Shown: in pieces, positions 1 through 64,000 of the stretch
How positions within the stretch are numbered: position 1 is the stretch's first letter
How the letters are laid out: each line of letters opens with the position of its first letter
Source of the DNA: a virus
Taxonomy: Duplodnaviria > Heunggongvirae > Uroviricota > Caudoviricetes
Direction: 5' to 3' (one strand)
Length of the DNA stretch: 64,000 nucleotides
Virus record (IMG/VR): IMGVR_UViG_3300029610_000357
Span: 52,285-116,284 of that record
Program-made: the position numbers and the translations under genes
Notes under the pieces: model-generated
Databases searched by the model: none
What the model saw: the letters and a program-made list of their open reading frames with translations, nothing else
What the model was told of the DNA's origin: nothing

Positions 1-623
1 TTCTTAGTTTCTTCATCCAAAAAGTTAACAAGCTGAGAGTAGAGTAGAGGCATGTCTTTTTCACTTGGGTATTCATCAAATGGATCATACCCAATGATTT
101 TAATGACATCCTTCCTATTTTGTTCATATGCTTCTTTAAGAGCTTCAGCATCGGTATAAATGGATTCTGTTTTCACCTTCGACACATGAGTCATATCTTT
201 AAAAATATCACTATCACGCCAACGCTTGCCATGATACTGATTCAAACCAAGACTTGTTAGATAAACACCCCATATAGTTTTATTTTCTTTCTTTTTACCT
301 CTTTCTGGAGGCTTGTTTGCACTGAATACAGCAGTTTCCCATAAATCTTCATAGAATGGCTTATCTAAATACTCTAAAGCATCTTGAACGCTTTCTCTTG
401 TCTCTCCAAGAAATTCTCCAGCATCAGTTTTTCTACGAGCAACAGCAGTAGAACAATCTTTACAGATTCTTGTAATACCTGTTAAAACTCTAGGATCTGA
501 ACTACTATAGAATTTTGTCTTTGGAAGATCTTTGTTGCAAAAAGGACAGCGAAATGTTTCTTCTTTTTGTGCTTGTACCTTTTTAGCAGAGGATTGTGTA
601 CGGCGCATTGCAGTTTTCGCCAT
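1..623 (-). CDS. partial CDS, zinc-ribbon protein of unknown function (C-terminus lies beyond left edge)
   Basis: Own minus-strand translation from ATG 623-621: MAKTAMRRTQSSAKKVQAQKEETFRCPFCNKDL...RICKDCSTAVARRK. Open to nt 1, with a CxxC..CxxC pair. Missing from the ORF track only because it has no stop in the window. Confidence 0.55.
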   Translation of the reverse strand, partial: MAKTAMRRTQSSAKKVQAQKEETFRCPFCNKDLPKTKFYSSSDPRVLTGITRICKDCSTAVARRKTDAGEFLGETRESVQDALEYLDKPFYEDLWETAVFSANKPPERGKKKENKTIWGVYLTSLGLNQYHGKRWRDSDIFKDMTHVSKVKTESIYTDAEALKEAYEQNRKDVIKIIGYDPFDEYPSEKDMPLLYSQLVNFLDEETK

Positions 624-632
624 ATCTTACTC

Positions 633-1835
633 CTAACTTAAATATATTTTTTCAGAAGCGGTTCTACCCTTACCTTCTTCAAAGATCGTAAAGTAGGCAG
701 CAGAATCGCTTGATTGTAAAATTTTCTCAGCGAATGGATCAACACCCATTACACTTGGAACATTAATAACTTCAGCATGACGACCAACATCAGAGCTTTC
801 TAGATGATGTATGTGACCTGCAACCAAGTAGTCTAACTTTACACCATAGAAGTTCTGAAATTTACCATACGCATCTTTAATGTTCTTTTTATCACCATGA
901 AAAGCCAGAACATTGAAACCACAGATGTTTTCATAGATCAATCCAGTGGGATTCTCAATTACCTCAATGTTCGGGTTATTCTCTAATAATATTTTTAACA
1001 TTGCTCTTACTACGATACCAAGATTTTCATGAGTGAAAGTACCCTTAGGCTGTCCAAGCATTCTCAATTCACTATGGTTGCCATCAGTCATGTGGAATTT
1101 GATTCGTGCGTATTGAGACAATTCATTTAACCAATTTGCAAGAAAATATCCATATCTTACAGAGCTATCAATAACTCCATATCGCAATATGAATAATTGT
1201 CCAACTCTCAGAAGACCATCAATAAAGTCTCCAAGAGAGAAGATGTGTAGCTCTGATAGATTATGTTCATCAATCAGGCCAATTGTGTAGCTTAAAAGTT
1301 TATACATTCGATCTTCAAAGATTTCTGGGTTATATGAATTGATAATCTCACCTGAAAGGCCTTTAATTTCAAATTCAACACCATAGTGTTCATCTCCGAA
1401 GAACAAACAACCAGCTTCTCTATTATGAGTTACCGGCAATAAATCTGGAATTATAAAAGGTTCAAGATCTTTCATTGCCGATCCAATCTTTTCAAAGATC
1501 AGATCATCTCGACCAATCTCACGTTTCCATCTGTTTAATTCAAGTTTTTCTGTTTGAACCTGTGTCTTCAAAAGCTCTAACTCTCTAGTTTTAGCTTTCA
1601 CGGCAATAAGTTCACTGCTCTGAGTCATATCAGAAAATACATTTTCATAATATTTCTGAGCGTTTTGATATTCTTTACGATACTTAGACTCCCCATAGTT
1701 GTAACCAAGTTCTTTATTAAGATGTTTGGCTAATTCTTCCCAACTATTGCCTATAATACCGTTACTCTTCATGTCACACAGTCTCCATATGTACTGTTTT
1801 TCGTTTTCGTTTTCCTGTCTGTTTAAATCTACCAA
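633..1835 (-). CDS. calcineurin-like metallophosphoesterase (Mre11/SbcD-type) with N-terminal coiled-coil region
   Basis: Motifs GDEHYG, GDFIDG, GNHS, FHGD, GHIHH in canonical order. Confidence 0.75.
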   Translation of the reverse strand: MVDLNRQENENEKQYIWRLCDMKSNGIIGNSWEELAKHLNKELGYNYGESKYRKEYQNAQKYYENVFSDMTQSSELIAVKAKTRELELLKTQVQTEKLELNRWKREIGRDDLIFEKIGSAMKDLEPFIIPDLLPVTHNREAGCLFFGDEHYGVEFEIKGLSGEIINSYNPEIFEDRMYKLLSYTIGLIDEHNLSELHIFSLGDFIDGLLRVGQLFILRYGVIDSSVRYGYFLANWLNELSQYARIKFHMTDGNHSELRMLGQPKGTFTHENLGIVVRAMLKILLENNPNIEVIENPTGLIYENICGFNVLAFHGDKKNIKDAYGKFQNFYGVKLDYLVAGHIHHLESSDVGRHAEVINVPSVMGVDPFAEKILQSSDSAAYFTIFEEGKGRTASEKIYLS

Positions 1836-1841
1836 TGTGTC

Positions 1842-2252
1842 TTAACCCTCCCAATCTTCGTTTACCAGTTCCTTAAATCTATCAGTGAATTTACCATATG
1901 GTTGTAGTTTTGCAGGAACTGTAATAGGTTCTCTGTTCCTTGGATCAACCAATTCCTTTTCAGGAATATACCGAGATCCCAGTACAATACCAGAAGCGAG
2001 AGAAATCTCAGTGTCTTCAGCATCATTAGTTTCTTTCATAATCTTCATAACACAATCAGGAATAGCATCTAACACGATTTTACAATCACCCTTAGTGAAA
2101 CCTGTTGCATCAGAGACCATTGAAACAAGATCACGTTGTTTGTGTTTAAAATAATCTCTTTTTTTCTTTTTCAATTTTCCAGCACCATCCTTTTTATCAT
2201 TTCTCCGAGTTACAGTCCGTGCTTGCTGCTCATAATGAGTCAGCGTACACAT
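1842..2252 (-). CDS. HU/IHF-like DNA-binding protein with basic N-terminal extension
   Basis: C-terminal ~90 aa follow the HU pattern (DLVSMVSDATGFTKGDCKIVLDAI ... PRNREPITVPAKLQPYGKF). Confidence 0.55.
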   Translation of the reverse strand: MCTLTHYEQQARTVTRRNDKKDGAGKLKKKKRDYFKHKQRDLVSMVSDATGFTKGDCKIVLDAIPDCVMKIMKETNDAEDTEISLASGIVLGSRYIPEKELVDPRNREPITVPAKLQPYGKFTDRFKELVNEDWEG

Positions 2253-2262
2253 TTGGACATAG

Positions 2263-2335
<73 letters not shown>

Positions 2336-2519
2336 ACAAAAAGAGTACATTGTAACTACCAACAATGTACTCAAACTTAGAAAAGAGGTATAAATTATGA
2401 TTCCTACAAGAAATCTTAATAGCTTTGTAAATCTTTCTGAGGTATGAAACAACAGTAGAAAAGCGCAATAATCAAAACTTCACAAGAAAGGAGATAATAT
2501 GATTCCTCAGAAAGATTAA

Positions 2520-2591
2520 CAGGGATAACTGGATTTGAACCAGTGAATACAGCAGTCAAAGTGCTGTGCCTTACCGCTTGGCGATATCCCT
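2520..2591 (-). tRNA. tRNA-Gln(UUG)
   Basis: Acceptor AGGGATA/TATCCCT, anticodon arm CAGCA-CTTTGAC-TGCTG, T-arm ACTGG-TTCAAAT-CCAGT. Confidence 0.9.
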
Positions 2592-3204
2592 ATATGTATT
2601 TTAATTTTAAAGCAGGTCTTCACCTTACAGTCATTTGTGGAATAGTTTGTTCTGCAACATAGTAGATAAGTCTGAGCTTCGAGGAGCGACCTCTAACTTC
2701 TTACCTAAGTCTAAAAGACCAGTTCTATGACATGATCAATACATGCAATGTCAACCCACCATTCAGAATTAAGTTTTATTGTTATATACTCTATTAGCAT
2801 ATATATTCATTTTGAATTTGAACTTGCCCTTAACTGACTTGAGCGACATACCAGCGACTTTTCTTATACACTGTCTTTTGAACAGCTTCACATCAAACTA
2901 CATTATTTGGCTTTTCCACCTTTTACGTACCTGCCAGAGTACGCATTGAAGTGGATTATTCTCCACAGGAGCGTCTATTGTTGTAGCGAAAAGTTCTGTG
3001 CGTTAACCAGACCAAAATGCTGCACAATATCCATTTGCTTGAGAGTTTCTCTCTTGTCCATATCAGATCACTCCGACATAAAAAGAGACACAAAGAACGT
3101 ATCCGTACAATGTATCTCTCCAATTCGACATATGTGCCTAGAATATCTCTCGGACTCATGGCATTGAGTTTTATAACCGAGTTGCTTATGTTTTAAAATA
3201 CAAA
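2592..3204 (-). other. 613-nt ORF-free spacer inside the tRNA array (possible co-transcribed structured RNA)
   Basis: Flanked directly by tRNA-Gln and tRNA-Trp. Only short overlapping shadow ORFs without RBS, and no tRNA fold found by eye. Confidence 0.3.
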
Positions 3205-3276
3205 CACCCTAAGCTGGATTTGAACCAGCACGAACGGTTTTGGAGACCGTCATTCTACCAACTAAATTATTAGGGC
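3205..3276 (-). tRNA. tRNA-Trp(CCA)
   Basis: Acceptor GCCCTAA/TTAGGGT, anticodon arm ACGGT-CTCCAAA-ACCGT, T-arm GCTGG-TTCAAAT-CCAGC. Confidence 0.85.
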
Positions 3277-3283
3277 GATATTA

Positions 3284-3357
3284 CTGACATGACAGGACTC
3301 GAACCTGCAACACCAACGTCCGTAGCGTTGTGCTCTGTCCAGTTGAGCTACATGTCA
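3284..3357 (-). tRNA. tRNA-Arg(ACG)
   Basis: Acceptor TGACATG/CATGTCA, D-arm GCTC..GAGC, anticodon arm CAACG-CTACGGA-CGTTG, T-loop TTCGAGT. Confidence 0.9.
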
Positions 3358-3570
3358 ATAACGAATATGTATTTACCTCTCATACGTACACACTGGCGAG
3401 ACAATACATATTTCTAAAAAGCAACAGTGTGTAAGTATTGCTTTTCTAGGGCGAACTGAAGTGATGAACTCCATCAGAATATCAGAAGAGGTATACATTC
3501 CAATATCCACCAACCATCAGGGTGTTCGCATATTTTTTGGTTAATCTATCGTATAGTTACTAACCTAATC

Positions 3571-3656
3571 ATCCCTGTTGAGGGAATCGAACCCACTCGT
3601 GACCGAAGCCGCAAAATTTACAGTTTTGCCTGTCTCCTTAGCAGTATAAACAGGGA
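3571..3656 (-). tRNA. tRNA-Tyr(GUA), type II with long variable arm
   Basis: Acceptor TCCCTGT/ACAGGGA, anticodon arm GCAAAA-CTGTAAA-TTTTGC, variable arm GGCTTCGGTCAC, T-loop TTCGATT. Confidence 0.8.
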
Positions 3657-3695
3657 TATTAGCCCACAAGTCCGAAGAACATTGTAGGACAAACA

Positions 3696-3770
3696 TCACA
3701 CCAACGAGAGTCGAACTCGTATTGCATCCGTGAAAGGGATGTGTCCTAAAACCATTTAGACGATGGTGCG
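3696..3770 (-). tRNA. tRNA-Glu(UUC)
   Basis: Acceptor CGCACCA/TGGTGTG, Glu-type D-arm GTCT..AGGAC, anticodon arm CATCC-CTTTCAC-GGATG, T-arm ACGAG-TTCGACT-CTCGT. Confidence 0.85.
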
Positions 3771-3776
3771 ATTTAG

Positions 3777-3868
3777 CGTACGGACTGGGCTACGACCCCA
3801 GGATACACATGTTCGTATGTATACAGGATTAGCAATCCTGCGCATTAAACCAGCTCTGCCACCCGTAC
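3777..3868 (-). tRNA. tRNA-Ser(GCU), type II
   Basis: Acceptor GTACGGG/TCCGTAC, anticodon arm CAGGA-TTGCTAA-TCCTG, 22-nt variable arm, T-arm CTGGG-GTCGTAG-CCCAG (non-canonical T-loop). Confidence 0.8.
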
Positions 3869-4201
3869 ATAATTTTTTGTAGACCACTTTTAATCAAAGA
3901 TTCACTTCCAAACCACATGAGTCAAATTATCGTTAAGCTTCTACACGTCTTGTCTCTTGTACTTCGAAACAAGCATTCTCCGATTTATGGTTTCTTTTGC
4001 TGTTCAGTAGCTAATCTACTGCAAACAATTGACTCACCAACAACTTCCGCAGAAGCATTGGATCTTCTTTTTGTTGGGCACGCAAGGTGCAATGTTTTGC
4101 CTGTTGTCAGCAGACACTACTACATATGTGTCTATGAGTTGCTGACAATATTTAATGACCTATAGGCGATATTTCTTACGTGTGATAACATTAGCTTTTT
4201 G

Positions 4202-4591
4202 TTATTTTACCACATATACTTTACTGTACTTTTTGCCGAATCTCTTGACCTGTGAGTGAGAAGAGAAGTACATGTCGATATGTTTTCCTCTTACTCCGCC
4301 ACCAACGTCTTCCGCTGTATACAGATGTCCATTGATTCTGACCTTAGTACCTAATTTAATTTTTCTCCTATCAACAGAAATGGTTCTGCCTTGTTTTGCT
4401 CTGCGACCTGAAGCAGTTCGGGTTCCCCAACCACCAGAACATGACCGACAACCGCAGTATGCAGTAATCTTGTATGTTCCCAAACATTTAACTTTTTTAT
4501 TTTTCGCAGAGACAGCAGTAGAAGTAGTGAACCCTCCAACTGCCAATAGCATTGCCATTAACAGTGCGATCATTGAAATTTTCTTTTTCAT
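4202..4591 (-). CDS. secreted 3D-domain protein (cell-wall binding/lytic-transglycosylase-like)
   Basis: Signal peptide MKKKISMIALLMAMLLAVGG..AVSA. 3D-domain pattern YKITAYC..G..TASG...ISVD...LGT.V...G..YTAEDVGGGV.G.HIDMYF. Confidence 0.7.
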   Translation of the reverse strand: MKKKISMIALLMAMLLAVGGFTTSTAVSAKNKKVKCLGTYKITAYCGCRSCSGGWGTRTASGRRAKQGRTISVDRRKIKLGTKVRINGHLYTAEDVGGGVRGKHIDMYFSSHSQVKRFGKKYSKVYVVK

Positions 4592-4794
4592 GTTTATCTC
4601 CTTTGGTTGCTTTTACAAGTTTCCTCTGGAGGTCTATATATGTTATGGACAGTTGCAAGTCTCGGATGTCATCTCTGATTTTTGTTTTTAGCATAGACCT
4701 CGGAACCTACGAAGCGAATATTCTTTGTTGAAACAGCGTAGGCGTGAATCTTTGATCCACTGGCATTTTGAGATTTTATCTGTCCGAATAACCA

Positions 4795-4917
4795 ATTATT
4801 TATTCTTGGAATCTTTTTTGATCTGCTGGCGTTTCTTGAATGGAACTGGTTTCAATCCCCATGCAGTTCTTAAATCTTCCAGTGAGTTGTAATGTTCAGT
4901 TACTGTATTCCTTTTCA
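4795..4917 (-). CDS. small ORF (40 aa) directly downstream of structured element copy 1
   Basis: Own translation MKRNTVTEHYNSLEDLRTAWGLKPVPFKKRQQIKKDSKNK*. AGGAAGGA RBS 8 nt upstream. Confidence 0.3.
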
Positions 4918-4920
4918 TTG

Positions 4921-5017
4921 CTTATATCCTTCCTTTCATATATCACTATTTTACCACCCCTTCAAAACACTAGGTTTTACCTAGGTTTCTGAGGGGTATT
5001 TAATGTGGTAATTCTGC
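4921..5017 (-). ncRNA. conserved structured element, copy 1 of 3
   Basis: Minus sense: TTACCAC-ATTAAATA-CCCCTCAGAAAC..hairpin..GTTTTGAAGGGG-TGGTAAAATAGTGATATATG-AAGGAAGGA. Homologous to 5107-5202 and 47683-47772. Confidence 0.45.
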
Positions 5018-5106
5018 TCACCACTCAAAATTTTACCTTGAAATACACTTTTTAGTATATATAATTAACTCTTATTTCCTTTTCGAAAATCTGATCTTTT
5101 GAGCAT

Positions 5107-5202
5107 TTCCTTATCCTTCCTTCCATATATCACTATTTTACCACCCCCTGAAGAACGTAGGCAGAACCTAGCGTTTTCAGGGTCAATTAATGTGGTAATT
5201 CT
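5107..5202 (-). ncRNA. conserved structured element, copy 2 of 3
   Basis: Minus sense: TTACCAC-ATTAATTGA-CCCTGAAAACGCTAGG-TTCTG-CCTACGTTCTTCAGGG-G-GTGGTAAAATAGTGATATATGGAAGGAAGGATAAGG. Confidence 0.45.
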
Positions 5203-5213
5203 TTTTGCTGGCC

Positions 5214-6068
5214 TTATTTTTTGTCAGAATTATAGTATTTGGTATATCTATTTAACTGCATTTCACTCTTACAAGAAGTACAATACTGTCTAAGCCGTCC
5301 TTTACGATGCTTTTTCTTTTTTGAGATGTCTCTAAAAGGTTCTCCACAACAGGAGCATACAGAAATCTCAGGATATCCAATAAAGTGAAGGTATCTGTTC
5401 CCAAGATTCTTGAAGTCTGTAATCTCAAGAGCAACATCTCCTGAATCGACAAGAATATCTACAGAGAAGTTTAAGCTATTAACTTTCTTGCTCATTGTTA
5501 TACAATCGCTTCTGAACAGCCTGCCGATTATTTGGCATCTACGTTCTCTTGTACCTACTGTATTACCCAATGAGAATAAATATTTGTAGTCTGTATTCAC
5601 CCAATTATTGTTTTGAGGATTCAGAGCATTATAATACTTGGCCAAGCAAAGAGCAGTGAAGAGAATCTTTTGATCTCTAAGATTCTCTAACCCATTTATG
5701 GTTTCCATTTCAGACTCATAGATCGGCAGTGAATCAATTTCCACAAGAGGATACTTTTTAGCTTTGTGAATGATCTCATCAATGCATGAATACCATTTAG
5801 CTTCTCTGTAGCTCTCACAGGACTCTTTTAAGAACTCATTGATAGTTTTATATACCTGTGCAGGTTCTAAGCCTTTCTCGTGGATGTAATACTTTGCAAG
5901 CAGGGTAGCAGTATATGGGATACTGCTTTCCAACTCTTTTGTTTCTAAAATTTTTTCTACCAGTGTTTTTTCATTCAGTACGATATTAATAACAATCAGC
6001 CTCCTCAAACATAGATGATTCAATTTGTTTAATAGTTTCAATGACGAAAGAATCTCCGTCATATTCAA
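5214..6068 (-). CDS. hypothetical protein with C-terminal zinc ribbon (CSCCG..CTSC); start uncertain
   Basis: ORF track. The 5' 83 nt overlap the upstream gene, so the true start may be internal. Confidence 0.5.
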   Translation of the reverse strand: MNMTEILSSLKLLNKLNHLCLRRLIVINIVLNEKTLVEKILETKELESSIPYTATLLAKYYIHEKGLEPAQVYKTINEFLKESCESYREAKWYSCIDEIIHKAKKYPLVEIDSLPIYESEMETINGLENLRDQKILFTALCLAKYYNALNPQNNNWVNTDYKYLFSLGNTVGTRERRCQIIGRLFRSDCITMSKKVNSLNFSVDILVDSGDVALEITDFKNLGNRYLHFIGYPEISVCSCCGEPFRDISKKKKHRKGRLRQYCTSCKSEMQLNRYTKYYNSDKK

Positions 6069-7128
6069 AATCTCCTGATTCAGCTCTTACAGGATAAGAG
6101 ATCTGGTGATAGTTTCTCTCTAAGAGTCTTTGGACAAGGATGTCTCCAAACATGTCCCATACAAACTGCTTACTCTTGCCATTGGTATAGCAGAGGTCAA
6201 GAAGAATGTCACAAGCTTTCTCAGGATCAGGAACAGCAGTGGCAACAGCTTCTCTGAACAACATGACTCGGTTATTGATGATGTCTGTTACATTTAGTCC
6301 AAAGACACCCCGGCCATTGATTAGAGCATTCAGGGTTTTCATTTTCTTTGAATACTCGCTGTATAACTTCTTAAGAGCATAATAATCATTCTTGTTGTAC
6401 TCATGATCTCTTTTGAGAATGGAGTAATCAAAATCTGTTTGTGTATTCAACTTCTTTAAGTAGCCATCAAACTCATCCTCAAAGAGCTTACAGATTCGAT
6501 TCATTACACAAGGCCCTGTACCTACAGGTAAGAACTTATAGTAGTGATCTAAGAATTCTGCTTCATCCTCTGTGATAGGTTCTGTATCAGCTTTCTTGAG
6601 CAATTCATCAATCGTGCATCCAAACCAGATAATACATTTATCGTTTGAAGCTTTCACATAATTTGTGTAATCCTTTCTCAGGTGAGAGTAAATGTAGATC
6701 ATGAAGTATGGTTTCTTGTCAGCTACGATTCTCTGATTGAATTCTTTTCGCTTACGATCCTTTGATGAGTCTTCAGGATGGATGTTGTTGTCTTTTCTGT
6801 TATACCAGTAAGATGGGATAGGTTTACACACAATGCCCTTCAATTTGTCAATCGAATTTTGTTGGTATAGCTGACCGCAAATGATTCTGTAATCCAGTTC
6901 TTTAAACTCATCACTGTCAGGAGAGTAATGAGACTGTACTTCAAACTGAGAAGTGATGATGTTTGTTGTGAAGCCAATTTCGTCTCCAAAGGCATCCTTG
7001 TAAGCTTTTAAAATGTCTTTTCGTTTAGGGACAATCTTGTTAGCTTTGCGTTGAGCACAAATGATTGATGGAAGAGGACGATTGTTTTCAACAAGTATTC
7101 TATTGTTAGTTGTGAAGAAGAGGTCTCC
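5986..7128 (-). CDS. YonO-like single-subunit two-barrel RNA polymerase candidate, exon 2
   Basis: Frame stays open upstream of the track start. Own translation from 7128 gives GDLFFTTNNRILVENNRPLPSIICAQRKANKIVPKRKD...LKGIVCKPIPSYWY. Length is 1143 nt (381 codons), joining in frame to exon 1. Confidence 0.6.
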   Translation of the reverse strand, partial: GDLFFTTNNRILVENNRPLPSIICAQRKANKIVPKRKDILKAYKDAFGDEIGFTTNIITSQFEVQSHYSPDSDEFKELDYRIICGQLYQQNSIDKLKGIVCKPIPSYWYNRKDNNIHPEDSSKDRKRKEFNQRIVADKKPYFMIYIYSHLRKDYTNYVKASNDKCIIWFGCTIDELLKKADTEPITEDEAEFLDHYYKFLPVGTGPCVMNRICKLFEDEFDGYLKKLNTQTDFDYSILKRDHEYNKNDYYALKKLYSEYSKKMKTLNALINGRGVFGLNVTDIINNRVMLFREAVATAVPDPEKACDILLDLCYTNGKSKQFVWDMFGDILVQRLLERNYHQISYPVRAESGDFEYDGDSFVIETIKQIESSMFEEADCY

Positions 7129-7464
7129 CGATGTACCCTCGGTTTCCCGATATTTATGGAGAAAGGGGACTAGACTATATCATTACACAGCATAGGTCTT
7201 ACACTGTGATGCTCGGCACTTCCCTTGGGGAGTTTCACCCTTTTGGTACTCTACTTGCTACCGATACCGTATTCCTCGAATATCAGTGCTTTGGATAGTC
7301 GTTTGACTTTCAATTTCTGCTTAGCACAGGATTACCACCGGCATTACCCGCTGAGGCTCCCCTGTTAGCATATGCGTTAACTTCCATTTCCTGAAGCTAC
7401 TGTACGTCACATATACACCTTACATTTGTAAGTTCACCGAGTTTTACTTCGACCAAGTAAACTA
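7129..7464 (-). ncRNA. group I self-splicing intron, ORF-less (336 nt)
   Basis: 5' exon ends UUCGAU. The intron guide GUCGAA (11 nt in) pairs with it, giving a U.G wobble at the splice site. The intron ends ..GGUACAUCG (terminal G). It contains GAUAUAGUCUAGUCC and is homologous to the intron at 56040-56387. Confidence 0.7.
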
Positions 7465-9114
7465 ATCGAAGTCGCAACCGTTAAGTGATTCACATGTATT
7501 ATCCCAATCATTGATCACACAAATGGATGGGAGATACTGGAACCAGTATGAAAGCTGCTCATTGTTCTTCACTTTAAGATTGACGATGTTATAATGGCTT
7601 GTCATTGGAGCTCTGAAGCAAGCTACTTCATCAACCTGTCTATCGATCCAATGCTTGTGATACATTTCTCCTGCTTTAAGCAATCCTGTAACTTCAAGTC
7701 CAAACATGGATTGCATGAGAGCATATGGATCACCAGCAACGATTGAATAATTACCTTTCACTTTGATGCGTCCGATCTTAGCATCTTGGATTCGTTTCTT
7801 GATGAGAGAATGAATCTTAGATCGAATGAAAGGATCTTTGATCATCTCAGGTTCAGCTATGAGTGCCTGAATGTATGTAAAAGCATCTGACTGTAAGATG
7901 TTCTTCTCAGTCATATTCTTACCTCGCAGGAAGAGCAGAGTCTTTCTGTAATCCATCCCAAGAATGTCTTTGATCTCTTTTATGGTTGGCTCACAAAGCT
8001 CTCTTATTTGGTCGTCTGTAAGATAATAGCTCTGTAAGAACTGATAGTTAAGATTCCTTTCAGTATCACATTCTTGTTCGGCTGTTTTGGCAAGAGCAAA
8101 GTGATAATCATACTTCTCAATGTTCTCTAAGTAGTCTTCCATAGAGTCATATGCATCCCATAGCTTAAACATAGATGTTGTAAGTATCACCTGAGCGTCT
8201 CTAACGTCCCTAGGATGGCCCCAAGCATCAATAATGGTATAAGTCTTAGCTACGTCCTCTGCAAAGGCTCTAAAGTCCATACAGTGAAGCATACCTTTAC
8301 AGAATGGCCATCCTCTCATGTTGCCAGATGGAAGAGGAGTATCATAATCTCCATTCAGTTCACCATTCCATTGTCTTGCAAGTTCTGGAAGAACTAATCC
8401 TTCTCCATCAGACCCATTGTGTACAAACTCTTGATCATCAAGAAGAGTTACTTCTGGTTCATCTGAGTTTGTATCATCCACATAAAGAGCTTGTCCCTTA
8501 AAGATCGTCTCACAGTCTTGTACAACAATCACTCCTGATGGTGGAGTAACAACTGTAGAAGAAGAGCAGAAGAGTGCTTTGTACGCTCCGAGCTTGTTTG
8601 GTATGATCGGAACTTCTTTATTCCTCCCGGCATCTACTTTCTCACAGAGAGCATCGTATACATTGTCACTGACAAAGATTACAACACTGTTCTTTAAGCC
8701 TCCTGTGGTTCCTAAGAAGAGATTGTAGTGGAGATCATTTACAATGAATCCATGCTTGCTGCAGTAGTCATAATCTTTCTTTGTGTCGAAGACCACTGTG
8801 AGGTAGTCTGTTTGGAATCGACATTTGTACAGATCATTGTAGAGTAGTGAGATAAGTTCTTTGCTTCCTCTGTTGGCTGAAAGCTCTTTGATCTTCTTTC
8901 GGATTCTTTTTGCTCTTATGTCTGAATCATAGTCATGGATCAATGAGTCAATTGTTCTTAATGCTTCAGAACTTGAAAGAGTAATAATGTCGTCTCCATT
9001 CTCCCTCGCTTCATTGAGTGGTAGAGAAAGTTTCCACTTCGCCTTTCTTAATCGGCTGCTGTGTAGTTTGTAAATATATTTCTGACTCGTTTTTTGCTTA
9101 GAAATAATGATCAC
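7465..9114 (-). CDS. YonO-like single-subunit two-barrel RNA polymerase candidate, exon 1
   Basis: 550 codons ending ...CESLNGCDFD. Splicing to exon 2 restores NGCDFDGD, resembling the NADFDGD/DxDGD metal-binding motif of two-barrel RNAPs. Confidence 0.6.
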
Positions 9115-9228
9115 TCCTTTTTTGATTTTTTATGTGTTGAGTGGAGAGAAGTTTTTGTAATTTTTAGCCTCTCCAAAACTTAACCTCTTAGTATAAAAAT
9201 TTCGGCGTCCATAATTTAAGTAATATTC

Positions 9229-9251
9229 TTAATGTTACTACGTAACATTAA
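9229..9251. promoter_or_regulatory. perfect 10-bp inverted repeat TTAATGTTAC-tac-GTAACATTAA in AT-rich leader of the RNAP gene
   Basis: Read directly. A half-site-like TTAATGTTAAT recurs at ~9281. Confidence 0.35.
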
Positions 9252-9340
9252 AAATATTATTAAATCATTTAATTTCTTTTTAATGTTAATTACTATTTAA
9301 TATTTAATTAATACATATCCTTATATTTATATACGGTTTT

Positions 9341-9374
9341 AAAAAAGACACGCTTTTATGCGGGTTTAAGATCC
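9341..9374 (-). promoter_or_regulatory. conserved 33-nt box, copy 1 (AAAAAAGACACGCTTTTATGCGGGTTTAAGATCC)
   Basis: Near-identical to 11324-11356. Minus sense contains CGCATAAAAG, resembling the ATCATAAA boxes of the right arm. Confidence 0.35.
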
Positions 9375-10502
9375 AATTCGGGGGATAAAACTGGGACCCA
9401 TGATCCAGTGCTTTTTGCCTCCTTGAAAGAGCATATCAACGACTTTTCGAACATCTGTTCCATAGCGAGCATATCTTTTTGACCAAAATTCTGTAGTAGA
9501 TAATTCATATACAGAAGTTAATGAATCGATTACGTCTTGAGGAGTTCCTTCTGGGAATTCTTTTAGACAACTGTAATAAGCTGTAAGATTTTTAATCAAC
9601 TCTTCCTTCTTTGACTGAGCATTTTTTAAAACTTTTGGTTTAAAAATTTGTTGAATTCTTTTCTGATAAGTATAGAATTCGTACTCTCTTAAGTAGCTGT
9701 GCTCATCTGGATAAAGATACTCAGGCTCGATCACATACTTAAAATAAAGTTTGGAAAACTCCTTATGAGATTTAAGTGCCTTTAGGAATTTTGGATAAAC
9801 TTCTGGATATAATCTCACAGTTGTAATGTCAAGATCGTGTTTTGGTATGCGGAGACTATCACATAAAGTATCTTCATAAATCTTACGTTCTTTTTCTGTG
9901 AGATCTCTGAGTGGTTCGAATGGACTGCTGCCACATACGATTCGTTTTTTCTGTCTGATGATTCCTCTATTTTCCATACTTACAAGCAGATTATAAAATC
10001 GTCCATGTGCTAAATTCTGCATACTCTCATAAGCTGTGTCGAAGTATGTACCAGGATATTTATCAAACTTATCAAGGTCGTAATCTTTCTTCTTTGCTGG
10101 AATGAGTCCAAGCACTTCACACCATTTGTTCTTATCCCAATTTTCATTGATGTGGTTGTCTAAGATATGGATGATCATCATTTCCATCATATAGTTGATT
10201 CCCATGAAAGGACTTCTAAGTTCCCAAGAGAATGGGTTCTCAATATATTCACCTTTGATCTTTGTGATTTTAATCTGACCATCTTTCTGCTTCTTTGTAC
10301 ATATGAAGTGATCAAGATTTGCTTTGTGGACTGCATAGTGACTCTTTCTGCCTTCTTTATCGATTCCAACTAATTGAAGAATGTCTGAGTACTTGTTGTA
10401 CTTGTGGCCTTCTTTCAGATTGGATAAATCGAAGAGATGTTGTTTTTCTTTCATGAACCAGAATTGTTCAGCTAAGTAATCGTTTCTTTCTTGTATCGTC
10501 AT
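9366..10502 (-). CDS. hypothetical protein (378 aa)
   Basis: ORF track. AGGAGG RBS (plus-strand CCTCCT at 10510-10515). No motif recognised. Confidence 0.6.
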   Translation of the reverse strand: MTIQERNDYLAEQFWFMKEKQHLFDLSNLKEGHKYNKYSDILQLVGIDKEGRKSHYAVHKANLDHFICTKKQKDGQIKITKIKGEYIENPFSWELRSPFMGINYMMEMMIIHILDNHINENWDKNKWCEVLGLIPAKKKDYDLDKFDKYPGTYFDTAYESMQNLAHGRFYNLLVSMENRGIIRQKKRIVCGSSPFEPLRDLTEKERKIYEDTLCDSLRIPKHDLDITTVRLYPEVYPKFLKALKSHKEFSKLYFKYVIEPEYLYPDEHSYLREYEFYTYQKRIQQIFKPKVLKNAQSKKEELIKNLTAYYSCLKEFPEGTPQDVIDSLTSVYELSTTEFWSKRYARYGTDVRKVVDMLFQGGKKHWIMGPSFIPRIGS

Positions 10503-11060
10503 TTTTGACCTCCTTTTTGCTGTTTCTTTTTGTTAATTCAATGAAAAAATGCATTTGTCTGAGTAATGACACTTTTCTTTCGATAAATTCACATTACCAC
10601 AGATGTAGAGTAAAATCAATAGTTTTCTGAAGAAAAAATAAAATTGTGCGAGCAATGACACTTTTTATTTCATTTAAGTACGTTTAAGGAGGCTTAGACT
10701 GGGATTTTTATGTCAAGTGTTTTTTGGAAATTTCTTAAAATAGTGCTTTCTTTGGCTGTTTTACTTGGTTTGTTCTGGATTTTTCTTTGACTTGTTGTAC
10801 TTAGATGGGTAGAAATATGGCTGTTTTATGCGATTGTACAAAAATAAAATAAATTAATTCTTTATATGCTAAAGTATTGACTTTTGAAAAATCAAGTGTT
10901 TTTTGAAAGAAATTTAAAAAAATTTTTACCGTGTGGAATTCTCAGAGAAGGGGTTTGCATTTATATAAGAAGAGCTTGGTTTTTGAAAAAATTTCAGAGA
11001 GATGGGTTTATAGCAGAACAGGTGTTCTATATTTTAGAGTGTGTTAAGAGGTGCGTTTCT

Positions 11061-11167
11061 GGGGAAAGTTTTTATGAGGGGGAGGGGTGTATGTGGGGGT
11101 GTTTGGAAAGAAATGTTGGGGATGTTTTTAGGGGGTTTTGAGGGGGTTAAATGGCGTAGATGTGGGG
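11061..11167 (+). repeat. cluster of nine G4-G5 tracts (G-quadruplex-prone)
   Basis: GGGG/GGGGG runs at 11061, 11078, 11084, 11095, 11118, 11131, 11142, 11164 and others, within ~107 nt of an otherwise AT-rich genome. Confidence 0.6.
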
Positions 11168-11323
11168 TGGAGAAACGTCTGGCTGAACTTGTGGTATAGA
11201 ATTACCAGCTATACAAATATCAGCAAAACTGCGATTTAAAAATAGTTTTAAGTAGCCCCCTAAACACTTGTAAAAGTCCGTAAATAACTATTTACTTGCG
11301 TTTTTGATCAGAAATAGATAGTC

Positions 11324-11356
11324 AAAAAAGCACGTATTTATGCGGGTTTGAGACCG
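11324..11356 (-). promoter_or_regulatory. conserved 33-nt box, copy 2 (AAAAAAGCACGTATTTATGCGGGTTTGAGACCG)
   Basis: Direct repeat of 9341-9374. Confidence 0.35.
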
Positions 11357-12327
11357 TTTGAAAAGATTTTTAAAAATAATTTTTTTAGGGTATTGCAATA
11401 TTTTCGTGGGCATGGTCTTATACAGTTGTTCAAACGAACAGGGAACTTGATAAAACAACAACCGGCAAGGGTTGTAAAACGTGCTTGCCAATATTTCAAC
11501 ATAAAAAGGGGGTAGCCCTACCCCTGTATAAAAATTGGGCGTGTACCTTGATAACTGAATAAGTCTGAATCCGTTCGGCAAGTCTCCGAACAGGTTCAAA
11601 AAATCAGTTTCTTTGGAAACTGAACGACAGGCTAAAACTCTGCCCTGTTACTCATTCGTGACAGGCAGACAAGTAAACCTTTGACTTATTGCCTGTACCC
11701 AATGTCACACGAACGTGGTACAGGATTTATAAGAAGTCGTTGCAAGTCCAAAGAAGTGTAGCAGATTTTTTGAATCGGTTCGCAAAAATACAGGTAGTGA
11801 CAGCCTGTAGACAAACTACCAAACAGACGAAAGACTTCCTAAACGATATATTTTATATTGCTTAGTATAGTCGATATGACAGGGTGTCAAACATTGACGG
11901 TTGACCCAAAACACGTTCACATACTATAAGTCCCTGTGGTGGTGGGGTCCTGTCTTTCAAGTGTTTGAGAAGCGTTGTTGTTGACACTATAACAGAGTAC
12001 CGCCCACGGTAGAAAGTTCTAACAGGCACGACAACGGCTCTCATTCGAGCTGGGTATATTGTGCATTGAATACTACTACTTATCTAGTTCAACGGTAGGA
12101 GACTAGACTCTGTGAAATAATAGGCTATGACAGGTGCAACCCCTGTATAGTATCGAGTGAGTGCATGAACACTTGCGAGCGGTCAAAAGTCCCTTTAGGG
12201 ATAATATTAGAACTCTGTGAGTTCATTAGAATACACCTAACAGGTGTGGTCTAATGAGTTCATAGGAACTCAATGCAACAAATACATATTTTTTAGGGTA
12301 CGACTGTATCCGGAATAGGAGTTTATC

Positions 12328-13305
12328 ATGAGTAGAAAATCAACAAAAACAACAACAGTAGCAAACATTACACTACCAGTCCGTAAAATGGACTTCACAG
12401 AAGCAACTAAAGAATTCCGTACTCTTTGTCGCAATTTCTACACAGATTTTGAGAAAGTCGCAGAGAACAGGGAAGCTCTACGAGCAGAGAAAACAGAGTG
12501 TGAAGAACACTTTGACACTCGAGTAAACAATGCTTTTGACGTATCCGAACCTGTGGATACAGACAAAGAATTACCAGCGGAGTATGCAGACCTTAGGAAT
12601 ATTCTAGAAAAATATTCTGTAATACAGGCTACAGGTCTGCTTTCTAAGGAAGATAATGACTATCTTTCTGCACTTTGCGATAAGTGGAAAAAAGCTGACG
12701 CAAAGATTAGAAACTTAAAAAATCCAGTGCCTGAGAAGTCTCTAGTTGTAGATGCAATCTATGACCTATACAAGGGATGCTCTACAGATATGAGTGAAAA
12801 CCGTGACGGCTACGCTCGTAAAGTCAAGGGGTTCTTTGAATCTAAAGGCATGACACTAACTTCTTATGGTTGGGATGTGTTCAATGCTTCCATTGGGTTC
12901 AATGTGAATAATGACAAAAACTTCTTAGAGACAGGTAAGTTCTTCAACCCTATCAAAAAGAGCAAGTTTGTAGAAAGATTCTATATGTTCTTCTGTGAGG
13001 GGTTTGTAAGTGCAGATTGCTTCCCTAAGACTAAGAAAGCACGTCATGTAGATGCAGAAGAACAGGCACCAGTGGCACCTCAGAAAGTTGAAACACCTGA
13101 GGAAGTACATGAAAAGTGTGCAGACGCTCGTGCTGAAATCTCAGCTCAGAAACTGGGTACAACTGAGTCCAAACCAATGGACAAAATGACAGTGGCAGAG
13201 TTACGTACTTTCATTAAGAAACATGATACAACTGCCAAAGTATCTAAGTTGAAAAAAGCTGACTTAGTAGCTATGGCTACAAAGTTCACAAATGTAGCAG
13301 CTTAA
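12328..13305 (+). CDS. hypothetical protein with C-terminal SAP/HeH (Rho-N-like) motif
   Basis: First gene of the rightward arm. GGAG RBS. C-terminus MTVAELRTFIKKHDTTAKVSKLKKADLVAMATKF. Confidence 0.6.
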   Translation: MSRKSTKTTTVANITLPVRKMDFTEATKEFRTLCRNFYTDFEKVAENREALRAEKTECEEHFDTRVNNAFDVSEPVDTDKELPAEYADLRNILEKYSVIQATGLLSKEDNDYLSALCDKWKKADAKIRNLKNPVPEKSLVVDAIYDLYKGCSTDMSENRDGYARKVKGFFESKGMTLTSYGWDVFNASIGFNVNNDKNFLETGKFFNPIKKSKFVERFYMFFCEGFVSADCFPKTKKARHVDAEEQAPVAPQKVETPEEVHEKCADARAEISAQKLGTTESKPMDKMTVAELRTFIKKHDTTAKVSKLKKADLVAMATKFTNVAA

Positions 13306-13317
13306 TCTTACACAAAT

Positions 13318-13338
13318 AAATACCCATAGTGGGTATTT
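13318..13338 (+). terminator. palindromic hairpin AAATACCCA-tag-TGGGTATTT after the gene end (weak U-tract)
   Basis: Read directly, 13 nt after the stop. Confidence 0.35.
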
Positions 13339-13344
13339 GTATAA

Positions 13345-13415
13345 GCCTGAGTGGGTACTCACTTCCAACACCTCCGAAGTGAGTACGTCACAGGGTTCGA
13401 CTCCCTGTACAGGTT
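13345..13415 (+). ncRNA. tRNA-like element: long hairpin plus canonical T-arm and acceptor-like stem
   Basis: GCCTGAG..GTACTCACTTC-caacacctcc-GAAGTGAGTAC..CAGGG-TTCGACT-CCCTG-TACAGGT. No D-arm or 7-nt anticodon loop. Confidence 0.35.
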
Positions 13416-13466
13416 ATAACTATCAATTTTGAATTGGGTACGATTGTGCCCAGAAAGGGGTATACC

Positions 13467-13763
13467 ATGATGTATACAAACAATTCAACAAATGACACGA
13501 TGCACGAAAACTACGTCAACAGCTTACAGGCAGATATTGACAAGCTCAAAGCAACTCTGCCAACAATTACAGACACCTATAAAAAAGACCAATGTATTAA
13601 ATACATTAAGGCTTTACAGGAAGAGAAACAGGAATGTAAATACGAAACCTGTGCACTCTGTGGTGGAATCTGTGACCGTTGTTACTACACAGAAGCCTGT
13701 GAACGCTACAATGGAACAGGAACGGAAACACCAGTAGTCCGCAATGGGTTTGTAATTGGATAA
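13467..13763 (+). CDS. small Cys-rich protein
   Basis: ATG 13467 follows a GGGG RBS. CALCGGICDRCYYTEAC. Confidence 0.5.
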   Translation: MMYTNNSTNDTMHENYVNSLQADIDKLKATLPTITDTYKKDQCIKYIKALQEEKQECKYETCALCGGICDRCYYTEACERYNGTGTETPVVRNGFVIG

Positions 13764-13775
13764 GGGGGTATAACC

Positions 13776-14078
13776 ATGAGTAAGAAAGTTAAAGTAGCTG
13801 TCTGTAAAGGCAGACACGAAATCCCACAGGCAATAGATGGGGCAATCTTTGAACAGACAATAACGGAAATGGATCCATTTAGTCTGTTATTAGAAGCATC
13901 AAAGAGATTGTTCTCTGACTTTGCTTTACGTAGTGGAGATAGAGTAGACCTGTATGTAACAGGTCTAACAATGGCGACTCTAGCCATAGTAAATGCTTGT
14001 CTTTCGACAGGCATAAGGATTGTATGCTATCACTATGATAGAGAAACAGGGAAATATATCCCACAGCCTATGCTGTAA
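13776..14078 (+). CDS. hypothetical protein (100 aa)
   Basis: ORF track; RBS GGGGG. Confidence 0.55.
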   Translation: MSKKVKVAVCKGRHEIPQAIDGAIFEQTITEMDPFSLLLEASKRLFSDFALRSGDRVDLYVTGLTMATLAIVNACLSTGIRIVCYHYDRETGKYIPQPML

Positions 14079-14103
14079 GACAAACTAAAACAGAAACCAA
14101 AAA

Positions 14104-14136
14104 AGCACGGAAGATAAAATAATTCCGTGCTTTTTC
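14104..14136 (+). terminator. rho-independent terminator
   Basis: AGCACGGA-loop-TCCGTGCT followed by TTTTT. Confidence 0.85.
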
Positions 14137-14160
14137 TATGCTTAAAGAAAGGAAATCAAA

Positions 14161-14448
14161 ATGAAAAAAATCAAAGCATTTTTAAAAGACAGAACAATAG
14201 AAATCATTGGATGCTCTCTAATGATTGTAGCAGTAGTTGGTTGTTATTTAATTGGGCCAAACACTCGCACAATCACAGGCACATACAACAACGGAACCAT
14301 CACGACCAAAGATGGAAACGTATGGAAAGTGTCTAATCACAACGGAATCAGCACAAACAAATCTGTTAAAGTATCTGTCAAGTTTGATACAAAAGGAACT
14401 GACAGCGTACTTGATGACGAAATTGTAGAAATCACAGAAATCAGATAG
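14161..14448 (+). CDS. membrane-anchored small protein
   Basis: One N-terminal TM helix (IEIIGCSLMIVAVVGCYLIG). Confidence 0.6.
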   Translation: MKKIKAFLKDRTIEIIGCSLMIVAVVGCYLIGPNTRTITGTYNNGTITTKDGNVWKVSNHNGISTNKSVKVSVKFDTKGTDSVLDDEIVEITEIR

Positions 14449-14468
14449 AAAAGAAAGGAAAAACAATC

Positions 14469-14948
14469 ATGAAAAAATATACAGCAACATCACAGGCAAT
14501 TAACTATGCAACAAAACACTTGTTAGACAGACCAGGGACATGGGCATCTGCGGAAACTGGAAAGATGGTAACTCGTTGGGATGATGAGCTTAAGTTTGAA
14601 TGTGAGTCAGATAAAGGAGTATTCTACACCGACAATATCATGGAAGCTGTAGGTTGGCTGTACGCAGAGCAAGACCCATATAAAGAAGAAAGCAAACCAG
14701 AATCAGAAGTAAAATTCACAACAGAAGCGAGTGTACAGGTTACAGATGAGTACATTGAGAAAGCGAAAAGGGAAGCCAAAAGAGAAATCTTGGAACATTT
14801 ACAGGCTCATTTAGATGTAATGGCACAGCAGTCTTGGGAACTTTACATAGACGAAGGTGTAGAACAAGGGAATGATATGCACTTAGGAGAGCAGAGAGCC
14901 TTTGCAATGACGCTCGCACAGGTAAACACAATTCTTAAAAACTTATAG
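14469..14948 (+). CDS. hypothetical protein
   Basis: ORF track. Shares the motif E.IE.AKREA..E.L with the next gene. Confidence 0.6.
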   Translation: MKKYTATSQAINYATKHLLDRPGTWASAETGKMVTRWDDELKFECESDKGVFYTDNIMEAVGWLYAEQDPYKEESKPESEVKFTTEASVQVTDEYIEKAKREAKREILEHLQAHLDVMAQQSWELYIDEGVEQGNDMHLGEQRAFAMTLAQVNTILKNL

Positions 14949-14965
14949 GAAAGGAAACTAAGACC

Positions 14966-15517
14966 ATGAGAACAAAAAGAGAATTAATGACAGAAATTTT
15001 AGAAACAGCTGTAATCGAATCTGTAAAATCAGATTGTGAAGTTGTCCATTACGATGTAGAAGTACACGGGGAGATGCACAGATTACAAGTAATTACAGGT
15101 CAATTTTTTGTTGAGTTTCATCATCTGGAAGATGGAGAGTATAACTACAATTGTCCACACTTAGTCTATACTTTCGATCCATGGGAAATCGAAGAAGCGT
15201 TGGATACTTTCTTTATGATGGATGGAGAAACAGGAGAACTTCATGTTGACGAAAGCAAAATCGAACTTGGTATTGACTCTGATTTTACACCAGAAGCGAA
15301 ACCAGAAATCACACGAGAAGATATCGAGGAAGCGAAAAGAGAAGCACAAATTGAGATGCTTCATCGTATTAAAACCTATAGCCTTTCTGTAAGTTTTGAA
15401 AACGCAAAGAACCTCAACAAAACAGGGAACTGCTTTTATGATGGTAAAATAGAAGCATATAAAGACATTAATGAAATGTGTGAAGCTTTGCTATACCGAT
15501 TAGGAGAAGAAGATTAA
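14966..15517 (+). CDS. hypothetical protein (distant paralog of 14469..14948)
   Basis: EDIEEAKREAQIEMLHRI versus EYIEKAKREAKREILEHL. Confidence 0.6.
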   Translation: MRTKRELMTEILETAVIESVKSDCEVVHYDVEVHGEMHRLQVITGQFFVEFHHLEDGEYNYNCPHLVYTFDPWEIEEALDTFFMMDGETGELHVDESKIELGIDSDFTPEAKPEITREDIEEAKREAQIEMLHRIKTYSLSVSFENAKNLNKTGNCFYDGKIEAYKDINEMCEALLYRLGEED

Positions 15518-15594
15518 AGCAAATCAATACATAGAGGGGTAGTGATTTGATATATATCTAGTACAAATTATATATATTTGTAGCTAGAAAATCA

Positions 15595-15633
15595 GCCTTA
15601 GATAGCCAGTAAAGGAAATCTAAGGCTTTTTTT
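15595..15633 (+). terminator. rho-independent terminator
   Basis: AGCCTTAGAT-loop-ATCTAAGGCT followed by TTTTTTT. Confidence 0.85.
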
Positions 15634-15685
15634 GTATCTATAAATATATTAATTCTTGTGGATGCACAAGAGAAAGGAAGAGCCT

Positions 15686-15958
15686 ATGGGATTAACAAAA
15701 AAAGAAATCTGTGAACGCTCAGAAACCATTGCATATTACAGTGGTTTATGTGGCGTAGAAGTGAAACAAATTACTTATGGAATTGAAGACTACATGTACT
15801 GTGAGTCTGGAGCTTGGGGTGGTGGTAAGAGCTATCACAAACTGAAAATCCAGACAGACATCAAAGGAAATATGTTCGTTAAATTACACGGGTATAGACT
15901 ATTCTTAGATGAATTCATTCGTACAGGAAAGGAACAGACAAAGCTATGGGAACAATAA
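15686..15958 (+). CDS. hypothetical protein
   Basis: ATG 15686 after a GGAAG RBS. The track start at 15656 is less likely. Confidence 0.5.
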   Translation: MGLTKKEICERSETIAYYSGLCGVEVKQITYGIEDYMYCESGAWGGGKSYHKLKIQTDIKGNMFVKLHGYRLFLDEFIRTGKEQTKLWEQ

Positions 15959-16233
15959 CATCTTTAACATTGTTTGAACAACAATGTATGGAACAAAAGA
16001 TATTCAAACTGAAAACACTAAAAGATTTTGGTCATGCAACTTACAAAGGATTTACACTTCGCAATGGTTATAGATACGGAATCACAGAGGAAGACGGAAT
16101 CCATGTTGCGACTTCAAACTGGCAGCAAGGGAATTTCATTTACATGTACTTCTACAATGAATTAACAAACCAGTGGGAAGGATTGTGGATTGACTTAGAA
16201 GACGTAGAAATTGTGGAAGAGAAAGGAAATTAA
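15946..16233 (+). CDS. hypothetical protein
   Basis: ORF track; overlapping (coupled) start. Confidence 0.5.
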   Translation: MGTITSLTLFEQQCMEQKIFKLKTLKDFGHATYKGFTLRNGYRYGITEEDGIHVATSNWQQGNFIYMYFYNELTNQWEGLWIDLEDVEIVEEKGN

Positions 16234-16234
16234 G

Positions 16235-16675
16235 ATGGAAATTATAATTATTGCAAGTGCACTTTTTGGGATTATGACCGGATGGGTGTTAGGATACTCA
16301 ATTAAAGAAGCTGAGGTAAAAGATACAAAGAACTTAGTCGATAATCTGAACAAGTTAACCAGCAAAATAACCGAAGTCGAAAAGGAACTGGCAGAAACCA
16401 AAAAGGAAAGAGATTACGAAAAAAGCATGAACATTCATTGGTTCAATGAATATGAAAGAATACGAGAAAAACATTATAGAGAAATGTCAAAACTCCGCCA
16501 GCAAACGGACTTTTTCGCAGCTGATGGAATAGACAAGTTTGTGGAAATGCGAAAACTAAAAAGCAAATGTTCAGAAGCTGTCAAGTATGCTATGAAAATG
16601 TCTCATCCAGACAACAATGGAAACGCCGAAGACTTTATGAAGTTCAGAAAGCTTTATAAAGAAATAACAGAATAG
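16235..16675 (+). CDS. membrane-anchored coiled-coil protein with C-terminal J-domain-like HPD segment
   Basis: TM helix, then VKYAMKMSHPDNNGNAEDFMKFRKLYKEI. Paralog of 40360..40794. Confidence 0.55.
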   Translation: MEIIIIASALFGIMTGWVLGYSIKEAEVKDTKNLVDNLNKLTSKITEVEKELAETKKERDYEKSMNIHWFNEYERIREKHYREMSKLRQQTDFFAADGIDKFVEMRKLKSKCSEAVKYAMKMSHPDNNGNAEDFMKFRKLYKEITE

Positions 16676-16687
16676 GAAGTGAAACAT

Positions 16688-16984
16688 ATGTGGGAAATTG
16701 GAGATAGAGTGGTTGTTACTAAAGCCCCAGGTAGAACAATTGTAGCTAAGCTAGGCTACAAGGGAACAGTTATTGATGTAGTAGATACAAGCGTACTTGT
16801 TGAATTTGATAAATACATTGGTGGACATAGTGGAAGTTGGAGTTCTCGTAACGGAAAGTTCGGACATTGTTATTGGCTACATCAGCTTGACGATGCAGAC
16901 ACAATTGGGGCTTATGTAGACTTTGCTTTAAGAGAAGAAGACTGTGTGTGTAAGAAAATCAAAAGAAAAAACAACTTCTACTAA
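16688..16984 (+). CDS. KNNYY-tail family member 1 (group A)
   Basis: MWEIGDRVVV...VEFDKYIGGHSG...; ends KRKNNFY*. ATG 16688 preferred over GTG 16679. Confidence 0.8.
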   Translation: MWEIGDRVVVTKAPGRTIVAKLGYKGTVIDVVDTSVLVEFDKYIGGHSGSWSSRNGKFGHCYWLHQLDDADTIGAYVDFALREEDCVCKKIKRKNNFY

Positions 16985-17002
16985 AAGAAAGGCAAGGTAA
17001 AC

Positions 17003-17302
17003 ATGAGAGAACTTAAACTTGAAGATTGTAAAGTTGGGATGACTCTTAAGCTAAAGGAAGATTGTCCTTTTAGAAAGTATTGGGAAATAGATCCTAAGGA
17101 ACCGGTAAAGTGCATTGTCGTAGCAATGAACAGGAGTCGAAAAGATAACATTTTTGTAGATATCTACTATGAACATGAGCGAAAATGTACCCCAAAGAAT
17201 TGGTATTTCTATACAGAGGATTCATTAATAGACACTAACGATGATGAACTAATCTCAAAAAACTTAGAGTATCCGAACAAGCGAAAGAACAATTATTACT
17301 AA
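17003..17302 (+). CDS. KNNYY-tail family member 2 (group B)
   Basis: LKLEDCKVGMTLKLKEDCPF; ends KRKNNYY*. Confidence 0.8.
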   Translation: MRELKLEDCKVGMTLKLKEDCPFRKYWEIDPKEPVKCIVVAMNRSRKDNIFVDIYYEHERKCTPKNWYFYTEDSLIDTNDDELISKNLEYPNKRKNNYY

Positions 17303-17312
17303 GAGGTGTAAT

Positions 17313-17639
17313 ATGCAGAAAGAAAGAGAAATTCAATTTGAAGATTGTCATATTGGCGATGTTTTTAAGTTAGATAGACGCTCGCCATGGGTTATGGAAT
17401 GGATAATGGAATCAAATGGATACATCCCTAGAGAAGAAATCACAGCAGAGATTGTACATATGATAAATAATGGTGACATCAAAGAAGTTGGAATAAATGT
17501 TTATATAGGTAAAGCTTCATATGATCATTATGATACTTCTTATCTCCGAGAGGGAAGTAGGTATAAGGAAGACAATCTTGAAATGAATCTTAAAATGAAA
17601 AATCGTATCAAAGCAGGAAGAAAGAACAATTATTATTAG
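17313..17639 (+). CDS. KNNYY-tail family member 3 (group B)
   Basis: IQFEDCHIGDVFKLDRRSPW; ends GRKNNYY*. Confidence 0.8.
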   Translation: MQKEREIQFEDCHIGDVFKLDRRSPWVMEWIMESNGYIPREEITAEIVHMINNGDIKEVGINVYIGKASYDHYDTSYLREGSRYKEDNLEMNLKMKNRIKAGRKNNYY

Positions 17640-17649
17640 GAGTGGTTAT

Positions 17650-17958
17650 ATGAAGACAAAAGAAAGGGGAATTCGATTCGAAGATTGCCATGTTGGAGAT
17701 GTACTTAGGTTAAAAACAAGATGTCCTTTTGTGGACTTTTACCTTACATCTGAAGGAATTCCTGTGGCAAAAGAAGATAAGGTCACCGCAACAGTAGTTC
17801 ATAAAGGAAAAAATATTCTTGATGTAATAGTACATGTAAATGGAAAAAGATGTGCACTATATTGGGATTGTTGGCTTGCAAGTCCTACGGCTTATCGTGA
17901 ACATAATCTTCACATTAATGTCGATTCAAAGATTAATCGAAAGAACAACTATTATTAG
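17650..17958 (+). CDS. KNNYY-tail family member 4 (group B)
   Basis: IRFEDCHVGDVLRLKTRCPF; ends NRKNNYY*. Confidence 0.8.
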   Translation: MKTKERGIRFEDCHVGDVLRLKTRCPFVDFYLTSEGIPVAKEDKVTATVVHKGKNILDVIVHVNGKRCALYWDCWLASPTAYREHNLHINVDSKINRKNNYY

Positions 17959-17983
17959 ATATAAGAGAAAGGAAAATAAGGCT

Positions 17984-18277
17984 ATGGGATATTTTAAAGT
18001 AGGAGATAGAGTAGAAGTTATTAAAAGCCATACCGAGGATTCATGTATTGATCACTATGCTCCTGTAGGGCTTAAAGGAACTGTAGTTTATACAGAACCG
18101 AGACATTTGACAAAGCAAATAGCTGTTGAGTTTGATAAGTCTTTTAAAGAAGGACACGGTTGTGATGGAAAAGTAAGAGGTAAGCGAGGGCAGTGGTATG
18201 AATATGATCCACATTCCAATATATATTGGAAAAATTGCTTAAAAATCTTATCCAAAAAGAAAAACAACTATTACTAA
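17984..18277 (+). CDS. KNNYY-tail family member 5 (group A)
   Basis: MGYFKVGDRVEVIK...VEFDKSFKEGHG; ends KKKNNYY*. ATG 17984 after an AGGAAA RBS; the track start at 17840 overlaps the previous gene. Confidence 0.75.
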   Translation: MGYFKVGDRVEVIKSHTEDSCIDHYAPVGLKGTVVYTEPRHLTKQIAVEFDKSFKEGHGCDGKVRGKRGQWYEYDPHSNIYWKNCLKILSKKKNNYY

Positions 18278-18324
18278 AGGTATTTCAAAATCAGTGGAGT
18301 GATTTTTGTTAATACATGAAGAAA

Positions 18325-18349
18325 GGCGGGATTTATTCCCGTCTTTTTT
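18325..18349 (+). terminator. rho-independent terminator splitting the array
   Basis: GGCGGGA-tttat-TCCCGTC followed by TTTTTT. Confidence 0.75.
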
Positions 18350-18370
18350 CAAAACAGAAAGGAAATTAAG

Positions 18371-18766
18371 ATGAGCAAATTTAGATATTTAAATGAAGAA
18401 GAAACAAAAGTGTTATTACAGGTAACAGAATGGTTAGATAATCATTTCTTTAGTCCAGAAAATAAATTCGATGAAGAATATTTTGAGAAATACATGAGAG
18501 CAATCATTGACAACACAAGAGAAATGTACGAAGCGGTATACATTTGTGTGAACACAAAACCTGTAACTGTAATGATTTATGACTATGTGCTTGACATTAT
18601 TATTGCTGATGCACGAGTTGACAAAGAAGATAGAGAGATTGTAGAGATTGCCTTTACAACTTGGTTAATAAACATGACAGATAAACCATTTGAAAAGATT
18701 TTTGAATGGATGATTGAAGAAAGTTACAGGGGAAGAAAAGGAAGAGAGGATGAAGATAATGAATAG
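18371..18766 (+). CDS. hypothetical protein (no KNNYY tail)
   Basis: ORF track. Confidence 0.55.
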   Translation: MSKFRYLNEEETKVLLQVTEWLDNHFFSPENKFDEEYFEKYMRAIIDNTREMYEAVYICVNTKPVTVMIYDYVLDIIIADARVDKEDREIVEIAFTTWLINMTDKPFEKIFEWMIEESYRGRKGREDEDNE

Positions 18767-18902
18767 ATTTGAAACAGTAATGAAGTTAATTTGTTGGATT
18801 GCAGCAGTGACATTGGCATGGATGCACGTTTCAATTGTTGCAGTGATTGCACTTGCATTGGTTGGAACTTTTGGAAGCGAGGTTGATTTGAGTGCAAAGT
18901 AG
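18759..18902 (+). CDS. small membrane protein (47 aa)
   Basis: MNRFETVMKLICWIAAVTLAWMHVSIVAVIALALVGTF; two hydrophobic helices. Confidence 0.4.
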   Translation: MNRFETVMKLICWIAAVTLAWMHVSIVAVIALALVGTFGSEVDLSAK

Positions 18903-19212
18903 AGAAACGAGAAGAAAAGTACACTTTGGAGATTGTCATGTAGGCGATATTTTTAAGATAAGTTTGGATAGTCCTTGGTATGAGAAAGTAGGTCAATACC
19001 AATTTGAATTTAGTAGCGTTACTCTGTTCACCACACTAACAGTCAAAGTAGAAAAAATAAAACCAAGAGATGGAACCGTTTTAACACGCTTTTATATTGG
19101 TAATACACCAACAGAGTATAAATGGTGGTTTTTTAGAACTCCAGGGTCTGATATAGAAGCACTATCAGATAATCTTGAGTTTCTACCAAAGAGAAAGAAT
19201 AACTACTGGTAA
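18892..19212 (+). CDS. KNNYY-tail family member 6 (group B)
   Basis: GTG start. VHFGDCHVGDIFKISLDSPW; ends KRKNNYW*. Confidence 0.7.
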   Translation: MQSRETRRKVHFGDCHVGDIFKISLDSPWYEKVGQYQFEFSSVTLFTTLTVKVEKIKPRDGTVLTRFYIGNTPTEYKWWFFRTPGSDIEALSDNLEFLPKRKNNYW

Positions 19213-19226
19213 AGAGAGGTGTGAGG

Positions 19227-19544
19227 ATGGAAGAGAAAAGAGAAGTATGCTTCGATGATTGCGAAGTTGGCATGTTTTTTAGGATTGATAAAGACTGTCC
19301 ATGGATGTATGACAATGAGTGGATGGATGGTTTTGATACATTGACAAACGCAGATGAGTTAAAAGTTAAAATTATCGATAAAGATGCTGATGATAGCAGT
19401 GTTGAGATAGAATTTTGGGCAGATGGTCAAAAGACAGATATAACAGATTGGCTCTATCAGTTTGAAGACGATCCAGAAGACAGAATTGGAAATAACCTTG
19501 AGTTTATATTAAAGAGGAAAAATAGAAAAAATAACTATTGGTGA
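19227..19544 (+). CDS. KNNYY-tail family member 7 (group B)
   Basis: MEEKREVCFDDCEVGMFFRIDKDCPW; ends NRKNNYW*. Confidence 0.8.
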   Translation: MEEKREVCFDDCEVGMFFRIDKDCPWMYDNEWMDGFDTLTNADELKVKIIDKDADDSSVEIEFWADGQKTDITDWLYQFEDDPEDRIGNNLEFILKRKNRKNNYW

Positions 19545-19554
19545 GGTGGTGTAA

Positions 19555-19815
19555 ATGGATAATGAATTAAAAATTGGAATGAAGTTCTTAGAAGTAAAAA
19601 CCGGAATTGTCTGGAAGCTTACAGATATGAATTTTATACAAGAAGGGTTTTATATAATAGACAAATCATTGTGTTTTCAAGCTGTACGTATAAATACAGA
19701 CGAGGATGATGTATGGAGAAGTACATCGTCAATGATACCTAAGACAATGCTCGAAAGAAGATTGAAAAAAGGCGAATGGAAACAAATAAACAATAGAAAA
19801 AACAATTACTATTGA
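19555..19815 (+). CDS. KNNYY-tail family member 8 (group C)
   Basis: Ends NRKNNYY*. Confidence 0.8.
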   Translation: MDNELKIGMKFLEVKTGIVWKLTDMNFIQEGFYIIDKSLCFQAVRINTDEDDVWRSTSSMIPKTMLERRLKKGEWKQINNRKNNYY

Positions 19816-19837
19816 TTAATAGTAGAAAGGACATATT

Positions 19838-20977
19838 ATGGAGGATTTAAGATTAGTAACAACAGAAGAATTTAATGGAGTTGATTGCAACTTTTACAAG
19901 GCAGATAGTAACATGTGGATGACCAGAGGGCAGATTGGTAAAGCTTTAGGATATCACAACCCAAGGATTGCAATCGGGAAAATACATACTGCACATAGAG
20001 ATAGACTTGATCCACTTTCAGTTGATACCAATTTAGGGTCTACTGATGGAAAAGAATATTCTACTTATATATATAATGAAAGAGGCATCTTTGAAATCTG
20101 TAGATGGTCGAGACAGCCAAAAGCAAATGAATTTATGGATTGGGTATGGGACATTATAGAAGCTTACAGACATGGAGAATTCCAGAGAAAGCCTAGGGAA
20201 ACAGCCATTACACCTGTTGAGAAATTCTTAGATGGAATGCAGAATATGTTCTTAGAAATGAGAGAAGAGAACAAAATATTCAAAGATACTGTGTTGAAGA
20301 TTTTAGAATCTCAGCAAGGACAGGAAGTACAAAAACCTGTTGAAAAACTTGAAGCTCAAGAGAAAACTGTTAATCAAGTAAAAACAAAAGCAGCTGTTAA
20401 GCCAGTTGTTAAGATTGAAAACCCTAGATTAGACACTTGGAAGTTCGAAATTGGTACTAAAGCAGCTTATATTGTTTTTAATGGAAATGAATATAAAACA
20501 AAAGGAAAAGTATTCTCAGCATGTTATTCAAAAATGAAGAATGTGTATGGAATTTGTTGGTCACAGGAAAATAAAGAATACAGAAGAGCTTTCGGATTAG
20601 AATCTCAGAGAGGTAGATTAAGTACTTTAGATGTTGTATTCAATGATGAAAATTTGAAAGACCTGTTTGACAGTATTCTTGATGGAATATATGAAAACAC
20701 AAAAAGAAAAGCTATAAAGAAAAATACGGGAACCAATCCAGAAAAAGATTGGCAATATTATAAAGAAAAGATTCAAAAACTTTGTGAGCAAACAGGCAAC
20801 AAAAGTTTAGGCGGAAGCTCTATTTACTCAGGAATCATTAGAAAGATGGATGTAGACTGGAGCAAGTATGAAACAAACAAAAAGAAAACTGAATTAGTTA
20901 GAAAGTATCCAGAGTTATTTGCAGAGTTCTCTAAGACAGCGGATAAATATTTAGAGGAGAAGTTAAATGAGTATTAA
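19838..20977 (+). CDS. Bro-N-like DNA-binding domain protein interrupting the array
   Basis: N-terminus FNGVDCNFYKADSNMWMTRGQIGKALGYHNPRIAIGKIH resembles the Bro-N/antirepressor pattern. Confidence 0.5.
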   Translation: MEDLRLVTTEEFNGVDCNFYKADSNMWMTRGQIGKALGYHNPRIAIGKIHTAHRDRLDPLSVDTNLGSTDGKEYSTYIYNERGIFEICRWSRQPKANEFMDWVWDIIEAYRHGEFQRKPRETAITPVEKFLDGMQNMFLEMREENKIFKDTVLKILESQQGQEVQKPVEKLEAQEKTVNQVKTKAAVKPVVKIENPRLDTWKFEIGTKAAYIVFNGNEYKTKGKVFSACYSKMKNVYGICWSQENKEYRRAFGLESQRGRLSTLDVVFNDENLKDLFDSILDGIYENTKRKAIKKNTGTNPEKDWQYYKEKIQKLCEQTGNKSLGGSSIYSGIIRKMDVDWSKYETNKKKTELVRKYPELFAEFSKTADKYLEEKLNEY

Positions 20978-21086
20978 AATTTTAGGGCTTCGTCAAGATT
21001 GCTACAAAGTAATCATTGATGGAGTCCTTTTTAAATTCCCAACAGAACAAGAGTTTTTGGAATTCTTAGAGGAGATTGAGATATGA
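20967..21086 (+). CDS. small ORF (39 aa), coupled at both ends
   Basis: Own translation MSIKILGLRQDCYKVIIDGVLFKFPTEQEFLEFLEEIEI*. ATGA overlap with the next gene. Confidence 0.35.
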   Translation: MSIKILGLRQDCYKVIIDGVLFKFPTEQEFLEFLEEIEI

Positions 21087-21361
21087 GTTTTAGATTTGAA
21101 GTAGGTCAAGAGTTGGAATTACACAATAACTTGACGGATATGAAAGTTTACATGAGATCGGGAACGGTTGTTCGTATCTTAAGTAGAAAAACAAGAATGG
21201 ATCATACACAAGAGGTTGAGAGAAATCGTTACAAGATTGCATATGAATTTCATACAAATTTTTTGAAAATTGGAGATGGTTGTTGCCACTCTGGAAAAGA
21301 CTTTGTCTGGGAAGAAGATTTAATTAGAGCTGTCGGTCAACGGAAAAATAATTATTATTGA
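21083..21361 (+). CDS. KNNYY-tail family member 9 (group E singleton)
   Basis: Ends QRKNNYY*. Confidence 0.8.
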   Translation: MSFRFEVGQELELHNNLTDMKVYMRSGTVVRILSRKTRMDHTQEVERNRYKIAYEFHTNFLKIGDGCCHSGKDFVWEEDLIRAVGQRKNNYY

Positions 21362-21373
21362 GAGGTGATTAAA

Positions 21374-21643
21374 ATGTGGAAAGTTGGAGATAGAGTCGTA
21401 ATTATTCAAGATACTAGGAGACCTTTAAAATCCTTTGTAGGCTTTAAAGGAACTGTTAACTTTGTAGAAGAGGATGGGATAGGTGTAGCTTTTGACAAAT
21501 ATGTAAACGGTCATATGTTAGGAGGGAGTTGCCAAGACGGTCATGGATGGTATTTGTCCACAGACGGAGAGAACGAAAACGAAGCCGAAGCAAATGGAGT
21601 AAGAGTCAAGAAAATTAACAACAGAAAAAATAATTATTGGTAG
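21374..21643 (+). CDS. KNNYY-tail family member 10 (group A)
   Basis: MWKVGDRVVII...VAFDKYVNGH; ends NRKNNYW*. Confidence 0.8.
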   Translation: MWKVGDRVVIIQDTRRPLKSFVGFKGTVNFVEEDGIGVAFDKYVNGHMLGGSCQDGHGWYLSTDGENENEAEANGVRVKKINNRKNNYW

Positions 21644-21652
21644 GTGATAGGA

Positions 21653-21925
21653 ATGTGGGAAAAAGGTACAAGGGTTAGAATTATAAAATCAAATAGATCT
21701 ACAACACCAGTTGGTATCATAGGTACTGTGGTTTACATACGTAAGGATAAAAACGATCGTTTTATAGTAGAGTTTGACGAACCCATGGATGGGAATACCT
21801 TAACTGTTCTTTGTGATTGCAAACCGAACTGCTGGTGGTGGTTTGATAATGTTCCGGGGAGAGTTGTTGAAACAGATGGTATAACAATTGAAAAAATAGG
21901 AAAAAGAAAAAACAATTATTACTAA
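21653..21925 (+). CDS. KNNYY-tail family member 11 (group A)
   Basis: MWEKGTRVRII...VEFDEPMDG; ends KRKNNYY*. Confidence 0.8.
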   Translation: MWEKGTRVRIIKSNRSTTPVGIIGTVVYIRKDKNDRFIVEFDEPMDGNTLTVLCDCKPNCWWWFDNVPGRVVETDGITIEKIGKRKNNYY

Positions 21926-21937
21926 GGTGGTGAGAAT

Positions 21938-22249
21938 ATGTGGGAGATTGGAGATAGAGTGGCTGTTACAGACTTGGGCAAAGCCTCACAAGAGGATTTT
22001 GGAGTTGAAATAAAGGTTGGATACAAAGGAACTATTATCAACTTTTTAAAGGTTGCTGCCCCATGAAGTCCTGATGAGATAATTAAATTCTTAGTAGAGT
22101 TTGACGAATCCATGGGTGGACATAGTGGAAATGGAGCTTATGAAGGAAAGCGGGGACATTGTTGGTGGTTTGATTATTGTTTAGAAAAGGTTACTATCAC
22201 AGATGGCATAAGCATTGAGCAAGTCAAAAGGAAAAATAATTTTTACTAA
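21938..22249 (+). pseudogene. KNNYY-tail family member 12 (group A) with one in-frame TGA at 22064-22066
   Basis: Own translation MWEIGDRVAVTDLGK...KVAAP*SPDEIIKFLVEFDESMGGHSGNG...VKRKNNFY*. Family features are intact on both sides of the stop. Confidence 0.55.
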
Positions 22250-22261
22250 GGGGTGATTAAA

Positions 22262-22495
22262 ATGTGGGAAGTAGGTGACAGAGTAGTAGTTACTCGTGGA
22301 ATTAAAGCTAGTAGCGTATTTGAGACTAAAGCGAAAGGGACAGTCATTGCTATAGATGCGGAATTTACAATACCCGTATTGGTTGAAATAGATGGAACAG
22401 GAACAAGTATGTGGTTCTATGAAAATGGTGATGATTTAATCTGGGGCGGCATTACTTGCACACGAGCAAAAAAGAGAAAAAACAATTATTATTGA
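22262..22495 (+). CDS. KNNYY-tail family member 13 (group A)
   Basis: MWEVGDRVVVTRG; ends KRKNNYY*. Confidence 0.8.
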   Translation: MWEVGDRVVVTRGIKASSVFETKAKGTVIAIDAEFTIPVLVEIDGTGTSMWFYENGDDLIWGGITCTRAKKRKNNYY

Positions 22496-22511
22496 GAAAG
22501 GATGATGACAG

Positions 22512-22799
22512 GTGTTTAAGGTTGGAGATAGGATCGTATTAACAGAAGAAAGCCGCCAACATTGCAATATATTTGATGAACATCCGGGAGATATCGCAAC
22601 GGTTATTAGAGTTTCGCAAGTAACGAATGAACATGGTTATGAATGTGTTTTAGAATTTGATAAACATATTGGTGGACATGATGGATTAATCGATGCTAGA
22701 GGCAAGAACGGTCATTGTGTTATCTATTATTTTTGTTCAACACAGTGGGATAAGTATTTTAGGAAAATCCAAACCAAACGTAAGAATAACTATTATTGA
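22512..22799 (+). CDS. KNNYY-tail family member 14 (group A)
   Basis: GTG start. FKVGDRIVL...LEFDKHIGGHDG; ends KRKNNYY*. Confidence 0.75.
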   Translation: MFKVGDRIVLTEESRQHCNIFDEHPGDIATVIRVSQVTNEHGYECVLEFDKHIGGHDGLIDARGKNGHCVIYYFCSTQWDKYFRKIQTKRKNNYY

Positions 22800-22814
22800 G
22801 AAAGAGGTGATCGT

Positions 22815-23132
22815 ATGCCAGAGGATGTAAAGTACCGTCCAGTTCCTAAAGGATATAAAGGTGTTTTTAGACTAAGAAAAGATATAATATCCTTAAACAA
22901 TGAATTTTATGGGGCATGGGGCATTATAGACGACAAATTTTTAATCGATGAAGATTATTATAATGAAGAAAATGAATTTAAGGGAGATCCTAGTCATGTA
23001 ATTCGAGCAAGTTTTTACCCTAGCCTTTTAGATCTGCAAAGAGGTGAAAATCTTATTAGAGAAGTAGGAAGAGTGTCTGGGACAGAAAAGTGTTGTTATA
23101 TTCCTTTTAAAAGAAAAAATAATTACTATTAA
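22815..23132 (+). CDS. KNNYY-tail family member 15 (group D)
   Basis: KYRPVPKGYKGVFRLRKD; ends KRKNNYY*. Confidence 0.8.
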   Translation: MPEDVKYRPVPKGYKGVFRLRKDIISLNNEFYGAWGIIDDKFLIDEDYYNEENEFKGDPSHVIRASFYPSLLDLQRGENLIREVGRVSGTEKCCYIPFKRKNNYY

Positions 23133-23147
23133 GAAAGAGGTGATCAA

Positions 23148-23462
23148 ATGGAGAATGATGGTAAATATCCTCCAGTACCTAAAGGATACAAGGGTATTTT
23201 TAGAGTTAGACCTGATATGATAGAGTCAAATAATGTGTTCTATGGAGCATATGGTATTACAGGAAAAGGTATTATAGAAGACAGTGATTATTTAGAAGAC
23301 CAAGGAGAATTTACAGGAAATCCACATCATATAATTAAAGCCATTTTTTATCAAACCTATGAAGACTTAAAGAGCAGAGAATGTATGATACAGGGAAGGC
23401 CTGTTAAAATAAGAGAATGCTTGCTTTATCCAGTATCCAACAAGAAGAACAATTACTGGTAG
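23148..23462 (+). CDS. KNNYY-tail family member 16 (group D)
   Basis: KYPPVPKGYKGIFRVRPD; ends NKKNNYW*. Confidence 0.8.
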   Translation: MENDGKYPPVPKGYKGIFRVRPDMIESNNVFYGAYGITGKGIIEDSDYLEDQGEFTGNPHHIIKAIFYQTYEDLKSRECMIQGRPVKIRECLLYPVSNKKNNYW

Positions 23463-23472
23463 GTGGTTTAAG

Positions 23473-23742
23473 ATGATAGAAGCAAAAGATATTAAAGAGG
23501 GTATGAAAATTAAGTATGAAGGCTGGGAATGGACTATAACAAAAGTGTTTGCAAAATATAATAATGTCTTGGATCTTCGGAATGGTTATACTAAAAAAAT
23601 CATTGATCAAGATAGTTCATTGATTTGGATTGAAGCATCGAAGAGACGCTTTGTGCCTGAATCAATGACTATGGAATGGTTCTTTAAAGAACTGAAATAT
23701 GGAACAATAAAGATTTTAAATCGTAAAAATAATTATTATTGA
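23473..23742 (+). CDS. KNNYY-tail family member 17 (group C)
   Basis: IKEGMKIKYEGWEWTITKV; ends NRKNNYY*. Confidence 0.8.
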   Translation: MIEAKDIKEGMKIKYEGWEWTITKVFAKYNNVLDLRNGYTKKIIDQDSSLIWIEASKRRFVPESMTMEWFFKELKYGTIKILNRKNNYY

Positions 23743-23748
23743 GGTGAT

Positions 23749-24039
23749 ATGATGTATTTAGAAGACATTAAAGTTGGTCAGAGAGTGAATTATCGAGGTC
23801 ATTCCTATACAATAACTAAAAATGTTGTAAAGCGATGGAAAACAATAAGCCCCCATTCCTTATATTCATACATTAAGATAAGTACAAATTATTATAGATC
23901 ACGAATGTATTTCCAAAGAGTGGAAGACAAAAGTGAATCAGTTGACGGATTTTGGTTATTATATGACGAGATTGAAGAAAAAATGGATCGAGGGCTTATT
24001 AAATTTTTGAACATGTCAAAGAAAAATAATTATTATTAA
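23749..24039 (+). CDS. KNNYY-tail family member 18 (group C)
   Basis: IKVGQRVNYRGHSYTITKN; ends SKKNNYY*. Confidence 0.8.
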   Translation: MMYLEDIKVGQRVNYRGHSYTITKNVVKRWKTISPHSLYSYIKISTNYYRSRMYFQRVEDKSESVDGFWLLYDEIEEKMDRGLIKFLNMSKKNNYY

Positions 24040-24054
24040 AGAGGGTGTTACAAA

Positions 24055-25347
24055 GTGAACGAGATCAATAAAAGGAAATTAGAACTGTTCATGGATGATC
24101 AGCTATGGAGACAAAATATCACACATCAGCAAAGCAAAGGTGTACATAGAGATGTATTAAGAATTGTATGTGATCCAGAATACAAAGCACGGCTTTTAGG
24201 AATGATCTGGGATGGTAATTACAAAATTGCACCTCCGTATGTAGTAGAAATTCCTAAAGACAATGGAAAAGTAAGAGAAGTGTATGTTAATCAGCCAATT
24301 GACAGATTTGTTATGACACAAATCAATTATGTTTATATGCAATTATATGGTCATATGATTCATCCAAGATGTGTGTCTTATCAGAAAGGAATTGGAGTTA
24401 AAAATATCGTAGATGATATTTGTATGGAGCTTAAGAAACATCAAGGAGCTGTTGGGTATAAGGTAGACATTAGTAAGTATTTTGACAGTGTAAGCCGTGA
24501 GGTACTTAATGAAATGATTGATAAAATTGATACAGGAAGTCCTATTGATCAGATTGTAAGAGATTATTATATGGATGATTGTATCATTGATCAGAAAAGA
24601 AATGTTATTGAGAAATACAAAAGTATGACTCAAGGTTGTGCAGTGTCTACATTCTTTGCCAATTGTGTTTTAAGAGATGTAGACGAAGAGTTAAGCAAGA
24701 TGGATATTATTTATTACAGATATTCAGATGATATCTTGATGGTTGGTAAGGATGCAGATAAGGCTTTGAAGATGTTAGGAGAGATGTTAGAAACAAAAGG
24801 ACTTACATTAAATCCCAAAAAGGTAGAAACAGTCAGTACAGATCAATGGTTTACATTCTTAGGAGTGCGAATTAATGGACAGAAGAGAAGTTTTTCTGAA
24901 AAGAGCTTAAAGGAATTTCAGAAACACATTAGAGAATATGTAAATAAGAAAGCAGGAATTGGTAGCGTAAAAGTTGCAATCAGACAAATTAATAAATATC
25001 TGTATTTGAATTTCTTAAGGAATCCGAATGAGTTTGGTTGGGCTGAGTATTTCTTTAGTATTGTGAATGTCGAAGATGATATTAAGACATTAGATATGTG
25101 GATTAAAGATACACTCAGAGGTTTGTATACTGGTAAGAGAAAGGTTGGTGGTCTTGGTGTAAATAAAGTAACTGATGAATGTGGAGTATTAAGAGGGAAA
25201 GGAAAAAACGTAAGTGCAAATCTTGGTAAAACAAGAAGCGATAAAGACATTTTAGAAGAAGCAGGATATATCAGCATGAATGAAATGTATCATCAGTTTA
25301 GATACAGTAAAGAATTGTACAGGGCTTCATTGACGGCTTTATCTTAA
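24055..25347 (+). CDS. reverse transcriptase (stand-alone, class unassigned)
   Basis: RT motifs IPKDNGKVREVY, YKVDISKYFDSV, QGCAVSTFFANCVL, YYRYSDDILMVG (YxDD), LTLNPKKVE, FTFLGVRI, plus a ~140-aa C-terminal extension. GTG start 15 nt after the last KNNYY gene. Confidence 0.9.
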   Translation: MNEINKRKLELFMDDQLWRQNITHQQSKGVHRDVLRIVCDPEYKARLLGMIWDGNYKIAPPYVVEIPKDNGKVREVYVNQPIDRFVMTQINYVYMQLYGHMIHPRCVSYQKGIGVKNIVDDICMELKKHQGAVGYKVDISKYFDSVSREVLNEMIDKIDTGSPIDQIVRDYYMDDCIIDQKRNVIEKYKSMTQGCAVSTFFANCVLRDVDEELSKMDIIYYRYSDDILMVGKDADKALKMLGEMLETKGLTLNPKKVETVSTDQWFTFLGVRINGQKRSFSEKSLKEFQKHIREYVNKKAGIGSVKVAIRQINKYLYLNFLRNPNEFGWAEYFFSIVNVEDDIKTLDMWIKDTLRGLYTGKRKVGGLGVNKVTDECGVLRGKGKNVSANLGKTRSDKDILEEAGYISMNEMYHQFRYSKELYRASLTALS

Positions 25348-25403
25348 GTCAAACCTAACACGAGGTACTTATGTGAGATGTTATAAGTCAAATTAGATCA
25401 CTA

Positions 25404-25480
25404 GGAAGCTCTGGTGATTCCATGCATGGTTGATAACCAGCATTCCATCACCACTTCTTCCCAGATCTTATCATCATAAA
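25404..25480 (+). other. hairpin-box module A1: ~58-nt imperfect hairpin followed by ATCATAAA
   Basis: GGAAG-ctc-TGGTGA..ATGC-a-TGGTT-gat-AACCA-GCAT..TCACCA-ctt-CTTCC, then ATCATAAA at 25473-25480. Confidence 0.5.
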
Positions 25481-25563
25481 GGGAATTTAGAAACGTGTTA
25501 TTAACATGAACATAAGAAAGTTACTATGGACGTTGTATGTGAGACAATGGAATTACATATAAG

Positions 25564-25640
25564 GCGCGTTGAAGCTGCAGGATGACTGGCAATACATTGA
25601 CCAAGTCATCCCTGCAGCTCAACCGCTTTATAATCATAAA
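25564..25640 (+). other. hairpin-box module A2
   Basis: GCGCGTTGAAGCTGCAGGATGACTGG-loop-CCAAGTCATCCCTGCAGCTCAACCGC, then ATCATAAA at 25633-25640. Confidence 0.55.
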
Positions 25641-25721
25641 AGAATAAAGGAACATAGCATTATTGTGAGCATACAAACAAGCTAACATGGGCTAAACATA
25701 CGAGACGTTGAATCATACATA

Positions 25722-25815
25722 ATAAGGGCACAGCTGCCTTATGCAGCGGGAAATTAGTCTCCTCGACAATAATTTCACCGCTGCCACAGGCGTGCGTGCC
25801 CTTATTAATCATAAA
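25722..25815 (+). other. hairpin-box module A3
   Basis: ATAAGGGCAC...GCAGCGGGAAATT-loop-AATTTCACCGCTGC...GTGCCCTTAT, then ATCATAAACCAATAGAGAAA at 25808. Confidence 0.55.
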
Positions 25816-25864
25816 CCAATAGAGAAAACATGTCGCCAATGTAGAGTATGTAGAAAGGAAAATC

Positions 25865-26401
25865 ATGAAAAGTTTATTTAAAGTATTGTATGAGCTGTCA
25901 CAAGGAAATACCTTAATGATTAATAGTTGCATGTCTTTTAGAATGACAACTGATCTATACAAAAGACAAGTGAGATTTAAGAAGTATAAGGTTGTTGATC
26001 AAGGAAGCGTAGTAAGTGATGTGACATTGTGTAGTGGAGAAGTTATTGAGTATGATGACTTAATAAAGGAAGGAGATTTAGATTTTATATTGCCAACTGA
26101 ATTAAATGAAAAAGAAAATCCATATGAGGTTATTGAATACCTGTATGGATTATTTTATTGCTCAGTTCCTGATAGATCTGCTGTTCAAAAGAAACAAAAT
26201 TTTATAGCAAAAGGATTAAATGATTTTGGGGCAAATGATTTTACAGGAATGAGAAGAAGTGAAATTCAGCCATTGTTAGAGCTCTATGTGTTACTCGCTG
26301 GAATGAAAGGATGGATCACTTGGAAAGATGATAAGTTGTTCTTTTGGAAAGGTGGACATAAGAGTTTGTATATATATAGAAAATGGATTTTAGGTTATTA
26401 G
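25865..26401 (+). CDS. hypothetical protein
   Basis: ORF track; AGGAAA RBS. Confidence 0.5.
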   Translation: MKSLFKVLYELSQGNTLMINSCMSFRMTTDLYKRQVRFKKYKVVDQGSVVSDVTLCSGEVIEYDDLIKEGDLDFILPTELNEKENPYEVIEYLYGLFYCSVPDRSAVQKKQNFIAKGLNDFGANDFTGMRRSEIQPLLELYVLLAGMKGWITWKDDKLFFWKGGHKSLYIYRKWILGY

Positions 26402-26418
26402 GAAAGGAAGAATGTAAA

Positions 26419-27180
26419 ATGAATGTAGAAAAGAGTTTAGAAAAAGCAGGAGTAGACACAAAGAAATATCCTTCATTAGCTATGCAGAATATTTTAGGAT
26501 ATCAAGGGAAAGCGTTTGCAGAAAATTCATACCTGTATAAAAAGATTATGGAAGATGGACATGTGTTTAATCCTTATATACACAGAAGATGGCTTCCATA
26601 TCAGTTTATGAATGCTGTCCATTGGACAAGACGGTATTATGTAGAGACTATTGGTTATGTAAAGATGCTTGAAAAAGAATTGATGCGTGGCAATAATGTA
26701 GATAATTGGAAATATATGTACGATAAATTTGGAAAAGAGCTTAATGCTTTATATACACTCTCAAAAAGAGATAAAAAAGCGTATAAAGAAAGATGGGCTG
26801 CTTTTGGAAGGTTAGAAATTTTGAATTATTTTTCTCAAGGGTTTGATTGTATAGGGATAAATCAGAATACATTCTTGGAAATGAAAAATTTATTAGCGGA
26901 TGAAAGATTTGAAGCTGAACGATATTGGCGATATACTAATTGTTTATTGTATAAACAGTCACAATTTAGAAAAGATTTGGTAACAACAACTTTCCATTCA
27001 GGAATTTATTTTACATTAAAACACATTATGATGTTTGATTATGACAAATTACATATGTCTTCATCCCAAAAAGAAAGCCTAAAACGAATTAGAGAAGACT
27101 TAATTAATGGAGATTTCAATTATGAGCAGGCTTTTACAATTATTGAAGATTACGTAGCAAGATATTACAATCCAAGATAG
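26419..27180 (+). CDS. hypothetical protein
   Basis: ATG 26419 after a GGAAAGGAAG RBS. Confidence 0.55.
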   Translation: MNVEKSLEKAGVDTKKYPSLAMQNILGYQGKAFAENSYLYKKIMEDGHVFNPYIHRRWLPYQFMNAVHWTRRYYVETIGYVKMLEKELMRGNNVDNWKYMYDKFGKELNALYTLSKRDKKAYKERWAAFGRLEILNYFSQGFDCIGINQNTFLEMKNLLADERFEAERYWRYTNCLLYKQSQFRKDLVTTTFHSGIYFTLKHIMMFDYDKLHMSSSQKESLKRIREDLINGDFNYEQAFTIIEDYVARYYNPR

Positions 27181-27193
27181 AGAGGGGAATTAT

Positions 27194-27691
27194 ATGCCAG
27201 AAGAAGTAAAGAAATTAACTATTAAAGAAGCAGATGAGTTTATTAAAAAGAAAGTAATCGGAGTTCTCATAAAAGCAGATGTAACAATAATAGTAAATGA
27301 ATTAGAAGCTATTTATGGAGATTCGTTAGCAAATGGAACGGTTGGAGATTCGTTTTATATTTATAACTGTCCAGAAAATTATGATGAATCAGATTATGAA
27401 GAGCTTGAGTATATTGACTATGATGATATGTGTGAAGATGATATTCGTGAAGAGAGAGCTGAAGCAGGAGATTTCAATCTTAAAGTATATAAGTGGTTCA
27501 TTGTTGATCCAAGATTTACAGAATTATTAAAAGATTTAGGAGAGATAGTTGCTCCAGATATTAACCTTTGGGGATGTTGTGAAGACATTGAAGACGCAAG
27601 CGAAGCAACTGTAATTGAAGAATTTTTTGAGAGAATGCAGATTCTGTATGGACAAAAGAATGCAATTATTACAGAAAAATTGAGTGCCTAA
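27194..27691 (+). CDS. acidic hypothetical protein
   Basis: ORF track; D/E-rich. Confidence 0.55.
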   Translation: MPEEVKKLTIKEADEFIKKKVIGVLIKADVTIIVNELEAIYGDSLANGTVGDSFYIYNCPENYDESDYEELEYIDYDDMCEDDIREERAEAGDFNLKVYKWFIVDPRFTELLKDLGEIVAPDINLWGCCEDIEDASEATVIEEFFERMQILYGQKNAIITEKLSA

Positions 27692-27743
27692 ACCAACAAA
27701 AGGGAGATGTACCCTTTGTAGAAATACTTATCATCAACCATCA

Positions 27744-27859
27744 AAGAAGGAGGATCTTCAGAACCCTCCGCATTGATTACGCTAAACATCACTTCGTAAT
27801 GATTTAGCAGCATCAACTGCGAGAGGAGTTCATGAAGATCCTCCTTCTTGAATCATAAA
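27744..27859 (+). other. hairpin-box module B1
   Basis: 17-bp perfect outer stem AAGAAGGAGGATCTTCA/TGAAGATCCTCCTTCTT enclosing further pairing, then ATCATAAATACATAGAGG at 27852. Confidence 0.55.
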
Positions 27860-27955
27860 TACATAGAGGAATACATCGAAGATAAGTTGTTCTACATTTT
27901 TTTTGCAAGAGATATACTTGCTGATTTAATGAATTGTGTTTGAATCACTCACATA

Positions 27956-28076
27956 ATCAGGAGAAAGGAGGCATAATCTCATCTCCTTCACTGGCAAGCC
28001 AGGAAGGACTTGATGAGATTACACTCCGCTGCGGCGTCATTGTGCCTCCATACTCCTGATCATGTTTGATCATAAA
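27956..28076 (+). other. hairpin-box module B2
   Basis: ATCAGGAG..GGAGGCA-TAATCTCATC..GATGAGATTA..TGCCTCC..CTCCTGAT, then ATCATAAACCAATAGAGAAA at 28069. The box plus 12 nt are identical to A3. Confidence 0.55.
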
Positions 28077-28149
28077 CCAATAGAGAAATATATCACCTCA
28101 CAATGAGTTAAATCTGTAACTATTAATTTACATAGAAAAGGAGAAACAG

Positions 28150-28722
28150 ATGAAAGCGATTTTTAAAGGAGAAACGGTTGTAAGAACTAAATTAACATTA
28201 GATACTGGGCTTGAGAAATTAGATGGATCTGATGTTAGGTATTTTGTAAGAGAGCCTAAACTGATACATGAGTGTACGAATGAAGATTGGGGGATTGTGT
28301 TAGAAAAAGATCTTTCATTCAATAAGATTATGCTTATTAATTCTTATATCGATGAAGTAGTTTTAGATGGAATTACACTTGAGTTTCCAGATATTGTATA
28401 TCTTAATCTTGAAGAAGATAAAGTAATTTTTGAAGTTGGTGGTTCTTATACAATTAAAGATAAAGACGAGGAAGAGAAAATTGAAACATACCACAAGCTT
28501 ATGGAAGCTTACAATAAGCAAGTAAGAACTAGAGAAGAGAACGAAGATGATTGCTGTGGTTGTGGATTCTGCTCAAAAGAGGGTGACTTCTCTGGAGAGG
28601 AATATGATGAAATAAAAGGGTTCAATGAAGAGGACATTGAAAAGAAAGCAATGGATGATCTAGATGATCTAAATGAAATTCTTACAGCATTCTTTGGGGA
28701 TGTTCCGGGATTCAAGTGTTAG
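28150..28722 (+). CDS. acidic hypothetical protein
   Basis: ORF track; GGAGAAA RBS. Confidence 0.55.
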   Translation: MKAIFKGETVVRTKLTLDTGLEKLDGSDVRYFVREPKLIHECTNEDWGIVLEKDLSFNKIMLINSYIDEVVLDGITLEFPDIVYLNLEEDKVIFEVGGSYTIKDKDEEEKIETYHKLMEAYNKQVRTREENEDDCCGCGFCSKEGDFSGEEYDEIKGFNEEDIEKKAMDDLDDLNEILTAFFGDVPGFKC

Positions 28723-28740
28723 TTAAAGATTGATATTGAG

Positions 28741-28769
28741 AGAGACACTTCGTATGAGGTGTCTCTTTT
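28741..28769 (+). terminator. rho-independent terminator
   Basis: AGAGACAC-loop-GTGTCTCT followed by TTT. Confidence 0.7.
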
Positions 28770-28807
28770 AGTATATAAATTTTTTAGAAAGGAGATGAAA
28801 AAGGAAG

Positions 28808-29596
28808 ATGGCAACAGAGTTTGACAAACGAATGAAAGCTTATGAATGTGTCTCAAGACAGTACTTAACAAGAAGAGTACCAGTTGCGATCAGAGTAGAT
28901 GGAAAGGCATTTCATACATTCACTAGAGGGTTTCAGAAACCGTTCGATGAAGTGCTTAGCAATGCAATGCAGGCCACAATGATGAAAATGTGTAGACAGA
29001 TTCAAGGTTGTGTGTTTGCTTACACACAGAGTGATGAAATTACATTTATTCTTATCGATTATCAGAAGCTAAATTCTGATGGCTGGTTTAACTACCGTAC
29101 TGATAAGATGTGTAGCATTGCAGCGAGTATGGCTACTATGGAGTTCAATAAGGTATTTAGTGCTTTTGTTTATGGATTTAAGGTAAACAAGGGAGAAGAC
29201 ATATCAAGTGAAGATATGGAAGTGCTTAAAGCCTATGAGAAATCTAAAGAACGTGGAGCTATGTTTGATGCTAGAGCATTTTCAATTCCAAAAGAAGAAG
29301 TTACGAATCTAATTTATTGGAGACAGCAAGACGCTATGAGGAATGCAGTTCAGATGGTTGGACAAGCATTTTATTCCCACAAAGAGCTTCAGGGTGTTAA
29401 TTGTGAGATGCTTAAAGAAATGTTACTGGCTGATAAGGGAATTGATTGGGATAAGATTCCTGTGAAATATCAGAGAGGTAGCTGTTGTGTCAAGGTTGAT
29501 GGTGAATGGACTATTGACAATAACATTTCTATCTTCAGAGGTAGTGACAGAGAGCAAATTGATAAGCTTGTGTTTGTTGAGAGTGAAGAGAACTGA
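28808..29596 (+). CDS. Thg1-like protein (tRNA-His guanylyltransferase family, 3'-5' polymerase)
   Basis: FDKRMKAYE...PVAIRVDGKAFHTFTRGFQKPFD...AYTQSDEITFIL matches the Thg1 catalytic pattern (RxDG..F, SDE). Confidence 0.75.
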   Translation: MATEFDKRMKAYECVSRQYLTRRVPVAIRVDGKAFHTFTRGFQKPFDEVLSNAMQATMMKMCRQIQGCVFAYTQSDEITFILIDYQKLNSDGWFNYRTDKMCSIAASMATMEFNKVFSAFVYGFKVNKGEDISSEDMEVLKAYEKSKERGAMFDARAFSIPKEEVTNLIYWRQQDAMRNAVQMVGQAFYSHKELQGVNCEMLKEMLLADKGIDWDKIPVKYQRGSCCVKVDGEWTIDNNISIFRGSDREQIDKLVFVESEEN

Positions 29597-29665
29597 GCGT
29601 CTGATTAGACGTGCAGATATAGAAATGAACTGTCGCAGAGTTGCGACGGTTGGAAAGGAGAAGGG

Positions 29666-29827
29666 ATGGAAATAAAAGGTGACACTATAAAAACCGTAAA
29701 AGAAGTAAATCCAAGTAAGTTTGAAGAAGAAGTTTCTAATTTGATTAATAAAGGATACAAATTAGAAGCTTCTTCTTGTAATAGTACTTATTGGAAAGCT
29801 ATTTTAGTTTTAGAGAGAAAGGAGTAG
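29666..29827 (+). CDS. small ORF (53 aa)
   Basis: Own translation MEIKGDTIKTVKEVNPSKFEEEVSNLINKGYKLEASSCNSTYWKAILVLERKE*; strong GGAAAGGAGAAGGG RBS. Confidence 0.45.
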   Translation: MEIKGDTIKTVKEVNPSKFEEEVSNLINKGYKLEASSCNSTYWKAILVLERKE

Positions 29828-29829
29828 AG

Positions 29830-30573
29830 ATGAATGAAGTAGAAACAAAAGAGATCCCGTTTTATGGAGATACGCTTTTAGGTGTAAAAGATGAGGATGG
29901 AGAAGTTTGGTTGGCAATCAGAAGCACATGTATACAGCTAGGGTTTAATGAAAGACGAGCAAGGGCACAAAGAGAGAAAATTCAAGCTGACAAAGTCTTA
30001 TCCAAAGGTGGCCGAAATTTTGGCCTCCTTACAGCAGGGGGTAAACAAGAAACATTTTGCTTACATGAAACATATGTGCCACTTTGGTTAGCTAAAATTA
30101 CATTAACCAAAAAGATGGAAGAGGATATTCCCAATGTTGTTGAAAAGCTAGAAAGATATCAACTTGAAGCAAGAGATGTTTTACATAGGGAAATGTATGG
30201 CACAGAAGAACAGAAAGAAAAGCTTCACAATAACCTAGGTTTGCAAGGAGAGATTATACAACTAAAAGATGCTGTAGATTCTGTAACTGAACAGCTTAAA
30301 GATCAAACAGAGAGATTAGATTTAGTAATGAACAATATGACTATTGATACTAAAAAGCAGAGTCGTATTCAAAAGGCCGCAAAGGAAAGAGTAAGTGAAT
30401 TACTTGGTGGAGCTCATTCAGGACTGTATAAAGCTAAAGGTGCTTTGTATTTTGCAAATCTGTGGCATCAATTGAGATTAGAATTTGAATGTGGAACTTA
30501 TAAAGATCTTAGTCCAAACGATTTTGATGATGCTATGAGCTTTATTCAGAGTTGGACATATGTAGAAAGGTAG
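29830..30573 (+). CDS. antirepressor-like protein (P22 AR N-terminal-like plus ORF6C-like C-terminal domain)
   Basis: IPFYGDTLLGVKDEDGEVWLAIRSTCIQLGF. The C-terminus RVSELLGGAHSGLYKAKGALYFANLWHQLRLEFECG is paralogous to 36072..36815. Confidence 0.55.
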   Translation: MNEVETKEIPFYGDTLLGVKDEDGEVWLAIRSTCIQLGFNERRARAQREKIQADKVLSKGGRNFGLLTAGGKQETFCLHETYVPLWLAKITLTKKMEEDIPNVVEKLERYQLEARDVLHREMYGTEEQKEKLHNNLGLQGEIIQLKDAVDSVTEQLKDQTERLDLVMNNMTIDTKKQSRIQKAAKERVSELLGGAHSGLYKAKGALYFANLWHQLRLEFECGTYKDLSPNDFDDAMSFIQSWTYVER

Positions 30574-30584
30574 AGGGAAGAAAG

Positions 30585-31553
30585 ATGAGAACAATTACAA
30601 ATACACATACAGGAAAAATTATTTCTGATACAGATTTAACATTGGAATATCTTTATGTTGGAGATTATGGAAAAGAAAATAACATTAAAGCAGATTTTCT
30701 TGGATATAACAAACGTATTGAGAAAGTAGAACATAAACCTGTTAATGTAAAAGAAAAATTAGTTGTTACTGTTTCTTCCCAGAAAGGTTGTCCAATGCAT
30801 TGTAATTTCTGTGATTGTCCTAAGCTTGGATTTAAAGGAAATGCATCTTTAGCTGAGCTCATGGCTGAAATCACATCTGGAATCGCTTTATCTGGAGTAA
30901 AAGATGGAGAACGACTAAATGCGCATTATGCCAGAATGGGTGAACCTACATTTAATCCAAATGTAATTGTTTCTGCAAGACAGGTTGCTCTAATGTTGGC
31001 TGATCCTGATGGAGATATTCATTTTGATACATATCACCCTGTTGTTTCTACAATGATGCCAAAAGCAAATCAGAACTTGAAAGCGTTTTTATTCAAATGG
31101 ATAGCAACAGGTTTCCAATACGGTGGAGAAGATGGTTTCGGTCTTCAGTTTTCTATCAATACATTAGATGAAGAACAGCGAAATGAAATGTTTAGAGAAT
31201 GTTCTTTGTCGTTAGAAGAAATTGGAGCTATTATTGACGATCTTCCAATGCCAAAGAAACGCAAATATACATTAAATTTTGCAGTTACATCTGAAAGCAA
31301 CTTGGATGTTGATTTAATGAACAAGTATTTTGACAAAGAAAAGTGCATTGTTAAGATTACTCCAATTCATGAAACAGTTGAAGCTGTCGATGAAGGTTAT
31401 GAGATTGTTACAGATTTTGATGTTTATGAAAAATTTGAACAGCCTTTAGTAGAAGACGGTTGGGATGTAATTGTATTTGTTCCATCAAAAGAAGAAGATG
31501 CAGACAGAATTACATGTGGAAATTCATTGATTGCATTGAACAAAGATGAATAG
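30585..31553 (+). CDS. radical SAM enzyme, RlmN/Cfr-like RNA methyltransferase
   Basis: VSSQKGCPMHCNFCDCPKLGFKGNASLAEL (CxxxCxxC in RlmN-like context), MGEPTFNPN, C-terminal ITCGNSL (compare aaCGQL). Confidence 0.55.
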   Translation: MRTITNTHTGKIISDTDLTLEYLYVGDYGKENNIKADFLGYNKRIEKVEHKPVNVKEKLVVTVSSQKGCPMHCNFCDCPKLGFKGNASLAELMAEITSGIALSGVKDGERLNAHYARMGEPTFNPNVIVSARQVALMLADPDGDIHFDTYHPVVSTMMPKANQNLKAFLFKWIATGFQYGGEDGFGLQFSINTLDEEQRNEMFRECSLSLEEIGAIIDDLPMPKKRKYTLNFAVTSESNLDVDLMNKYFDKEKCIVKITPIHETVEAVDEGYEIVTDFDVYEKFEQPLVEDGWDVIVFVPSKEEDADRITCGNSLIALNKDE

Positions 31554-31574
31554 AAAGGTAGAGGAAGTTTAGAA

Positions 31575-32450
31575 ATGTTAATGTTTTTTAGAGTGTTGTT
31601 AATTGTTGCAACCATTGTGTTAATTGTTGTTGGGTGTTTTGATTCCAATAAAGAGGAATCAAAGGAATCCAAGAAAGGTGCTTTATGGGCTTTAGTTCCT
31701 ATTGTGATTTTTGTACTTACATTGTGTGTTGTATATGTACCATCTAATAATGTAGGAATCCGTTGGTCAGCGTTCAGTGGAACTAGCAGCAAGACATTAA
31801 ACGAAGGAATTACATTCAAAAGTCCAATTGATAAGGTATTTCTTATTCCAACCACTGTAGAAGAGAGAACAATCAAAAACGTAAATGTGCAGACTAAAGA
31901 TGCACAGTTTGTCAGAGCTGAAGTGAATGTCAAGTTCCGTGTTAATCAGAAAGACGCCTTTAAGGTATACAAGAGATACACAACACTTGACAACCTAAAG
32001 CAGAATATCATTAGCAACTATGCACAGAAGAGTATTGAAACAGTTGTAACTCAGTACAATGTGATTGACACTCTTGGAGCTAAGAAAAATGAAATCTACG
32101 CCTTAGCTACAAAAGATTTACAGAACATGCTTAAAGATGAGGGTGTTGAGCTTGTGCAGCTGACTATCAAAGACATGAACGCAGGTAGTGAGATTGAAAA
32201 AGCGATCGCTGATGAGGCAGTTGCCAAGAAACGTGTAGAAACAGCAGAGCAGAATCGTCTTAAAGCTAAGAAAGATGCTGAGACTAAGGTAGTTAATGCT
32301 AAAGCAGAGGCAGATGCAAACAAAATCTTAGAGAAACAGTTGACAAATAAAATCTTAATTCAGCAGTGGATTGAGAAATGGAACGGAGAAGTTCCTAAAG
32401 TATCCGGAGATAGTAAATCTATGATTAATATTCAGGATCTCTTGAATTAG
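31575..32450 (+). CDS. SPFH/band-7 (prohibitin/HflK-like) membrane protein
   Basis: N-terminal TM helices, then VGIRWSAFSG..LNEGITFKSPIDKV..V.TKD.Q.V...V.V.FRV and a coiled-coil tail. Confidence 0.7.
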   Translation: MLMFFRVLLIVATIVLIVVGCFDSNKEESKESKKGALWALVPIVIFVLTLCVVYVPSNNVGIRWSAFSGTSSKTLNEGITFKSPIDKVFLIPTTVEERTIKNVNVQTKDAQFVRAEVNVKFRVNQKDAFKVYKRYTTLDNLKQNIISNYAQKSIETVVTQYNVIDTLGAKKNEIYALATKDLQNMLKDEGVELVQLTIKDMNAGSEIEKAIADEAVAKKRVETAEQNRLKAKKDAETKVVNAKAEADANKILEKQLTNKILIQQWIEKWNGEVPKVSGDSKSMINIQDLLN

Positions 32451-32481
32451 TATTAAGCCGGCTCGTAAGAGCTGGCATCTT

Positions 32482-32631
32482 GGGGACATAGCTTAATAGG
32501 TAAAGCAAAACTATATTTTTCCATAAAGAACTTAAAACTAAAATTTTCATATTAAATATAAACATTTTGTACCTCCCTATTGTAATAAAATAACACTTAT
32601 ATTTATGTGGGTTCGAGTCCCACTGTCCCCA
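32482..32631 (+). tRNA. tRNA-like gene interrupted by a ~75-nt AT-rich insertion; anticodon unresolved
   Basis: GGGGACA-TA-GCTT-AATAGGTA-AAGC ... GTGGG-TTCGAGT-CCCAC-TGTCCCC-A. Acceptor, D- and T-arms are perfect, but no 5-7-5 anticodon arm can be drawn. Confidence 0.45.
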
Positions 32632-32672
32632 TTGTAGTTTTAAATAAGGAAGTAAAGAAAGGAAGTAGAAGT

Positions 32673-32912
32673 ATGTTAATTGTAAACCAGAAGAAATCTG
32701 AAGTCTATAATATACAGATGATGAAATGCTTGTATGTATCTCATTCTGGAGATTGGTTTTTTATCAACATGGATCTTTTAGGAGAAGAAAATGTAACCTT
32801 AGGGGATTTTAGTTCATATGAAAAAGCGAATGAGGTGTTACTTAAATTTGTAGATGAATATAAGAACCGTATTCCAGATCAGAATACGGTTTTTTACATA
32901 CCAGAAAAGTAA
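32673..32912 (+). CDS. hypothetical protein
   Basis: ATG 32673 after an AGGAAG RBS. The track start at 32607 lies inside the tRNA-like element. Confidence 0.5.
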   Translation: MLIVNQKKSEVYNIQMMKCLYVSHSGDWFFINMDLLGEENVTLGDFSSYEKANEVLLKFVDEYKNRIPDQNTVFYIPEK

Positions 32913-32922
32913 AGGTGAGGTT

Positions 32923-33390
32923 ATGAAGAAATTAGAATATAAAAAATATTATCATTTGATTTATAAAAGACGAAATGGAGACTTAACCTTGCAGCCATCA
33001 ACAATAGATTATGATGACTCAATGTGTCATGCAGAGGATATGTGCGAGTGTATGATATTCTGTGGGTTTTATGATAGTTGTCTAAATGTTGAAAAAGCAT
33101 GGAATACCATAAAGGAATTTGAAGGACAGAAGTTTACATGGAAAGATGTGGTAGAAATCAATGGAAAACACTATGCGGAGGAATTTCCAATTTCAGGGCT
33201 AATGGATAGTGAGGATGTTTATCAGATTGATGATTTCTTAGAGTCTGTTGGAAGGAAATATAATGTATATCCGGGAAACATTAAGACGTATATGATGGAC
33301 GGAATTGCTTTCGATCCTAAAGAAGTAGAGTTTGGTGCTGAAAGTTGCGGATGCTATATCAATGGAATTCCTGAAGAATGTTATGAGTAA
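32923..33390 (+). CDS. hypothetical protein
   Basis: ATG 32923 after an AGGTGAGG RBS. Confidence 0.55.
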   Translation: MKKLEYKKYYHLIYKRRNGDLTLQPSTIDYDDSMCHAEDMCECMIFCGFYDSCLNVEKAWNTIKEFEGQKFTWKDVVEINGKHYAEEFPISGLMDSEDVYQIDDFLESVGRKYNVYPGNIKTYMMDGIAFDPKEVEFGAESCGCYINGIPEECYE

Positions 33391-33403
33391 AGGAGTGAAA
33401 GCA

Positions 33404-33460
33404 ATGGAAATGATTGAAATTGAGATTAAGCCAGAGACAAGAGAACAGTGCAATAATTAG
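33404..33460 (+). CDS. micro-ORF, 18 aa, MEMIEIEIKPETREQCNN
   Basis: AGGAG RBS 8 nt upstream. Paralog at 33777-33821 differs by synonymous changes plus an in-frame 6-nt indel. Confidence 0.45.
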   Translation: MEMIEIEIKPETREQCNN

Positions 33461-33472
33461 AGAGGAGAATTT

Positions 33473-33772
33473 ATGAGCGTAAGGGAGCTTTTAGATAAAG
33501 TAATTGAGTTAAATGTAAAATTTTTAGAGAAACAGATAAAAGGGGAAATTGATCATAGCTTTAGAGATCCTGATACTATTTTAGCAGATCTTATGGATGA
33601 TCAAGACTTTGAAGTAAATGGAACAGCAATTGAATTGTTTTCAATTTACAGAGATCAAGAGAATGGACATGAGACTTTTAATGACATGTTCAGATTCTTT
33701 ACAGGAAAGGAATTCGAAGATTATTTGAAAGAGTGTAAAGAAGTTTTAGAGCATGAGATTGATCAAAACTAG
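33473..33772 (+). CDS. acidic helical hypothetical protein (99 aa)
   Basis: ORF track; GAGAGGAG RBS. Confidence 0.55.
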   Translation: MSVRELLDKVIELNVKFLEKQIKGEIDHSFRDPDTILADLMDDQDFEVNGTAIELFSIYRDQENGHETFNDMFRFFTGKEFEDYLKECKEVLEHEIDQN

Positions 33773-33776
33773 AAGA

Positions 33777-33821
33777 GTGATCGAAATTAAATCAGAGATA
33801 AGAGAACAGTGTAATAATTAG
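33777..33821 (+). CDS. micro-ORF, 14 aa, (V/M)IEIKSEIREQCNN
   Basis: GTG start with a weak RBS. 3' 40 nt nearly identical to 33421-33470. Confidence 0.35.
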   Translation: MIEIKSEIREQCNN

Positions 33822-33834
33822 AGAGGAGGACACT

Positions 33835-34746
33835 ATGGATAGAACAGACCAAACAGCAATTATGGAATCCGATGCAGTAGATTTGAATCAGCTAAAACAC
33901 AAAATTTATCAAGAAGCAATTAGAGATATCGGCCAATCAGGATATGAAGCCCATATGCGTGATTTATTTGGTCGTCCAGTACTTGATTTTGCAAAAACAC
34001 TTGTTATAAATCTTCCGGGTTCCTGTTATGCAAATTGTCCTTATTGTATTGATAAAGGCTTACGCAAAAATGTTATGGACTATGATGATTTTCTCGAAAC
34101 ATGTGAGATTGTATTGAAAGAAAAACATGATTTTAATGAAGTTTCTATTACGGGAGGGAGTTTACCTTCTGACAAATTTAATGAGTTGATAGACATTATA
34201 CAGAAGTATTGTCCAGATGTAAAAATCACATGGAATACAAATGGGGCAAACATAAATAGTTCATACAACATATCGCACATTAAGTATATTAACCTACATA
34301 GAAATTCAGCAGATGATAAGACCAATAAAGAACTATTTTATACTGACACAGAAATCATATCCATTGAAGATTTTAAGCAGTTTGCTGAGAATAAGCTTTG
34401 TATAAGAGTAACTGTTGATAAGGATTTTGATATAGATGAGTATGTAAAATATAAAACCCCAATGTATCTTAATCGTTTGTTGCCAGGTAATACTGAGACA
34501 GAAAAGGTATTTAATAAGGTAAAAACAGCTATTAACATTACTGAAGATACCGATGTGCGTCGAAGAAATCATTACATAAATGGAATATATAAAGATATTC
34601 CTGTTAGATTATGTGTTGGAGATCATCTTGCAAAGCATGTACCCAATAAATATCCCGCATGGCTTAATGTAGTTATTATCCATCGTAGTGGAGTGGTTGC
34701 AGGGTCTTGGTATGAAGATGATAAGTTTTTATATAAAAGGAAGTAG
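33835..34746 (+). CDS. radical SAM domain protein (family unassigned, no SPASM-type Cys clusters)
   Basis: LPGSCYANCPYCIDK (CxxxCxxC), VSITGGS (GGE-like). Confidence 0.65.
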   Translation: MDRTDQTAIMESDAVDLNQLKHKIYQEAIRDIGQSGYEAHMRDLFGRPVLDFAKTLVINLPGSCYANCPYCIDKGLRKNVMDYDDFLETCEIVLKEKHDFNEVSITGGSLPSDKFNELIDIIQKYCPDVKITWNTNGANINSSYNISHIKYINLHRNSADDKTNKELFYTDTEIISIEDFKQFAENKLCIRVTVDKDFDIDEYVKYKTPMYLNRLLPGNTETEKVFNKVKTAINITEDTDVRRRNHYINGIYKDIPVRLCVGDHLAKHVPNKYPAWLNVVIIHRSGVVAGSWYEDDKFLYKRK

Positions 34747-34751
34747 TCAAA

Positions 34752-34988
34752 ATGAATAAATTACATGAACGTGCCTATTGTCAAGAATGTGGAAAGTTTG
34801 TTGAGTATGACATTCGTGATGAAATAGTAGAAGAGAACTTCCATGGAACTATAGTTCATTTCCCTTTTAAGGTTGGTCGCTGTAGAGAATGTGGAGCAGA
34901 GATTGCAACAGACAATGGATACAACTTTAGAAGAGGAGATGCAGTGTGGGAAGCTTATAAGAAACTGAAAGGAGAATTCATAAGATGA
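34752..34988 (+). CDS. YgiT/MqsA-type zinc-ribbon protein
   Basis: CQECG...FHGTIVHFPFKVGRCRECGAEI. Paralogous architecture to 39146..39373. Confidence 0.5.
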   Translation: MNKLHERAYCQECGKFVEYDIRDEIVEENFHGTIVHFPFKVGRCRECGAEIATDNGYNFRRGDAVWEAYKKLKGEFIR

Positions 34989-35016
34989 GGTATCAGATGC
35001 GTACCTCATCTTTTTT
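34986..35016 (+). terminator. rho-independent terminator
   Basis: TGAGGTA-loop-TACCTCA followed by TCTTTTTT. Confidence 0.8.
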
Positions 35017-35065
35017 CTAACGTCGCAATTTGCGACTTTAGGCTATCAGAAAGGAAAATTTACAT

Positions 35066-35656
35066 ATGAGTAGAGTAAAAGAAATCAAAAAGCAGACAGA
35101 TAACAAGTTTTTGAATCTGTATGACTATACTGTGGTCGATAAGAATGGAAATGAGCATCCATATTATGTAGCTAGCAGACATAATGAAGAAGAGTTGGTA
35201 GCTAAAGTAGGAGAGCCTAAAGCAGACGCAGTGCTAATGTATGCTTATTATGGTGAGGAAAGAGATAAGTTGGTATTGATCAGACAGTTTAGATATCCAG
35301 TAAATGATTACATATATGAACTTCCTGCGGGTCTTGTAGATGAGGGAGAGACAGTTGTAGAAGCTGCAATTAGAGAAATGAAAGAAGAAACCGGTTTAGA
35401 CTTTAAGCCATGTGATGATATGTCTGGATTAAATAGACCGTGTTTTTCAAGTGCTGGTATGACAGATGAATGTGTTAGTACTGTGTATGGGATTGCAACT
35501 GGTGAGATTGATTTAAGTAAGTTAGAAGCGAATGAAGATTTGACAGTACAGATCGTAGATGTGGATGAAGCAGTGAGGATATTAGCAGAAGAGAAGTTGG
35601 GAATCAGGACTTATTATCTTCTATTGTTGTTTATTGCTGGGTCTAAGAATAGATAG
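35066..35656 (+). CDS. Nudix hydrolase (ADP-ribose pyrophosphatase-like)
   Basis: Nudix box GLVDEGETVVEAAIREMKEETGL. Confidence 0.85.
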   Translation: MSRVKEIKKQTDNKFLNLYDYTVVDKNGNEHPYYVASRHNEEELVAKVGEPKADAVLMYAYYGEERDKLVLIRQFRYPVNDYIYELPAGLVDEGETVVEAAIREMKEETGLDFKPCDDMSGLNRPCFSSAGMTDECVSTVYGIATGEIDLSKLEANEDLTVQIVDVDEAVRILAEEKLGIRTYYLLLLFIAGSKNR

Positions 35657-35669
35657 GAGCGAGTATATT

Positions 35670-36056
35670 ATGAGATGTTATGTAACAGGAAAAGCAAAAA
35701 CAACTGCAAATATGATAGCTATAGACTTTATTGAAGCTAGAAGAGGCGAGGAATTATTTGTCTTAGATTGGGATGAAACAGAATTAGGATTTGATACTGA
35801 TTGTGATGAACACGGATTTAAAAAGTTTTCAGGCAGACTAAAGGGAATTAAATTTAATGACCAGTATGCGAATGGTAAAATTGATGAAATTCGAGGAGCA
35901 CAATTATCTGATGTTCAGTTTTATATTCCAGATTGTACAAATACAGTAAAAGACATTAGCTTCGATAGTGTGCAGCTAGATGATGAAGGCGACTTATATG
36001 ATTTCTGCGTTGATAATCCGTATGAGAATATAATTTATACAATATGCCACGAATAG
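35670..36056 (+). CDS. hypothetical protein
   Basis: ATG 35670 after a GGAGCGAG RBS. Confidence 0.5.
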   Translation: MRCYVTGKAKTTANMIAIDFIEARRGEELFVLDWDETELGFDTDCDEHGFKKFSGRLKGIKFNDQYANGKIDEIRGAQLSDVQFYIPDCTNTVKDISFDSVQLDDEGDLYDFCVDNPYENIIYTICHE

Positions 36057-36071
36057 GAAGGAGATTTACAT

Positions 36072-36815
36072 ATGGCAGAGTTAGTTAAAGTAGAACAGAA
36101 ATCAGAATCAGATCAGTTACAACAGATGGTATTTGATAATGCTGATTTTGGAGAAGTGAGAACGGTTGTTATTGATGGTGATCCGTGGTTTGTTGGGAAA
36201 GATGTGGCCGAGTGTTTGGGTTATACGAATCCAAGTAAAGCATTGGCAGATCATGTTGATGACGATGATAAACTCAATAACAAAACGTTATCGAGTTTAG
36301 GACAACGTGGTGGCTGGCTTATCAACGAGTCAGGTATGTATGCATTGATCTTTGGAAGCAAGTTAGAGAAAGCGAGAGAATTCAAGAGATGGGTAACTTC
36401 AGAAGTGCTTCCAACATTAAGGAAAACAGGACATTATGAAGTTGCGGCGGATCAGAGTGTTAACCAACTTTTAGCAGAGTTTGGAGATTTTAAGGTTACA
36501 TATGTTCAGCAGATGGTCGAATTTAAAGACGCTTTAGAAAAGCAAACAAAGGCATTTGACAAGAGTATTTCAAACATGACTCTTTCAACAACTCAGCAAA
36601 ATAAAGTACATAGAGCAGTTAAAGATAGAGTGGGTTCACTGTTAGGTGGTGCCCACTCTGATTTATATAAAGAGAAAAGCAGAATGTATTTTGCTAATCT
36701 CTGGAATGATCTTAAGGCTGAGTTTGAGTGCGGTAGTAGATGGCAGGATCTGAATCCAGCTTATATGGAAGAAGCTATGAGTTGGATTAGATATTGGAAC
36801 TATGAAGGGAGATAA
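36072..36815 (+). CDS. Bro-N domain antirepressor-like protein with ORF6C-like C-terminus
   Basis: FGEVRTVVIDGDPWFVGKDVAECLGYTNPSKALADHV is the classic Bro-N pattern. Confidence 0.75.
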   Translation: MAELVKVEQKSESDQLQQMVFDNADFGEVRTVVIDGDPWFVGKDVAECLGYTNPSKALADHVDDDDKLNNKTLSSLGQRGGWLINESGMYALIFGSKLEKAREFKRWVTSEVLPTLRKTGHYEVAADQSVNQLLAEFGDFKVTYVQQMVEFKDALEKQTKAFDKSISNMTLSTTQQNKVHRAVKDRVGSLLGGAHSDLYKEKSRMYFANLWNDLKAEFECGSRWQDLNPAYMEEAMSWIRYWNYEGR

Positions 36816-36818
36816 GTT

Positions 36819-37097
36819 ATGACCAATGAAATGAAAGAAATGAAAATCTGGATTTCACAGCGAGATAAGAAGTATAGATATATGTTGTTAGATCGTATGA
36901 GATCAGATTGTGAGTACTACTTAAACGGTCATAAATGTGTTAATCATTTGTGGAGCAAGACGGAAGAAGAACAGATTGATTATATGCTGTTCATTTGGGA
37001 TTTGTTCACAGAAAACGAAAAGCCTGAATGGTTAAGTAGAGAGCAGATCATTGAGTTTGGAAAAAGAATGGGAGTAGAGGTGAAAGAAAATGAGTGA
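36819..37097 (+). CDS. hypothetical protein
   Basis: ORF track. Confidence 0.55.
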   Translation: MTNEMKEMKIWISQRDKKYRYMLLDRMRSDCEYYLNGHKCVNHLWSKTEEEQIDYMLFIWDLFTENEKPEWLSREQIIEFGKRMGVEVKENE

Positions 37098-37605
37098 GAA
37101 TATTACGATTAATCTTGAGGGGTTGAGTAAAGAAGAGAGAGAGCAATTGTTAGGACTGGTTGAGAAAGCTAAGAGGCCTAAAAAGATTTGGAAACCTGAA
37201 TACGGAGACTGGTATTGGTATATAAGTAGTGATGGACAAGTTTATAACTGTGAATGGGAAAATGATCGTATAGACCAGGGAAGATATTCTATGGGGAATT
37301 GCTTCAGAACTAAAGAAGAAGCAGAATTTGCAGGAGAAAAACAGAAAGTTAAGACCGAGCTTCAGAGATATGCTGACGAACACAATGATCCAAATCTTGA
37401 AGAATGGAATGTGAAAAATTGGCACTATTGTATTGAATATCTCCCAAAATGCGACGCACTAGAAATTGTGAGTATGTGTTCCAGAAGAATGGAATCCGTC
37501 ACATATTTCACATCTGAAAACATAGCAGAAGATGCAATGAAGGAAATTGGGAAAAAACGCATCATGAAATATCTATTTGATGTTGATTGTGAGGTGGATG
37601 AATGA
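37090..37605 (+). CDS. hypothetical protein
   Basis: ORF track; overlapping starts. Confidence 0.55.
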   Translation: MSENITINLEGLSKEEREQLLGLVEKAKRPKKIWKPEYGDWYWYISSDGQVYNCEWENDRIDQGRYSMGNCFRTKEEAEFAGEKQKVKTELQRYADEHNDPNLEEWNVKNWHYCIEYLPKCDALEIVSMCSRRMESVTYFTSENIAEDAMKEIGKKRIMKYLFDVDCEVDE

Positions 37606-37925
37606 GTACATATAAAATCGGAGAAATATTAGTATCACAAAGAGAAACAGAAGTTGAAACAATTTTTGGACGAAAAGAGGTAATCCCTAAAGGAAACAAA
37701 ATTATTATTACAGCTCATAAGCTTGGGCATCATATTAGGAACGGCATGAAACAGCCTTTGCAAAAGGATGCTGTTGTAAAAGGTTATGACACAGAAGGGC
37801 TTGCAGAGTATTTGTTTACGTGTATGAAAAGTCATCTTCCGATGGATGATATGATGTATGATTATGACTTAACAGAAGAGGATATCAAAGAAGTTATTGA
37901 AGAAGCATTGGATGAGATTTTTTAG
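37602..37925 (+). CDS. hypothetical protein
   Basis: ORF track. Confidence 0.55.
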   Translation: MSTYKIGEILVSQRETEVETIFGRKEVIPKGNKIIITAHKLGHHIRNGMKQPLQKDAVVKGYDTEGLAEYLFTCMKSHLPMDDMMYDYDLTEEDIKEVIEEALDEIF

Positions 37926-37941
37926 AAGAGGTGGTTAGGAA

Positions 37942-38337
37942 ATGATAACTGTATTGATCATGTTTTCGATTGTGATAGTGTATGTAATTATTTATAAAAC
38001 AAATCATTATTTACTAACACATAAAGAATCACCATGGACATATCCAAGATTACATAAATGCAGATGTGGTGGAAAGCCACAAGTTAAATGGTCTTATAGT
38101 CCAGATTTTAATTATGAAACACATAAATTATGTGGGTTGAGAGGAATATATGAAGTTAAAATCAATTGCCCAAAATGTGGCTTTTCTGTAACAGTAAATA
38201 GGCATTACGATTTATCAACTAAGGGGAACAATTTTAAAACAATTCCCGATCCAGGAAGTATTAATAGGGCAAATATGAAAGCGATAAGAGCATGGAATGA
38301 AACAAGTCCAGAAAAATGTGAGGAGTGTGACCGATGA
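37942..38337 (+). CDS. Lar-like restriction-alleviation zinc-ribbon protein with N-terminal TM helix
   Basis: CRCGGKPQVKW...CPKCGFSV...AIRAWNE resembles the Lar family pattern (C..CG...C..CG...A...WN). Confidence 0.5.
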   Translation: MITVLIMFSIVIVYVIIYKTNHYLLTHKESPWTYPRLHKCRCGGKPQVKWSYSPDFNYETHKLCGLRGIYEVKINCPKCGFSVTVNRHYDLSTKGNNFKTIPDPGSINRANMKAIRAWNETSPEKCEECDR

Positions 38338-38612
38338 AAAAGAAATTGTTAGTTTGTTGTATGGCGACAATTATGGGATGTATGTTAGCAGGGTGTGACG
38401 ATGGCTCATCGTATTATGACGAAAATGGAATCAATAAGACATTTACAATGGAAGACATTAATGGAGAGTTAAAATATGATACTCAAACAAAGATTGTTTA
38501 CTACAGGTATGTAGGAGGGCATGTAGGTTATATGTGTCCATATATCAGTAAAGATGGCCAATATTGTAAGTATGAAGATGGTAAAGTTATTCCTTTAGAG
38601 AAAGGAGAGTAA
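38334..38612 (+). CDS. lipoprotein
   Basis: Signal peptide with lipobox MLAGC. Confidence 0.7.
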   Translation: MKKKLLVCCMATIMGCMLAGCDDGSSYYDENGINKTFTMEDINGELKYDTQTKIVYYRYVGGHVGYMCPYISKDGQYCKYEDGKVIPLEKGE

Positions 38613-38614
38613 TT

Positions 38615-38968
38615 GTGGAAAATAAGAAATTAGATAAGTTCAATATGAAATATCCAGTGATTGTATTTCACGATAAGACACCTAAAGAAATTCCATACAT
38701 AGCCTATATTCCGTATTTCCTATGTAATACACAGGGGAAAACTGAAAAAGAATTGGAGCTTATGGTAGATGATCTTATTAAGATGTGTTTAGAAGAAGAT
38801 CACTGGCAGTTACCAAATTATGCAGATCCTGATATTAGCGATTGGGAATTAAAACAAATTGCAGACAATTCCCTTAAGGATCAGGGAGTGACTGAGGAAG
38901 AAAGAAAACAAATTGAAGTATCTGTTTGGTGGTATGAAGTGAAAACAGAGCTTAGAAAGGAACGATGA
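38615..38968 (+). CDS. hypothetical protein
   Basis: ORF track (GTG start). Confidence 0.5.
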   Translation: MENKKLDKFNMKYPVIVFHDKTPKEIPYIAYIPYFLCNTQGKTEKELELMVDDLIKMCLEEDHWQLPNYADPDISDWELKQIADNSLKDQGVTEEERKQIEVSVWWYEVKTELRKER

Positions 38969-38969
38969 G

Positions 38970-39146
38970 ATGGAAGTGATGTTTTACATATTATGGGTTT
39001 TTGGATTGATCGCAGCTTTGTGTGTGATTATTGGAATCCCATACATGTTAATTTACAACTATAAGAGAATCAGAGCTATTGACAAGAAACTTGATGGGAT
39101 GCTTAGGGGATTAAGCATTATGTTTGGTGAAGGAGATGATGAATAA
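38970..39146 (+). CDS. small membrane protein (58 aa)
   Basis: Own translation MEVMFYILWVFGLIAALCVIIGIPYMLIYNYKRIRAIDKKL...; its stop overlaps the next ATG. Confidence 0.45.
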   Translation: MEVMFYILWVFGLIAALCVIIGIPYMLIYNYKRIRAIDKKLDGMLRGLSIMFGEGDDE

Positions 39147-39373
39147 TGGAAGAAAAATTATTATGTTCTCATTGTCGTGAAAGAGTGCCTTATGAGACTT
39201 TTTCCAAAGAAACAACTGAAGTAATAAAGGGAATAGAAGTTACTTACACAGAAAACTATGGTGTTTGTAAAATTTGTGGACATCGAATCTTTGTTCCAGA
39301 GTTTGAGGATGACAACATGGAAAGATTAGATGAAGCTTATTGGAGAGAAGCAAAAAAGAAAAGGAGTGAATAA
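39146..39373 (+). CDS. YgiT/MqsA-type zinc-ribbon protein
   Basis: CSHCRERV...GIEVTYTENYGVCKICGHRI. Confidence 0.5.
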   Translation: MEEKLLCSHCRERVPYETFSKETTEVIKGIEVTYTENYGVCKICGHRIFVPEFEDDNMERLDEAYWREAKKKRSE

Positions 39374-39375
39374 TA

Positions 39376-39942
39376 ATGAAACCATATGATACAGGACTTG
39401 TTTGCGGAAGATTCCAGACATTTCATAAAGGACATGAGAGACTGGTTGATACCGGTCTTTTATTATGTGACCGTTTATTAATTTTAATTGGATCAGCACA
39501 AGAGTGTGGGACAGAAAGGAATCCATTCAACATTAACACAAGAACAAAAATTCTAAAGGAGATCTATGGAGACCGACCAGAAGTAATGATCTATGGATTA
39601 GCTGATATGACAGATGAAAATGATATCTGTCCTGAGTGGGGTAAATATTTATTAAACAATGTAGATCGTTATATCCACAAGAACCCCGAGATTATGATTT
39701 ATGGGAACGATGAAAGTCGAAGTGGTTGGTTTGACAAGAAAGACTTAGCTAATACGGCAGAGCTGATCGTAAATAGACAGGACTTGCCAATCAGTGCAAC
39801 TATGGTAAGAGAAGCTATGGCAAAAGATGATCGCAAGAAATGGATGAGTTTAGTGAATCCAAGATTACATAAAATGTATGATGAGCTGCGAGCAGAACTT
39901 ATGAGTGTGCCATTTTATCAGGAGTTGAATAAAGGAGAGTGA
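39376..39942 (+). CDS. nicotinamide-nucleotide adenylyltransferase (NadM/archaeal-type NMNAT)
   Basis: GRFQTFHKGH ((H/T)xGH nucleotidyltransferase motif) and ISATMVRE (ISxTxxR). Confidence 0.8.
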   Translation: MKPYDTGLVCGRFQTFHKGHERLVDTGLLLCDRLLILIGSAQECGTERNPFNINTRTKILKEIYGDRPEVMIYGLADMTDENDICPEWGKYLLNNVDRYIHKNPEIMIYGNDESRSGWFDKKDLANTAELIVNRQDLPISATMVREAMAKDDRKKWMSLVNPRLHKMYDELRAELMSVPFYQELNKGE

Positions 39943-39946
39943 TATA

Positions 39947-40354
39947 ATGAATGATTTTAGAATAGGAGATAAGGTATATTTTCATCCATACTGTTATGAT
40001 GATTATAGCATTAAATATGGCACGATTTCTAGATTTGAACAATCGTTAGACCCAGAAAGGCAATATGCAATTATATCATGTAAAAGAGGAGAGGGCCAGG
40101 ATAAGTATCATATGTTTCCTGAGGATTTATATCGTACAAAGGGAAAAGTAGAAGAAATTCTAAAACAGGAGTTTCGCACCAGAGTAGATGAAGTTAAAAA
40201 AGATATTCACACATTAGAGGATCTTTTGAATTTTTTATATGACAATGATGTTGCTATTGACATAGATGAGGACGATGATTATACAGATTGGGTAGATCGT
40301 GTTGCTGTTCAAGAATTAGCAAAAGAAATCTGTGGGATTGAATTAGGAGAGTAG
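39947..40354 (+). CDS. hypothetical protein
   Basis: ORF track. Confidence 0.55.
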   Translation: MNDFRIGDKVYFHPYCYDDYSIKYGTISRFEQSLDPERQYAIISCKRGEGQDKYHMFPEDLYRTKGKVEEILKQEFRTRVDEVKKDIHTLEDLLNFLYDNDVAIDIDEDDDYTDWVDRVAVQELAKEICGIELGE

Positions 40355-40359
40355 TACTT

Positions 40360-40794
40360 ATGAGCTCATTAGATGTTATTTATTTCCTAGTACTGCTCGG
40401 TACGGGATTTGTCTTAGGTTGGGGTTTTCATCTTATTAAAACAGAAAATGAGATGGAAGCAGATATAGGAGATATAGAAGATATAGAAGAACAATACGAA
40501 AGAAAACTTGAATATGCAGAGTATGAAATATCCACATTAAGACGAGAAAATCATAAATTACAAATTCGTGTAAGTGTTTTAAGGGATGATATCATAGCGC
40601 TTAAAACAGAAAGACTCGCAGATATCCAACGACATAAAACATTTGTGGAGGAAACAAAGAAATGGAAGTCTAAACAAATGTCGCCAGAAGTTAAAGAAGT
40701 GGTTAAATATGCTATGAAATCAGCGCATCCTGACAATGGTGGAGATGTAAAAGATTTTATGAAGTTTAGAGAGCTGTATAACAAGATTAAGTAA
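40360..40794 (+). CDS. membrane-anchored coiled-coil protein with J-domain-like HPD segment (paralog of 16235..16675)
   Basis: VKYAMKSAHPDNGGDVKDFMKFRELYNKI. Confidence 0.55.
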   Translation: MSSLDVIYFLVLLGTGFVLGWGFHLIKTENEMEADIGDIEDIEEQYERKLEYAEYEISTLRRENHKLQIRVSVLRDDIIALKTERLADIQRHKTFVEETKKWKSKQMSPEVKEVVKYAMKSAHPDNGGDVKDFMKFRELYNKIK

Positions 40795-40856
40795 ATACAT
40801 AAAGAAACTAATCGAGTATCAGATTTAGGATACAAGGCAGTATTAATCACATAGAG

Positions 40857-40936
40857 ATACGAAGACCCCGGCGACTGGAATCTACCACAGGAAACATTCC
40901 AAGTCGCCAGTCTTCGTATGGCTCTAAGATCATAAA
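40857..40936 (+). other. hairpin-box module C
   Basis: ATACGAAGAC..GCGACT-TGGAAT-loop-ATTCCA-AGTCGCC-GTCTTCGTAT, then ATCATAAA at 40929-40936. Confidence 0.55.
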
Positions 40937-40997
40937 TGAAATAAAGCAAGATACTATACTGATGAGTATTCTATTTAAAAGAAAAGGAGATTACATA

Positions 40998-42167
40998 ATG
41001 AGAGTAGTAGAATCAGGAAGAAAATACAAATTTTACAATAACGCAATTACAACATATGAGCAGTTGCCAGCAAAAACATATAGGGTAGCTTTTAATGATC
41101 AGGAAGGTTTTTCATTGGTTGAAACACATGACTTAGAAATGACAGAAACAAAAGTTTATGGTCAACATTTAGAAAAAGTAGATAAGGTTCTAAATGCATT
41201 AGATAAGATGAAACGTAATTTAGGAGTGATCTTAAGTGGTGACAAAGGAATTGGTAAGTCATTGTTCTCTAAGATGTTAGGAATCAAAGCGAAAGAAAGT
41301 GGAGTGCCAGTTATCTTAGTAGACGAGTATATTCCAGGAATTGCAAATTTCTTAGACGATATTGAACAGACTGTAATGGTATTGTTTGATGAATACGACA
41401 AGACTTTTGATGAAAACAAATATAATTGTCAGGCAGAAATGCTGTCATTGTTTGATGGGATGAGTGCAGGCAAAAAGCTATTTGTTATTACTTGTAATAA
41501 GATTGATGAGCTAAGTTCCTTCTTATTAAATAGACCAGGAAGATTTCATTATCATTTTAGATTTGCTTACCCTACAGTAGATGAGATTCAAGCATATATG
41601 GAAGACAAACTTGAAGAACAGTACTATGGAGAAATTGAAAATGTAATTGCCTTTAGTCTACGAATGAAATTGAATTATGATTGTCTTAGAGCAATTGCAT
41701 TTGAGCTAAATACTGGGTCAAGCTTTAAAGAGGCGATTGAGGATCTTAATATTTTAAGAATGTATAGTACCGAATATATAGATATCGTTGTTGAATTTGA
41801 AAATGGGAAAATATTAGAAGGAAGTGTACCAGAAAATGAACTATATGACGGTTCAGGATATGATATGGATTTGCATATTCCTTTGACTATTTCTAAATTA
41901 TACAATGATAGAGACATTGGAGAAATGAGATTAAATTTCACAGACAATTACGTAGATCCTGAGGAAAAATTAATTATGTTTAATTTTGAAGGTAATGAAG
42001 TCAAATTTTATGATACTTATACACCACATAAAATGCCAGATGAGGCCAAGTCTGAGGTTGCTAGAGAAATTACTAAAATTATTGAGGAAAATTATTCAGA
42101 ACAGCAGGTTAAACGTATTTTTATGGCACCAAAAGAAAACAAAGATGAATATAGATTTTTTGGTTAG
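40998..42167 (+). CDS. AAA+ ATPase
   Basis: Walker A GDKGIGKS, Walker B VMVLFDEYD. ATG 40998 after an AAAGGAG RBS. Confidence 0.7.
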   Translation: MRVVESGRKYKFYNNAITTYEQLPAKTYRVAFNDQEGFSLVETHDLEMTETKVYGQHLEKVDKVLNALDKMKRNLGVILSGDKGIGKSLFSKMLGIKAKESGVPVILVDEYIPGIANFLDDIEQTVMVLFDEYDKTFDENKYNCQAEMLSLFDGMSAGKKLFVITCNKIDELSSFLLNRPGRFHYHFRFAYPTVDEIQAYMEDKLEEQYYGEIENVIAFSLRMKLNYDCLRAIAFELNTGSSFKEAIEDLNILRMYSTEYIDIVVEFENGKILEGSVPENELYDGSGYDMDLHIPLTISKLYNDRDIGEMRLNFTDNYVDPEEKLIMFNFEGNEVKFYDTYTPHKMPDEAKSEVAREITKIIEENYSEQQVKRIFMAPKENKDEYRFFG

Positions 42168-42181
42168 AGAGGAGTGATTGA

Positions 42182-43096
42182 ATGAAGTGTTTTTATCATT
42201 TAGATTTAGATGGGAAGTGTGCGGGCTATTTAGTATGGCATTATGCTTGTTTAGGAGAGGAAGATGAAAACCCAGAGAATTTTATTAAGATTAATTATGG
42301 CATGGAGTTTCCATTAGACAAAATTAAAAGAGATGAAAGAGTGTTTATTGTTGATTTTAGCATTGAACCGGAAGATATGAAAGAACTCTTAAAAATTACA
42401 AAAAATGTAGTTTGGATTGATCATCATAAAACGACTATTGAAAAATATAAGGATTTTGAAAGCTATATTCCAGGGATAAGAATGACAGGGCCTGGAATAT
42501 CAGGGGCTTCATTGACATGGTGGTATTTCAATAATAATGCTCTCTTCGATGGAATGGAAAGGGTACAAGGGTTACAGCCAAAAGAAGATGAAGATTGGGA
42601 TGAAGATATGCCCCTTGCTCTTTTATTAGTAGCTGACTGGGATACATGGACATTCAATTATAGAGAGGAAACTAAATACTTTCATACAGCATTTGAAATG
42701 TTGGAATATGAGCCTTGGCAATTTGGCGAATGGTTCGAGCTTATAAAAGATCCTTATGTTCTTATTGAGCAAGGACGACTTCTTTATAAGTACAAACAGA
42801 AACAGGCAGAAGAATATATCAGTTCAAAGGGATTCGCTGTAGAGTTTGAGGGATATAAGTGTTTCGCTGTGAATCATGGATTGATTAATTCAGATTTCTT
42901 CGAGTCAGTTGATGATAAGTATGATATCTATATTGGATTTGCTTATAATGGTGGAAGCAAGAGATGGAGCTATAGCTTGAGAGCTGCGAATGATGATGTG
43001 GACGTAAGTGAGATCGCTATTAAGTACGGTGGTGGCGGACACAAAGGAGCTGCAGGATTCGCAAGTGATAAGTATGTTTTAGGAGAGATGAGCTAA
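42182..43096 (+). CDS. DHH/DHHA1 phosphoesterase (NrnA/RecJ-like)
   Basis: HLDLDG, VWIDHHKT (DHH), GGGGHKGAAG (DHHA1). Confidence 0.8.
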   Translation: MKCFYHLDLDGKCAGYLVWHYACLGEEDENPENFIKINYGMEFPLDKIKRDERVFIVDFSIEPEDMKELLKITKNVVWIDHHKTTIEKYKDFESYIPGIRMTGPGISGASLTWWYFNNNALFDGMERVQGLQPKEDEDWDEDMPLALLLVADWDTWTFNYREETKYFHTAFEMLEYEPWQFGEWFELIKDPYVLIEQGRLLYKYKQKQAEEYISSKGFAVEFEGYKCFAVNHGLINSDFFESVDDKYDIYIGFAYNGGSKRWSYSLRAANDDVDVSEIAIKYGGGGHKGAAGFASDKYVLGEMS

Positions 43097-43626
43097 TGAA
43101 AAAGTTAAATGATGAACAGAGGAAGTTGATTGAAGATAACTACAAGTTGATTAGGTTCCTATATAGAAGAAGTTATACTAGAGTGTGCTCTTGGGAGGTC
43201 TTTCAAGGGTTAGGACATGAAGCAATATGTAAAGCTGCTTTAGGATATGATCCTTCAAAAGGCAAGTTTACTACATATTTTACTTGGAAAATTAAACAAG
43301 CAATTGAACATTATTTTCGCTGTAACAACTATGATGTTCGAAAAGCCAATGATGGAGCAATGTCACTATATACACCACTTGAAGATTGTAAGAAGAAGGA
43401 AATAACCATATTAGATACATTACAAGCAAGCGATAATATCGCAGATACGGTAACAGAAGAAATTTATTGGAAAGAAAAGATAAGTAAATTACCCGATAAA
43501 ATTAAAAAGATGATCCAATTGACTTATGAAGGATACGGGCGAGAAGAGGTTGCCAAGAAGTTAAATGTCAGTAGATCTCTTGTTAGTGTGCGTATCATTG
43601 AATTTAAAAAGTCCATGGGGTATTAG
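43096..43626 (+). CDS. sigma-70 family RNA polymerase sigma factor
   Basis: Region 2-like FTTYFTWKIKQAIEHYFR and region 4 HTH REEVAKKLNVSRSLVSVRI. Confidence 0.65.
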   Translation: MKKLNDEQRKLIEDNYKLIRFLYRRSYTRVCSWEVFQGLGHEAICKAALGYDPSKGKFTTYFTWKIKQAIEHYFRCNNYDVRKANDGAMSLYTPLEDCKKKEITILDTLQASDNIADTVTEEIYWKEKISKLPDKIKKMIQLTYEGYGREEVAKKLNVSRSLVSVRIIEFKKSMGY

Positions 43627-43644
43627 AAAGGGGAGATGTGAAGA

Positions 43645-44109
43645 ATGGGTTTTTATCAGTATGGTCGTTATTGGGAGAACACGGAAGATGCTCACAATAG
43701 TGACTATTGGAAACACGAGGCAGCAAAAGATTTAAGAAGAAAGGGGATTGAGTGTATCTGGTTTGGTGTAGACAATAGAACACCTGAGATGTGGGCAGAA
43801 ATACAGGAAGACATTGCCAGAGAAGAAAGAGAAAAAGAAGAAGACCGCAAATATATGGAAGAGCATATTGGAGAATATATATGGGCTTTTATTAAAGGAA
43901 TTGTTATAGTCTGTACGTTCCCTTGTTTGTGCTGGCTATACTTAGGTGTTAGGTATGGCCATATGAACTACCAACAAAAAAATGCGTATAAGCTGGCTTG
44001 GGTGTTTAGTTTATTAGCATTAATATTTGGCCCTGTAGGATTTATGATGGTGTTTACACTGTTTGGATTGTATATCATCTTTGATGCAGGGCATGGGATG
44101 ATGCCATAG
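43645..44109 (+). CDS. membrane protein
   Basis: Two C-terminal TM helices. Confidence 0.55.
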   Translation: MGFYQYGRYWENTEDAHNSDYWKHEAAKDLRRKGIECIWFGVDNRTPEMWAEIQEDIAREEREKEEDRKYMEEHIGEYIWAFIKGIVIVCTFPCLCWLYLGVRYGHMNYQQKNAYKLAWVFSLLALIFGPVGFMMVFTLFGLYIIFDAGHGMMP

Positions 44110-44124
44110 AAAGGAGACGATTAA

Positions 44125-45114
44125 GTGAGCAATAGGGAAGGACACGAACAAGAAATTGAAGCAAAGACCAGAGAAAAACTTAAGGATTTGCCAGACTATT
44201 TGAACCAGTTCTATTATAGAATGACAGCAAATGGAATGCAGGCAACTACGAAAAGAAGTTACATTGGTTATTGTGTAAATTTCTTAAAGTATTTTTCTCC
44301 TGATTTGAGCATAGATCCAAACGATATAACAGATAGTGATATTGACAAATATATGGATTCAATCACTTATATAAATGGTAAGAAAGCTTCGGTGTCTAGT
44401 AGGGCAACGAAGCTTTCTGCTTTAAAAACATTCTTTGGATTTATGAAAGAAAGGGGAATTATAGAAAGAGATCCAACTAAAAGTATTAGGCCACCTAAGA
44501 ATAAAGGACTTAATCCTGTTGTATACTTAACAGAAACAGAAATTAAGATGGTTGAGCACACAATTCGTACTGGAGCAGGATCTCATAAAGCAAAAGCCAA
44601 ACAAAAGAAATGGCGGAATAGAGATTTAGCCATTTACTTTTTATTCTTATCAACCGGGATAAGGGTAGAAGCCTTGTCTGAGATTGATGTCGAAGACATT
44701 GACTTTCACGATAAAAAACTAATTGTTATAGACAAAGGTGAGAAAGAAATAATACATTTTTTGTCTGACCAGTTGATAGAATATATACAGATTTGGCTCG
44801 AAGATAGAGAAAAGTTTTTAACAGAAAAAGATAAAGAAGAAAAAGCGTTATTTCTTAACACTTCTTTAAACAGGTTGGGAGCAACAGGTATAAGAAGAAT
44901 GATAAAGAAATATACAGCAAATTTAGATAAAAAAATCACTCCACATAAATTGAGAAGTACATTTGCAACTATGATTTATCAAAAGACAGGGGACATTTAT
45001 TTAGCTTCTCAGATGATAGCTCATGAAAATATTAACACAACAAAGCGATATGCGGCTTGTGTCGAAGAGAGCAAGAGAGAAGCATCAGATATGATAGGAG
45101 ATGTCCTTTTTTAA
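44125..45114 (+). CDS. tyrosine recombinase/integrase (XerC/D-like)
   Basis: N-terminal SAM-like domain; TGIRVEAL, HKLRSTFAT, AHENINTTKRY (R..H.R..Y). Confidence 0.9.
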   Translation: MSNREGHEQEIEAKTREKLKDLPDYLNQFYYRMTANGMQATTKRSYIGYCVNFLKYFSPDLSIDPNDITDSDIDKYMDSITYINGKKASVSSRATKLSALKTFFGFMKERGIIERDPTKSIRPPKNKGLNPVVYLTETEIKMVEHTIRTGAGSHKAKAKQKKWRNRDLAIYFLFLSTGIRVEALSEIDVEDIDFHDKKLIVIDKGEKEIIHFLSDQLIEYIQIWLEDREKFLTEKDKEEKALFLNTSLNRLGATGIRRMIKKYTANLDKKITPHKLRSTFATMIYQKTGDIYLASQMIAHENINTTKRYAACVEESKREASDMIGDVLF

Positions 45115-45130
45115 TAAGGAGGAGTGCTTT

Positions 45131-45472
45131 ATGTGCATGAGGGGAGATATTTATTGTGTTGAATTAAAGAGTTATGAAAAACACGTACAAAAAGGAAAGC
45201 GACCAGTATTGGTCATAAGTAATAACAAAAACAACTTTAATAGTCCAGTAGTTACCGTGGTGCCTTTTACATCTGTAACAAAGAAAATGGATTTGGATAC
45301 ACATGTAGTTATTTATAAGAGCTTTGGATTACGATTGGATTCTATGGCTCTTGGTGAACAGATTATGCCTATCGATAAAAGCAGGCTTACAGAAGATAAT
45401 TTGATAGGTCACATAGACGACAAAAGGCTTTTAGAGAAAATAAAAGAAGCATGTATTTGCCAGATTTCATAG
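45131..45472 (+). CDS. mazF: PemK/MazF-family toxin (endoribonuclease)
   Basis: RGDIYCVEL...KRPVLVISNN..N....VVTVVPFTS. Confidence 0.8.
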   Translation: MCMRGDIYCVELKSYEKHVQKGKRPVLVISNNKNNFNSPVVTVVPFTSVTKKMDLDTHVVIYKSFGLRLDSMALGEQIMPIDKSRLTEDNLIGHIDDKRLLEKIKEACICQIS

Positions 45473-45528
45473 AATCATTATAAATTATATGGTAAGATAA
45501 GAAAAGATATATAGAAAGTTGGTGGAAC

Positions 45529-46323
45529 ATGATTATTACAGAGACCAATAATGAAACAATTGTAGAAAATTTGAAAAAGCTTCTTGAATACAGGGTTGGG
45601 TTGACAAAGTATTTAAGAAAAATAGTTAGTAATTTTGATATAGACTTGGTTAGATTGTCACAAATTGTATCAGGTCAGGTTAAGCTAAATGAAATAACAT
45701 TATATGAATATTATGCAATTTGTTGGGGATTCATAGCTTTTAATAAAGAAAGACATAACTTTTTTAAGACTATTGATCTAAAAGAAGCGACTATTGATTT
45801 AAGTTCAAAAACAATAAAGATTTCTCACCATGTAGAAAAGAATAGAATATTAGAGGTTGTGCCTCAAAAGTATTACACAATCAGATCTTCTATTAAAGAA
45901 TTAAATATGTTGACTCATAATGGACTGATAAAAGAAACAGATGTTATAAAACAAACATTGATATCTCATGATGGTAGATCAGGGTCTTTAGGTTATGGAA
46001 GCAAACGTAGCATAGATGAAATCAGGAATATGATACTAAAGGGAACATATTGGAGTGTTCCAATCACCATAGGCACAATTAAGAATGACATCAAAATAGA
46101 AAATGGTGATTTGGTAATTGCCGGAACCTATGAAATAATAGATGGATACCATACTTTCATGGCATTTAAGGGAATCAGCGAAGAAAAGGATTTTCCAGTA
46201 ATATTAAATGTAGTAAAGCTAGAAGATCAGAATGAAATGGAAAGCATCATTCTTCAAATGGATCATAAAAATACTGTTTGGAAAAATAGTTATGCAAAGA
46301 AAGGGGATTCCTATGGAGAATAA
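45529..46323 (+). CDS. ParB/DGQHR-like domain protein with N-terminal HTH-like region
   Basis: YEIIDGYHTFMAF resembles the DGxHR core. Weak call. Confidence 0.35.
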   Translation: MIITETNNETIVENLKKLLEYRVGLTKYLRKIVSNFDIDLVRLSQIVSGQVKLNEITLYEYYAICWGFIAFNKERHNFFKTIDLKEATIDLSSKTIKISHHVEKNRILEVVPQKYYTIRSSIKELNMLTHNGLIKETDVIKQTLISHDGRSGSLGYGSKRSIDEIRNMILKGTYWSVPITIGTIKNDIKIENGDLVIAGTYEIIDGYHTFMAFKGISEEKDFPVILNVVKLEDQNEMESIILQMDHKNTVWKNSYAKKGDSYGE

Positions 46324-47179
46324 GACTTTTATTGATCAGATGGGAGAGAATGGATACACAATTAATGATGTAACATTCTTTTTAGATATGGTTAAATTAT
46401 ACGAAGAACATTACCAGATGTCTATTGCAGAGTTTGATATAAATAAAATCAACAGTATGCTTAATATTTTAAGTCCTAAAAATTCATTAGAAATCAATGG
46501 TCTAAAAGGCTTGTTGGAGTGCTATTTTAAATATCTAAACGCAAGTATGAAATTCAATCCAAAGGATATAAAGATTCAAATTCCTTACTATCTTATGTGT
46601 GAAGATAAAATACAAAGCGAAGAAGAGATTTTAAGCCAGATTCGCAAGTTGGATAATCCAATAGATAAAGTTATCTTGGCATGTCCTTATTATGGGATAG
46701 GTGGGACAGGTATGAGTGAGCTTTTAGGAATAATGAGCTATGATATGGACTATGAAAATAATCAGGTTGCTGTGTATAAACAAAAAATTGATCCAAACAA
46801 AAGAGTGGTTATTGATTTACCAAAGGAAACAATTTTATGGATGAAAGAGGCTATAGAATGTGTTGAATGTAATGGAGAAATGTTTATACAAGATGATCAT
46901 CTCATTAAGAAAAGAGCTACAAGCAAAGGAGATGATCGAAAAAAATGGGTTGATCAAAGAATGAAGCGAATCAATGAAGAGTTAGGCACTCAGTATTCAT
47001 TTGCGTTATTGAGGAGAACAGGATTGATCAATTCTTTTAGAGCTGCGGCAGAACAATATCATATCAACTTGGATGCGATACTTAATTCAGAAATTGGTGT
47101 GAAGATTATGACACAATACTCGTATCAGACTCGAAGAAAGGCAGTGTTGTTAAATAAATACAAAGAATATGTTGATTAA
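46313..47179 (+). CDS. hypothetical protein
   Basis: ATG 46313 preferred over the track start. Confidence 0.5.
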   Translation: MENKTFIDQMGENGYTINDVTFFLDMVKLYEEHYQMSIAEFDINKINSMLNILSPKNSLEINGLKGLLECYFKYLNASMKFNPKDIKIQIPYYLMCEDKIQSEEEILSQIRKLDNPIDKVILACPYYGIGGTGMSELLGIMSYDMDYENNQVAVYKQKIDPNKRVVIDLPKETILWMKEAIECVECNGEMFIQDDHLIKKRATSKGDDRKKWVDQRMKRINEELGTQYSFALLRRTGLINSFRAAAEQYHINLDAILNSEIGVKIMTQYSYQTRRKAVLLNKYKEYVD

Positions 47180-47182
47180 CTT

Positions 47183-47214
47183 GGAAGTGGTAAATATTAC
47201 CACTTCCTTTTTTT
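47183..47214 (+). terminator. rho-independent terminator
   Basis: GGAAGTGGTAA-at-TTACCACTTCC followed by TTTTTTT. Confidence 0.9.
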
Positions 47215-47291
47215 ATGCAAAATGCTTCACAATATGAATGGAACATGGTAATATATAAAAAGAACATACGTTCGATAGGAGGTGCTACGAT

Positions 47292-47672
47292 ATGAAAGAA
47301 GCAAAAATAAACATCAGAGTGGTAACAGAAGAGGGGGACTACATTGTCGCTGGAAATGTTAGCACAGATTTTAAATTAGCTGCACAAATAAAACGATTAT
47401 ATAATGAAGTTTTATCTGAAAGCGAATTGGTCAAAGTTAAATATAAAAGTGAGGATGATAGTGTTCTAGTTGAACAGGATTATTATTATCCAACTATTAA
47501 TATAGAAGAGAACATTGTAAGTATATTTGATTCAAGAGGCGGAAAAGATATGTCAATCCAATTGCCCGCAATAACAGATATGATTTTTAAAGAAGGAAAT
47601 GGGCGTTTTGATTATACTATAACATTAAAATTACATAGTGGTAAGATTATTTTTAGTGGAATTTTAGAATAG
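47292..47672 (+). CDS. hypothetical protein
   Basis: ORF track; GGAGG RBS. Confidence 0.6.
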   Translation: MKEAKINIRVVTEEGDYIVAGNVSTDFKLAAQIKRLYNEVLSESELVKVKYKSEDDSVLVEQDYYYPTINIEENIVSIFDSRGGKDMSIQLPAITDMIFKEGNGRFDYTITLKLHSGKIIFSGILE

Positions 47673-47682
47673 TCGAGCAGAC

Positions 47683-47772
47683 TTCCCACATTAATTGAAG
47701 CTGAATATCGTAGGCACAGCCTAGTGTTTTATGGGGGTAGTAAAATACTCATATATGCATAGAAGGATAAGG
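47683..47772 (+). ncRNA. conserved structured element, copy 3 of 3
   Basis: CCCACATTAATTGAAGCTGAATATCGTAGG-cacag-CCTAGTGTTTTATGGGGGTAGTAAAATACTCATATATGCATAGAAGGATAAGG. Followed by hairpin AGCAGTCATGAA-ttgt-TCATGGCTGCT plus T-run (47781-47812). Confidence 0.45.
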
Positions 47773-47938
47773 CAACAACAAGCAGTCATGAATTGTTCAT
47801 GGCTGCTTTTGTTATATAAAAATTTATTTTAAAGAAAGGAGACAAAAGAAATGAAAAGGAACAAAGCAAGAGGTTCAGTCCCAATTGGAGACTAAGCAGA
47901 AGGAAATTCTTAATGGTAACCAATCGGGGATTGGAACA

Positions 47939-48136
47939 ATGATGGATAGCACAAGAGTAATTAAACCAAGTGTAAATTATCGATACAAAAAGAAATGGCA
48001 GTGCAAAAAATGTGGTCATATCTTTAGAGCTGGAGAAGCTCATAAAAAGTATCGTAATTATGCAGGTATTCAATTATTTGATATGTGCTGCCCAGAGTGC
48101 GAATCAAATAATTTGTACTCAATGATTCATAACTAA
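47939..48136 (+). CDS. zinc-ribbon protein
   Basis: CKKCGHIF...CCPECES. Confidence 0.5.
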   Translation: MMDSTRVIKPSVNYRYKKKWQCKKCGHIFRAGEAHKKYRNYAGIQLFDMCCPECESNNLYSMIHN

Positions 48137-48167
48137 AAACTATTTAAGAAACAAGGAGAAAAAATTA

Positions 48168-49079
48168 ATGGAACAAACAACAATCTTTTTAAGTCAGGCA
48201 ACAGCAAAAGCTTACACAGAAGGAATTCTATCTGAAATCAAACTTGAAATTGTGAAAGATGAGAAAGATGGAGGAAATAAAGTAGAAGGATACATCACAA
48301 TTAAGACAGATGATATCAATTATACTACTTACAATATTACTGCAAAAGCTACAACAAAAGCAGGTAAGCCAAGTAAATCTTATGAAAATCTGGTTGCATT
48401 TATGGAAAGAGCTCACTCTATCGCTGAAGTTGGAGAAGAGGAAGCTACAAAAGTAAGAGTTAATGGACAGGTAAATCCATGGACATCTTTTAACCAGATG
48501 GGTGCAAAAACTCATAAAGTAGGATACAAAACGGGATTTGTTTCAATTATCTCAGAACTAAAAGATCCACGTAGCACATTTGAAGTTGAGTGTTTCGTTC
48601 AGAGTGTTGATGATGAGTTTGATAAAGAAACTCAGGTTCCAACAGGAAGAGCAATTTTACATACGTTATTACCTATTTACAACAATGGAATTGAGCCATT
48701 AGATATTGTGGTACCTCAGGAATATGCAATGGCTTGTAAGCAGCTGTTTACTCAGCCAGGATGTCAGAGTGCCCATATTATGGGGAATATTGGCAATACA
48801 AAAGAAGAAAAGAAAACTACAGTTGAATATCAGATTGGAGGAGCTGTAACAAAAACTCAGACAAAAAATGTTAATGAGCTTATCTTAACACATGCGGGAA
48901 CAATGGAACAGCAGTATGAGTTGGAAACAATCCAGAGAGCAATTGCTGAATATGATCTTGTCCTTGAATCCAAAAAGAAACGTGCAATGGAAAGCAATAA
49001 AGCAGGTGGCAATAAGACTGTTGGTGGAACAACAATTGGTGCTAGTGCAGCCGCTGGACATAGAAACTTTGGATTTTAG
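48168..49079 (+). CDS. hypothetical protein, possibly ssDNA-binding partner of the downstream ATPase
   Basis: Position only, upstream of the Sak4-like ATPase. No motif recognised. Confidence 0.5.
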   Translation: MEQTTIFLSQATAKAYTEGILSEIKLEIVKDEKDGGNKVEGYITIKTDDINYTTYNITAKATTKAGKPSKSYENLVAFMERAHSIAEVGEEEATKVRVNGQVNPWTSFNQMGAKTHKVGYKTGFVSIISELKDPRSTFEVECFVQSVDDEFDKETQVPTGRAILHTLLPIYNNGIEPLDIVVPQEYAMACKQLFTQPGCQSAHIMGNIGNTKEEKKTTVEYQIGGAVTKTQTKNVNELILTHAGTMEQQYELETIQRAIAEYDLVLESKKKRAMESNKAGGNKTVGGTTIGASAAAGHRNFGF

Positions 49080-49098
49080 TCAGTAGGAGGATAAGTGA

Positions 49099-50091
49099 AT
49101 GCAGATTTTAGATATTTTTAACCCACAGGTAAGTCAGGTAGCTCATGGTTTAGAAGGAAAAATTATTATGCTTTATGGTGGTAACTCAACTGGTAAAACA
49201 TATCAGTCAGTTAGGATGGACAAACCATTTGTACTGGCGTGTGAATCTGGATTGAATGCTCAGAATGGAGTACCCTATGCAAACATTCATACATGGGCAG
49301 ATTTCTTGAATGTTATCAATCAGCTGACAAACCCAACAACAATTGATAAAGCAAAAGAATTATACTCAACCATTATTATAGATGAAGTTTATGCATCAGC
49401 TCAGTTCTGTCAGACTTACATCTGTAATAAACACAACTCTCCAAGCATTGGAGAAGGAAATGGTGGGTATGGGCTTTGGCAGTACTATGAAACTGAGTAC
49501 TGGAAAGCAGTAAACTCAATTGTATCTTCTGGTTACACAGTAGTATTCATTGCTCATGCATCTGAAAATAAAGATGGAAAGATTATTCCTAAAGGAGATA
49601 AGAGATCTATCACACCAATCATGGATAACTGTGATATTATCGCTTTCTTAAACTCCAATGGAGTAGATGAACATGGTAAAGTTGTTCATTCTTCTGCTTA
49701 CTTTGCAGAGACAGATGCTTACTTTGCAAGAAGCAGATTTGATTACATTGTGCCTTACATTGAAGATTTTACAGCTGAAAATCTAAGCAAAGCTATTCAA
49801 GATGCGATTGAAGCTCAGGAAGAAGCTGAAGGATTCGAAAGTGTATCATATGAAGTTCAGACACAGAATAAAACAATTGATAAGATTCCTTTTGATAAAT
49901 TAAAAGAAGATGTAGTTGCTTTAGGAATGAATTTCTGTGAGGCGGGTCATCAAGAACGTCTACAGGAATTAATTGCTGATTGTCTAGGTGAAGGAAATTC
50001 AGTACAGGAAGCGACAGAGAGACAGTATGAATCATTAGAAATCTTACTGGCTAAATTAGAAGAACAGAAACAGAAGTTAGGTGTAGCTTAG
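49099..50091 (+). CDS. RecA-like NTPase (Sak4/AAA_24-type recombination ATPase)
   Basis: Walker A YGGNSTGKT, Walker B TIIIDEVY. Confidence 0.65.
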   Translation: MQILDIFNPQVSQVAHGLEGKIIMLYGGNSTGKTYQSVRMDKPFVLACESGLNAQNGVPYANIHTWADFLNVINQLTNPTTIDKAKELYSTIIIDEVYASAQFCQTYICNKHNSPSIGEGNGGYGLWQYYETEYWKAVNSIVSSGYTVVFIAHASENKDGKIIPKGDKRSITPIMDNCDIIAFLNSNGVDEHGKVVHSSAYFAETDAYFARSRFDYIVPYIEDFTAENLSKAIQDAIEAQEEAEGFESVSYEVQTQNKTIDKIPFDKLKEDVVALGMNFCEAGHQERLQELIADCLGEGNSVQEATERQYESLEILLAKLEEQKQKLGVA

Positions 50092-50107
50092 GCTACGCTT
50101 TTTTAGT

Positions 50108-50710
50108 TTGGAGGCAAATAGCTTGAGTAAAAGGAAATGTGTTATTTGCTCTAACTGGATAGAAAAAGGAGATGAGACGGTTCCTTATAAGAATCGTCTC
50201 GCCCATGTCCAGTGCTTTAATTCGATGATGAAAATGGCTGTAAAAAGCAATTCTGAGAAGAAAGCAGCTAAGAGTAAAAAGACTAAGAAAATTAATCCTA
50301 AGTCTACGGTCTTGGGAGATTGTTTGACAGAAGAAGAAAGCAAGCAAAAAAGATCCTTGATCAGTTATATTGAAGAGCTGTTTGGTGAAAAAGCAAACGC
50401 TAAGACATATACACAGATCAAAAATCTTATGAGAGATTATCCCTATTTTACTTATGTGGGATTGGAACAATCGATAAGGTTTTTCTATGAGATTAAAGAG
50501 AATCCGATCACTAATCAAGGTTTGGGAATAGTTCCCTATGTCTATGATCAGGCTCAGGAATACTTTAAGAATCTCGGCGAAGTACAGTCCCACAATGCTT
50601 CCATATCAAATGTAAATGAGTTATACACTCATAAAAAAGTGAGAATAGCACCACCTAAGATAGTGGAAGAAGAAAGTATAGAAAGAACTGGAGGTGGTTA
50701 CGATTGGTAG
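50108..50710 (+). CDS. hypothetical zinc-ribbon protein (possible helicase loader); start uncertain
   Basis: CVICSNW..HVQC; position upstream of the helicase. Confidence 0.45.
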   Translation: MEANSLSKRKCVICSNWIEKGDETVPYKNRLAHVQCFNSMMKMAVKSNSEKKAAKSKKTKKINPKSTVLGDCLTEEESKQKRSLISYIEELFGEKANAKTYTQIKNLMRDYPYFTYVGLEQSIRFFYEIKENPITNQGLGIVPYVYDQAQEYFKNLGEVQSHNASISNVNELYTHKKVRIAPPKIVEEESIERTGGGYDW

Positions 50711-52302
50711 GATTAATTAATAAGCGAGCCATTGTACAGGTGTTAGGCTGCTTATTAAATAAACCAGACCTGTTAGATACCTATTATATAGAAGAAATAG
50801 ATGTTGACGAAGACTTTTATGTGTATATTTTGAATACAATTAAAGTTTTACATAAGCAAAATGTACCAGTGATTGATGCATTTGCAATTGATTCTTATCT
50901 ATCGTCTTATGATGCTCAGTATAAGATCTTTTCGATGAATAATGGTGTGGATTACATAGAGAACGCTAAGAAAATAGCTGTTCTTGAGAACTTTGAGTAC
51001 AACTACAAGACTCTTAAGAAGTTCACATTATTGAGATATTACGACTATAAGGGAACTGATATTAAATTCATTTATGATCCAACAAAGTTGAATCCTGAGG
51101 ATCAGGAGAGAGAGACAAGGAAATTAGATGAATATACAGTAGATGAGATTATCGAGCTTGTTGAGCTGGAAATGGTTACAAAGCCTAAGTTACATTTTAA
51201 TACAGTTCAATCAGAACAGGGACAGTTAGCTGGATCTGGACTGAAAGAATTAAAAGAGAAATGGAAACAAGAGCCAGAGTTCGGTATTTCATTACAAAGT
51301 CCAACAATGAACACAATTGCCAGAGGAGCTCGATTGAAAAAGTTTTATTTGAGATCAGGTGGAACAGCCTCAGGTAAAACAAGAATGGCTGTTGGAGATG
51401 TTTGTACGTATTCTGTACCATGGTTTTATGATACTTTCGAGTGCGAATGGAAATTTACAGGTTTCTCAGAGCCAGCTTTGTTTATCTCAACAGAATTAGA
51501 GGCAGATGAGATTCAGAGTATGATCATAGCTTTTGTAAGTGGTGTAAACGAATCTAAAATCTTGGATGGTAAATATTCAGGAGATGAAGAAGAACGTGTA
51601 GATAAAGCTATTCAGTTTATTGAGAGCGCCCCTTTATATATTGAACACATTGATGATTTTGATATTAATGATATTGAGAATCTAATCAAGAGATATAAAA
51701 AAGAAAAGGGTGTGCTGTATGTAAGCTTTGACTACATTCATACATCAGTAAAGTTGATCATGCAAATTGCCAGTATGTCAAAGGGAATGAAATTACAAGA
51801 ACATCAGATCTTATATATGTTTGCTATAAAACTAAAAGAACTCTGCAATAAGTTAGGAGTACATATTGATTCAAGTACACAGCTTAATGGAGAGTATAAA
51901 AATGCAAGAGATAAGGATGAGACTCTCTTGCGAGGCGCAAAAAGTATAGCAGATAAGATAGATATAGGTATTATATCAATGCCTCCGACAAGAGAGGAAC
52001 TCAAAGCAGTAGAACCGATCTTAGAAGACAGAGGCGTAACGATGAATCCAAACTTAATTTACCATATATATAAGGTAAGAAGAGGAAAGATTTCACGAGT
52101 TCGATTGTGGCTTCATGCAGATCTAGGTACATGTAGATCATATGATCTGTTTGTAACAAACAATGACAATGAGCTTATACCAGTCGAACAAATAACAATT
52201 GAAAATGTAGAACAGATTCTTGAAGATAACTCAGTAGAGCATGACGACATTCCATTAAATGAAGAAGAACACGATGAAGCTATTAAGCAGTTTTTCTTTT
52301 AG
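50704..52302 (+). CDS. dnaB: DnaB-like replicative helicase
   Basis: Walker A GGTASGKT, RecA-like core, DnaB-type N-terminal domain. TTG start after GGAGGTGG. Confidence 0.75.
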   Translation: MVGLINKRAIVQVLGCLLNKPDLLDTYYIEEIDVDEDFYVYILNTIKVLHKQNVPVIDAFAIDSYLSSYDAQYKIFSMNNGVDYIENAKKIAVLENFEYNYKTLKKFTLLRYYDYKGTDIKFIYDPTKLNPEDQERETRKLDEYTVDEIIELVELEMVTKPKLHFNTVQSEQGQLAGSGLKELKEKWKQEPEFGISLQSPTMNTIARGARLKKFYLRSGGTASGKTRMAVGDVCTYSVPWFYDTFECEWKFTGFSEPALFISTELEADEIQSMIIAFVSGVNESKILDGKYSGDEEERVDKAIQFIESAPLYIEHIDDFDINDIENLIKRYKKEKGVLYVSFDYIHTSVKLIMQIASMSKGMKLQEHQILYMFAIKLKELCNKLGVHIDSSTQLNGEYKNARDKDETLLRGAKSIADKIDIGIISMPPTREELKAVEPILEDRGVTMNPNLIYHIYKVRRGKISRVRLWLHADLGTCRSYDLFVTNNDNELIPVEQITIENVEQILEDNSVEHDDIPLNEEEHDEAIKQFFF

Positions 52303-52314
52303 GAGGTGTTTAAA

Positions 52315-53421
52315 ATGCAGAGTTTAGATAAGGATTTGATCAAGGAGAGCTTAACTCTTGATGATATTAGAGTAATCCTAAGGGATTTAGGATCGGAAGA
52401 ACCGATCTTAGATGATAAAGGGAATTTAATTGCTCAGACAATATGTCATCATGGAAGCAAATTTAAGCTGTATTATTATCCAGATTCTCGAATGTTTCAT
52501 TGCTACACAGATTGTGGTGACTCATTTGACATTTATGAACTGGTAATTAGAAGCAAAAGAAGTGTAGGTATTACAATATCTTTTCCTCAAGCAGTGAGAT
52601 ACGTAGCAAATATATCTAATTTATTATTGTTTGAGAATGATGAGTTGGAACAATTCAAGGAACAGAAAATAGATGATTGGGGCTGGTTATCTAAGTTTAC
52701 TCAGAAAGAAAAGAAATTTAGAAATCCAGGAGCAATCAGTGAGAATATACTTGAAATGTTTTGTTACAGACCTCATGAATTATGGATTAAAGACAATATT
52801 AGTCCAGAATCCATGAAGAAATTTGAAATTAGCTATTGGGGCAAAGAGAATAAAATAATCATTCCTCATAGAGATATTTGTGGAAATCTAATAGGTATCA
52901 GAGGAAGAAACTTAAATGAAGAAGAATTAGCAGCTGGACGAAAATATATGCCAATTACAGTGGAAGGAAAGACTTTGAAGCATAATTTGGGAGATACATT
53001 ATATGGATTGTATCAAAACAAAGATGCGATTGTTCGGTCTGGAAGATTGTTTTTGGTTGAAAGTGAAAAGTCTGTGTTGCAAATTGAAACAATGTATCCA
53101 GATTATAATTATGCATTGGCGGTATGTGGATCAAATCTGACAGATCATCAATGTGAGATTATAAAAAGCTTAGGTGTTGATCGATGTTATATTGCTTTTG
53201 ATAAGGAATATATCGATCACAAAAGCAAAAGAGCATTGCTGTACTATGAAAAATTGTGCAAGCTTGCTGAGAAACTAAATCCATATATGTCAGTTTACCT
53301 GATTATGGATCGACAGAATTTACTTCAAGAAAAAGATAGTCCTTCTGATAGAGGGAAAGAAATCTTTGAAAAGCTCTTAGATGATAAGATTGAAGTAAAG
53401 CCAAAAGAGAGAAAGGAGTAA
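52315..53421 (+). CDS. dnaG: DNA primase (CHC2 zinc finger plus TOPRIM)
   Basis: CHHGSKFKLYYYPDSRMFHCYTDCG; TOPRIM LVESEKSVL..VCGSN..FDKE. Confidence 0.85.
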   Translation: MQSLDKDLIKESLTLDDIRVILRDLGSEEPILDDKGNLIAQTICHHGSKFKLYYYPDSRMFHCYTDCGDSFDIYELVIRSKRSVGITISFPQAVRYVANISNLLLFENDELEQFKEQKIDDWGWLSKFTQKEKKFRNPGAISENILEMFCYRPHELWIKDNISPESMKKFEISYWGKENKIIIPHRDICGNLIGIRGRNLNEEELAAGRKYMPITVEGKTLKHNLGDTLYGLYQNKDAIVRSGRLFLVESEKSVLQIETMYPDYNYALAVCGSNLTDHQCEIIKSLGVDRCYIAFDKEYIDHKSKRALLYYEKLCKLAEKLNPYMSVYLIMDRQNLLQEKDSPSDRGKEIFEKLLDDKIEVKPKERKE

Positions 53422-53423
53422 CC

Positions 53424-53639
53424 ATGAGAAGATTAGCATTTCTTGATTATGGTACAAAGGTAGTAGATACAGTTACTGGTTATTGCGGTATTGTGACTGC
53501 TGCTGCGCATTATTACGACAAGTGCCCGAATCGGTATTACATTGAAGGTATCGACAGTACAGGGAGACCTTGTGGAGATTGGTTTGATGCAGAAAGATTA
53601 GAAGTAGAAGAGGAAGTAAACAATGATAGTCCAAAATGA
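53424..53639 (+). CDS. hypothetical protein (71 aa)
   Basis: ORF track. Confidence 0.5.
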   Translation: MRRLAFLDYGTKVVDTVTGYCGIVTAAAHYYDKCPNRYYIEGIDSTGRPCGDWFDAERLEVEEEVNNDSPK

Positions 53640-54621
53640 TTTAATTGAATTGATCAAAGACTCTGTAGTGAATATGACCAAAGATGAGGCAAAAGAGTCT
53701 GGGCTACCGCAGTTCAGTTATTCCAAACTTGATGTATTACACCAATGTAACAGAAGATATAAACTGAAATACGTAGACAAAAACTATTCAAAAAGTTCAA
53801 CAATTCCTTTGGAATTTGGTAGTTTATTACATAGAGTTTTAGAAGAAAAAGGAAATATGATTCTCTCTGGGGAAGAAGTTGATTATGGAAAGCTTAGAGA
53901 GATGCTTAATGATGGGGTTCCAGATGAAGAACTCCTTGGAGTTAAGGGTCTTGCAGGTAAATATTTAATGGACTTCTATGAGGGAGATAATGCAACTGGA
54001 AGGAACTATCCTGAAAAGGCATACTTGTTTGAGACACAGGTATTGCTAAGTAGAATGGAATCAGAAGAATGGCATCCGATTTGTACGGAACAGCCATTCT
54101 TTTTTAGTTTCGATGGGAAAATCGTTTTACATGGATTCATTGATAGAGTGGATCAGGATGCAGACGGGAATCTAAAAGTTATTGATTATAAGACATCCAA
54201 GAAGGTGTTTTCAGAAGACAAATTGAAGACTCCATTACAGATGTTTATATATGATCTGGCCTGTTATGCATTGTTTGGTAAGATTCCAGTTGCTCACGAG
54301 TATGACTTTATTTGTATTGATCAACAGGTAACAGAAGAAGATGGTGTGTGTACAAAAGGCTATTTCAAGAGAGGACTTAAGAAATTGAGAAACCTTCTTG
54401 AACATGAGGAACAGATTACAAAAGATAATGATTTTGCTCCAAATGCAACTCCATTATGTTACTGGTGTGATTTTGCAGGTCATACACCGAACGCTGATCC
54501 GACATTGAAAGGTATGTGTCCTTATTATTCTTTATGGACACCCACCCAGAAGACGTTTAAGGTTAATGCTCGGTATGAAGAGAAGCAAGATATTAGTTCA
54601 AATAGAAAGTTTATTTTCTAG
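53623..54621 (+). CDS. PD-(D/E)xK nuclease, Cas4/RecB-like with C-terminal Cys cluster
   Basis: GFIDRVD...VIDYKTSK; CYWCDF...CPYY. Confidence 0.8.
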   Translation: MIVQNDLIELIKDSVVNMTKDEAKESGLPQFSYSKLDVLHQCNRRYKLKYVDKNYSKSSTIPLEFGSLLHRVLEEKGNMILSGEEVDYGKLREMLNDGVPDEELLGVKGLAGKYLMDFYEGDNATGRNYPEKAYLFETQVLLSRMESEEWHPICTEQPFFFSFDGKIVLHGFIDRVDQDADGNLKVIDYKTSKKVFSEDKLKTPLQMFIYDLACYALFGKIPVAHEYDFICIDQQVTEEDGVCTKGYFKRGLKKLRNLLEHEEQITKDNDFAPNATPLCYWCDFAGHTPNADPTLKGMCPYYSLWTPTQKTFKVNARYEEKQDISSNRKFIF

Positions 54622-54629
54622 GAGATAGC

Positions 54630-56039
54630 ATGACAGATTTAGAATTTTATTCATTACACAATCATACTGAATATTCAAATATAAGGTTAATTGATTGTAT
54701 CAATAAGATTCCTATGTTAATCAAAAGAGCGGTTAAATTGGGCATGAAAGGAATTGCGATCACTGATCATGAAACATTAAGTGGTCATATTCAGGCAATG
54801 ATTTATGTCCGTGATGAGAAAAAGAAAGGTAACATTCCCAAGGATTTTAAATTGATTCTTGGGAATGAAATCTATCTAGTCAATGGAACCGCAGATTACA
54901 TAAAGGAAAATTTTAAAGCTGGAGATGGGAAGTTGTTTTATCATTACATTCTTTTAGCAAAGGATGAAATTGGTCATAGACAGCTTAGAGAATTGAGTTC
55001 AAATGCATGGGACAGATCTTTTCAAACAGGAAAAATGACAAGAGTTCCAACTGAGAAATCAGACCTTGAGAAGATCATAAGAAAAGAACCGGGTCATTTG
55101 ATTGCATCGACAGCTTGCTTAGGCGGAGAGCTTCCTACTTTGATTATGCAGATGGAAGAAGCTCAAAGTGAACTGGAAGTATATGAAGCCAAATGTAAAA
55201 TTGATGATTTCGTTCGATGGAACATTGATTTGTTTGGTGAAGATTTCTTTTTTGAAATGCAACCGGGAGCATCTGAAGAACAAGAAAAGGTTAATAAATG
55301 GTTACTTAAATTGTCAAAAGTTTATGGTGTTAAGTGTATCATAACAACCGATTCACATTATTTATCTAAGAATTCTCAGATGATTCATAAAGCGTATTTG
55401 CAAAGTAAAGAGGAAGAAAGAGAAGTAGATGATTTCTATCAGACTACATATTTAATGGAAATTCCAGAAATGTACGATTACATGAAGTACTTTGACGAAG
55501 AAACTATAGCAGAAGCTATCAACAATACAGCGATCATTGGAAACAAGATTAAAGAGTATTCATTAAGTTGTTCTACGATCGTCCCTGAAGCAGAAGTACC
55601 AAAATTTGAAGTAGAAAATTATTTTGAAAAATATTATCAGAGATTTACAACACTGCAGGAATACGCAAATAGCAGCAACATCTATGACAGATATCTGTTG
55701 TACTTAATTGAAAAGGGATATCAGAAGAAAGAAATTCATGCAAAAGTTCGCAGGAATGACTTTACCGAAGAGCAAAAAGTGGAACGAATAGCTATTGAAT
55801 TACAAGAGATGGCATTGGTTACAGAGAAGATTAAGTCAAGTATTTCTTCCTATTATATATCAACCTTAGAACTAATCAATATCATGTGGAAAGAGGGAGA
55901 TAGCTTGGTAGGGGTAGCCAGAGGATCAGTTACTGGTATGTATACAATGTATTTAATTGATTTAATACAAATGAATCCTTTAGATTGGGGATTGCCTCAT
56001 TGGAGACATATTTCCCATGAGAAAGCAGAGTTATCGGAT
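54630..56039 (+). CDS. dnaE: DNA polymerase III alpha (DnaE-like), exon 1 (PHP domain)
   Basis: FYSLHNHTEYS..., ITDHETLSG. The exon ends ...HEKAELSD; the track ORF continues into the intron and stops. Confidence 0.85.
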
Positions 56040-56387
56040 TTGAAAAAGTCCGCTTATATAGTGATATATATGACAAAATGTGGTGAACCCATAAATATGG
56101 GGTGTGCGTAAGTGCTAACGGTATCAGTTAAATAAGGCAAGGCTCGAATACGCTGACTAAGAGAACCTACGGTCTTGAAAGAGATAGCAGGCAATACCGT
56201 GCTAAGTAAAGAAGTGTAACGACTAAATTGGACAAACTTATAAAACTGTCCTAAGAGGAATAAGGTGAAAGTCCTTATCTGTAGTGCCACACACGAGAAA
56301 TCCTTGTATAAGCAAGCCAATGGATTAACATTGGGTGATGAGATAGTCTAGTCCGTACAGAAATATCACGAAAGTGACGGTAGATCG
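56040..56387 (+). ncRNA. group I self-splicing intron, ORF-less (348 nt)
   Basis: 5' exon CGGAU pairs with the intron guide GUCCG (10 nt in), giving a U.G wobble at the splice site. The intron ends GGUAGAUCG and contains GAGAUAGUCUAGUCC. Joining 56039/56388 restores ELSD-VDIDS (the PDIDID region) in frame with 56559..58961. Confidence 0.75.
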
Positions 56388-58961
56388 GTTGATATTGATT
56401 CACAAAAGAATCGTAGAGAACAAATTATCTCTGCTGTAAAAGATCGAAAAGGAGAAAGAAGAGTATTAAATTGTTGTACATTCAAAACAGAAGGTAGCAA
56501 ATCGGCTATTTTAACTTCATGTAGAGCTTTAGGAATTGATCCAGATACTTCTAGTTATTTGGCTGGAATGGTACCAGTAACAAGAGGTGCTACATGGAGT
56601 TTACATGATTGTATATACGGAAACGAAGAAAAAGAACGAGAAGCAGTGCCGGGGTTTGAGAATGAAATGAGAAGTCATGATCAATTACTTGACATTGCAA
56701 TGGGAATTGAAGGACTAATTTGTGGAAGATCTATTCATGCTTCTGCAGTGTATGTCTTTAATGAAGATTTTATTGCTCATAATGCTCGAATGAAAGCCCC
56801 AAATGGAGTGTTAACAACTCAGTTTAATATGGCTGATTCAGATGAATGTGGTGGGTTAAAGATGGATTTCTTAACGATTGAAGCGCTTGACAAGATCCGC
56901 CTGACAATGGAACAGCTCATTGATGCAGGGTATATGGAATGGCAAGGATCATTAAGAGAAACATATGATAAATATCTTCATCCAGATGTTCTTGATTATG
57001 AAACTAGAGAAATGTGGGATTGGGTAGCAGAAAACAAAGTTGTGGATCTGTTTCAGTTTAATACACAGACAGGATTACAGGCAGCAAGACGTATCCAACC
57101 TCATAGCTTGGAAGAATTGGCTGCAGCAAACTCTATTATGAGACTTATGGTAACAGAAGAGGGAGCTGAACAGCCGATTGATACTTATATTAGATTTAAA
57201 AATGATATTGGCCAATGGTATGACTTGATGAGAACGAAGTATCATTTGACTGATCATGAAATTGAAATTTTAGAGAAATACCTTAAATCCAATTATGGTG
57301 TAGGTGATACTCAGGAAATTGTAATGGAAATCAGTATGGATAAAGAGATTGCTGATTTTAGTGTTGCTGATAGCAATAAGCTGAGGAAAAGTATTGCAAA
57401 GAAGAAACCAGCTTTACAGCAAGCAATGAAAGAGCAATTTTTTGAGAGGGGAAAAGAAAACCATGCTTCAGATAATCTGTTGAACTACGTTTGGAAAGAA
57501 GTTGTAGGGAAACAGCTTGGGTATTCCTTTTCTAAGAATCATACCTATCCATACAGTGCTATAGGATTGCAGGAGTTAAATCTTGCATATCATTATCCGA
57601 TTATTTATTGGAATACAGCTTGCTTAACCGTAAATGCAGGAGCTGATGAAGAATCTAAAGGATCTAAGCAGTCTACAGATTACGGAAAAGTAGCAACGTC
57701 TATAGCACAAATGCAGAAGAGAGGTATTAAAATTCAAGCTCCACTGATTAACAAAGCGGAATTAGGATTTAAAGCCGATGAAGAGAACAATGCAATCTTA
57801 TTTGCATTAAAGAGTATTTCAGGAATCGGTGATGATGTAGTAGAAATTATAAGACAAGCAAGGCCATTCGCTTCATTTGAAGATTTTTATGAAAGAATGG
57901 TTGCCACAAAGCTAGTCAAAACAGGTCAGGTAATTCAGTTGATTAAAGCAGGTTGCTTTGATGAATTTGATGAAAACAGAGTAGATTTGCTTTATACGAT
58001 CGTAAGATTATGTAAATGTAATCTAATCTCAAGTCTGACTAAATCACAATTGAATCGTATGCAGGAATTACAATTTATGTATCCAGAGCTTAATCTTATT
58101 CCAGATGAAGTTTTAGATGGAATTCAAGTATACAATTTCTCACAGTATGTAAAAGAATTGAAAGTTGTAAAGAAATATATTGATCCGTCAAGAAAAATGT
58201 TGAAGTGTGGCTATCATGATGAAATCATTGAACTAGATGATAGAGCAATGCAATTTTTCATAAATCACTACACAGAAGATTCCATCTATGACGTTAAAGA
58301 TGAATATTACTTGATTTACAAAAAGAAATTCAATAAAGAAACTGAAAAGAAATTAGAGTCTCTTAGAGAATATCTGGCTAACCCGAATACATTACTTAAG
58401 TATAATAAAGCTCTCGTGAAAGATGAGGCCAAGAAAGTGGTTACAGGAACCACATCTCATATGGAAATGGAATCACTGTGTGTTTATGTACATGAACATG
58501 AATTGGCAGACCTTAACAAAGATGAATTCAATATCGTCAATTTCTTTAATCTTTCAGAAGAACCAGTAGTTGCATCTACGTATAAAAGAAAGGTTAAGAG
58601 GGTTGAGAATGGACAAGAGATTCAAGAAGTCAAAGAGTTCCCTAAGTATTTTATTAGTAAGATCTGGGGAACTGTCTTAGACAAGAATAAGGATCGACAT
58701 ACGGTTACATTATTGACCCCTGAGGGAGTTGTAAATGTGAAATATACCAAAGGAGCTTTCTTACATTATAACAAGAAGACCTCAATAGAAGAGTCTTGGT
58801 TCAAGAGAGGCCAAATAATAATGGTTACTGGGTATCGCAATGGCGATATGTTCAGATGCTATAACTATGGAGACACAATCTTCAAACATACTACATCATT
58901 GATTACAAACATCGGAGAGAAAGGAGTAGAGGTAATGACAGAAAGGATGAGAGAAGCATGA
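56388..58961 (+). CDS. dnaE: DNA polymerase III alpha (DnaE-like), exon 2
   Basis: Own translation from 56388: VDIDSQKNRREQIISAVKDRKGERRVLNCCTFKTEGSKSAIL..., 57 codons upstream of and in frame with the track ORF. Confidence 0.85.
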   Translation, partial: VDIDSQKNRREQIISAVKDRKGERRVLNCCTFKTEGSKSAILTSCRALGIDPDTSSYLAGMVPVTRGATWSLHDCIYGNEEKEREAVPGFENEMRSHDQLLDIAMGIEGLICGRSIHASAVYVFNEDFIAHNARMKAPNGVLTTQFNMADSDECGGLKMDFLTIEALDKIRLTMEQLIDAGYMEWQGSLRETYDKYLHPDVLDYETREMWDWVAENKVVDLFQFNTQTGLQAARRIQPHSLEELAAANSIMRLMVTEEGAEQPIDTYIRFKNDIGQWYDLMRTKYHLTDHEIEILEKYLKSNYGVGDTQEIVMEISMDKEIADFSVADSNKLRKSIAKKKPALQQAMKEQFFERGKENHASDNLLNYVWKEVVGKQLGYSFSKNHTYPYSAIGLQELNLAYHYPIIYWNTACLTVNAGADEESKGSKQSTDYGKVATSIAQMQKRGIKIQAPLINKAELGFKADEENNAILFALKSISGIGDDVVEIIRQARPFASFEDFYERMVATKLVKTGQVIQLIKAGCFDEFDENRVDLLYTIVRLCKCNLISSLTKSQLNRMQELQFMYPELNLIPDEVLDGIQVYNFSQYVKELKVVKKYIDPSRKMLKCGYHDEIIELDDRAMQFFINHYTEDSIYDVKDEYYLIYKKKFNKETEKKLESLREYLANPNTLLKYNKALVKDEAKKVVTGTTSHMEMESLCVYVHEHELADLNKDEFNIVNFFNLSEEPVVASTYKRKVKRVENGQEIQEVKEFPKYFISKIWGTVLDKNKDRHTVTLLTPEGVVNVKYTKGAFLHYNKKTSIEESWFKRGQIIMVTGYRNGDMFRCYNYGDTIFKHTTSLITNIGEKGVEVMTERMREA

Positions 58962-61258
58962 GATGTATAGGAAAAGCAGTTAAAACTATACATAGAAACA
59001 ATGATTCTTATTTTACAATTGCTTCCTTTGATCTTGTAAAAGAGATCGATGGCGAGGTTGAAATTCATCCAATATATAAAACATTTACAGTAGTCGGTAT
59101 CATGCCATATTTAATGGAAGATGCCGACTATGAAATTTCAGCTACTGAAGTAGAAAATAAGAAATATGGAAAGCAGTATCAAGTTAATTCGATCAATTTA
59201 TATTTGCCAAATGGAATTGAAAGTAAAGAAGGTCAAAAAGAATTTTTAGATATTATCTTTACAAAACTTCAGGTAAAAGAAATGTATGAGGCATTAGATG
59301 ATCCATACATGACATTGAAAGATGGTGATATATCTTCATTGGTCAAAGTTAAAAATTGTGGTATGAAGACAGCAGTTGCTTGGATTGATAAGTTCAAAAC
59401 ATATATGCCATTGTCAAACGCAATGAAAGAGCTTAGTGAGTATGGTTTGACAGAAGCGTTATTAAGAAGAATTGTAAATCATTATAAATCATCTGATATT
59501 GCAGTTGAGATCATTCAGAATAAACCATATAAGCTTATTGAAGTCAATGGTGTTGGATGGCACAAGTGCGATGAGATTGCTATGAAAGGTGGCTTAAAGC
59601 CTGATTCACCAGAAAGAATTGGTACTTACATATTATATTATCTTCAAGAGAGAGCGAATGAGGGATATTCATATATTCCTGCGGATGCTAATACAGAGAT
59701 AGAGAATGGTATTGTCTCAAAAACTCAAAAGCCAATCAATTTTATTGATACAATGATAGAGTTTTTTGGAGATGATATTTCAGATGAGGCGCTAAAAGGT
59801 GGTTTAGATTATGTAAATGATCAACTATGGTTTAGTGACGATCGTAAGTTTGTAGGACTAAAAAGGATCTACGATCTAGAAATGAGCGTTGCTGAGAACT
59901 TAATTAGGATAAGAGATGGAGAAAACGATTTCAAGTATTCTAATTGGAAAAACATCATTAAGCAAAAGGAAATTGATCAAGGTTGGGAGTACAATGAACA
60001 ACAGATTGAAGGCATTAAAGCAGTCTTAGAGAATCAAGTAGTTGTTATCACAGGTAAAGCTGGTACTGGTAAATCATCAATTGTAGATGCTATGATCGCT
60101 GTTTTACAAGGTTATTCATATGCACAAACGGCCTTAAGTGGACGAGCTGCAGCAAGAATGGCTGAAATTACACATGAAGAAGGATATACAATCCACCGTT
60201 TGTTAGGATTTCCTAAAGGAGATCGTGATCACGGTGGTTTTGTTTTTCATGAAGATAATAAATTACCAAGAGATATTATCATTCTTGATGAAGTGTCAAT
60301 GGTAGACGGAGAATTGTTTAACAGACTTGTAAAAGCAATTAAAACAGGATCAAAGTTAATCATGTTAGGAGACACAGGACAGCTTGAATGTATTGGTTGC
60401 ATGAATATAGCGGCTGATTTAATTGCATCAAAGGAAATTGTTTCTATTGAATTAAGCCAGATCCATAGGCAGGCTGCTAATTCAGGAATTATTACAGAGA
60501 GCATAAAAGCCAGAGAGGGTATTCAACTTATTGAAAAAGATTGGATTGGAACTGAGGTTAGAGGTAAACTTAATGACTTGGTTTTAGATTGCTTCTCAGA
60601 TAAAAGTAATACGTTTTATAAGGTAATGCAACATGCTTCATCCGAACTTGAAGATGGAACAGACATTATGGATCTTATGGTAATTGCCCCATCTTATAAA
60701 AATGAGTCGGGTGTAGACAATTTAAACGCAGCTTTACAATCGCTTTACAATCCAGATAGTTCTGAAAAGAAGGAAGTGTTTGTACAAAAAAGTTCTAAAG
60801 CTTGGATACTTCGTGAGGGAGATAAGATAATCAATGTGCAGAATGATTATTATGCAAAGAATAAATTTACTGCAGGAATCTTTAATGGAAACATAGGAGT
60901 TGTTAAAAACATTGATATAGATGCTAATACAATTGCTGTTGATTTTCAGGATATTCCGGGAATTATGATTCTTCCAAAGAAAAACTGGAAAGATTTAGAA
61001 CTAGGATATGCAATCACTTGTCATAAAGCACAGGGATCTCAGTGTAAGAAAGTAATTGTTGGGCTAGATTTTGGATCATTCATACAACTTTCAAGAGAAT
61101 GGGTATACACAGCAATGACAAGAGCTATTGATAAATGTTATATGGTTGCACAAAACAATGCCCTTAGGTATGCAGTAAGCAAGAATAGTATTTCTGTAAA
61201 GAGAACTCATTTAGTAAAGCTGTTGGCCTATAAAGCCGCTAATAAATTTTCATTTTAG
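58958..61258 (+). CDS. recD: RecD/TraA-family SF1 helicase
   Basis: Walker A GKAGTGKSS, IIILDEVSMVD, QLECIG, TCHKAQGSQ. Confidence 0.85.
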   Translation: MRCIGKAVKTIHRNNDSYFTIASFDLVKEIDGEVEIHPIYKTFTVVGIMPYLMEDADYEISATEVENKKYGKQYQVNSINLYLPNGIESKEGQKEFLDIIFTKLQVKEMYEALDDPYMTLKDGDISSLVKVKNCGMKTAVAWIDKFKTYMPLSNAMKELSEYGLTEALLRRIVNHYKSSDIAVEIIQNKPYKLIEVNGVGWHKCDEIAMKGGLKPDSPERIGTYILYYLQERANEGYSYIPADANTEIENGIVSKTQKPINFIDTMIEFFGDDISDEALKGGLDYVNDQLWFSDDRKFVGLKRIYDLEMSVAENLIRIRDGENDFKYSNWKNIIKQKEIDQGWEYNEQQIEGIKAVLENQVVVITGKAGTGKSSIVDAMIAVLQGYSYAQTALSGRAAARMAEITHEEGYTIHRLLGFPKGDRDHGGFVFHEDNKLPRDIIILDEVSMVDGELFNRLVKAIKTGSKLIMLGDTGQLECIGCMNIAADLIASKEIVSIELSQIHRQAANSGIITESIKAREGIQLIEKDWIGTEVRGKLNDLVLDCFSDKSNTFYKVMQHASSELEDGTDIMDLMVIAPSYKNESGVDNLNAALQSLYNPDSSEKKEVFVQKSSKAWILREGDKIINVQNDYYAKNKFTAGIFNGNIGVVKNIDIDANTIAVDFQDIPGIMILPKKNWKDLELGYAITCHKAQGSQCKKVIVGLDFGSFIQLSREWVYTAMTRAIDKCYMVAQNNALRYAVSKNSISVKRTHLVKLLAYKAANKFSF

Positions 61259-61270
61259 AGAGGTGATTGT

Positions 61271-61460
61271 ATGAATTATCCCTGAAGAAGTTCTTATATA
61301 TGATCCATTTTGTATTGCTCTAGTATATGATGTCTCATATAAAGAAGTACAAAAAACATTTAATAACTATATTAAAAAATATGGAAATATGCTTTCTCGT
61401 AGAGAAATATATGATCTTGTTTACTCATATGTAAATCTACACAAGGAAGATATGAAATAA
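61271..61460 (+). CDS. small protein needing a +1 shift at CCC-TGA (or non-ATG start)
   Basis: ATG AAT TAT CCC TGA at 61271-61285. The +1 frame is open from 61284 for 58 codons (EEVLIYDPFCIALVYDVSYKEVQKTFNNYIKKYG...). Confidence 0.3.
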
Positions 61461-61485
61461 TTAAATATTTAAGCAAATTAGAGCT

Positions 61486-61511
61486 CGATGTAAATACATC
61501 GGGTTCTTTTT
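61486..61511 (+). terminator. rho-independent terminator
   Basis: CGATGT-aaat-ACATCG followed by GGTTCTTTTTT. Confidence 0.65.
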
Positions 61512-61538
61512 TAATTTACAAAGAAAAGGAGAAGAAAC

Positions 61539-61673
61539 ATGACAACAGAAACAAAAATCACATTATTAAAAAGCAGAGTGGAACTTTTAAAGAGTAGAGG
61601 TACTCAGTGTAGTAGAATCATTGCTAAACTTCAGAGAAAAATTAGAAATCTGGAGGGTTGCGTAAATGATTAA
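61539..61673 (+). CDS. small coiled-coil ORF (44 aa)
   Basis: Own translation MTTETKITLLKSRVELLKSRGTQCSRIIAKLQRKIRNLEGCVND*; AAAGGAGAAG RBS. Confidence 0.45.
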   Translation: MTTETKITLLKSRVELLKSRGTQCSRIIAKLQRKIRNLEGCVND

Positions 61674-62943
61674 GATTGAACATCCAGTATTTCCAAGTCC
61701 AGAGCAAATGGATTTTATTATAGAAGGTATGCGTAACCCTATGGACAGTCATAAATTAAGCGATAGTTTTAAATGTACAGACACTAATGCGTGTCAAGGC
61801 TGCCCCTCAAATGGCGGAGATAGATGCAGATCTTTCAGTCCTATTGGGGGGATGACTTTAGGAGACAAAGATTTTGCTTTAATGGGGAAATTAGCAAAGG
61901 CAGGTAGCGATCATAGAAAGTATCTCCGAATGATGCAGGTGGGAGTAAGAATTACAGCACCCTTGTATTTTTATAAAGAACTAGATACATACAAGGTTGG
62001 TACAGTATGTAATTCATGTAGCACAATGCATAAAATCCAAGCGAAAGAATTTACATTAGATGAATTTAGTTGTGAGCATTTATATTTCAATCCAATTTTG
62101 TGTAATATAGAACATACTATTAAATTGTTAAACGAATGGCGAGTTTTATTTAATTATACGGACGAGCAGCGTAAAGATTACTTTGAACAGAATGGACATC
62201 CAAGAGTATTAACCAAAAAAGAATGTTGGTGGCAGATGATTCAGTTGCTTCCATCAAGTTATAATCAAACACGAAATTATACATTTACATACGAAAATTT
62301 AATCAACATGTACTTCGCAAGGAGAAATCATAAATTGGACGAGTGGAGAATCTTCTGTCAGTGGATGTTAGACAATGTGCCATATTTCAAAGAATTAGTA
62401 GATTACATAGAAAAAGGAGACAACAAAGTGAGCAAAGGAATTAAGTTTAGTTACGTAGGAAAAGATGAAAAAGTTAAATCATTAAAAGAGTTCTTCTCAG
62501 CAGAAGGCTTTGAAATGTCAGATGAGGAATTGGCTGCAATGACTGTAGAACTTCCTAAGAGAGCTACAAAAGGATCTGCAGGATATGATTGCTATAGTCC
62601 AATTGGTTTTTGCTTAGAACCTGGACAGGAAATTAAATTACCTACATTGCTTAAGGCATATATGCCTCAGGATATTTTCTTAGGAGCTTATCCAAGAAGT
62701 GGATTAGGATTTAAGTATTATGCAAGATTAGCTAACACAGTTGGTATCGTTGACAGCGACTATGCTGATAATGAAGGCAATGAGGGTCATATCTTTGTAA
62801 AGATCAGAAATGAAGGAGACAAGCCTATGAGTATTAATCCGGGAGATGGTATTTGTCAGTTTATTTTCCAGAAGTATTTCACGACAGAAGATGATGAATC
62901 TGAAGGAACTAGAGAAGGTGGTTTTGGTAGCACAGATAAATAG
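61666..62943 (+). CDS. dut: fusion: ThyX-like (Thy1-fold) N-terminal domain plus trimeric dUTPase C-terminal domain
   Basis: dUTPase motifs KGSAGYD, PRSGLG, GIVDSDY, GDGICQ, REGGFGST. The N-terminal 260 aa resemble ThyX topology but lack a clear RHRxxS motif. Confidence 0.7.
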   Translation: MIKIEHPVFPSPEQMDFIIEGMRNPMDSHKLSDSFKCTDTNACQGCPSNGGDRCRSFSPIGGMTLGDKDFALMGKLAKAGSDHRKYLRMMQVGVRITAPLYFYKELDTYKVGTVCNSCSTMHKIQAKEFTLDEFSCEHLYFNPILCNIEHTIKLLNEWRVLFNYTDEQRKDYFEQNGHPRVLTKKECWWQMIQLLPSSYNQTRNYTFTYENLINMYFARRNHKLDEWRIFCQWMLDNVPYFKELVDYIEKGDNKVSKGIKFSYVGKDEKVKSLKEFFSAEGFEMSDEELAAMTVELPKRATKGSAGYDCYSPIGFCLEPGQEIKLPTLLKAYMPQDIFLGAYPRSGLGFKYYARLANTVGIVDSDYADNEGNEGHIFVKIRNEGDKPMSINPGDGICQFIFQKYFTTEDDESEGTREGGFGSTDK

Positions 62944-62955
62944 GAGGTATTTTCA

Positions 62956-63498
62956 ATGATAATGAAAAAATTAATTATTGCAGGAGTTATTACTATTACA
63001 TTAACGTGTGCAGCATCTTTTTATGCTTTCGCATCACCAGAGACAAAGAAAGTGGGTAAATCAACTGAAACCTCTGCCAAGGTTACAGCGGTTGCCACAA
63101 CAGAAGCAACAACTGAGCAAAAGAAAAAATCAAAAACAGTTGACGAAGTAAAATTTCAGAATGAAACAAAAGAAGAATCATTAAATAATACGCCTAAAGA
63201 ATCAACTGAGGGAATCGATAGAGATGAATTTGAGAATCCTGATGAATATGAAGATGATTCTTTAGAAAGATGTGATCATGACTGGGATACCAGTATTGCA
63301 TACGATTCTGAAAAAGGATACGTATGGGAAAAAACTTGTAATAAGTGCCATAGTGTTGTAACTGAGCCAGCAACACAGGAAGAGTATGAGAAATATGAAC
63401 CTAAATATGACGATTCTGACAGTGAATATGTTGATGACGAGTCTACAGAAGCAGTAAAAGAATCTACAGAAGAGGTATCAAATGAAGAACTTAAATAG
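62956..63498 (+). CDS. secreted/anchored acidic protein
   Basis: N-terminal signal/TM; T/E-rich linker; CDHDW..CNKCH. Confidence 0.55.
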   Translation: MIMKKLIIAGVITITLTCAASFYAFASPETKKVGKSTETSAKVTAVATTEATTEQKKKSKTVDEVKFQNETKEESLNNTPKESTEGIDRDEFENPDEYEDDSLERCDHDWDTSIAYDSEKGYVWEKTCNKCHSVVTEPATQEEYEKYEPKYDDSDSEYVDDESTEAVKESTEEVSNEELK

Positions 63499-63694
63499 AA
63501 ATGATATCCATATAGGCTGTGCTATGGCTCTAGTTTTAGGAATCATTTGGATATTAATCTGGTTTGCAATCTATTCTATATTAGCAGCAGGAATGTTGTG
63601 GGTACTTACATTGATTGCACCAACTGTTACATTTTCAATTAAATTTGTACTTATAGTCGGAGTGTTGTTAGCAATCCTTCGATTTATTTTGTAA
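63482..63694 (+). CDS. small membrane protein (2 TM)
   Basis: ORF track; hydrophobic. Confidence 0.55.
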   Translation: MKNLNRNDIHIGCAMALVLGIIWILIWFAIYSILAAGMLWVLTLIAPTVTFSIKFVLIVGVLLAILRFIL

Positions 63695-63709
63695 GAAAGA
63701 AGTGATCAA

Positions 63710-63982
63710 GTGCTCAAGATCAAAAAGGCACATAAAGACAAAGATGAATGGATTTTATACAATCCAGACAACTTTGCATTACATACACATTGTAGAAGTT
63801 TCAGGGTCGCTTTGAGCATTAAAAAGAATGTAGAGAAGAAGCGATTACCAAGAAGCAGGAATTTAAGGACATTAGAGAGTCACAGGAGAGTAACAGGTAA
63901 TCGCAAATACATTCGTCAATTGGATGCACTAATAGAAGAAGTTAAAAGTGAGAAAGGAGAAAAAAAGAATGATAATTGCTAG
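63710..63982 (+). CDS. basic hypothetical protein
   Basis: ORF track (GTG start). Confidence 0.5.
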   Translation: MLKIKKAHKDKDEWILYNPDNFALHTHCRSFRVALSIKKNVEKKRLPRSRNLRTLESHRRVTGNRKYIRQLDALIEEVKSEKGEKKNDNC

Positions 63983-64000
63983 CGTAATTAATATTATCGC

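Follow-up and report, generated by a model that had tools for sequence, protein, structure and literature searches.

The minus strand between positions 9114 and 5986 of the analysed phage DNA (64,000 nucleotides, hereafter the window) very probably carries one gene, which encodes a single-subunit two-barrel RNA polymerase (RNAP) of the YonO family and is split by a group I intron without an open reading frame (ORF). Both the enzyme family and the kind of intron are already known; the annotation is what is corrected, as genes listed as two or three "hypothetical proteins" hide a complete polymerase. The YonO family is abundant (of 8,000 scored candidates 2,766 proteins reached E<=1e-5, and a relative is encoded at 470 IMG/VR loci), and unrelated introns occupy the same catalytic-loop site in three of its lineages.

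Gene structure and splice junction

Exon 1 (7465..9114, minus strand, codons 1-550) matches PHROG 25339 with E=1.5e-175 and starts with GTG, following the calls in relatives, and exon 2 (5986..7128, minus strand) comprises codons 551-930 with the TAA stop at 5986-5988 and matches PHROG 35857 (E=1.4e-63). The minus-strand ORF 9114..7465 ends with ...SLNGCDFD and is directly followed by TAG, the first codon of the intron in the exon-1 frame; positions 7128..5986 translated in frame start with GDLFFTTNNRILV... and are open as far as the TAA. Removal of the 336 nt at 7129-7464 results in 930 codons with D548-F-D550-G-D552, the intron being located exactly between the D550 and G551 codons of the Mg-binding DFDGD loop. 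These coordinates and the NGCDFDGD junction of an approximately 930-aa product had been proposed in the earlier note and proved to be exact by retranslation and by comparison with uninterrupted relatives. Exon 1 encodes the beta-like barrel residues D236 (8407-8409), R267 (8314-8316), and K273-G274 (8293-8298), together with R501-x-P503 (7606-7614) and D548-F-D550 (7465-7473). The first codons of exon 2, G551-D552 (7123-7128), complete the loop, and the same exon holds the codons of the invariant D644/K647 motif (6838-6849) and of a C-terminal part that is helical.

The uninterrupted 930-aa protein P0001 is 97% identical to the spliced product and reads ...NGADHDGDLFFTTSNK... across the junction. 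In the IMG/VR sibling L009, whose nucleotide identity is 99% for exon 1 and 94.5% for exon 2, the junction is contiguous (GACTTCGAT|GGGGAC), and the L003-type site reads GATCACGAT|GGCGAC, so that L009 and L003/P0001 are uninterrupted exactly at the insertion point of the window intron. Because P0001 and L009 read through it, the reading frame at the junction is not a matter of chance. Silent changes are clustered near this site. Codon differences from relatives are mostly synonymous (98 synonymous versus 24 nonsynonymous against L003), and both exons are under purifying selection. Megablast of positions 5000-25000 of the window against GenBank phages gave no match, and full-text literature searching returned nothing relevant on YonO together with a group I intron, nor on an Enterocloster phage RNA-dependent RNA polymerase (RdRP).

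Group I intron

The insert (7129..7464, minus strand) was identified as a group I intron by its Rfam match, empty-site alleles, and covariation. The Rfam Intron_gpI model RF00028 is matched over its full length with 22.2 bits, less than half of the gathering score of 50, and is visible only under an E-value threshold (E=0.0027 when 801 nt were searched and 0.22 for the whole window); at the gathering threshold the intron is not called. The exon sequence ACUUCGAU base-pairs with the internal guide GUCGAAGU (7446-7453), placing U.G at the splice site, and this P1 pair is present in four of four aligned introns; at the same site of phage c-st GGAU paired with GUCC can be read from the sequence. 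P7 is formed by GACUAU (7295-7300) with AUAGUC (7173-7178), a long-range helix by CUCGGU (7436-7441) with GCCGAG (7212-7217), and P8 by the hairpin at 7186-7208; P4/P5 is also identifiable. The intron ends ...CAUCG with the terminal G (omega-G) at 7129, and a terminal G also ends the introns of L004, L007, L008, and c-st. In the RNAalifold analysis with counting of pairs, 98% of cells are paired, and 26 pairs are changed on both sides versus 12.3±2.2 in shuffled alignments. In the 5' half of the intron the helices are labelled only tentatively, as two hairpins that covary sit between the long-range helix and P4.

The MAFFT alignment of the c-st and window introns was discarded as unreliable, these being different introns that share one site, and an intein was ruled out, since the insert contains no long ORF and its first codon is a stop. 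In L010, L011, L004, and L008 an HNH_3 (+NUMOD4) ORF of 157-171 aa lies between intron positions 144 and 155, unlike the window copy, which contains no endonuclease ORF. Elsewhere in the window there was no group I intron signal, not even in the 447-nt gap that separates the two DNA pol III alpha ORFs.

Family membership and predicted fold

In tblastn against SPbeta YonO the window gene gave E=1e-19 with 26% identity over residues 122-688, and BLASTP of P0001 against YonO gave E=4e-28 with the YonO DNDGD aligned to DHDGD/DFDGD. D548, D550, and D552 are kept by all 78 relatives compared, and eight of these have Ser in place of G551. In the alignment of the window clade, YonO, Perkons, TR-TP2, and 0305phi8-36 gp99 the residues D236, R267, K273-G274, R501-x-P503, and D548/D550/D552 are invariant across the wider YonO family. 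Besides the metal loop, the universal residues described for QDE-1 are D709, R738, K743, R962, and P964, of which the Asp and the two basic residues belong to the beta-like barrel and R-x-P to the beta-prime-like one (PMC2919709); judging from motif order and spacing, D236, R267, K273, R501, and P503 would be their equivalents. Pfam returned nothing at E<=1 for the window protein (halves or spliced) or for YonO itself, and neither the single sequence nor the family profile found more than noise in PDB sequence searches.

The predicted model of the spliced protein is of high confidence (pLDDT 88.8, pTM 0.84) and contains two double-psi beta-barrels (DPBB) in one polypeptide. Its best structural neighbours are QDE-1, RDR2, the Thermus-phage P74 gp62 / P23-45 gp96 and crAss phi14:2 RNAPs, and isolated DPBB domains. 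Direct homology to SPbeta YonO and the predicted fold thus support the YonO-like identity claimed in the earlier note; the two-barrel RNAP neighbours which it had anticipated were found, QDE-1 and crAss RNAP included, and the second barrel with conserved basic residues is present (D236, R267, and K273-G274, invariant in the YonO family). The closest solved structures are those of the RNA-dependent enzymes QDE-1 and RDR2, and the PDB copy searched contains no YonO structure; therefore the template preference rests on 26–28% identity to YonO.

By homology with SPbeta YonO the enzyme is most likely a DNA-dependent RNAP for late phage genes. In the proposed mechanism the pre-mRNA of the polymerase gene would be made by another polymerase, and the intron would fold and excise itself by guanosine-initiated two-step transesterification, leaving a ligated mRNA for the 930-aa enzyme, while translation of unspliced RNA would end at the intron's TAG and give only a 550-aa fragment without G551 and D552. 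In the mature protein the beta-like barrel (D236, R267, K273) and the beta-prime-like barrel (R501, P503, D548, D550, D552) would form one active site, and the enzyme would transcribe late phage genes from DNA independently of the host polymerase. The late genes lie outside the window.

Alternative interpretations

The spliced protein could instead be an RdRP of QDE-1/RDR2 type that might, for example, amplify or copy RNAs of the phage or the host. The cellular RdRPs are its best structural matches, relatives match Pfam RdRP PF05183 (E=4.4e-14 for P0008, 50% identical, and a precomputed match in many others), and GenBank homologs are labelled "RNA-dependent RNA polymerase"; however, these labels derive from the Pfam family name, and YonO, the sole characterised member of the phage branch and a direct homolog of the window protein, is DNA-dependent and serves late-gene transcription (PMC5467207). 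Since, in addition, the window contains no RNA-silencing-type partners, this interpretation is considered improbable.

A second alternative is that the two ORFs are never joined, being either a pseudogene killed by insertion or halves that are translated apart and assembled as a split enzyme. Such halves are annotated as separate proteins by gene callers and GenBank (P0004, P0006, P0007; CST179/CST178 of c-st; Enterocloster phage CB473P3), and jumbo phages do have split beta and beta-prime subunits (PMC2919709). Yet the break falls inside a five-residue metal loop, no in-frame ATG, GTG, or TTG occurs within the first 95 codons of exon 2, both exons are under purifying selection, the insert bears group I hallmarks with covariation, and intron-less and intron-bearing alleles coexist at 94–99% exon nucleotide identity, all of which makes unjoined halves highly unlikely compared with a single spliced polymerase gene.

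Transcription signals and the putative partner gene

The earlier note had linked the polymerase with a sigma-like gene at 43096 and with ATCATAAA boxes as parts of the phage's own transcription programme. The existence of the sigma-like ORF was confirmed (E=3e-21 to a PHROG sigma factor; Pfam regions 2 and 4, below threshold), but the polymerase served by such a factor would be that of the host and not the YonO-like enzyme. ATCATAAA is only mildly enriched in the window (17 observed versus 9.1 expected). Its extended form ATCATAAA-NN-AATAGAGRAA is limited to positions 25633, 25808, 27852, and 28069, and a weaker copy lies at 25473. These 4-5 sites in two intergenic clusters are confined to 25.4–28.1 kb and show no tie to the polymerase. 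The motif was rejected as a window-wide signal. A sigma-70 promoter scan around the polymerase gene gave 17 sites, fewer than in shuffles (26.3).

Directly downstream of the polymerase lies a conserved gene of about 259 aa (5214..5993, minus strand), whose product has helical and winged-helix domains and a C-terminal Cys4 zinc ribbon (C213, C216, C238, C241). Its ORF is open up to 6068, and the likely start is near 5993, overlapping the polymerase stop, with GGAGG at 6001-6007. In every one of 80 loci the winged-helix/zinc-ribbon gene follows directly 3' of the polymerase gene, and its product is likely a DNA-binding or initiation partner of the enzyme. A terminator-like hairpin found by consensus scan only (4970..4984, minus strand), downstream of this gene, possibly marks the end of the polymerase-partner transcription unit. 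The upstream 378-aa ORF (9366-10502), considered as a second conserved partner, was rejected, as it was present in only six sibling loci (jackhmmer). More speculatively, the YonO-type polymerases throughout this large clade of gut phages may work as machines of two components, and the catalytic loop (DxD|GD) and the ID|KxKG motif would be recurrent homing sites; this wider reading is at present rather doubtful.

Comparison with known systems

Phage group I introns of the subgroup IA type (T4 td, Twort) have extra stems after P7. The window intron resembles them in a stretch of about 75 nt with two hairpins that separates P7 from the 3' strand of the long-range helix and in the insertion at a conserved site of an essential gene, and its relatives in the endonuclease ORF located in the loop after P4'/P6; Rfam has a single general group I model without subgroup models, and it is on that model that the window intron scores 22 bits.

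YonO of SPbeta was characterised as a single-subunit two-barrel DNA-dependent RNAP which drives late-gene transcription (Forrest et al. 2017, PMC5467207). The window protein is homologous to it over residues ~122-690 (E=4e-28), with both barrels on one chain and with the DxDGD triad, R-x-P, and K-G motifs in common, and both come from ~130-kb Firmicutes phages. They differ in sequence (26–28% identity) and length (839 aa in YonO and 930 aa here, with extra N- and C-terminal helical regions), and yonO in the SPbeta record has no intron. YonO also has a zinc-ribbon tail at its C-terminus; in the window, a zinc ribbon resembling that tail belongs to the separate downstream protein. Whether YonO recognises promoters alone or requires additional factors was left open in 2017 (PMC5467207), and the strictly linked winged-helix/zinc-ribbon gene is a concrete candidate for this question: it could encode the missing promoter-recognition or initiation factor, being TFE/TFIIE-alpha-like in domain make-up.

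The eukaryotic silencing enzymes QDE-1 and RDR2 (2j7n, 7y7p, 7w82, 7w84), which prefer an RNA template, are 11–17% identical to the window protein and were missed by the family sequence profile. The Thermus-phage P74 gp62 / P32 gp64 / P23-45 gp96 (8f5m, 8f72, 8h2m) and crAss phi14:2 (6vr4) enzymes are also single-chain two-barrel phage RNAPs, but they have no detectable sequence similarity to it, and their sizes and accessory domains are different; the crAss phi14:2 RNAP is virion-packaged and of ~2,200 aa.

A close parallel for the intron is the PhiPA3 virion RNAP subunit gene with a group I intron and its HNH endonuclease gp210, for which a competition phenotype was shown (Birkholz et al. 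2024, PMC11620839). In PhiPA3 and in the loci of the window family a self-splicing-type intron is located in a two-barrel RNAP gene beside the conserved catalytic aspartates; PhiPA3 and the window's relatives also have an HNH homing endonuclease in the intron, and intron-plus and intron-minus relatives coexist. The gene that hosts the PhiPA3 intron belongs to a Pseudomonas jumbo phage and encodes a beta-prime-like subunit of the multisubunit type, whereas the window enzyme is a single chain, and in the window intron the endonuclease ORF was lost or never present. By analogy, the intron/endonuclease polymorphism at DxD|GD and ID|KxKG among 94–99%-identical phages could play a role in phage-phage competition. 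Together, the catalytic-loop introns of the YonO family and the jumbo-phage RNAP gene split next to the codons of its catalytic aspartates are a clear case in nature of homing that targets the invariant codons of an active site.

Structure of the Split Polymerase Gene

The polymerase gene lies on the minus strand in two exons. Exon 1 (9114..7465) is an ORF of 550 codons with a GTG start, the one chosen by gene callers in relatives, and its C-terminal end ...CESLNGCDFD is followed immediately by TAG. Exon 2 (7128..5986) is an in-frame translation of 380 codons, which begins GDLFFTTNNRILVENN... and ends with TAA at 5986-5988; no ATG, GTG, or TTG is found in frame within its first 95 codons. In silico excision of the 336 nt at 7129-7464 gives a 930-aa product with the loop D548-F-D550-G-D552, and by this translation the coordinates, the junction, and the product length read from the sequence in the earlier note were all right. 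The presence of an intron-split gene is confirmed.

The database protein P0001 (930 aa, 97% identical to the window product and representing 1,028 member sequences) has no interruption, with NGADHDGDLFFTTSNK spanning the junction, and in its contig L003 the polymerase is one ORF. Since the codon differences between the window and L003 comprise 98 synonymous and 24 nonsynonymous ones, both halves of the gene are considered to be under purifying selection.

Enzyme Family and Probable Function

In a tblastn search of GenBank phages the SPbeta yonO gene was matched with E=1e-19 and 26% identity over residues 122-688, with closer homologs, of which several are annotated as "RNA-dependent RNA polymerase", in c-st, Enterocloster, Thomasclavelia, and Psychrobacillus phages. 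BLASTP of P0001 against YonO (E=4e-28) aligned the loop with DNDGD of YonO. Pfam search gave no match in the window protein and none in YonO, and the 50% identical protein P0008 falls in the RdRP family PF05183 (E=4.4e-14), a match precomputed for many relatives.

Eight residues were listed by Ruprich-Robert and Thuriaux as invariant across all two-barrel polymerases, in QDE-1 being D709, R738, K743, R962, P964, D1007, D1009, and D1011 (PMC2919709). An alignment of the window clade with YonO, Perkons, TR-TP2, and 0305phi8-36 gp99 shows D236, R267, K273-G274, R501, P503, D548, D550, G551, and D552 among its invariant columns; at the level of sequence they match the two-barrel pattern in the expected order, and they are kept in 77-78 of 78 close relatives, except G551, which is Ser in 8. 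The AlphaFold2 model built on 78 sequences (pLDDT 88.8, pTM 0.84) had as top Foldseek matches in PDB maize RDR2 (E=3.4e-17), QDE-1 (~1e-15), and Arabidopsis RDR2, followed by the RNAPs of phages P74 (gp62) and P32 (gp64), while beta-prime subunits appeared only at E~0.1. The outcome by which the earlier note would have been refuted, absence of a double-psi barrel fold from the prediction, therefore did not occur. According to these data the interpretation as a YonO-like two-barrel RNAP is supported, with YonO homology, invariant residues, and structural neighbours all in agreement.

YonO is characterized as a DNA-dependent RNAP with an essential aspartate triad and without a trigger-loop homolog, which transcribes the SPbeta late operon and whose need for a promoter-recognition factor was left open (PMC5467207; PMC8270828). 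By homology, the same role may be assigned to the window enzyme with moderate confidence. The alternative to this DNA-dependent role is RNA-dependent activity, as named in the annotation of several phage homologs and in the PF05183 family, and we regard it as quite improbable. For the preferred YonO-like polymerase splicing would precede activity and be required for it, since the break parts D550 from G551-D552.

Identity of the Insert and Its Mobility

The 336-nt insert is a group I intron. The Rfam Intron_gpI model matches 7150-7474 (minus strand) over its full length with 22.2 bits and E=0.0027 in an 801-nt search, against a gathering score of 50 and with E=0.22 in a search of the entire window; taken alone, this match is weak evidence. 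The final base of exon 1 is U, and pairing of exon ACUUCGAU with intron GUCGAAGU (7446-7453) results in U.G wobble pairing at the splice site; the 3'-terminal base of the intron is G (7129), and a possible P7 is formed by GACUAU (7295-7300) with AUAGUC (7173-7178). In the alignment of the window intron with three diverged same-site copies (loci L007, L004, and L008) from 77-83%-identical genes RNAalifold predicted 91 pairs, 25 with compensatory changes, and the structure with P7 added was paired in 98% of cells. Changes on both sides were found in 26 pairs versus 12.3 +- 2.2 in shuffles (none of 500 reached 26), falling to 1-4 when partner columns were slid. The covarying helices include the long-range CUCGGU/GCCGAG (C-G to U-A), P8, and several hairpins. 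Two hairpins occupy the stretch of about 75 nt that separates P7 from the 3' side of the long-range helix; they resemble stems P7.1/P7.2 of phage introns of subgroup IA, the candidate subgroup for this intron. The helices of its 5' half are labelled tentatively.

In L004, L008, L010, and L011 the intron is enlarged by a segment, located between its positions 144 and 155, with the gene for a homing endonuclease of the HNH_3 (+NUMOD4) type; the intron of the window has no ORF. Sibling phages in IMG/VR (contigs of 70-134 kb) are 98-99% identical to the window in exon 1 and 94-98% in exon 2. Among them L009 lacks the insert and has the same site sequence as the window (GACTTCGAT|GGGGAC), L012 to L015 carry the same insert (336/337 nt), and L010 and L011 carry it with a segment of about 575 nt containing a 171-aa ORF. 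Among the best 80 IMG/VR loci the polymerase gene is in one piece in 74 and interrupted in 6, every one in the sibling group of the window.

Within the close relatives L003 and L009-L015 (92-99% nucleotide identity in the exons) every stage of an intron homing cycle is present alongside the others: same-sequence empty site, diverged empty site, ORF-less intron, intron with HNH ORF, and two introns. The diverged empty site is that of L003, where the loop is DHDGD and dense, mostly silent changes relative to the window surround the site, a cluster that would fit either co-conversion or endonuclease avoidance.

Downstream Gene for a Probable Partner

The partner ORF lies directly downstream on the minus strand at 5214-5993, its frame being open up to 6068; GGAGG at 6001-6007 precedes it, and it overlaps the stop codon of the polymerase gene. 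Its product, with a winged helix and a Cys4 zinc ribbon, is homologous to c-st CST177 (E=2e-23), and the C-terminal CxxC...CxxC segment of this product is similar to the tail at the C-terminus of YonO from SPbeta (E=0.009). Profile search gave 161 relatives, the four Cys being invariant in all, and a homolog adjoins the polymerase downstream on the same strand in 80 of 80 IMG/VR polymerase loci. Because of this linkage and the DNA-binding-type fold it is reasonable to consider the partner as a candidate initiation or specificity factor. Some homologs of about 375 aa (P0134, P0138, P0140, and P0144) bear a GIY-YIG domain (PF01541), which suggests that endonuclease modules are fused or inserted in the partner gene too.

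Other Elements of the Window

The earlier note also tentatively connected the polymerase with a sigma-like gene and with ATCATAAA boxes in a transcription programme of the phage's own. The 176-aa ORF at 43096-43626 (plus strand) matches PHROG 351 (E=3e-21), with Pfam Sigma70 r2 and r4 scores just under the cut-offs. Transcription directed by the phage is plausible, but the enzyme on which a sigma factor would act is that of the host. The ATCATAAA motif occurs 17 times in the window versus 9.1 expected, and the extended intergenic repeat ATCATAAA-NN-(A/C)ATAGAG(A/G)AA is located on the plus strand at 25473, 25633, 25808, 27852, and 28069; four or five copies share ATCATAAA-NN-AATAGAGRAA in two intergenic clusters upstream of plus-strand genes, and none was found elsewhere in the window. 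The extended box may serve in regulation or as a promoter specific to the phage; no link between the boxes and the polymerase was found.

Phage replication genes include DnaB, RecD2-like helicase, DHH phosphoesterase, and DNA polymerase III alpha split into two plus-strand ORFs, 54630-56111 (PHP plus N-terminal part) and 56559-58961 (fingers plus HhH), with no Rfam intron signal in the 447-nt gap. A full-length ROOL RNA (2594-3205, minus strand; 306 bits, gathering score 99) is surrounded by seven minus-strand tRNA genes (Thr, Gln, Trp, Arg, Tyr, Glu, and Ser; 2262-3868). At 32482-32631 (plus strand) the Rfam tRNA model (42.5 bits) detects an element with canonical acceptor, D, and T arms and 93 nt in place of the anticodon-arm core, at which ARAGORN called no tRNA; the element may represent either a tRNA with an intron or a mimic of tRNA.

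Recurrent Insertion at Conserved Codons

The polymerase of Clostridium phage c-st, 38% identical to that of the window, is interrupted at the same point (MDMD|GD) by a different intron of 317 nt, which ends in G and forms a U.G pair of its own (GGAU/GUCC). In Enterocloster phage CB473P3 the gene is broken twice, after NGCDFD and after QQNELD. The second break (~3060-3494 of the CB473P3 locus L092) shares its site, in the invariant ID|KxKG motif, with a second insert of L011 (6834-7971), which lies between D644 and K645, has a 21.9-bit Rfam group I match, and includes an ORF of 189 aa; at this position (about 6846/6847) the window gene is uninterrupted. In the alignment of the wider family D644 and K647 do not vary, and therefore both insertion sites fall within the gene's most conserved codons.

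Both records present the split polymerase as separate fragment CDSs with introns unannotated. In c-st (AP008983, 3001-6110) exon 1 is annotated as a YonO-homolog N-terminal fragment and exon 2 is called a hypothetical protein, and the label "YonO homolog, C-terminal only" was given to CST177, the separate partner gene that follows; in CB473P3 (OP172757, 842-4256) all pieces are "hypothetical protein".

In summary, this member of the YonO family is new, while the family itself, this kind of mobile intron, and an analogous site are already known; the general interest is modest, and the value for further research lies in the partner gene and the recurrent homing sites. The published parallel is phage PhiPA3, likewise with an RNAP gene split by a group I intron at conserved aspartates: its virion RNAP subunit gene is interrupted at a site bordering the second conserved aspartate by an intron encoding the HNH endonuclease gp210, which gives PhiPA3 a competitive advantage over PhiKZ (PMC11620839).

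Follow-up and report, generated by a model that had tools for sequence, protein, structure and literature searches.

The window, that is, the whole stretch of 64,000 nucleotides analyzed here (positions 52,285 to 116,284 of IMG/VR virus record IMGVR_UViG_3300029610_000357), belongs to a human-gut phage of about 130 kb. On its minus strand, two long reading frames are separated by 336 nt and followed by an overlapping frame (Table 1). The first ends ...AAC GGU UGC GAC UUC GAU (the last four codons giving C D F D), and the interruption opens with UAG (7464..7462), an immediate in-frame stop. It closes with ...ACAUCG, the final G at 7129 being the omega-G, and the second frame begins GGA GAC CUC UUC (G D L F F in the protein). 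The ORF list holds no sense-strand ORF of 40 aa or more within 7129..7464, and the GC content of this segment is 44%, against 35% for the window. Once it is taken out, the flanks form a single 930-aa ORF that reads ...ESLNGCDFD/GDLFFTTNN..., the slash marking the junction (TGCGACTTCGAT joined to GGAGACCTCTTC in the spliced sequence, ...SLNGCDFDGDLFFTTNNR as the junction peptide).

Table 1. The interrupted polymerase gene, the intron, and its structural elements. Positions are window coordinates; intron numbering (nt n) converts to window coordinates as 7465 minus n.
Feature	Position	Strand	Details
Downstream overlapping ORF	5214..6068	minus	284 aa; C-terminal Cys4 region aligns with the YonO C-terminus (E 1e-4)
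Exon 2	5986..7128	minus	1143 nt, 380 codons plus stop; translation; phrog_35857 match
Group I intron, ORF-less	7129..7464	minus	336 nt; exact gap against the intron-less allele, RF00028, covariation
Exon 1, YonO-like RNA polymerase gene	7465..9114	minus	1650 nt, 550 codons, GTG start
P1	7447..7471	minus	exon CUUCGAU (7471..7465, -7 to -1) with guide GUCGAAG (7453..7447, nt 12-18)
P3 5' strand	7435..7441	minus	CUCGGUG, nt 24-30; pairs with 7212..7218
Two hairpins between P3 5' strand and J3/4	7368..7432	minus	nt 33-46; nt 49-97 with inner stem 67-86
P4-P5-P6 domain	7306..7365	minus	nt 100-159; Rfam alignment and same-site pairing analysis
P4	nt 100-105 with 134-139	minus	ACAGGG/CCUGU in the RF00028 alignment
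P5	nt 109-117 with 124-130	minus	
P6	nt 140-142 with 157-159	minus	minimal loop where relatives have an HNH ORF (alignment with L012, L008, L002)
P7 5' strand	7296..7300	minus	GACUA, nt 165-169, in R-like motif AAACGACUAU
P7.1, P7.2	7223..7289	minus	nt 176-208 and 219-242; compensatory changes
P3 3' strand	7212..7218	minus	UGCCGAG, nt 247-253; just ahead of P8
P8	7186..7208	minus	nt 257-279; 6/7 pairs with changes on both sides
P7 3' strand	7173..7177	minus	UAGUC, nt 288-292, in S-like motif GAUAUAGUCU
P9 module	7136..7167	minus	nt 298-329; outer stem CCC/GGG, hairpin UCGG-GAAA-CCGA

Searching proteins with the spliced sequence brought up P0001, which comes from a metagenome, has 930 aa without interruption, and is 97% identical. 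When its gene (contig L001, 6001-8793) is aligned at the DNA level to the window gene, there is a single gap, of 336 nt, at exactly 7464..7129. The junction neither duplicates nor loses a base (GAT followed by GGC in L001; GAT, 336 nt, and GGA in the window), and moving the boundaries by one base in either direction breaks the match to L001. We regard this gap as the strongest single piece of evidence that 7129..7464 would be precisely removed. The earlier note had proposed that exons of 1650 and 1143 nt join in frame and that the last base of the intron is G; both proposals agree with the 930-aa ORF, the gap, and the G at 7129. The exact spliced protein is absent from a collection of 15 billion proteins, and a scan with the junction pattern turned up, besides 11 chance matches, only L151, a distant homologue that lacks the intron and has a DFD-type empty site; no cDNA was among them.

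Other kinds of intervening element should be considered at this point, as inteins and IS elements are also known in phage polymerase genes, and a putative intein is annotated in the DNA polymerase region of phage Romulus. However, a segment whose first codon is a stop in the frame of exon 1, and which has no sense ORF of at least 40 aa, cannot encode an intein; a group II intron would need far more than 336 nt; and comparison with the empty allele reveals no target-site duplication at the junction, which speaks against an IS or a MITE. With the motifs and the fold of a group I core present in addition (see below), we give these alternatives next to no credence.

The identity of the host gene is provided by distant relatives. 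Neither Pfam (E up to 1) nor the PDB sequences gave a match to the spliced protein, and megablast of the whole gene against GenBank phages found nothing. With tblastn against GenBank phages, it matches yonO of SPbeta-like phages, annotated as “DNA-directed RNA polymerase” (E 1e-19), and also Clostridium phage c-st and Enterocloster phages. By BLASTP it matches YonO of phage Goe12 (E 1e-32), with F-D-N-D-G-D of YonO opposite C-D-F-D-G-D. PF05183 (“RdRP”) is precomputed on many close homologues, the window protein itself being without a Pfam match. Exon 1 (phrog_25339 match over aa 4-550) aligns with both the intron-less P0001 and YonO. Residues D548, D550, and D552 are invariant in 20 homologues including YonO, while residue 549 is variable (F, H, K, N). 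In YonO, the D-x-D-G-D triad is catalytic by experiment, the 3D>3N mutant being inactive (PMC5467207).

These alignments identify the host protein as an RNA polymerase of the YonO-like, single-chain two-barrel type, in which the intron lies between the second and third aspartates of the invariant catalytic triad (DFD/GD). It had been claimed earlier that the insertion falls in the catalytic DFD/GD motif of an RNA polymerase and divides its most conserved residues; the alignment with YonO and the invariance of the three aspartates in the 20 homologues bear this out. YonO of the Bacillus prophage SPbeta is a homologous single-chain two-barrel RNA polymerase with the same D-x-D-G-D triad (PMC5467207), and HU-like and YonJ-like neighbors are found there, as they are at loci related to the window gene. 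The SPbeta yonO gene is uninterrupted and encodes 839 aa, whereas the window gene has 930 aa, the intron, and a separate 284-aa ORF for the Zn-ribbon C-terminus. This ORF probably specifies a second polypeptide of the same polymerase; its c-st homologue, CST177, is annotated as “YonO C-ter.” Literature searches for an intron in yonO-like genes returned nothing relevant.

Could the two halves function without splicing? If the insertion were a decayed, nonsplicing relic, the polymerase would be a pseudogene or would consist of two assembling polypeptides, as a split RNA polymerase. There are points in favor: no endonuclease ORF is present, the RF00028 score is below threshold, gene callers and PHROGs take the halves as separate proteins, and the C-terminus of YonO is already on a separate ORF in the lineage of the window. 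PHROGs holds three families of unknown function for this protein, one covering exon 1 only (phrog_25339), one exon 2 only (phrog_35857), and one the full length (phrog_8308), so split annotations of the polymerase gene are already in the databases. A split at this position, however, would part D548 and D550 from D552 of one metal-binding loop. In addition, the earliest in-frame start codon of exon 2 comes 95 codons past the junction. The 95 codons before it are colinear with intron-less homologues and under strong purifying selection (dN/dS 0.02-0.13 against same-site relatives, with dS saturated against more distant ones). Having no start and a low dN/dS, they can be translated only when fused to exon 1. 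An exon 2 polypeptide of its own would thus both divide the loop and leave conserved codons startless, and for this reason we consider splicing necessary for function. Both exons are, moreover, intact and in frame in every copy, and the ribozyme, with an identity of 98.6-99.4% across at least 10 contigs, has kept its compensatory pairing. All this makes a relic very improbable.

The intron itself can be described element by element (Table 1). P1 has 7 bp, of which U-1 with G12 forms a U.G wobble; the helix is 100% paired in the six same-site introns described below. The earlier reading, in which the exon end UUCGAU pairs with a guide GUCGAA and leaves a U.G at the splice site, therefore stands, with the helix now being CUUCGAU/GUCGAAG. 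P7 is the expected guanosine-binding site of the group I core; here it is invariant in the same-site introns, and it is assigned by motif only. The paired core (P7) motifs AACGACUA...AUAGUCUAGUCC occur twice in the 64-kb window, both times in introns (expected 0.00). P7.1 and P7.2 lie between the 5' strand of P7 and the 3' strand of P3, as in subgroup IA. The two hairpins between P3 and J3/4 contain 11 pairs with compensatory changes and have no counterpart in the Rfam consensus alignment. The P9 hairpin carries its GAAA tetraloop at 7143..7146, and the motif of the P9 module, AUAUCGGGAAACCGAGGGUA, is found in more than 119 IMG/VR contigs. P10 has at best 3 bp. A placement of P3 at nt 94-98/251-255, the textbook place beside J3/4, was tried and rejected: compensatory changes show nt 89-97 to be paired with 49-57, and in the metagenomic phage MT835481 that position has no partner.

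For the structure, introns at the same site were taken from metagenomes and IMG/VR. They comprise ORF-less copies of 336-354 nt (L009, L010, L011, L013-L017, L019, and L020) and ORF-bearing copies of 897-910 nt (L002-L008 and L012). Across six distinct same-site introns, 99.4% of 485 cells are paired and 24 of the 81 pairs display double changes. Not one of 500 shuffles equaled the real alignment in paired fraction, double-change counts, or covariation score, and sliding the 3' partners by 1-3 columns left only 33-39% paired. P3 was examined more widely, in 34 distinct and diverse introns of the family, found in other genes through the shared 3' motif, using an nhmmer profile and synthetic concatenated P3 halves. 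Because its 3' half-site was chosen on the first four bases only, the outer pairs are an unbiased test. Pairing reaches 97.1% of cells here and at most 55% in the slid controls; double-change cells number 67, where shuffles give 19.0. The guide tracks the exon at other verified insertion sites, with the U.G kept: AAUUGGAU/GUCCAAUU in Enterocloster phage CB473P3 (its second intron), CGGAU/GUCCG in a second intron of the window, and UUACGGU/GCCGUAG in the Agatevirus DNA pol I intron.

A single-sequence minimum free energy fold recovers P1, P3, both extra hairpins, P4, P7.1, P8, and P9; at z -1.77 against shuffles it is not significantly more stable, a value that is uninformative on its own. The covariation supports the predicted helices of a group I core, P7, the invariant helix, excepted. 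Together with the exact boundaries and the lack of an internal ORF, it also upholds the earlier description of the segment as an ORF-less group I intron.

Researchers who rely on the standard covariance model would miss this intron. Run with gathering thresholds on the window, the Rfam scan returns no group I intron. The same scan does report a ROOL RNA and tRNAs. A permissive local scan of 6900..7700 (801 nt) places RF00028 at 7474..7150 on the minus strand, over the full model length, with 22.2 bits (E 0.0027). As the curated gathering score is 50 bits, the RF00028 search put forward in the earlier note formally failed. The alignment nevertheless places P1, P3, P4, P5, P6, and P8 as well as the R/S motifs (CAAACGACUA and GAUAUAGUCU). 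In it, P7.1, P7.2, and the pair of hairpins separating P3 from J3/4 appear as unaligned insertions only, and this pair is probably one reason for the low score.

A second intron of the same family lies in the window at about 56044..56387 on the plus strand. It is verified by the continuity of PF07733 (the profile runs to position 103 in its exon 1 and resumes at 104 in its exon 2), and it reaches 18.1 bits with RF00028. We attribute the low score to a model poorly suited to this phage intron family and see in it no defect of the intron. A study of Bastillevirinae introns likewise cautions that phage introns may escape the models now available (PMC11878797). Both introns of the window score about 20 bits, an example of a large phage intron family that goes unrecognized by the Rfam group I model.

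The site has been interrupted in other phages. Clostridium phage c-st has a 317-nt insertion between DxD and GD, separating CST179 (“YonO N-ter”) from CST178. Enterocloster phage CB473P3 has an intron at this same position and a second one after residue 644, its relative CB473P1 has only the latter, and MT835481 has a 948-nt intron with an ORF between DxD and GD. The GenBank records of c-st, CB473P3, and MT835481 have no intron annotated there.

A scan of GTDB genomes with an intron motif, made in search of the host, found nothing. As for the ribozyme, blastn with the intron matched 299 records, from phages of Staphylococcus, Bacillus, Enterococcus, Listeria, and Clostridium. The Agatevirus DNA pol I intron follows the order of the window intron family: P1, then UAAAA, then P3 (CGUGGUG/CGCCACG), a first hairpin CUUACAAAUGUAAG identical to that of the window, a second hairpin, and GCUAAC-P4. 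It also has the common motifs AACGACUAUC, GAGUAGAGUAC, and GAUAUAGUCUA and the same 3' module AAUAUCGGGAAACCGAGGGUA. The polymerase intron of Silviavirus Romulus repeats the layout of P3, hairpin, hairpin, and P4.

T4 td and the Twort orf142 introns belong to subgroup IA2, in which P7.1/P7.2 lie between P7 and the 3' strand of P3. The window intron has in common with them P7.1/P7.2, the R/S motifs ...AACGACUAU... and ...GAUAUAGUCU..., AGUAG(G/A)GU after P7.1, and an L9 hairpin of the GAAA type; Twort introns are also ORF-less or short. In td and Twort, however, the 5' strand of P3 stands directly before J3/4, whereas two hairpins intervene in the window. This is therefore a variant architecture, one that is also present in the known Herelleviridae introns. 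The introns of the SPO1 and Bastille DNA polymerase genes are associated with I-HmuI and I-BasI. The Herelleviridae introns interrupt DNA polymerase genes in phages of Bacillus and Staphylococcus, whereas the window copy, without an ORF, interrupts a YonO-like RNA polymerase gene of a human-gut phage, and its named relatives infect Clostridia.

We are highly confident that 7129..7464 is a splicing-competent, ORF-less IA-type group I intron of the Herelleviridae DNA-polymerase ribozyme family, interrupting the catalytic triad of a YonO-like RNA polymerase. Its working can be proposed from the elements above. The primary transcript would make no polymerase, since the first codon of the intron is UAG and exon 2 has no nearby start. 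The guide GUCGAAG would pair with the last seven bases of exon 1 (the codons of D-F-D) to form P1 with its U.G wobble, and an external guanosine bound at P7 would attack after U-1. The 3'-terminal G (7129) would then occupy the guanosine site, and ligation of GAU to GGA would yield DFDGD and the 930-aa enzyme. We counted against this reading that RF00028 scores below threshold, that the stability z is -1.77, that the exact spliced protein and a junction cDNA were absent from the collections searched, and that P10 has 3 bp or fewer. The hairpins between P3 and J3/4, which depart from the textbook group I scheme, were counted likewise, as was the finding that some introns of related phage families spliced in infected cells but not in vitro, with a possible need for a cofactor (PMC11878797).

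This last point deserves to be weighed by itself. In that study, eight of nine tested Bastillevirinae genes spliced, four of them self-splicing in vitro and four in infected cells only. This is a subfamily-level result, and the DNA pol I intron with window-like architecture is not necessarily among those (PMC11878797). The window intron might, then, need a phage or host protein (a maturase or a chaperone) or special in vivo conditions, and it would act as a gate on RNA polymerase production instead of being a neutral passenger. Beyond the half of the eight validated Bastillevirinae introns that spliced in infected bacteria only (PMC11878797), such a need is favored by the weak P10 and by the stop codon at the intron start, which makes translation of the polymerase strictly dependent on splicing. 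Against it, the core is complete and all helices are conserved, P7.1/P7.2 and the GAAA tetraloop of L9 included. The ORF-less form is the common allele, so that no intron-encoded protein is required, and the neighboring ORFs of the polymerase gene include no candidate cofactor gene and no nuclease domain. On balance we find such a dependence rather unlikely, and we infer that the ribozyme may well be catalytic and independent of protein cofactors.

The intron that we take to be splicing-competent also has a population history. Among phages whose exon 1 is at least 98% identical, three states of the site are found: empty (L001), with the ORF-less intron, and with an ORF-bearing intron. The ORF-bearing copy L012 has a ribozyme core about 99% identical to that of the window and, in the loop of P6, an insert of about 565 nt with its own Shine-Dalgarno and a 171-aa ORF with HNH_3 and NUMOD4 domains. 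L147, whose exon-1 protein (550 aa) is identical to that of the window, has the same HNH ORF as L012, and seven further contigs with an identical exon-1 protein are ORF-less. HNH_3 ORFs of 157-171 aa occupy P6 in L002-L008, L012, and L147. The earlier note had stated that no homing endonuclease ORF is present; this is correct for the window copy, the ORF being present in its sister copies. Their HNH_3/NUMOD4 domains are of the same Pfam type as the nicking homing enzymes of the Herelleviridae DNA-polymerase introns. A search for a trans-acting endonuclease found no HNH_3 homologue elsewhere in the window and no nuclease domain in the ORFs next to the polymerase gene.

The interrupted state is the ordinary one. 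Most of the 1028 members of the P0001 protein cluster are fragments covering exon 1 only or exon 2 only, from which it follows that interruption is common, and ORF-less copies are the commonest allele in the population. In at least 10 contigs, an exon 1 at least 98% identical accompanies an intron 98.6-99.4% identical. So many intact copies argue for a working ribozyme. The P6 loop of the window copy, GCAGAAAUUG, does not look like what simply deleting the L012 insert would leave. We would describe the window copy as the ORF-less state of a homing intron, one that could not home by itself.

Against the more distant L008, the intron is 92-93% identical and the exons only 73-75%, a contrast between intron and exons that would reflect horizontal movement. 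The clearest trace lies in the exons themselves. The window gene differs from the empty allele L001 by 133 mismatches, 76 of them in spliced nt 1600-2000, the insertion site being at 1650; identity to L001 is 79-83% in the 300 nt past the site and 95-100% elsewhere. In codons 1-95 of exon 2, dS is about 2 against the empty-site allele. This hyper-diverged tract beside the insertion site is the mark of past gene conversion. The intron-bearing alleles differ from each other mainly in the same tract (88-91%), which suggests repeated conversion events. In addition, the exon context follows the intron: C-D-F-D, in which the codons GAC UUC GAU are complementary to the guide, is found in the window-type alleles, as against A-D-H-D (GCC GAT CAC GAT) in the empty allele and A-D-K-D as the family consensus. 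The intron would thus have arrived and spread by DNA-level homing or gene conversion. The window copy, without HNH_3, could be inherited vertically, and would spread only by recombination or with a nuclease acting in trans from a co-infecting ORF-bearing phage.

The closest functional precedent is PhiPA3 gp210, where a group I intron interrupts the RNA polymerase beta subunit of a jumbo phage immediately beside conserved aspartates (Birkholz et al., Science 2024, PMC11620839). The HNH nickase of that intron disables the intron-less homologue of PhiKZ during co-infection (PMC11620839). PhiPA3 has a multi-subunit polymerase, the residues concerned are in beta and are not the beta-prime triad, the endonuclease is carried, and the host is Pseudomonas (PMC11620839). 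In the window, by contrast, an ORF-less intron splits the triad itself of a single-chain enzyme.

Two wider readings, independent of each other, are offered tentatively, and we hold them to be improbable as things stand. In one, intron and nuclease together would be a weapon between co-infecting gut phages. It would be aimed at the catalytic centre of a rival's RNA polymerase, as with PhiPA3 against PhiKZ (PMC11620839), and the ORF-less intron would be a cheap immunity allele that destroys the nuclease target and carries no nuclease. In the other, these introns would form a large unclassified ribozyme subgroup, defined by the hairpins between P3 and J3/4 and the shared P9 module, present in more than 119 viral contigs, and systematically missed by RF00028.

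The ribozyme family and the type of phage group I intron are known; what is new is the type of host gene, for which we found no report of an intron. Knowledge of how group I introns work, or of where they prefer to insert, is left unchanged, and a specialist would not be surprised. The value of the locus is that a whole homing cycle (empty, endonuclease-bearing, and ORF-less sites, together with a sharp gene-conversion tract) can be followed in one phage population, and that it documents a gap in the coverage of RF00028. There is also a practical consequence for annotation. Genes of YonO-like RNA polymerases are now annotated as two or three unrelated “hypothetical proteins,” as with CST179/CST178 of c-st (since 2005), in Enterocloster phages, and in many gut-phage contigs; recognition of the intron restores one 930-aa enzyme.

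The RNAP intron is not the only one of its kind in this phage. A second group I intron, whose ribozyme belongs to the same family, interrupts a DNA polymerase III alpha-like gene (see table), and here the PF07733 profile (Pfam) runs unbroken over the junction, at position 103|104. The insertion point, ...ELSD|VDIDS, is an acidic polymerase motif, as it is for the RNAP intron; P1 reads CGGAU/GUCCG, and the score against RF00028, the Rfam group I intron model, is only 18.1 bits.

The family extends well beyond this genome. In a scan of IMG/VR, the 3' module AUAUCGGGAAACCGAGGGUA (the P9 hairpin with its GAAA loop) was found in more than 119 viral contigs among the matches listed, a count that should be read as a lower bound. 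The host genes of these introns (loci L025-L141 from IMG/VR) are many and differing, and because V/F-D-x-D codons open several of the 3' exons downstream of the module, further insertions at polymerase active sites are suggested. One short IMG/VR locus, L018, contains the RNAP intron and also, at a distance of about 1.4 kb, a second match to AUAUCGGGAAACCGAGGGUA (minus-strand offset 2260). Since P4'- and R-like motifs stand upstream of it at the expected distances and its 3' exon is different, this copy probably marks another intron.

Two Enterocloster phages have a further intron site within the RNAP gene itself, after ...QQNELD|KLKG, which corresponds to window residue 644. The CB473P1 copy of this intron contains a 250-aa ORF, and the database records of both phages list only hypothetical proteins here. 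A distant RNAP homologue with 45% identity (L151, IMGVR_UViG_3300029705_002345) has no intron; its positions 2137-2156 match all 20 nt of the spliced junction, TGYGAYTTCGAT|GGAGAYCT, and so form a potential homing site that is uninterrupted.

Downstream, the end of the RNAP gene is overlapped by a 284-aa ORF whose Cys4 region, at its C-terminal end, can be aligned (E 1e-4) with the C-terminal part of YonO, the RNAP of Bacillus prophage SPbeta, and whose homologue in Clostridium phage c-st is annotated “YonO C-ter.” The YonO homologue in the lineage of this phage seems to be split between two polypeptides, of 930 and 284 aa.

Other RNA elements were also located. The Rfam tRNA match at 32482-32631 (+), where ARAGORN called no tRNA, has intact acceptor, D, and T arms, with an AT-rich insert of ~85 nt replacing the anticodon arm; it could be an interrupted tRNA, a degenerate tRNA, or a tRNA-like element. 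Elsewhere, a tRNA cluster encloses a ROOL RNA.

Features located in the window and in two Enterocloster phages
Feature	Sequence	Position	Strand	Details
tRNA cluster	window	2262-3868	-	seven genes: Thr, Gln, Trp, Arg, Tyr, Glu, Ser
ROOL RNA, full-length	window	2594-3205	-	306 bits, E 2e-69
284-aa ORF	window	5214-6068	-	C-terminal similarity to YonO
tRNA match, 150 nt	window	32482-32631	+	Rfam, 42.5 bits
DNA polymerase III alpha-like gene, exons	window	54630-56043, 56388-58961	+	
Second group I intron	window	56044-56387	+	ORF-less, ~344 nt
Further RNAP-gene intron site	CB473P3 (L022)	3060-3530		
Further RNAP-gene intron site	CB473P1 (L023)	2027-3121

Follow-up and report, generated by a model that had tools for sequence, protein, structure and literature searches.

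Why an AT-rich phage genome should carry a dense cluster of G-runs outside its genes is the question raised by the locus considered here. The window, that is, the whole 64-kb stretch of phage DNA that was analysed, has a G+C content of about 35%, and at 11061–11167 its plus strand reads GGGGAAAGTTTTTATGAGGGGGAGGGGTGTATGTGGGGGTGTTTGGAAAGAAATGTTGGGGATGTTTTTAGGGGGTTTTGAGGGGGTTAAATGGCGTAGATGTGGGG. This array consists of eight runs of four or five guanines separated by T/A-rich spacers, with the runs starting at 11061 (4 nt), 11078 (5), 11084 (4), 11095 (5), 11118 (4), 11131 (5), 11142 (5) and 11164 (4). The base counts over the 107 nt are 52 G, 33 T, 21 A and a single C, and a unit of ~56 nt is seemingly duplicated inside the array (11061–11117 and 11118–11170, repeat families D12 and D13). 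The original prediction had placed the cluster at exactly these coordinates and on this strand; its count of nine tracts has to be corrected to eight, which is also the number in the string that it printed.

The cluster had been described as lying far beyond the local base composition, and the controls agree with this. The window contains 74 runs of four or more guanines in total, and elsewhere at most about 3 of them are found per 110 nt. More than 3 runs per 107 nt did not occur in any of 100 first-order Markov copies of the window, and when the 107 nt themselves were shuffled by mononucleotide, eight runs were reached in 1 of 5000 trials. In a scan of G minus C over the whole 64 kb, using 150-nt windows, the block that contains the array ranks top. 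This block is somewhat wider than the array itself (see Table 1), has sharp edges and is flanked by AT-rich DNA on both sides.

The array is situated in a 1.8-kb gap that is free of ORFs (10503–12327), which confirms the proposed siting in a divergent control region, and the GC-skew changes sign at this gap. To the left there are leftward genes, namely an ORF of 378 aa (9366–10502) followed by a YonO-type single-subunit RNA polymerase from 9114, and to the right small rightward, early-like genes start at 12328. The polymerase has 40% identity to the enzymes of Clostridium phage c-st and of Enterocloster phages and ~29% to SPbeta YonO, while the ORF at 633–1835 encodes an exonuclease of the YonJ type (33% identity, E 7e-64). 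Because of these two proteins, and because the layout of operon head, gap and divergent genes matches yonP-yonO, gap and yonR of SPbeta, the window is collinear with the SPbeta segment yonJ...yonO-yonP / gap / yonR. In related IMG/VR contigs of ~130 kb the array region is found mid-contig, like yonP in the SPbeta prophage. Sequencing runs in which the phage is present are SRR11927789, ERR10101712, SRR22974107, DRR198891, SRR27390232, ERR13991710 and SRR10680783. The terminase genes of the phage are outside the 64-kb window. Candidates for its small terminase include a DNA-binding protein of phrog_379 at 1842–2252 and genes further left than the window. The 378-aa neighbour has no Pfam or PHROG match and only 6 homologues among 5.8 billion proteins, and a prophage/host search with it in 185,579 species genomes gave no match. 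At the DNA level, blastn returned no matches, near or distant, among 50,697 phage records.

The G-run cluster is genuine and non-coding. Two ORFs that overlap it, one of 52 aa (11041–11199) and one of 85 aa (10884–11141), were considered as genes and found to be spurious, since 1-nt indels inside the G-runs of relatives break their frames. Similarly, a 26-aa ORF at 10711–10791 was discarded because stop codons shorten its frame in two related contigs (L063 and L060). An Rfam search of 10400–12400 gave no credible RNA family.

The comparison with relatives shows which properties of the locus are retained. The non-coding block from 10503 to about 11440 has 89–97% identity in a dozen contigs, and this holds even where the 378-aa gene is only ~54% identical or where the downstream genes differ. 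Over 19 distinct close variants, the array measures 133–136 nt, with 43–48% G, 1–3% C and 3–8 runs of four or more guanines. Among these close variants, 36% of the G-run columns are variable, compared to 14% in the spacers, 12% in the left flank and 0% in the right-hand junction. The G-run columns are ~2.5 times as variable as the spacers, the changes being mostly G to A and never G to C.

More distant lineages could be reached through homologues of the 378-aa protein, at 58% identity (contigs L063 and L064), 46–53% (L060, L061 and L073) and 39% (L062). Depending on the lineage, the array has ~107 nt with 8 runs, ~190–250 nt with 11–13 runs or ~300–400 nt with 9–10 runs, and the spacing differs; in L060, L073 and L062 longer arrays with other spacing are accompanied by the same flanking blocks. 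Over the 19 close variants and three distant lineages the composition stays at 41–48% G and 1–4% C, with 31% and 8%, respectively, in the most distant one. Sequence, run number, spacing and length thus drift while the composition stays, which means that the conserved trait is richness in G-runs with exclusion of C. In other words, the position and the composition of the array are conserved, and its sequence is not.

A fixed helical phasing of ~10.5–11 bp was also looked for. The spectral peak at 11.5 nt has a power of 4.1, which is below the 95% null level of 5.2, and the 11/22-nt spacing is not reproduced in L063, L060 or L062. An iteron or centromere array phased with the helix was therefore rejected, its spacing being neither significant nor conserved. 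Another option considered was that contig ends near the array, all from bulk metagenomes, represent packaging termini. They are scattered (window equivalents about 11063, 11113, 11276, 11342, ~11505 and ~11570), several of them inside the array or at a mosaic boundary, and are therefore taken as assembly breaks due to low coverage, G-rich sequence or mosaic boundaries. As a separate observation, the distant YonO phages L039, L037 and L055 have a G-run-containing tandem repeat (92 bp x 3.6) in a different gene context.

The elements around the array are collected in Table 1. Their order is common to the lineages, namely the promoter region, the TTGAC...GTCAA palindrome, the GAAC-N4-GTTC box, the array, the junction block and a promoter-like site.

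Table 1. Coordinates of the array and of the elements surrounding it (window positions; the promoters are predicted).
Feature	Position	Strand	Basis
Operator-like direct repeat, copy 1; core GAGTAATGACACTTTT at 10561–10576	10543–10576	+	repeat family D2
Probable promoter P_L, leftward, for 378-aa gene and YonO operon (predicted)	10591–10619	-	reading of sequence
Operator-like direct repeat, copy 2; core GAGCAATGACACTTTT at 10650–10665	10632–10665	+	repeat family D2
Palindrome TTGACTTTTGAAAAATCAA	10877–10895		read from sequence
Perfect palindrome AGAACAGGTGTTCT (GAAC-N4-GTTC)	11015–11028		sole perfect match in window
Full G-rich, C-poor block (46% G, 2% C)	about 11036–11175	+	composition scan
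G-run array, eight G4–G5 runs with T/A-rich spacers	11061–11167	+	sequence, run count
Junction block GGCGTAGATGTGGGGTGGAGAAACGTCTGGCTGAACTTGTGGTATAGAATTACCAGCTATAC	11153–11215		near-invariant; overlapping palindromes
Conserved ~265-bp block right of array	11176–11440		alignment of relatives
Promoter-like site P_R for rightward genes (predicted)	11393–11423	+	reading of sequence

The probable promoter P_L has a -35 element TTGATT (plus-strand positions 10614–10619), a 17-nt spacer ending in TGG, and a -10 element TAATGT (plus-strand positions 10591–10596), so that TGG-TAATGT (plus-strand positions 10591–10599) would make an extended -10. The hexamers are retained in four lineages (TTGATT/TTGACT ... 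TGnTAtTGT). A sigma-70-like call of the promoter scan on the plus strand, at 10588–10616, was reinterpreted as the mirror of this conserved minus-strand promoter. The two operator-like copies (GAGYAATGACACTTTT) are 89 nt apart and bracket P_L. Further to the right, the palindrome at 10877–10895 is kept as TTGAC-N9/10-GTCAA in L060 and L073 and is probably a protein-binding site. The one at 11015–11028, 33 nt to the left of the first G-run, has the form of a Firmicute LexA/SOS box, and its GAAC/GTTC arms are retained, with a variable N4, in L017-type contigs, L060 and L073. SOS boxes of the same form (aGAAC-N4-GTTCt) are present in SPbeta, where they read aGAACAaAcGTTCt.

On the other side of the array, P_R is weak in the window (TTGCAA-N17-TCTTAT) and was missed by the promoter scan there; L060 and L073 have good versions of it (TTGACA-16-TATAAG or TATAAA). 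Neither the promoter scan nor inspection by eye found a promoter reading into the array. Since the array is placed between the divergent P_L and P_R with no promoter directed into it, a role at the DNA level is favoured, and the array is likely untranscribed. A YonO-dependent promoter in the gap was considered as well and rejected, because the YonO-dependent start site of SPbeta is downstream of yonN, outside the gap.

The junction block, at the right-hand end of the array, contains two overlapping palindromes, TGGTA..TACCA (11192–11207) and GTATAG..CTATAC (11194–11214). None of the 38 columns in 11168–11205 varies among the close variants, and the block is still recognisable in L060, L073 and L062, with the shared pattern ..ATGTGGG(G)TGG..AAACG.C..ACTTGTGGTATAGAA... 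By analogy with the packaging sites discussed below, the block is a candidate for the place of cleavage or recognition.

As to the function of the array, the original prediction had suggested a G-quadruplex in DNA or RNA, acting as a replication or transcription switch, or alternatively a packaging signal. It is the latter suggestion that gains support, and the array most likely belongs to a packaging signal, a conserved switch based on a G-quadruplex being less likely. The evidence comes from two phages with a known pac site. In SPbeta, the pac site, at which the genome is opened, is between yonR and yonP (Fink & Zahler 1982; Kohm et al., bioRxiv 10.1101/2021.11.22.469490), and headful packaging runs toward yonP. 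A pac fragment of ~250 bp, printed in the supplement of bioRxiv 10.1101/2021.11.22.469490, maps to 8534–8784 of L059. The GenBank record BUCT082 starts exactly at the right edge of this fragment and the record BUCT083 ends exactly at its left edge. Inverted repeats are the one feature that the SPbeta papers mention for this fragment, and according to these papers the packaging machinery has yet to be identified.

The gap of the window is syntenic with this mapped pac gap, since in each case the YonO operon starts on one side and divergent genes start on the other, mid-prophage in SPbeta. Moreover, the left edge of the SPbeta fragment, whose two edges are DNA termini, is adjoined by a purine- and G-run-rich, C-poor stretch (8249–8533 of L059), on the strand opposite yonO, just as the array of the window adjoins a conserved block. 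Stretch and fragment are kept as one module in all SPbeta-like phages, and within the 14-kb SPbeta locus the stretch is the top G-skew window, with the second-ranked C-skew window just right of the fragment. On the basis of its size, the block at 11176–11440, at whose right end the homology among the relatives of the window stops, is a candidate counterpart of the ~250-bp fragment.

The two loci are, however, not identical in character. With 27% G the SPbeta stretch is much less G-rich than the array, and it is A-rich with ATCGTAA repeats where the window has dense G4–G5 runs. SPbeta also has a pyrimidine-rich right flank, which the window does not have. A local alignment of the two modules against Markov-resampled controls is not significant (z 0.7–1.4), and with z about 1 and no blastn match, homology to the SPbeta pac module was rejected.

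The second comparator is Enterocloster phage PMBT24, which, according to its description (PMC11035940), is of pac type by PhageTerm, has its record opened at the pac site and encodes YonO. At the end of this record there is a G-run array of 363 nt (164 G and 11 C, that is, 45% G and 3% C, with 23 runs of three or more guanines), whose end is no more than about 15 nt from the pac terminus, and positions 381–730 form a mirror C-run array (126 C and 10 G). Among all 150-nt windows of the 99,962-bp genome, these two rank first for G-skew and for C-skew, respectively. In CB473P1 the layout of G-array, core and C-array is retained at 67% identity, with the composition kept and the sequence not. Record starts of the CB473P1 type were rejected as termini, as they fall in AT-rich DNA and appear arbitrary. 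The presence of G- and C-run arrays at the PMBT24 pac site is an observation of the present analysis, which the accessible part of PMC11035940 does not describe.

The arrays of PMBT24 and CB457/CB473 share with that of the window the composition, the motif flavour (..ATGTGGGG.., ..TTGTGGG..), a YonO encoded in the same genome, the conservation of composition and not of sequence, and a purine-rich junction where the array ends, which in these phages is beside the terminus. The purine-rich junctions at the PMBT24 and SPbeta termini (..GGATAGTGGGTG.. and ..GGATAGGGTGTGG..) are similar to the junction block of the window. There are also clear differences: the PMBT24-type array is ~360 nt long, consists mostly of G3 runs and has its mirror array ~380 bp away, whereas the array of the window is one-sided, and it belongs to virulent phages of about 100 kb, in which it has another gene context. 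In PMBT24, array and pac are ~9.6 kb from YonO and not in the gap upstream of it, so that members of the wider family differ in the position of pac. No G-runs are present in the gap upstream of YonO in PMBT24, a gap that is AT-rich, or in that of c-st. Absence of the tract from otherwise syntenic phages had been named as the observation that would speak against the original prediction, and here the outcome is divided. The array is found in every relative of the lineage and, in compositional form, in SPbeta, but it is missing from the YonO-upstream gaps of PMBT24 and c-st, that of PMBT24 being at its pac site elsewhere.

The array can also be compared with classical packaging sites; by analogy, its logic is like that of SPP1 pacL/pacR, and its pattern is like that of herpesvirus pac1. 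The pac site of SPP1 (pacL-pacC-pacR), the pac hexamers of P1 and the R sites of lambda cosB are recognition arrays for the small terminase, in which short and partly redundant repeats flank the cleavage site and are bound by the oligomeric protein. These repeats have a defined sequence and spacing, whereas the window conserves only the composition and the presence of G-runs. Herpesvirus pac1 is a T-rich element flanked by G-runs and is reported to form a G-quadruplex in vitro (PMC13595911, PMC13386867). The same succession of G-run, T-run and G-run (GGGGATGTTTTTAGGGGGTTTTGAGGGGG) is seen in the window, with GGGGATGTTTTTAGGGGG at 11118–11135 and GGGGGTTTTGAGGGGG at 11131–11146 according to the definition of PMC13595911. 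In herpesviruses, which belong to the same realm, pac1 is tied to terminase cleavage, the role of the G-quadruplex being unproven. Unlike the long redundant array in the AT-rich DNA of the window, pac1 consists of one short motif, whose distance from the cut is fixed, in GC-rich terminal repeats, and no homology is implied.

The reading that we prefer, and to which we give a roughly even chance, is that the array acts at the DNA level as one component of the pac, or packaging-initiation, region. It would be a pac-flanking recognition array, probably a landing pad for the small terminase. The redundant G-run/T-run motifs beside the conserved junction block would then constitute a multi-site pad for a small-terminase oligomer, and the large terminase would make the first cut near the array, comparable to the situation at pacL/pacR of SPP1. 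In such a scheme the terminase would bind the G-runs, the phage would package from the array site, the cut could be placed at about 11176–11190 and/or at about 11440, and packaging would run leftward into the YonO and late-gene side.

Variable, redundant G-runs combined with an invariant junction block fit what is expected of redundant binding motifs beside a specific site. In both SPbeta and PMBT24 the G-rich strand runs 5' to 3' toward the pac core, and an extreme G-over-C segment beside the expected core, a feature drawn from these two comparators, is present in the window. Against the packaging reading are the lack of a mirror C-array in the window and of significant DNA similarity to the SPbeta pac module, the different location of array and pac in PMBT24, the much lower G content of the SPbeta stretch and the scatter of the contig ends. 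It should be pointed out that adjoining a terminus is no proof of a packaging role, and that a packaging function in the window phage rests on synteny and analogy.

We turn now to the G-quadruplex. Scoring with G4Hunter had been proposed as a check, and the values, 1.52 across the 107 nt and 2.36 for the 25-nt peak, which is the maximum of the window, are above the usual threshold of 1.2–1.5. One possibility is that rightward transcription, with the G-rich strand as the non-template strand, would give rise to a G-quadruplex or a hybrid (R-loop) that acts as a primed origin or a switch. Precedents are ColE1 and mitochondrial CSB II, and for the latter the combination of a G-quadruplex with R-loop priming is established in the literature. 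The clustering of G on one strand with C nearly absent, the location at the skew change between divergent operons and the SOS-box-like palindrome 33 nt upstream are all consistent with such an element. However, the canonical motif (four runs of at least three guanines with loops of 1–7 nt) occurs in none of 18 variants, that is, the window and 17 others, and when the loops are relaxed to at most 15 nt, most variants have a single motif while 3 of the 18 (L036, L073 and L062) still lack one. Furthermore, the G-runs are the least conserved columns, no credible promoter into the array was found, the two arrays of PMBT24 would require convergent transcription into the core, and the marks of an origin, namely an adjacent initiator gene and fixed-sequence iterons, were not seen. 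Formation of a G-quadruplex is possible, the G4Hunter maxima of the relatives being 1.5–2.4, but the case for it is weak, and it does not appear to be the conserved feature. For a replication or transcription switch no supporting evidence was found, and we consider a G-quadruplex or R-loop element of this kind improbable.

The complementary strand offers another scenario, in which a leftward transcript that is C-rich, free of G and unstructured would serve as a Rho loading (rut) site that protects the YonO operon, or as a leader or an sRNA. Its CCCC/CCUCC motifs would then pair with Shine-Dalgarno sequences, as happens in sRNAs of the RsaE/RoxS type. RNA folding of the array gave neither strand a better energy than shuffled sequences, and the minus strand (~46% C and 2% G) is wholly unstructured, its folding energy being 0 kcal/mol; it offers the C-rich, G-poor, unstructured RNA of at least ~80 nt that a rut site calls for. 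In addition, divergent transcription out of the PMBT24 core would yield C-rich RNA on both sides, and in SPbeta an sRNA, ncr1052, is reported from the gap between yonR and yonP, encoded on the same strand as yonP. What makes this scenario unlikely, in our estimation, is that the predicted P_L is downstream (to the left) of the array, so that the operon transcript would exclude it, that no minus-strand promoter was found right of the array, and that three terminator-like hairpins on the minus strand (11458–11623) would stop leftward transcription before the array is reached. Nor does it account for arrays that adjoin packaging termini.

It could also be argued that the array has no function at all, being a slippage-prone, low-complexity spacer whose G-richness is maintained by a bias in mutation or because it hitch-hikes with the conserved blocks. 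The 1-nt indels and G to A changes in the G-runs, at ~2.5 times the local rate, the range of array lengths from ~107 to ~300 nt among lineages, and the tendency of contigs to break inside the array would all be explained in this way. The extreme composition is nevertheless kept in place where the neighbouring protein is only 39–58% identical, C is excluded throughout with no G to C change ever seen, and PMBT24 and the CB phages have, independently, similar arrays at their pac sites, where they are the most skewed DNA of the genome. This makes the absence of function quite improbable. Finally, a telomere- or Chi-like array that attenuates AddAB/RecBCD-type nucleases at an injected or cut end would agree with the G-rich strand being 3' at the terminus on both sides in PMBT24, in SPbeta, and likewise in the window provided that the cut falls to the right of the array, but it is very unlikely, considering that Chi sites are sequence-strict while no fixed short motif is conserved here and individual runs mutate freely, that the B. 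subtilis Chi AGCGG is absent from the SPbeta stretch, and that PMBT24 encodes a Gam-like nuclease inhibitor.

Returning to the array as part of a pac region, the pac sites of large SPbeta-like phages have been mapped but are not understood. Pac sites as such are known; the available parts of the SPbeta and PMBT24 papers do not mention G-run arrays at them. In three lineages, namely the SPbeta-like phages, the Enterocloster phages and the uncultured gut group, the top G-skewed DNA is placed against the actual or expected pac core, and this suggests a mode of recognition that operates through redundant G-runs with no fixed sequence.

One can speculate further that in SPbeta-like and Kielvirus-like phages the packaging termini are generally recognised or protected through composition-defined G-run arrays, which would be mechanistically equivalent to herpesvirus pac1. 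We regard this generalisation as rather unlikely. Such arrays might act via a G-quadruplex, another form of non-B DNA or a telomere-like G-strand at the genome end, and if the equivalence to pac1 were true, it would be a deep shared property of terminases across Duplodnaviria. In practical terms, the idea of G-run recognition would help to predict genome ends in metagenomic phage contigs, and these phages would provide a tractable bacterial model for the role of the G-runs in herpesvirus pac1.

The stretch from the rightward promoter-like site to the first early gene was found to fold far more strongly than expected, with a minimum free energy on the plus strand of −247.7 kcal/mol, to be compared with −196.7 ± 5.6 kcal/mol for shuffled sequence (z −9.2), and with a z of −6.9 for the minus strand. 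It contains nested long-range inverted repeats, in which 11587-11628 pairs with 11736-11782, and no Rfam family matches it. The leader of the related contig L063, which is not homologous to this region, also folds beyond shuffled sequence (z −4.1), and a tRNA T-arm-like motif, GGTTCGAnTCC, is present in that leader and in the related contig L062. The region may encode a new ncRNA or form a large structured leader.

Coordinates of the features discussed (window coordinates unless another genome is named)
Feature	Position	Strand	Remarks
Strongly folding region	11540-12327	+	~790 nt, rightward promoter-like site to first early gene
34-nt direct repeats, two copies	10543-10576, 10632-10665		core GAGYAATGACACTTTT; 89 nt apart
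378-aa protein	9366-10502	−	head of YonO operon
YonO-like RNAP gene pieces	N-part ORF 7462-9114; C-part about 5986-6843+	−	
Cluster of seven tRNA genes	2262-3868	−	downstream of YonO genes
PMBT24 arrays	99600-99962 and 381-730		OQ326496.2; L105/L106; flanking pac
CB473P1 arrays	1300-1600 and 1940-2400		L104
92-bp tandem repeat	L039 3436-3769; starts of L037 and L055; L054 3635-3768		

On the leftward side, the two 34-nt repeats stand either side of the predicted promoter of the YonO operon, and no other good copies occur within the window. The layout is similar to that of the SPBRE/MrpR operator found at the yonP promoter of SPbeta. For the 378-aa protein, neither Pfam nor PHROG yields a match, and a set of 5.8 billion proteins contained only six homologues of it. 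Its ~160 N-terminal residues are almost invariant while the C-terminal half diverges, bringing overall identity down to about 54%, and this sequence pattern points to a recombination breakpoint within the gene.

Further along the operon, the YonO-like RNA polymerase gene is interrupted at the catalytic motif by an insertion of ~349 nt (7129-7477, minus strand), the N-part ORF terminating in ...NGCDFD*. The gene is intact (930 aa) in contigs L070, L071 and L073, and is likewise split in Clostridium phage c-st. The insertion matches the group I intron family RF00028 of Rfam across the full model, although weakly (22 bits, E 0.002), the score being below the gathering score.

Within the tRNA cluster lies a ROOL RNA (RF03087, 306 bits; 2594-3205, minus strand). 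At the matching position, SPbeta has a 1.7-kb gap that contains the YonO-dependent start site as well as an unannotated ncRNA. Elsewhere, Rfam gives a 150-nt tRNA match, twice the normal length, at 32482-32631 on the plus strand (42.5 bits), where ARAGORN calls no tRNA; the extra length may reflect an intron or insertion in a tRNA gene.

G-run arrays were also observed in other YonO phages. In the Enterocloster phage PMBT24, inverted G-run and C-run arrays lie either side of the packaging-initiation (pac) site mapped with PhageTerm; they are the most G/C-skewed DNA of that genome and are retained in CB473P1 at 67% identity. The tiny ORFs annotated across these arrays are probably spurious. A 92-bp tandem repeat in which G4-G6 runs are abundant, with 3.6 copies that are identical to one another, is found about 4.3 kb upstream of YonO in distant YonO phages (about 47% identity, about 50% GC). 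Two contigs begin within this repeat, which could represent terminal repeats, iterons or a pac-like array.

Finally, GAAC-N4-GTTC palindromes of the Firmicute LexA/SOS-box type occur at 11015-11028, 21044-21057 and 47261-47274. The first, close to the window's own G-run array, is a perfect copy (AGAACAGGTGTTCT), and relatives retain its half-sites; the one at 47261 (AGAACATACGTTCG) is directly upstream of ORF 47292-47672. Like SPbeta, the phage may be wired to the SOS response of its host.
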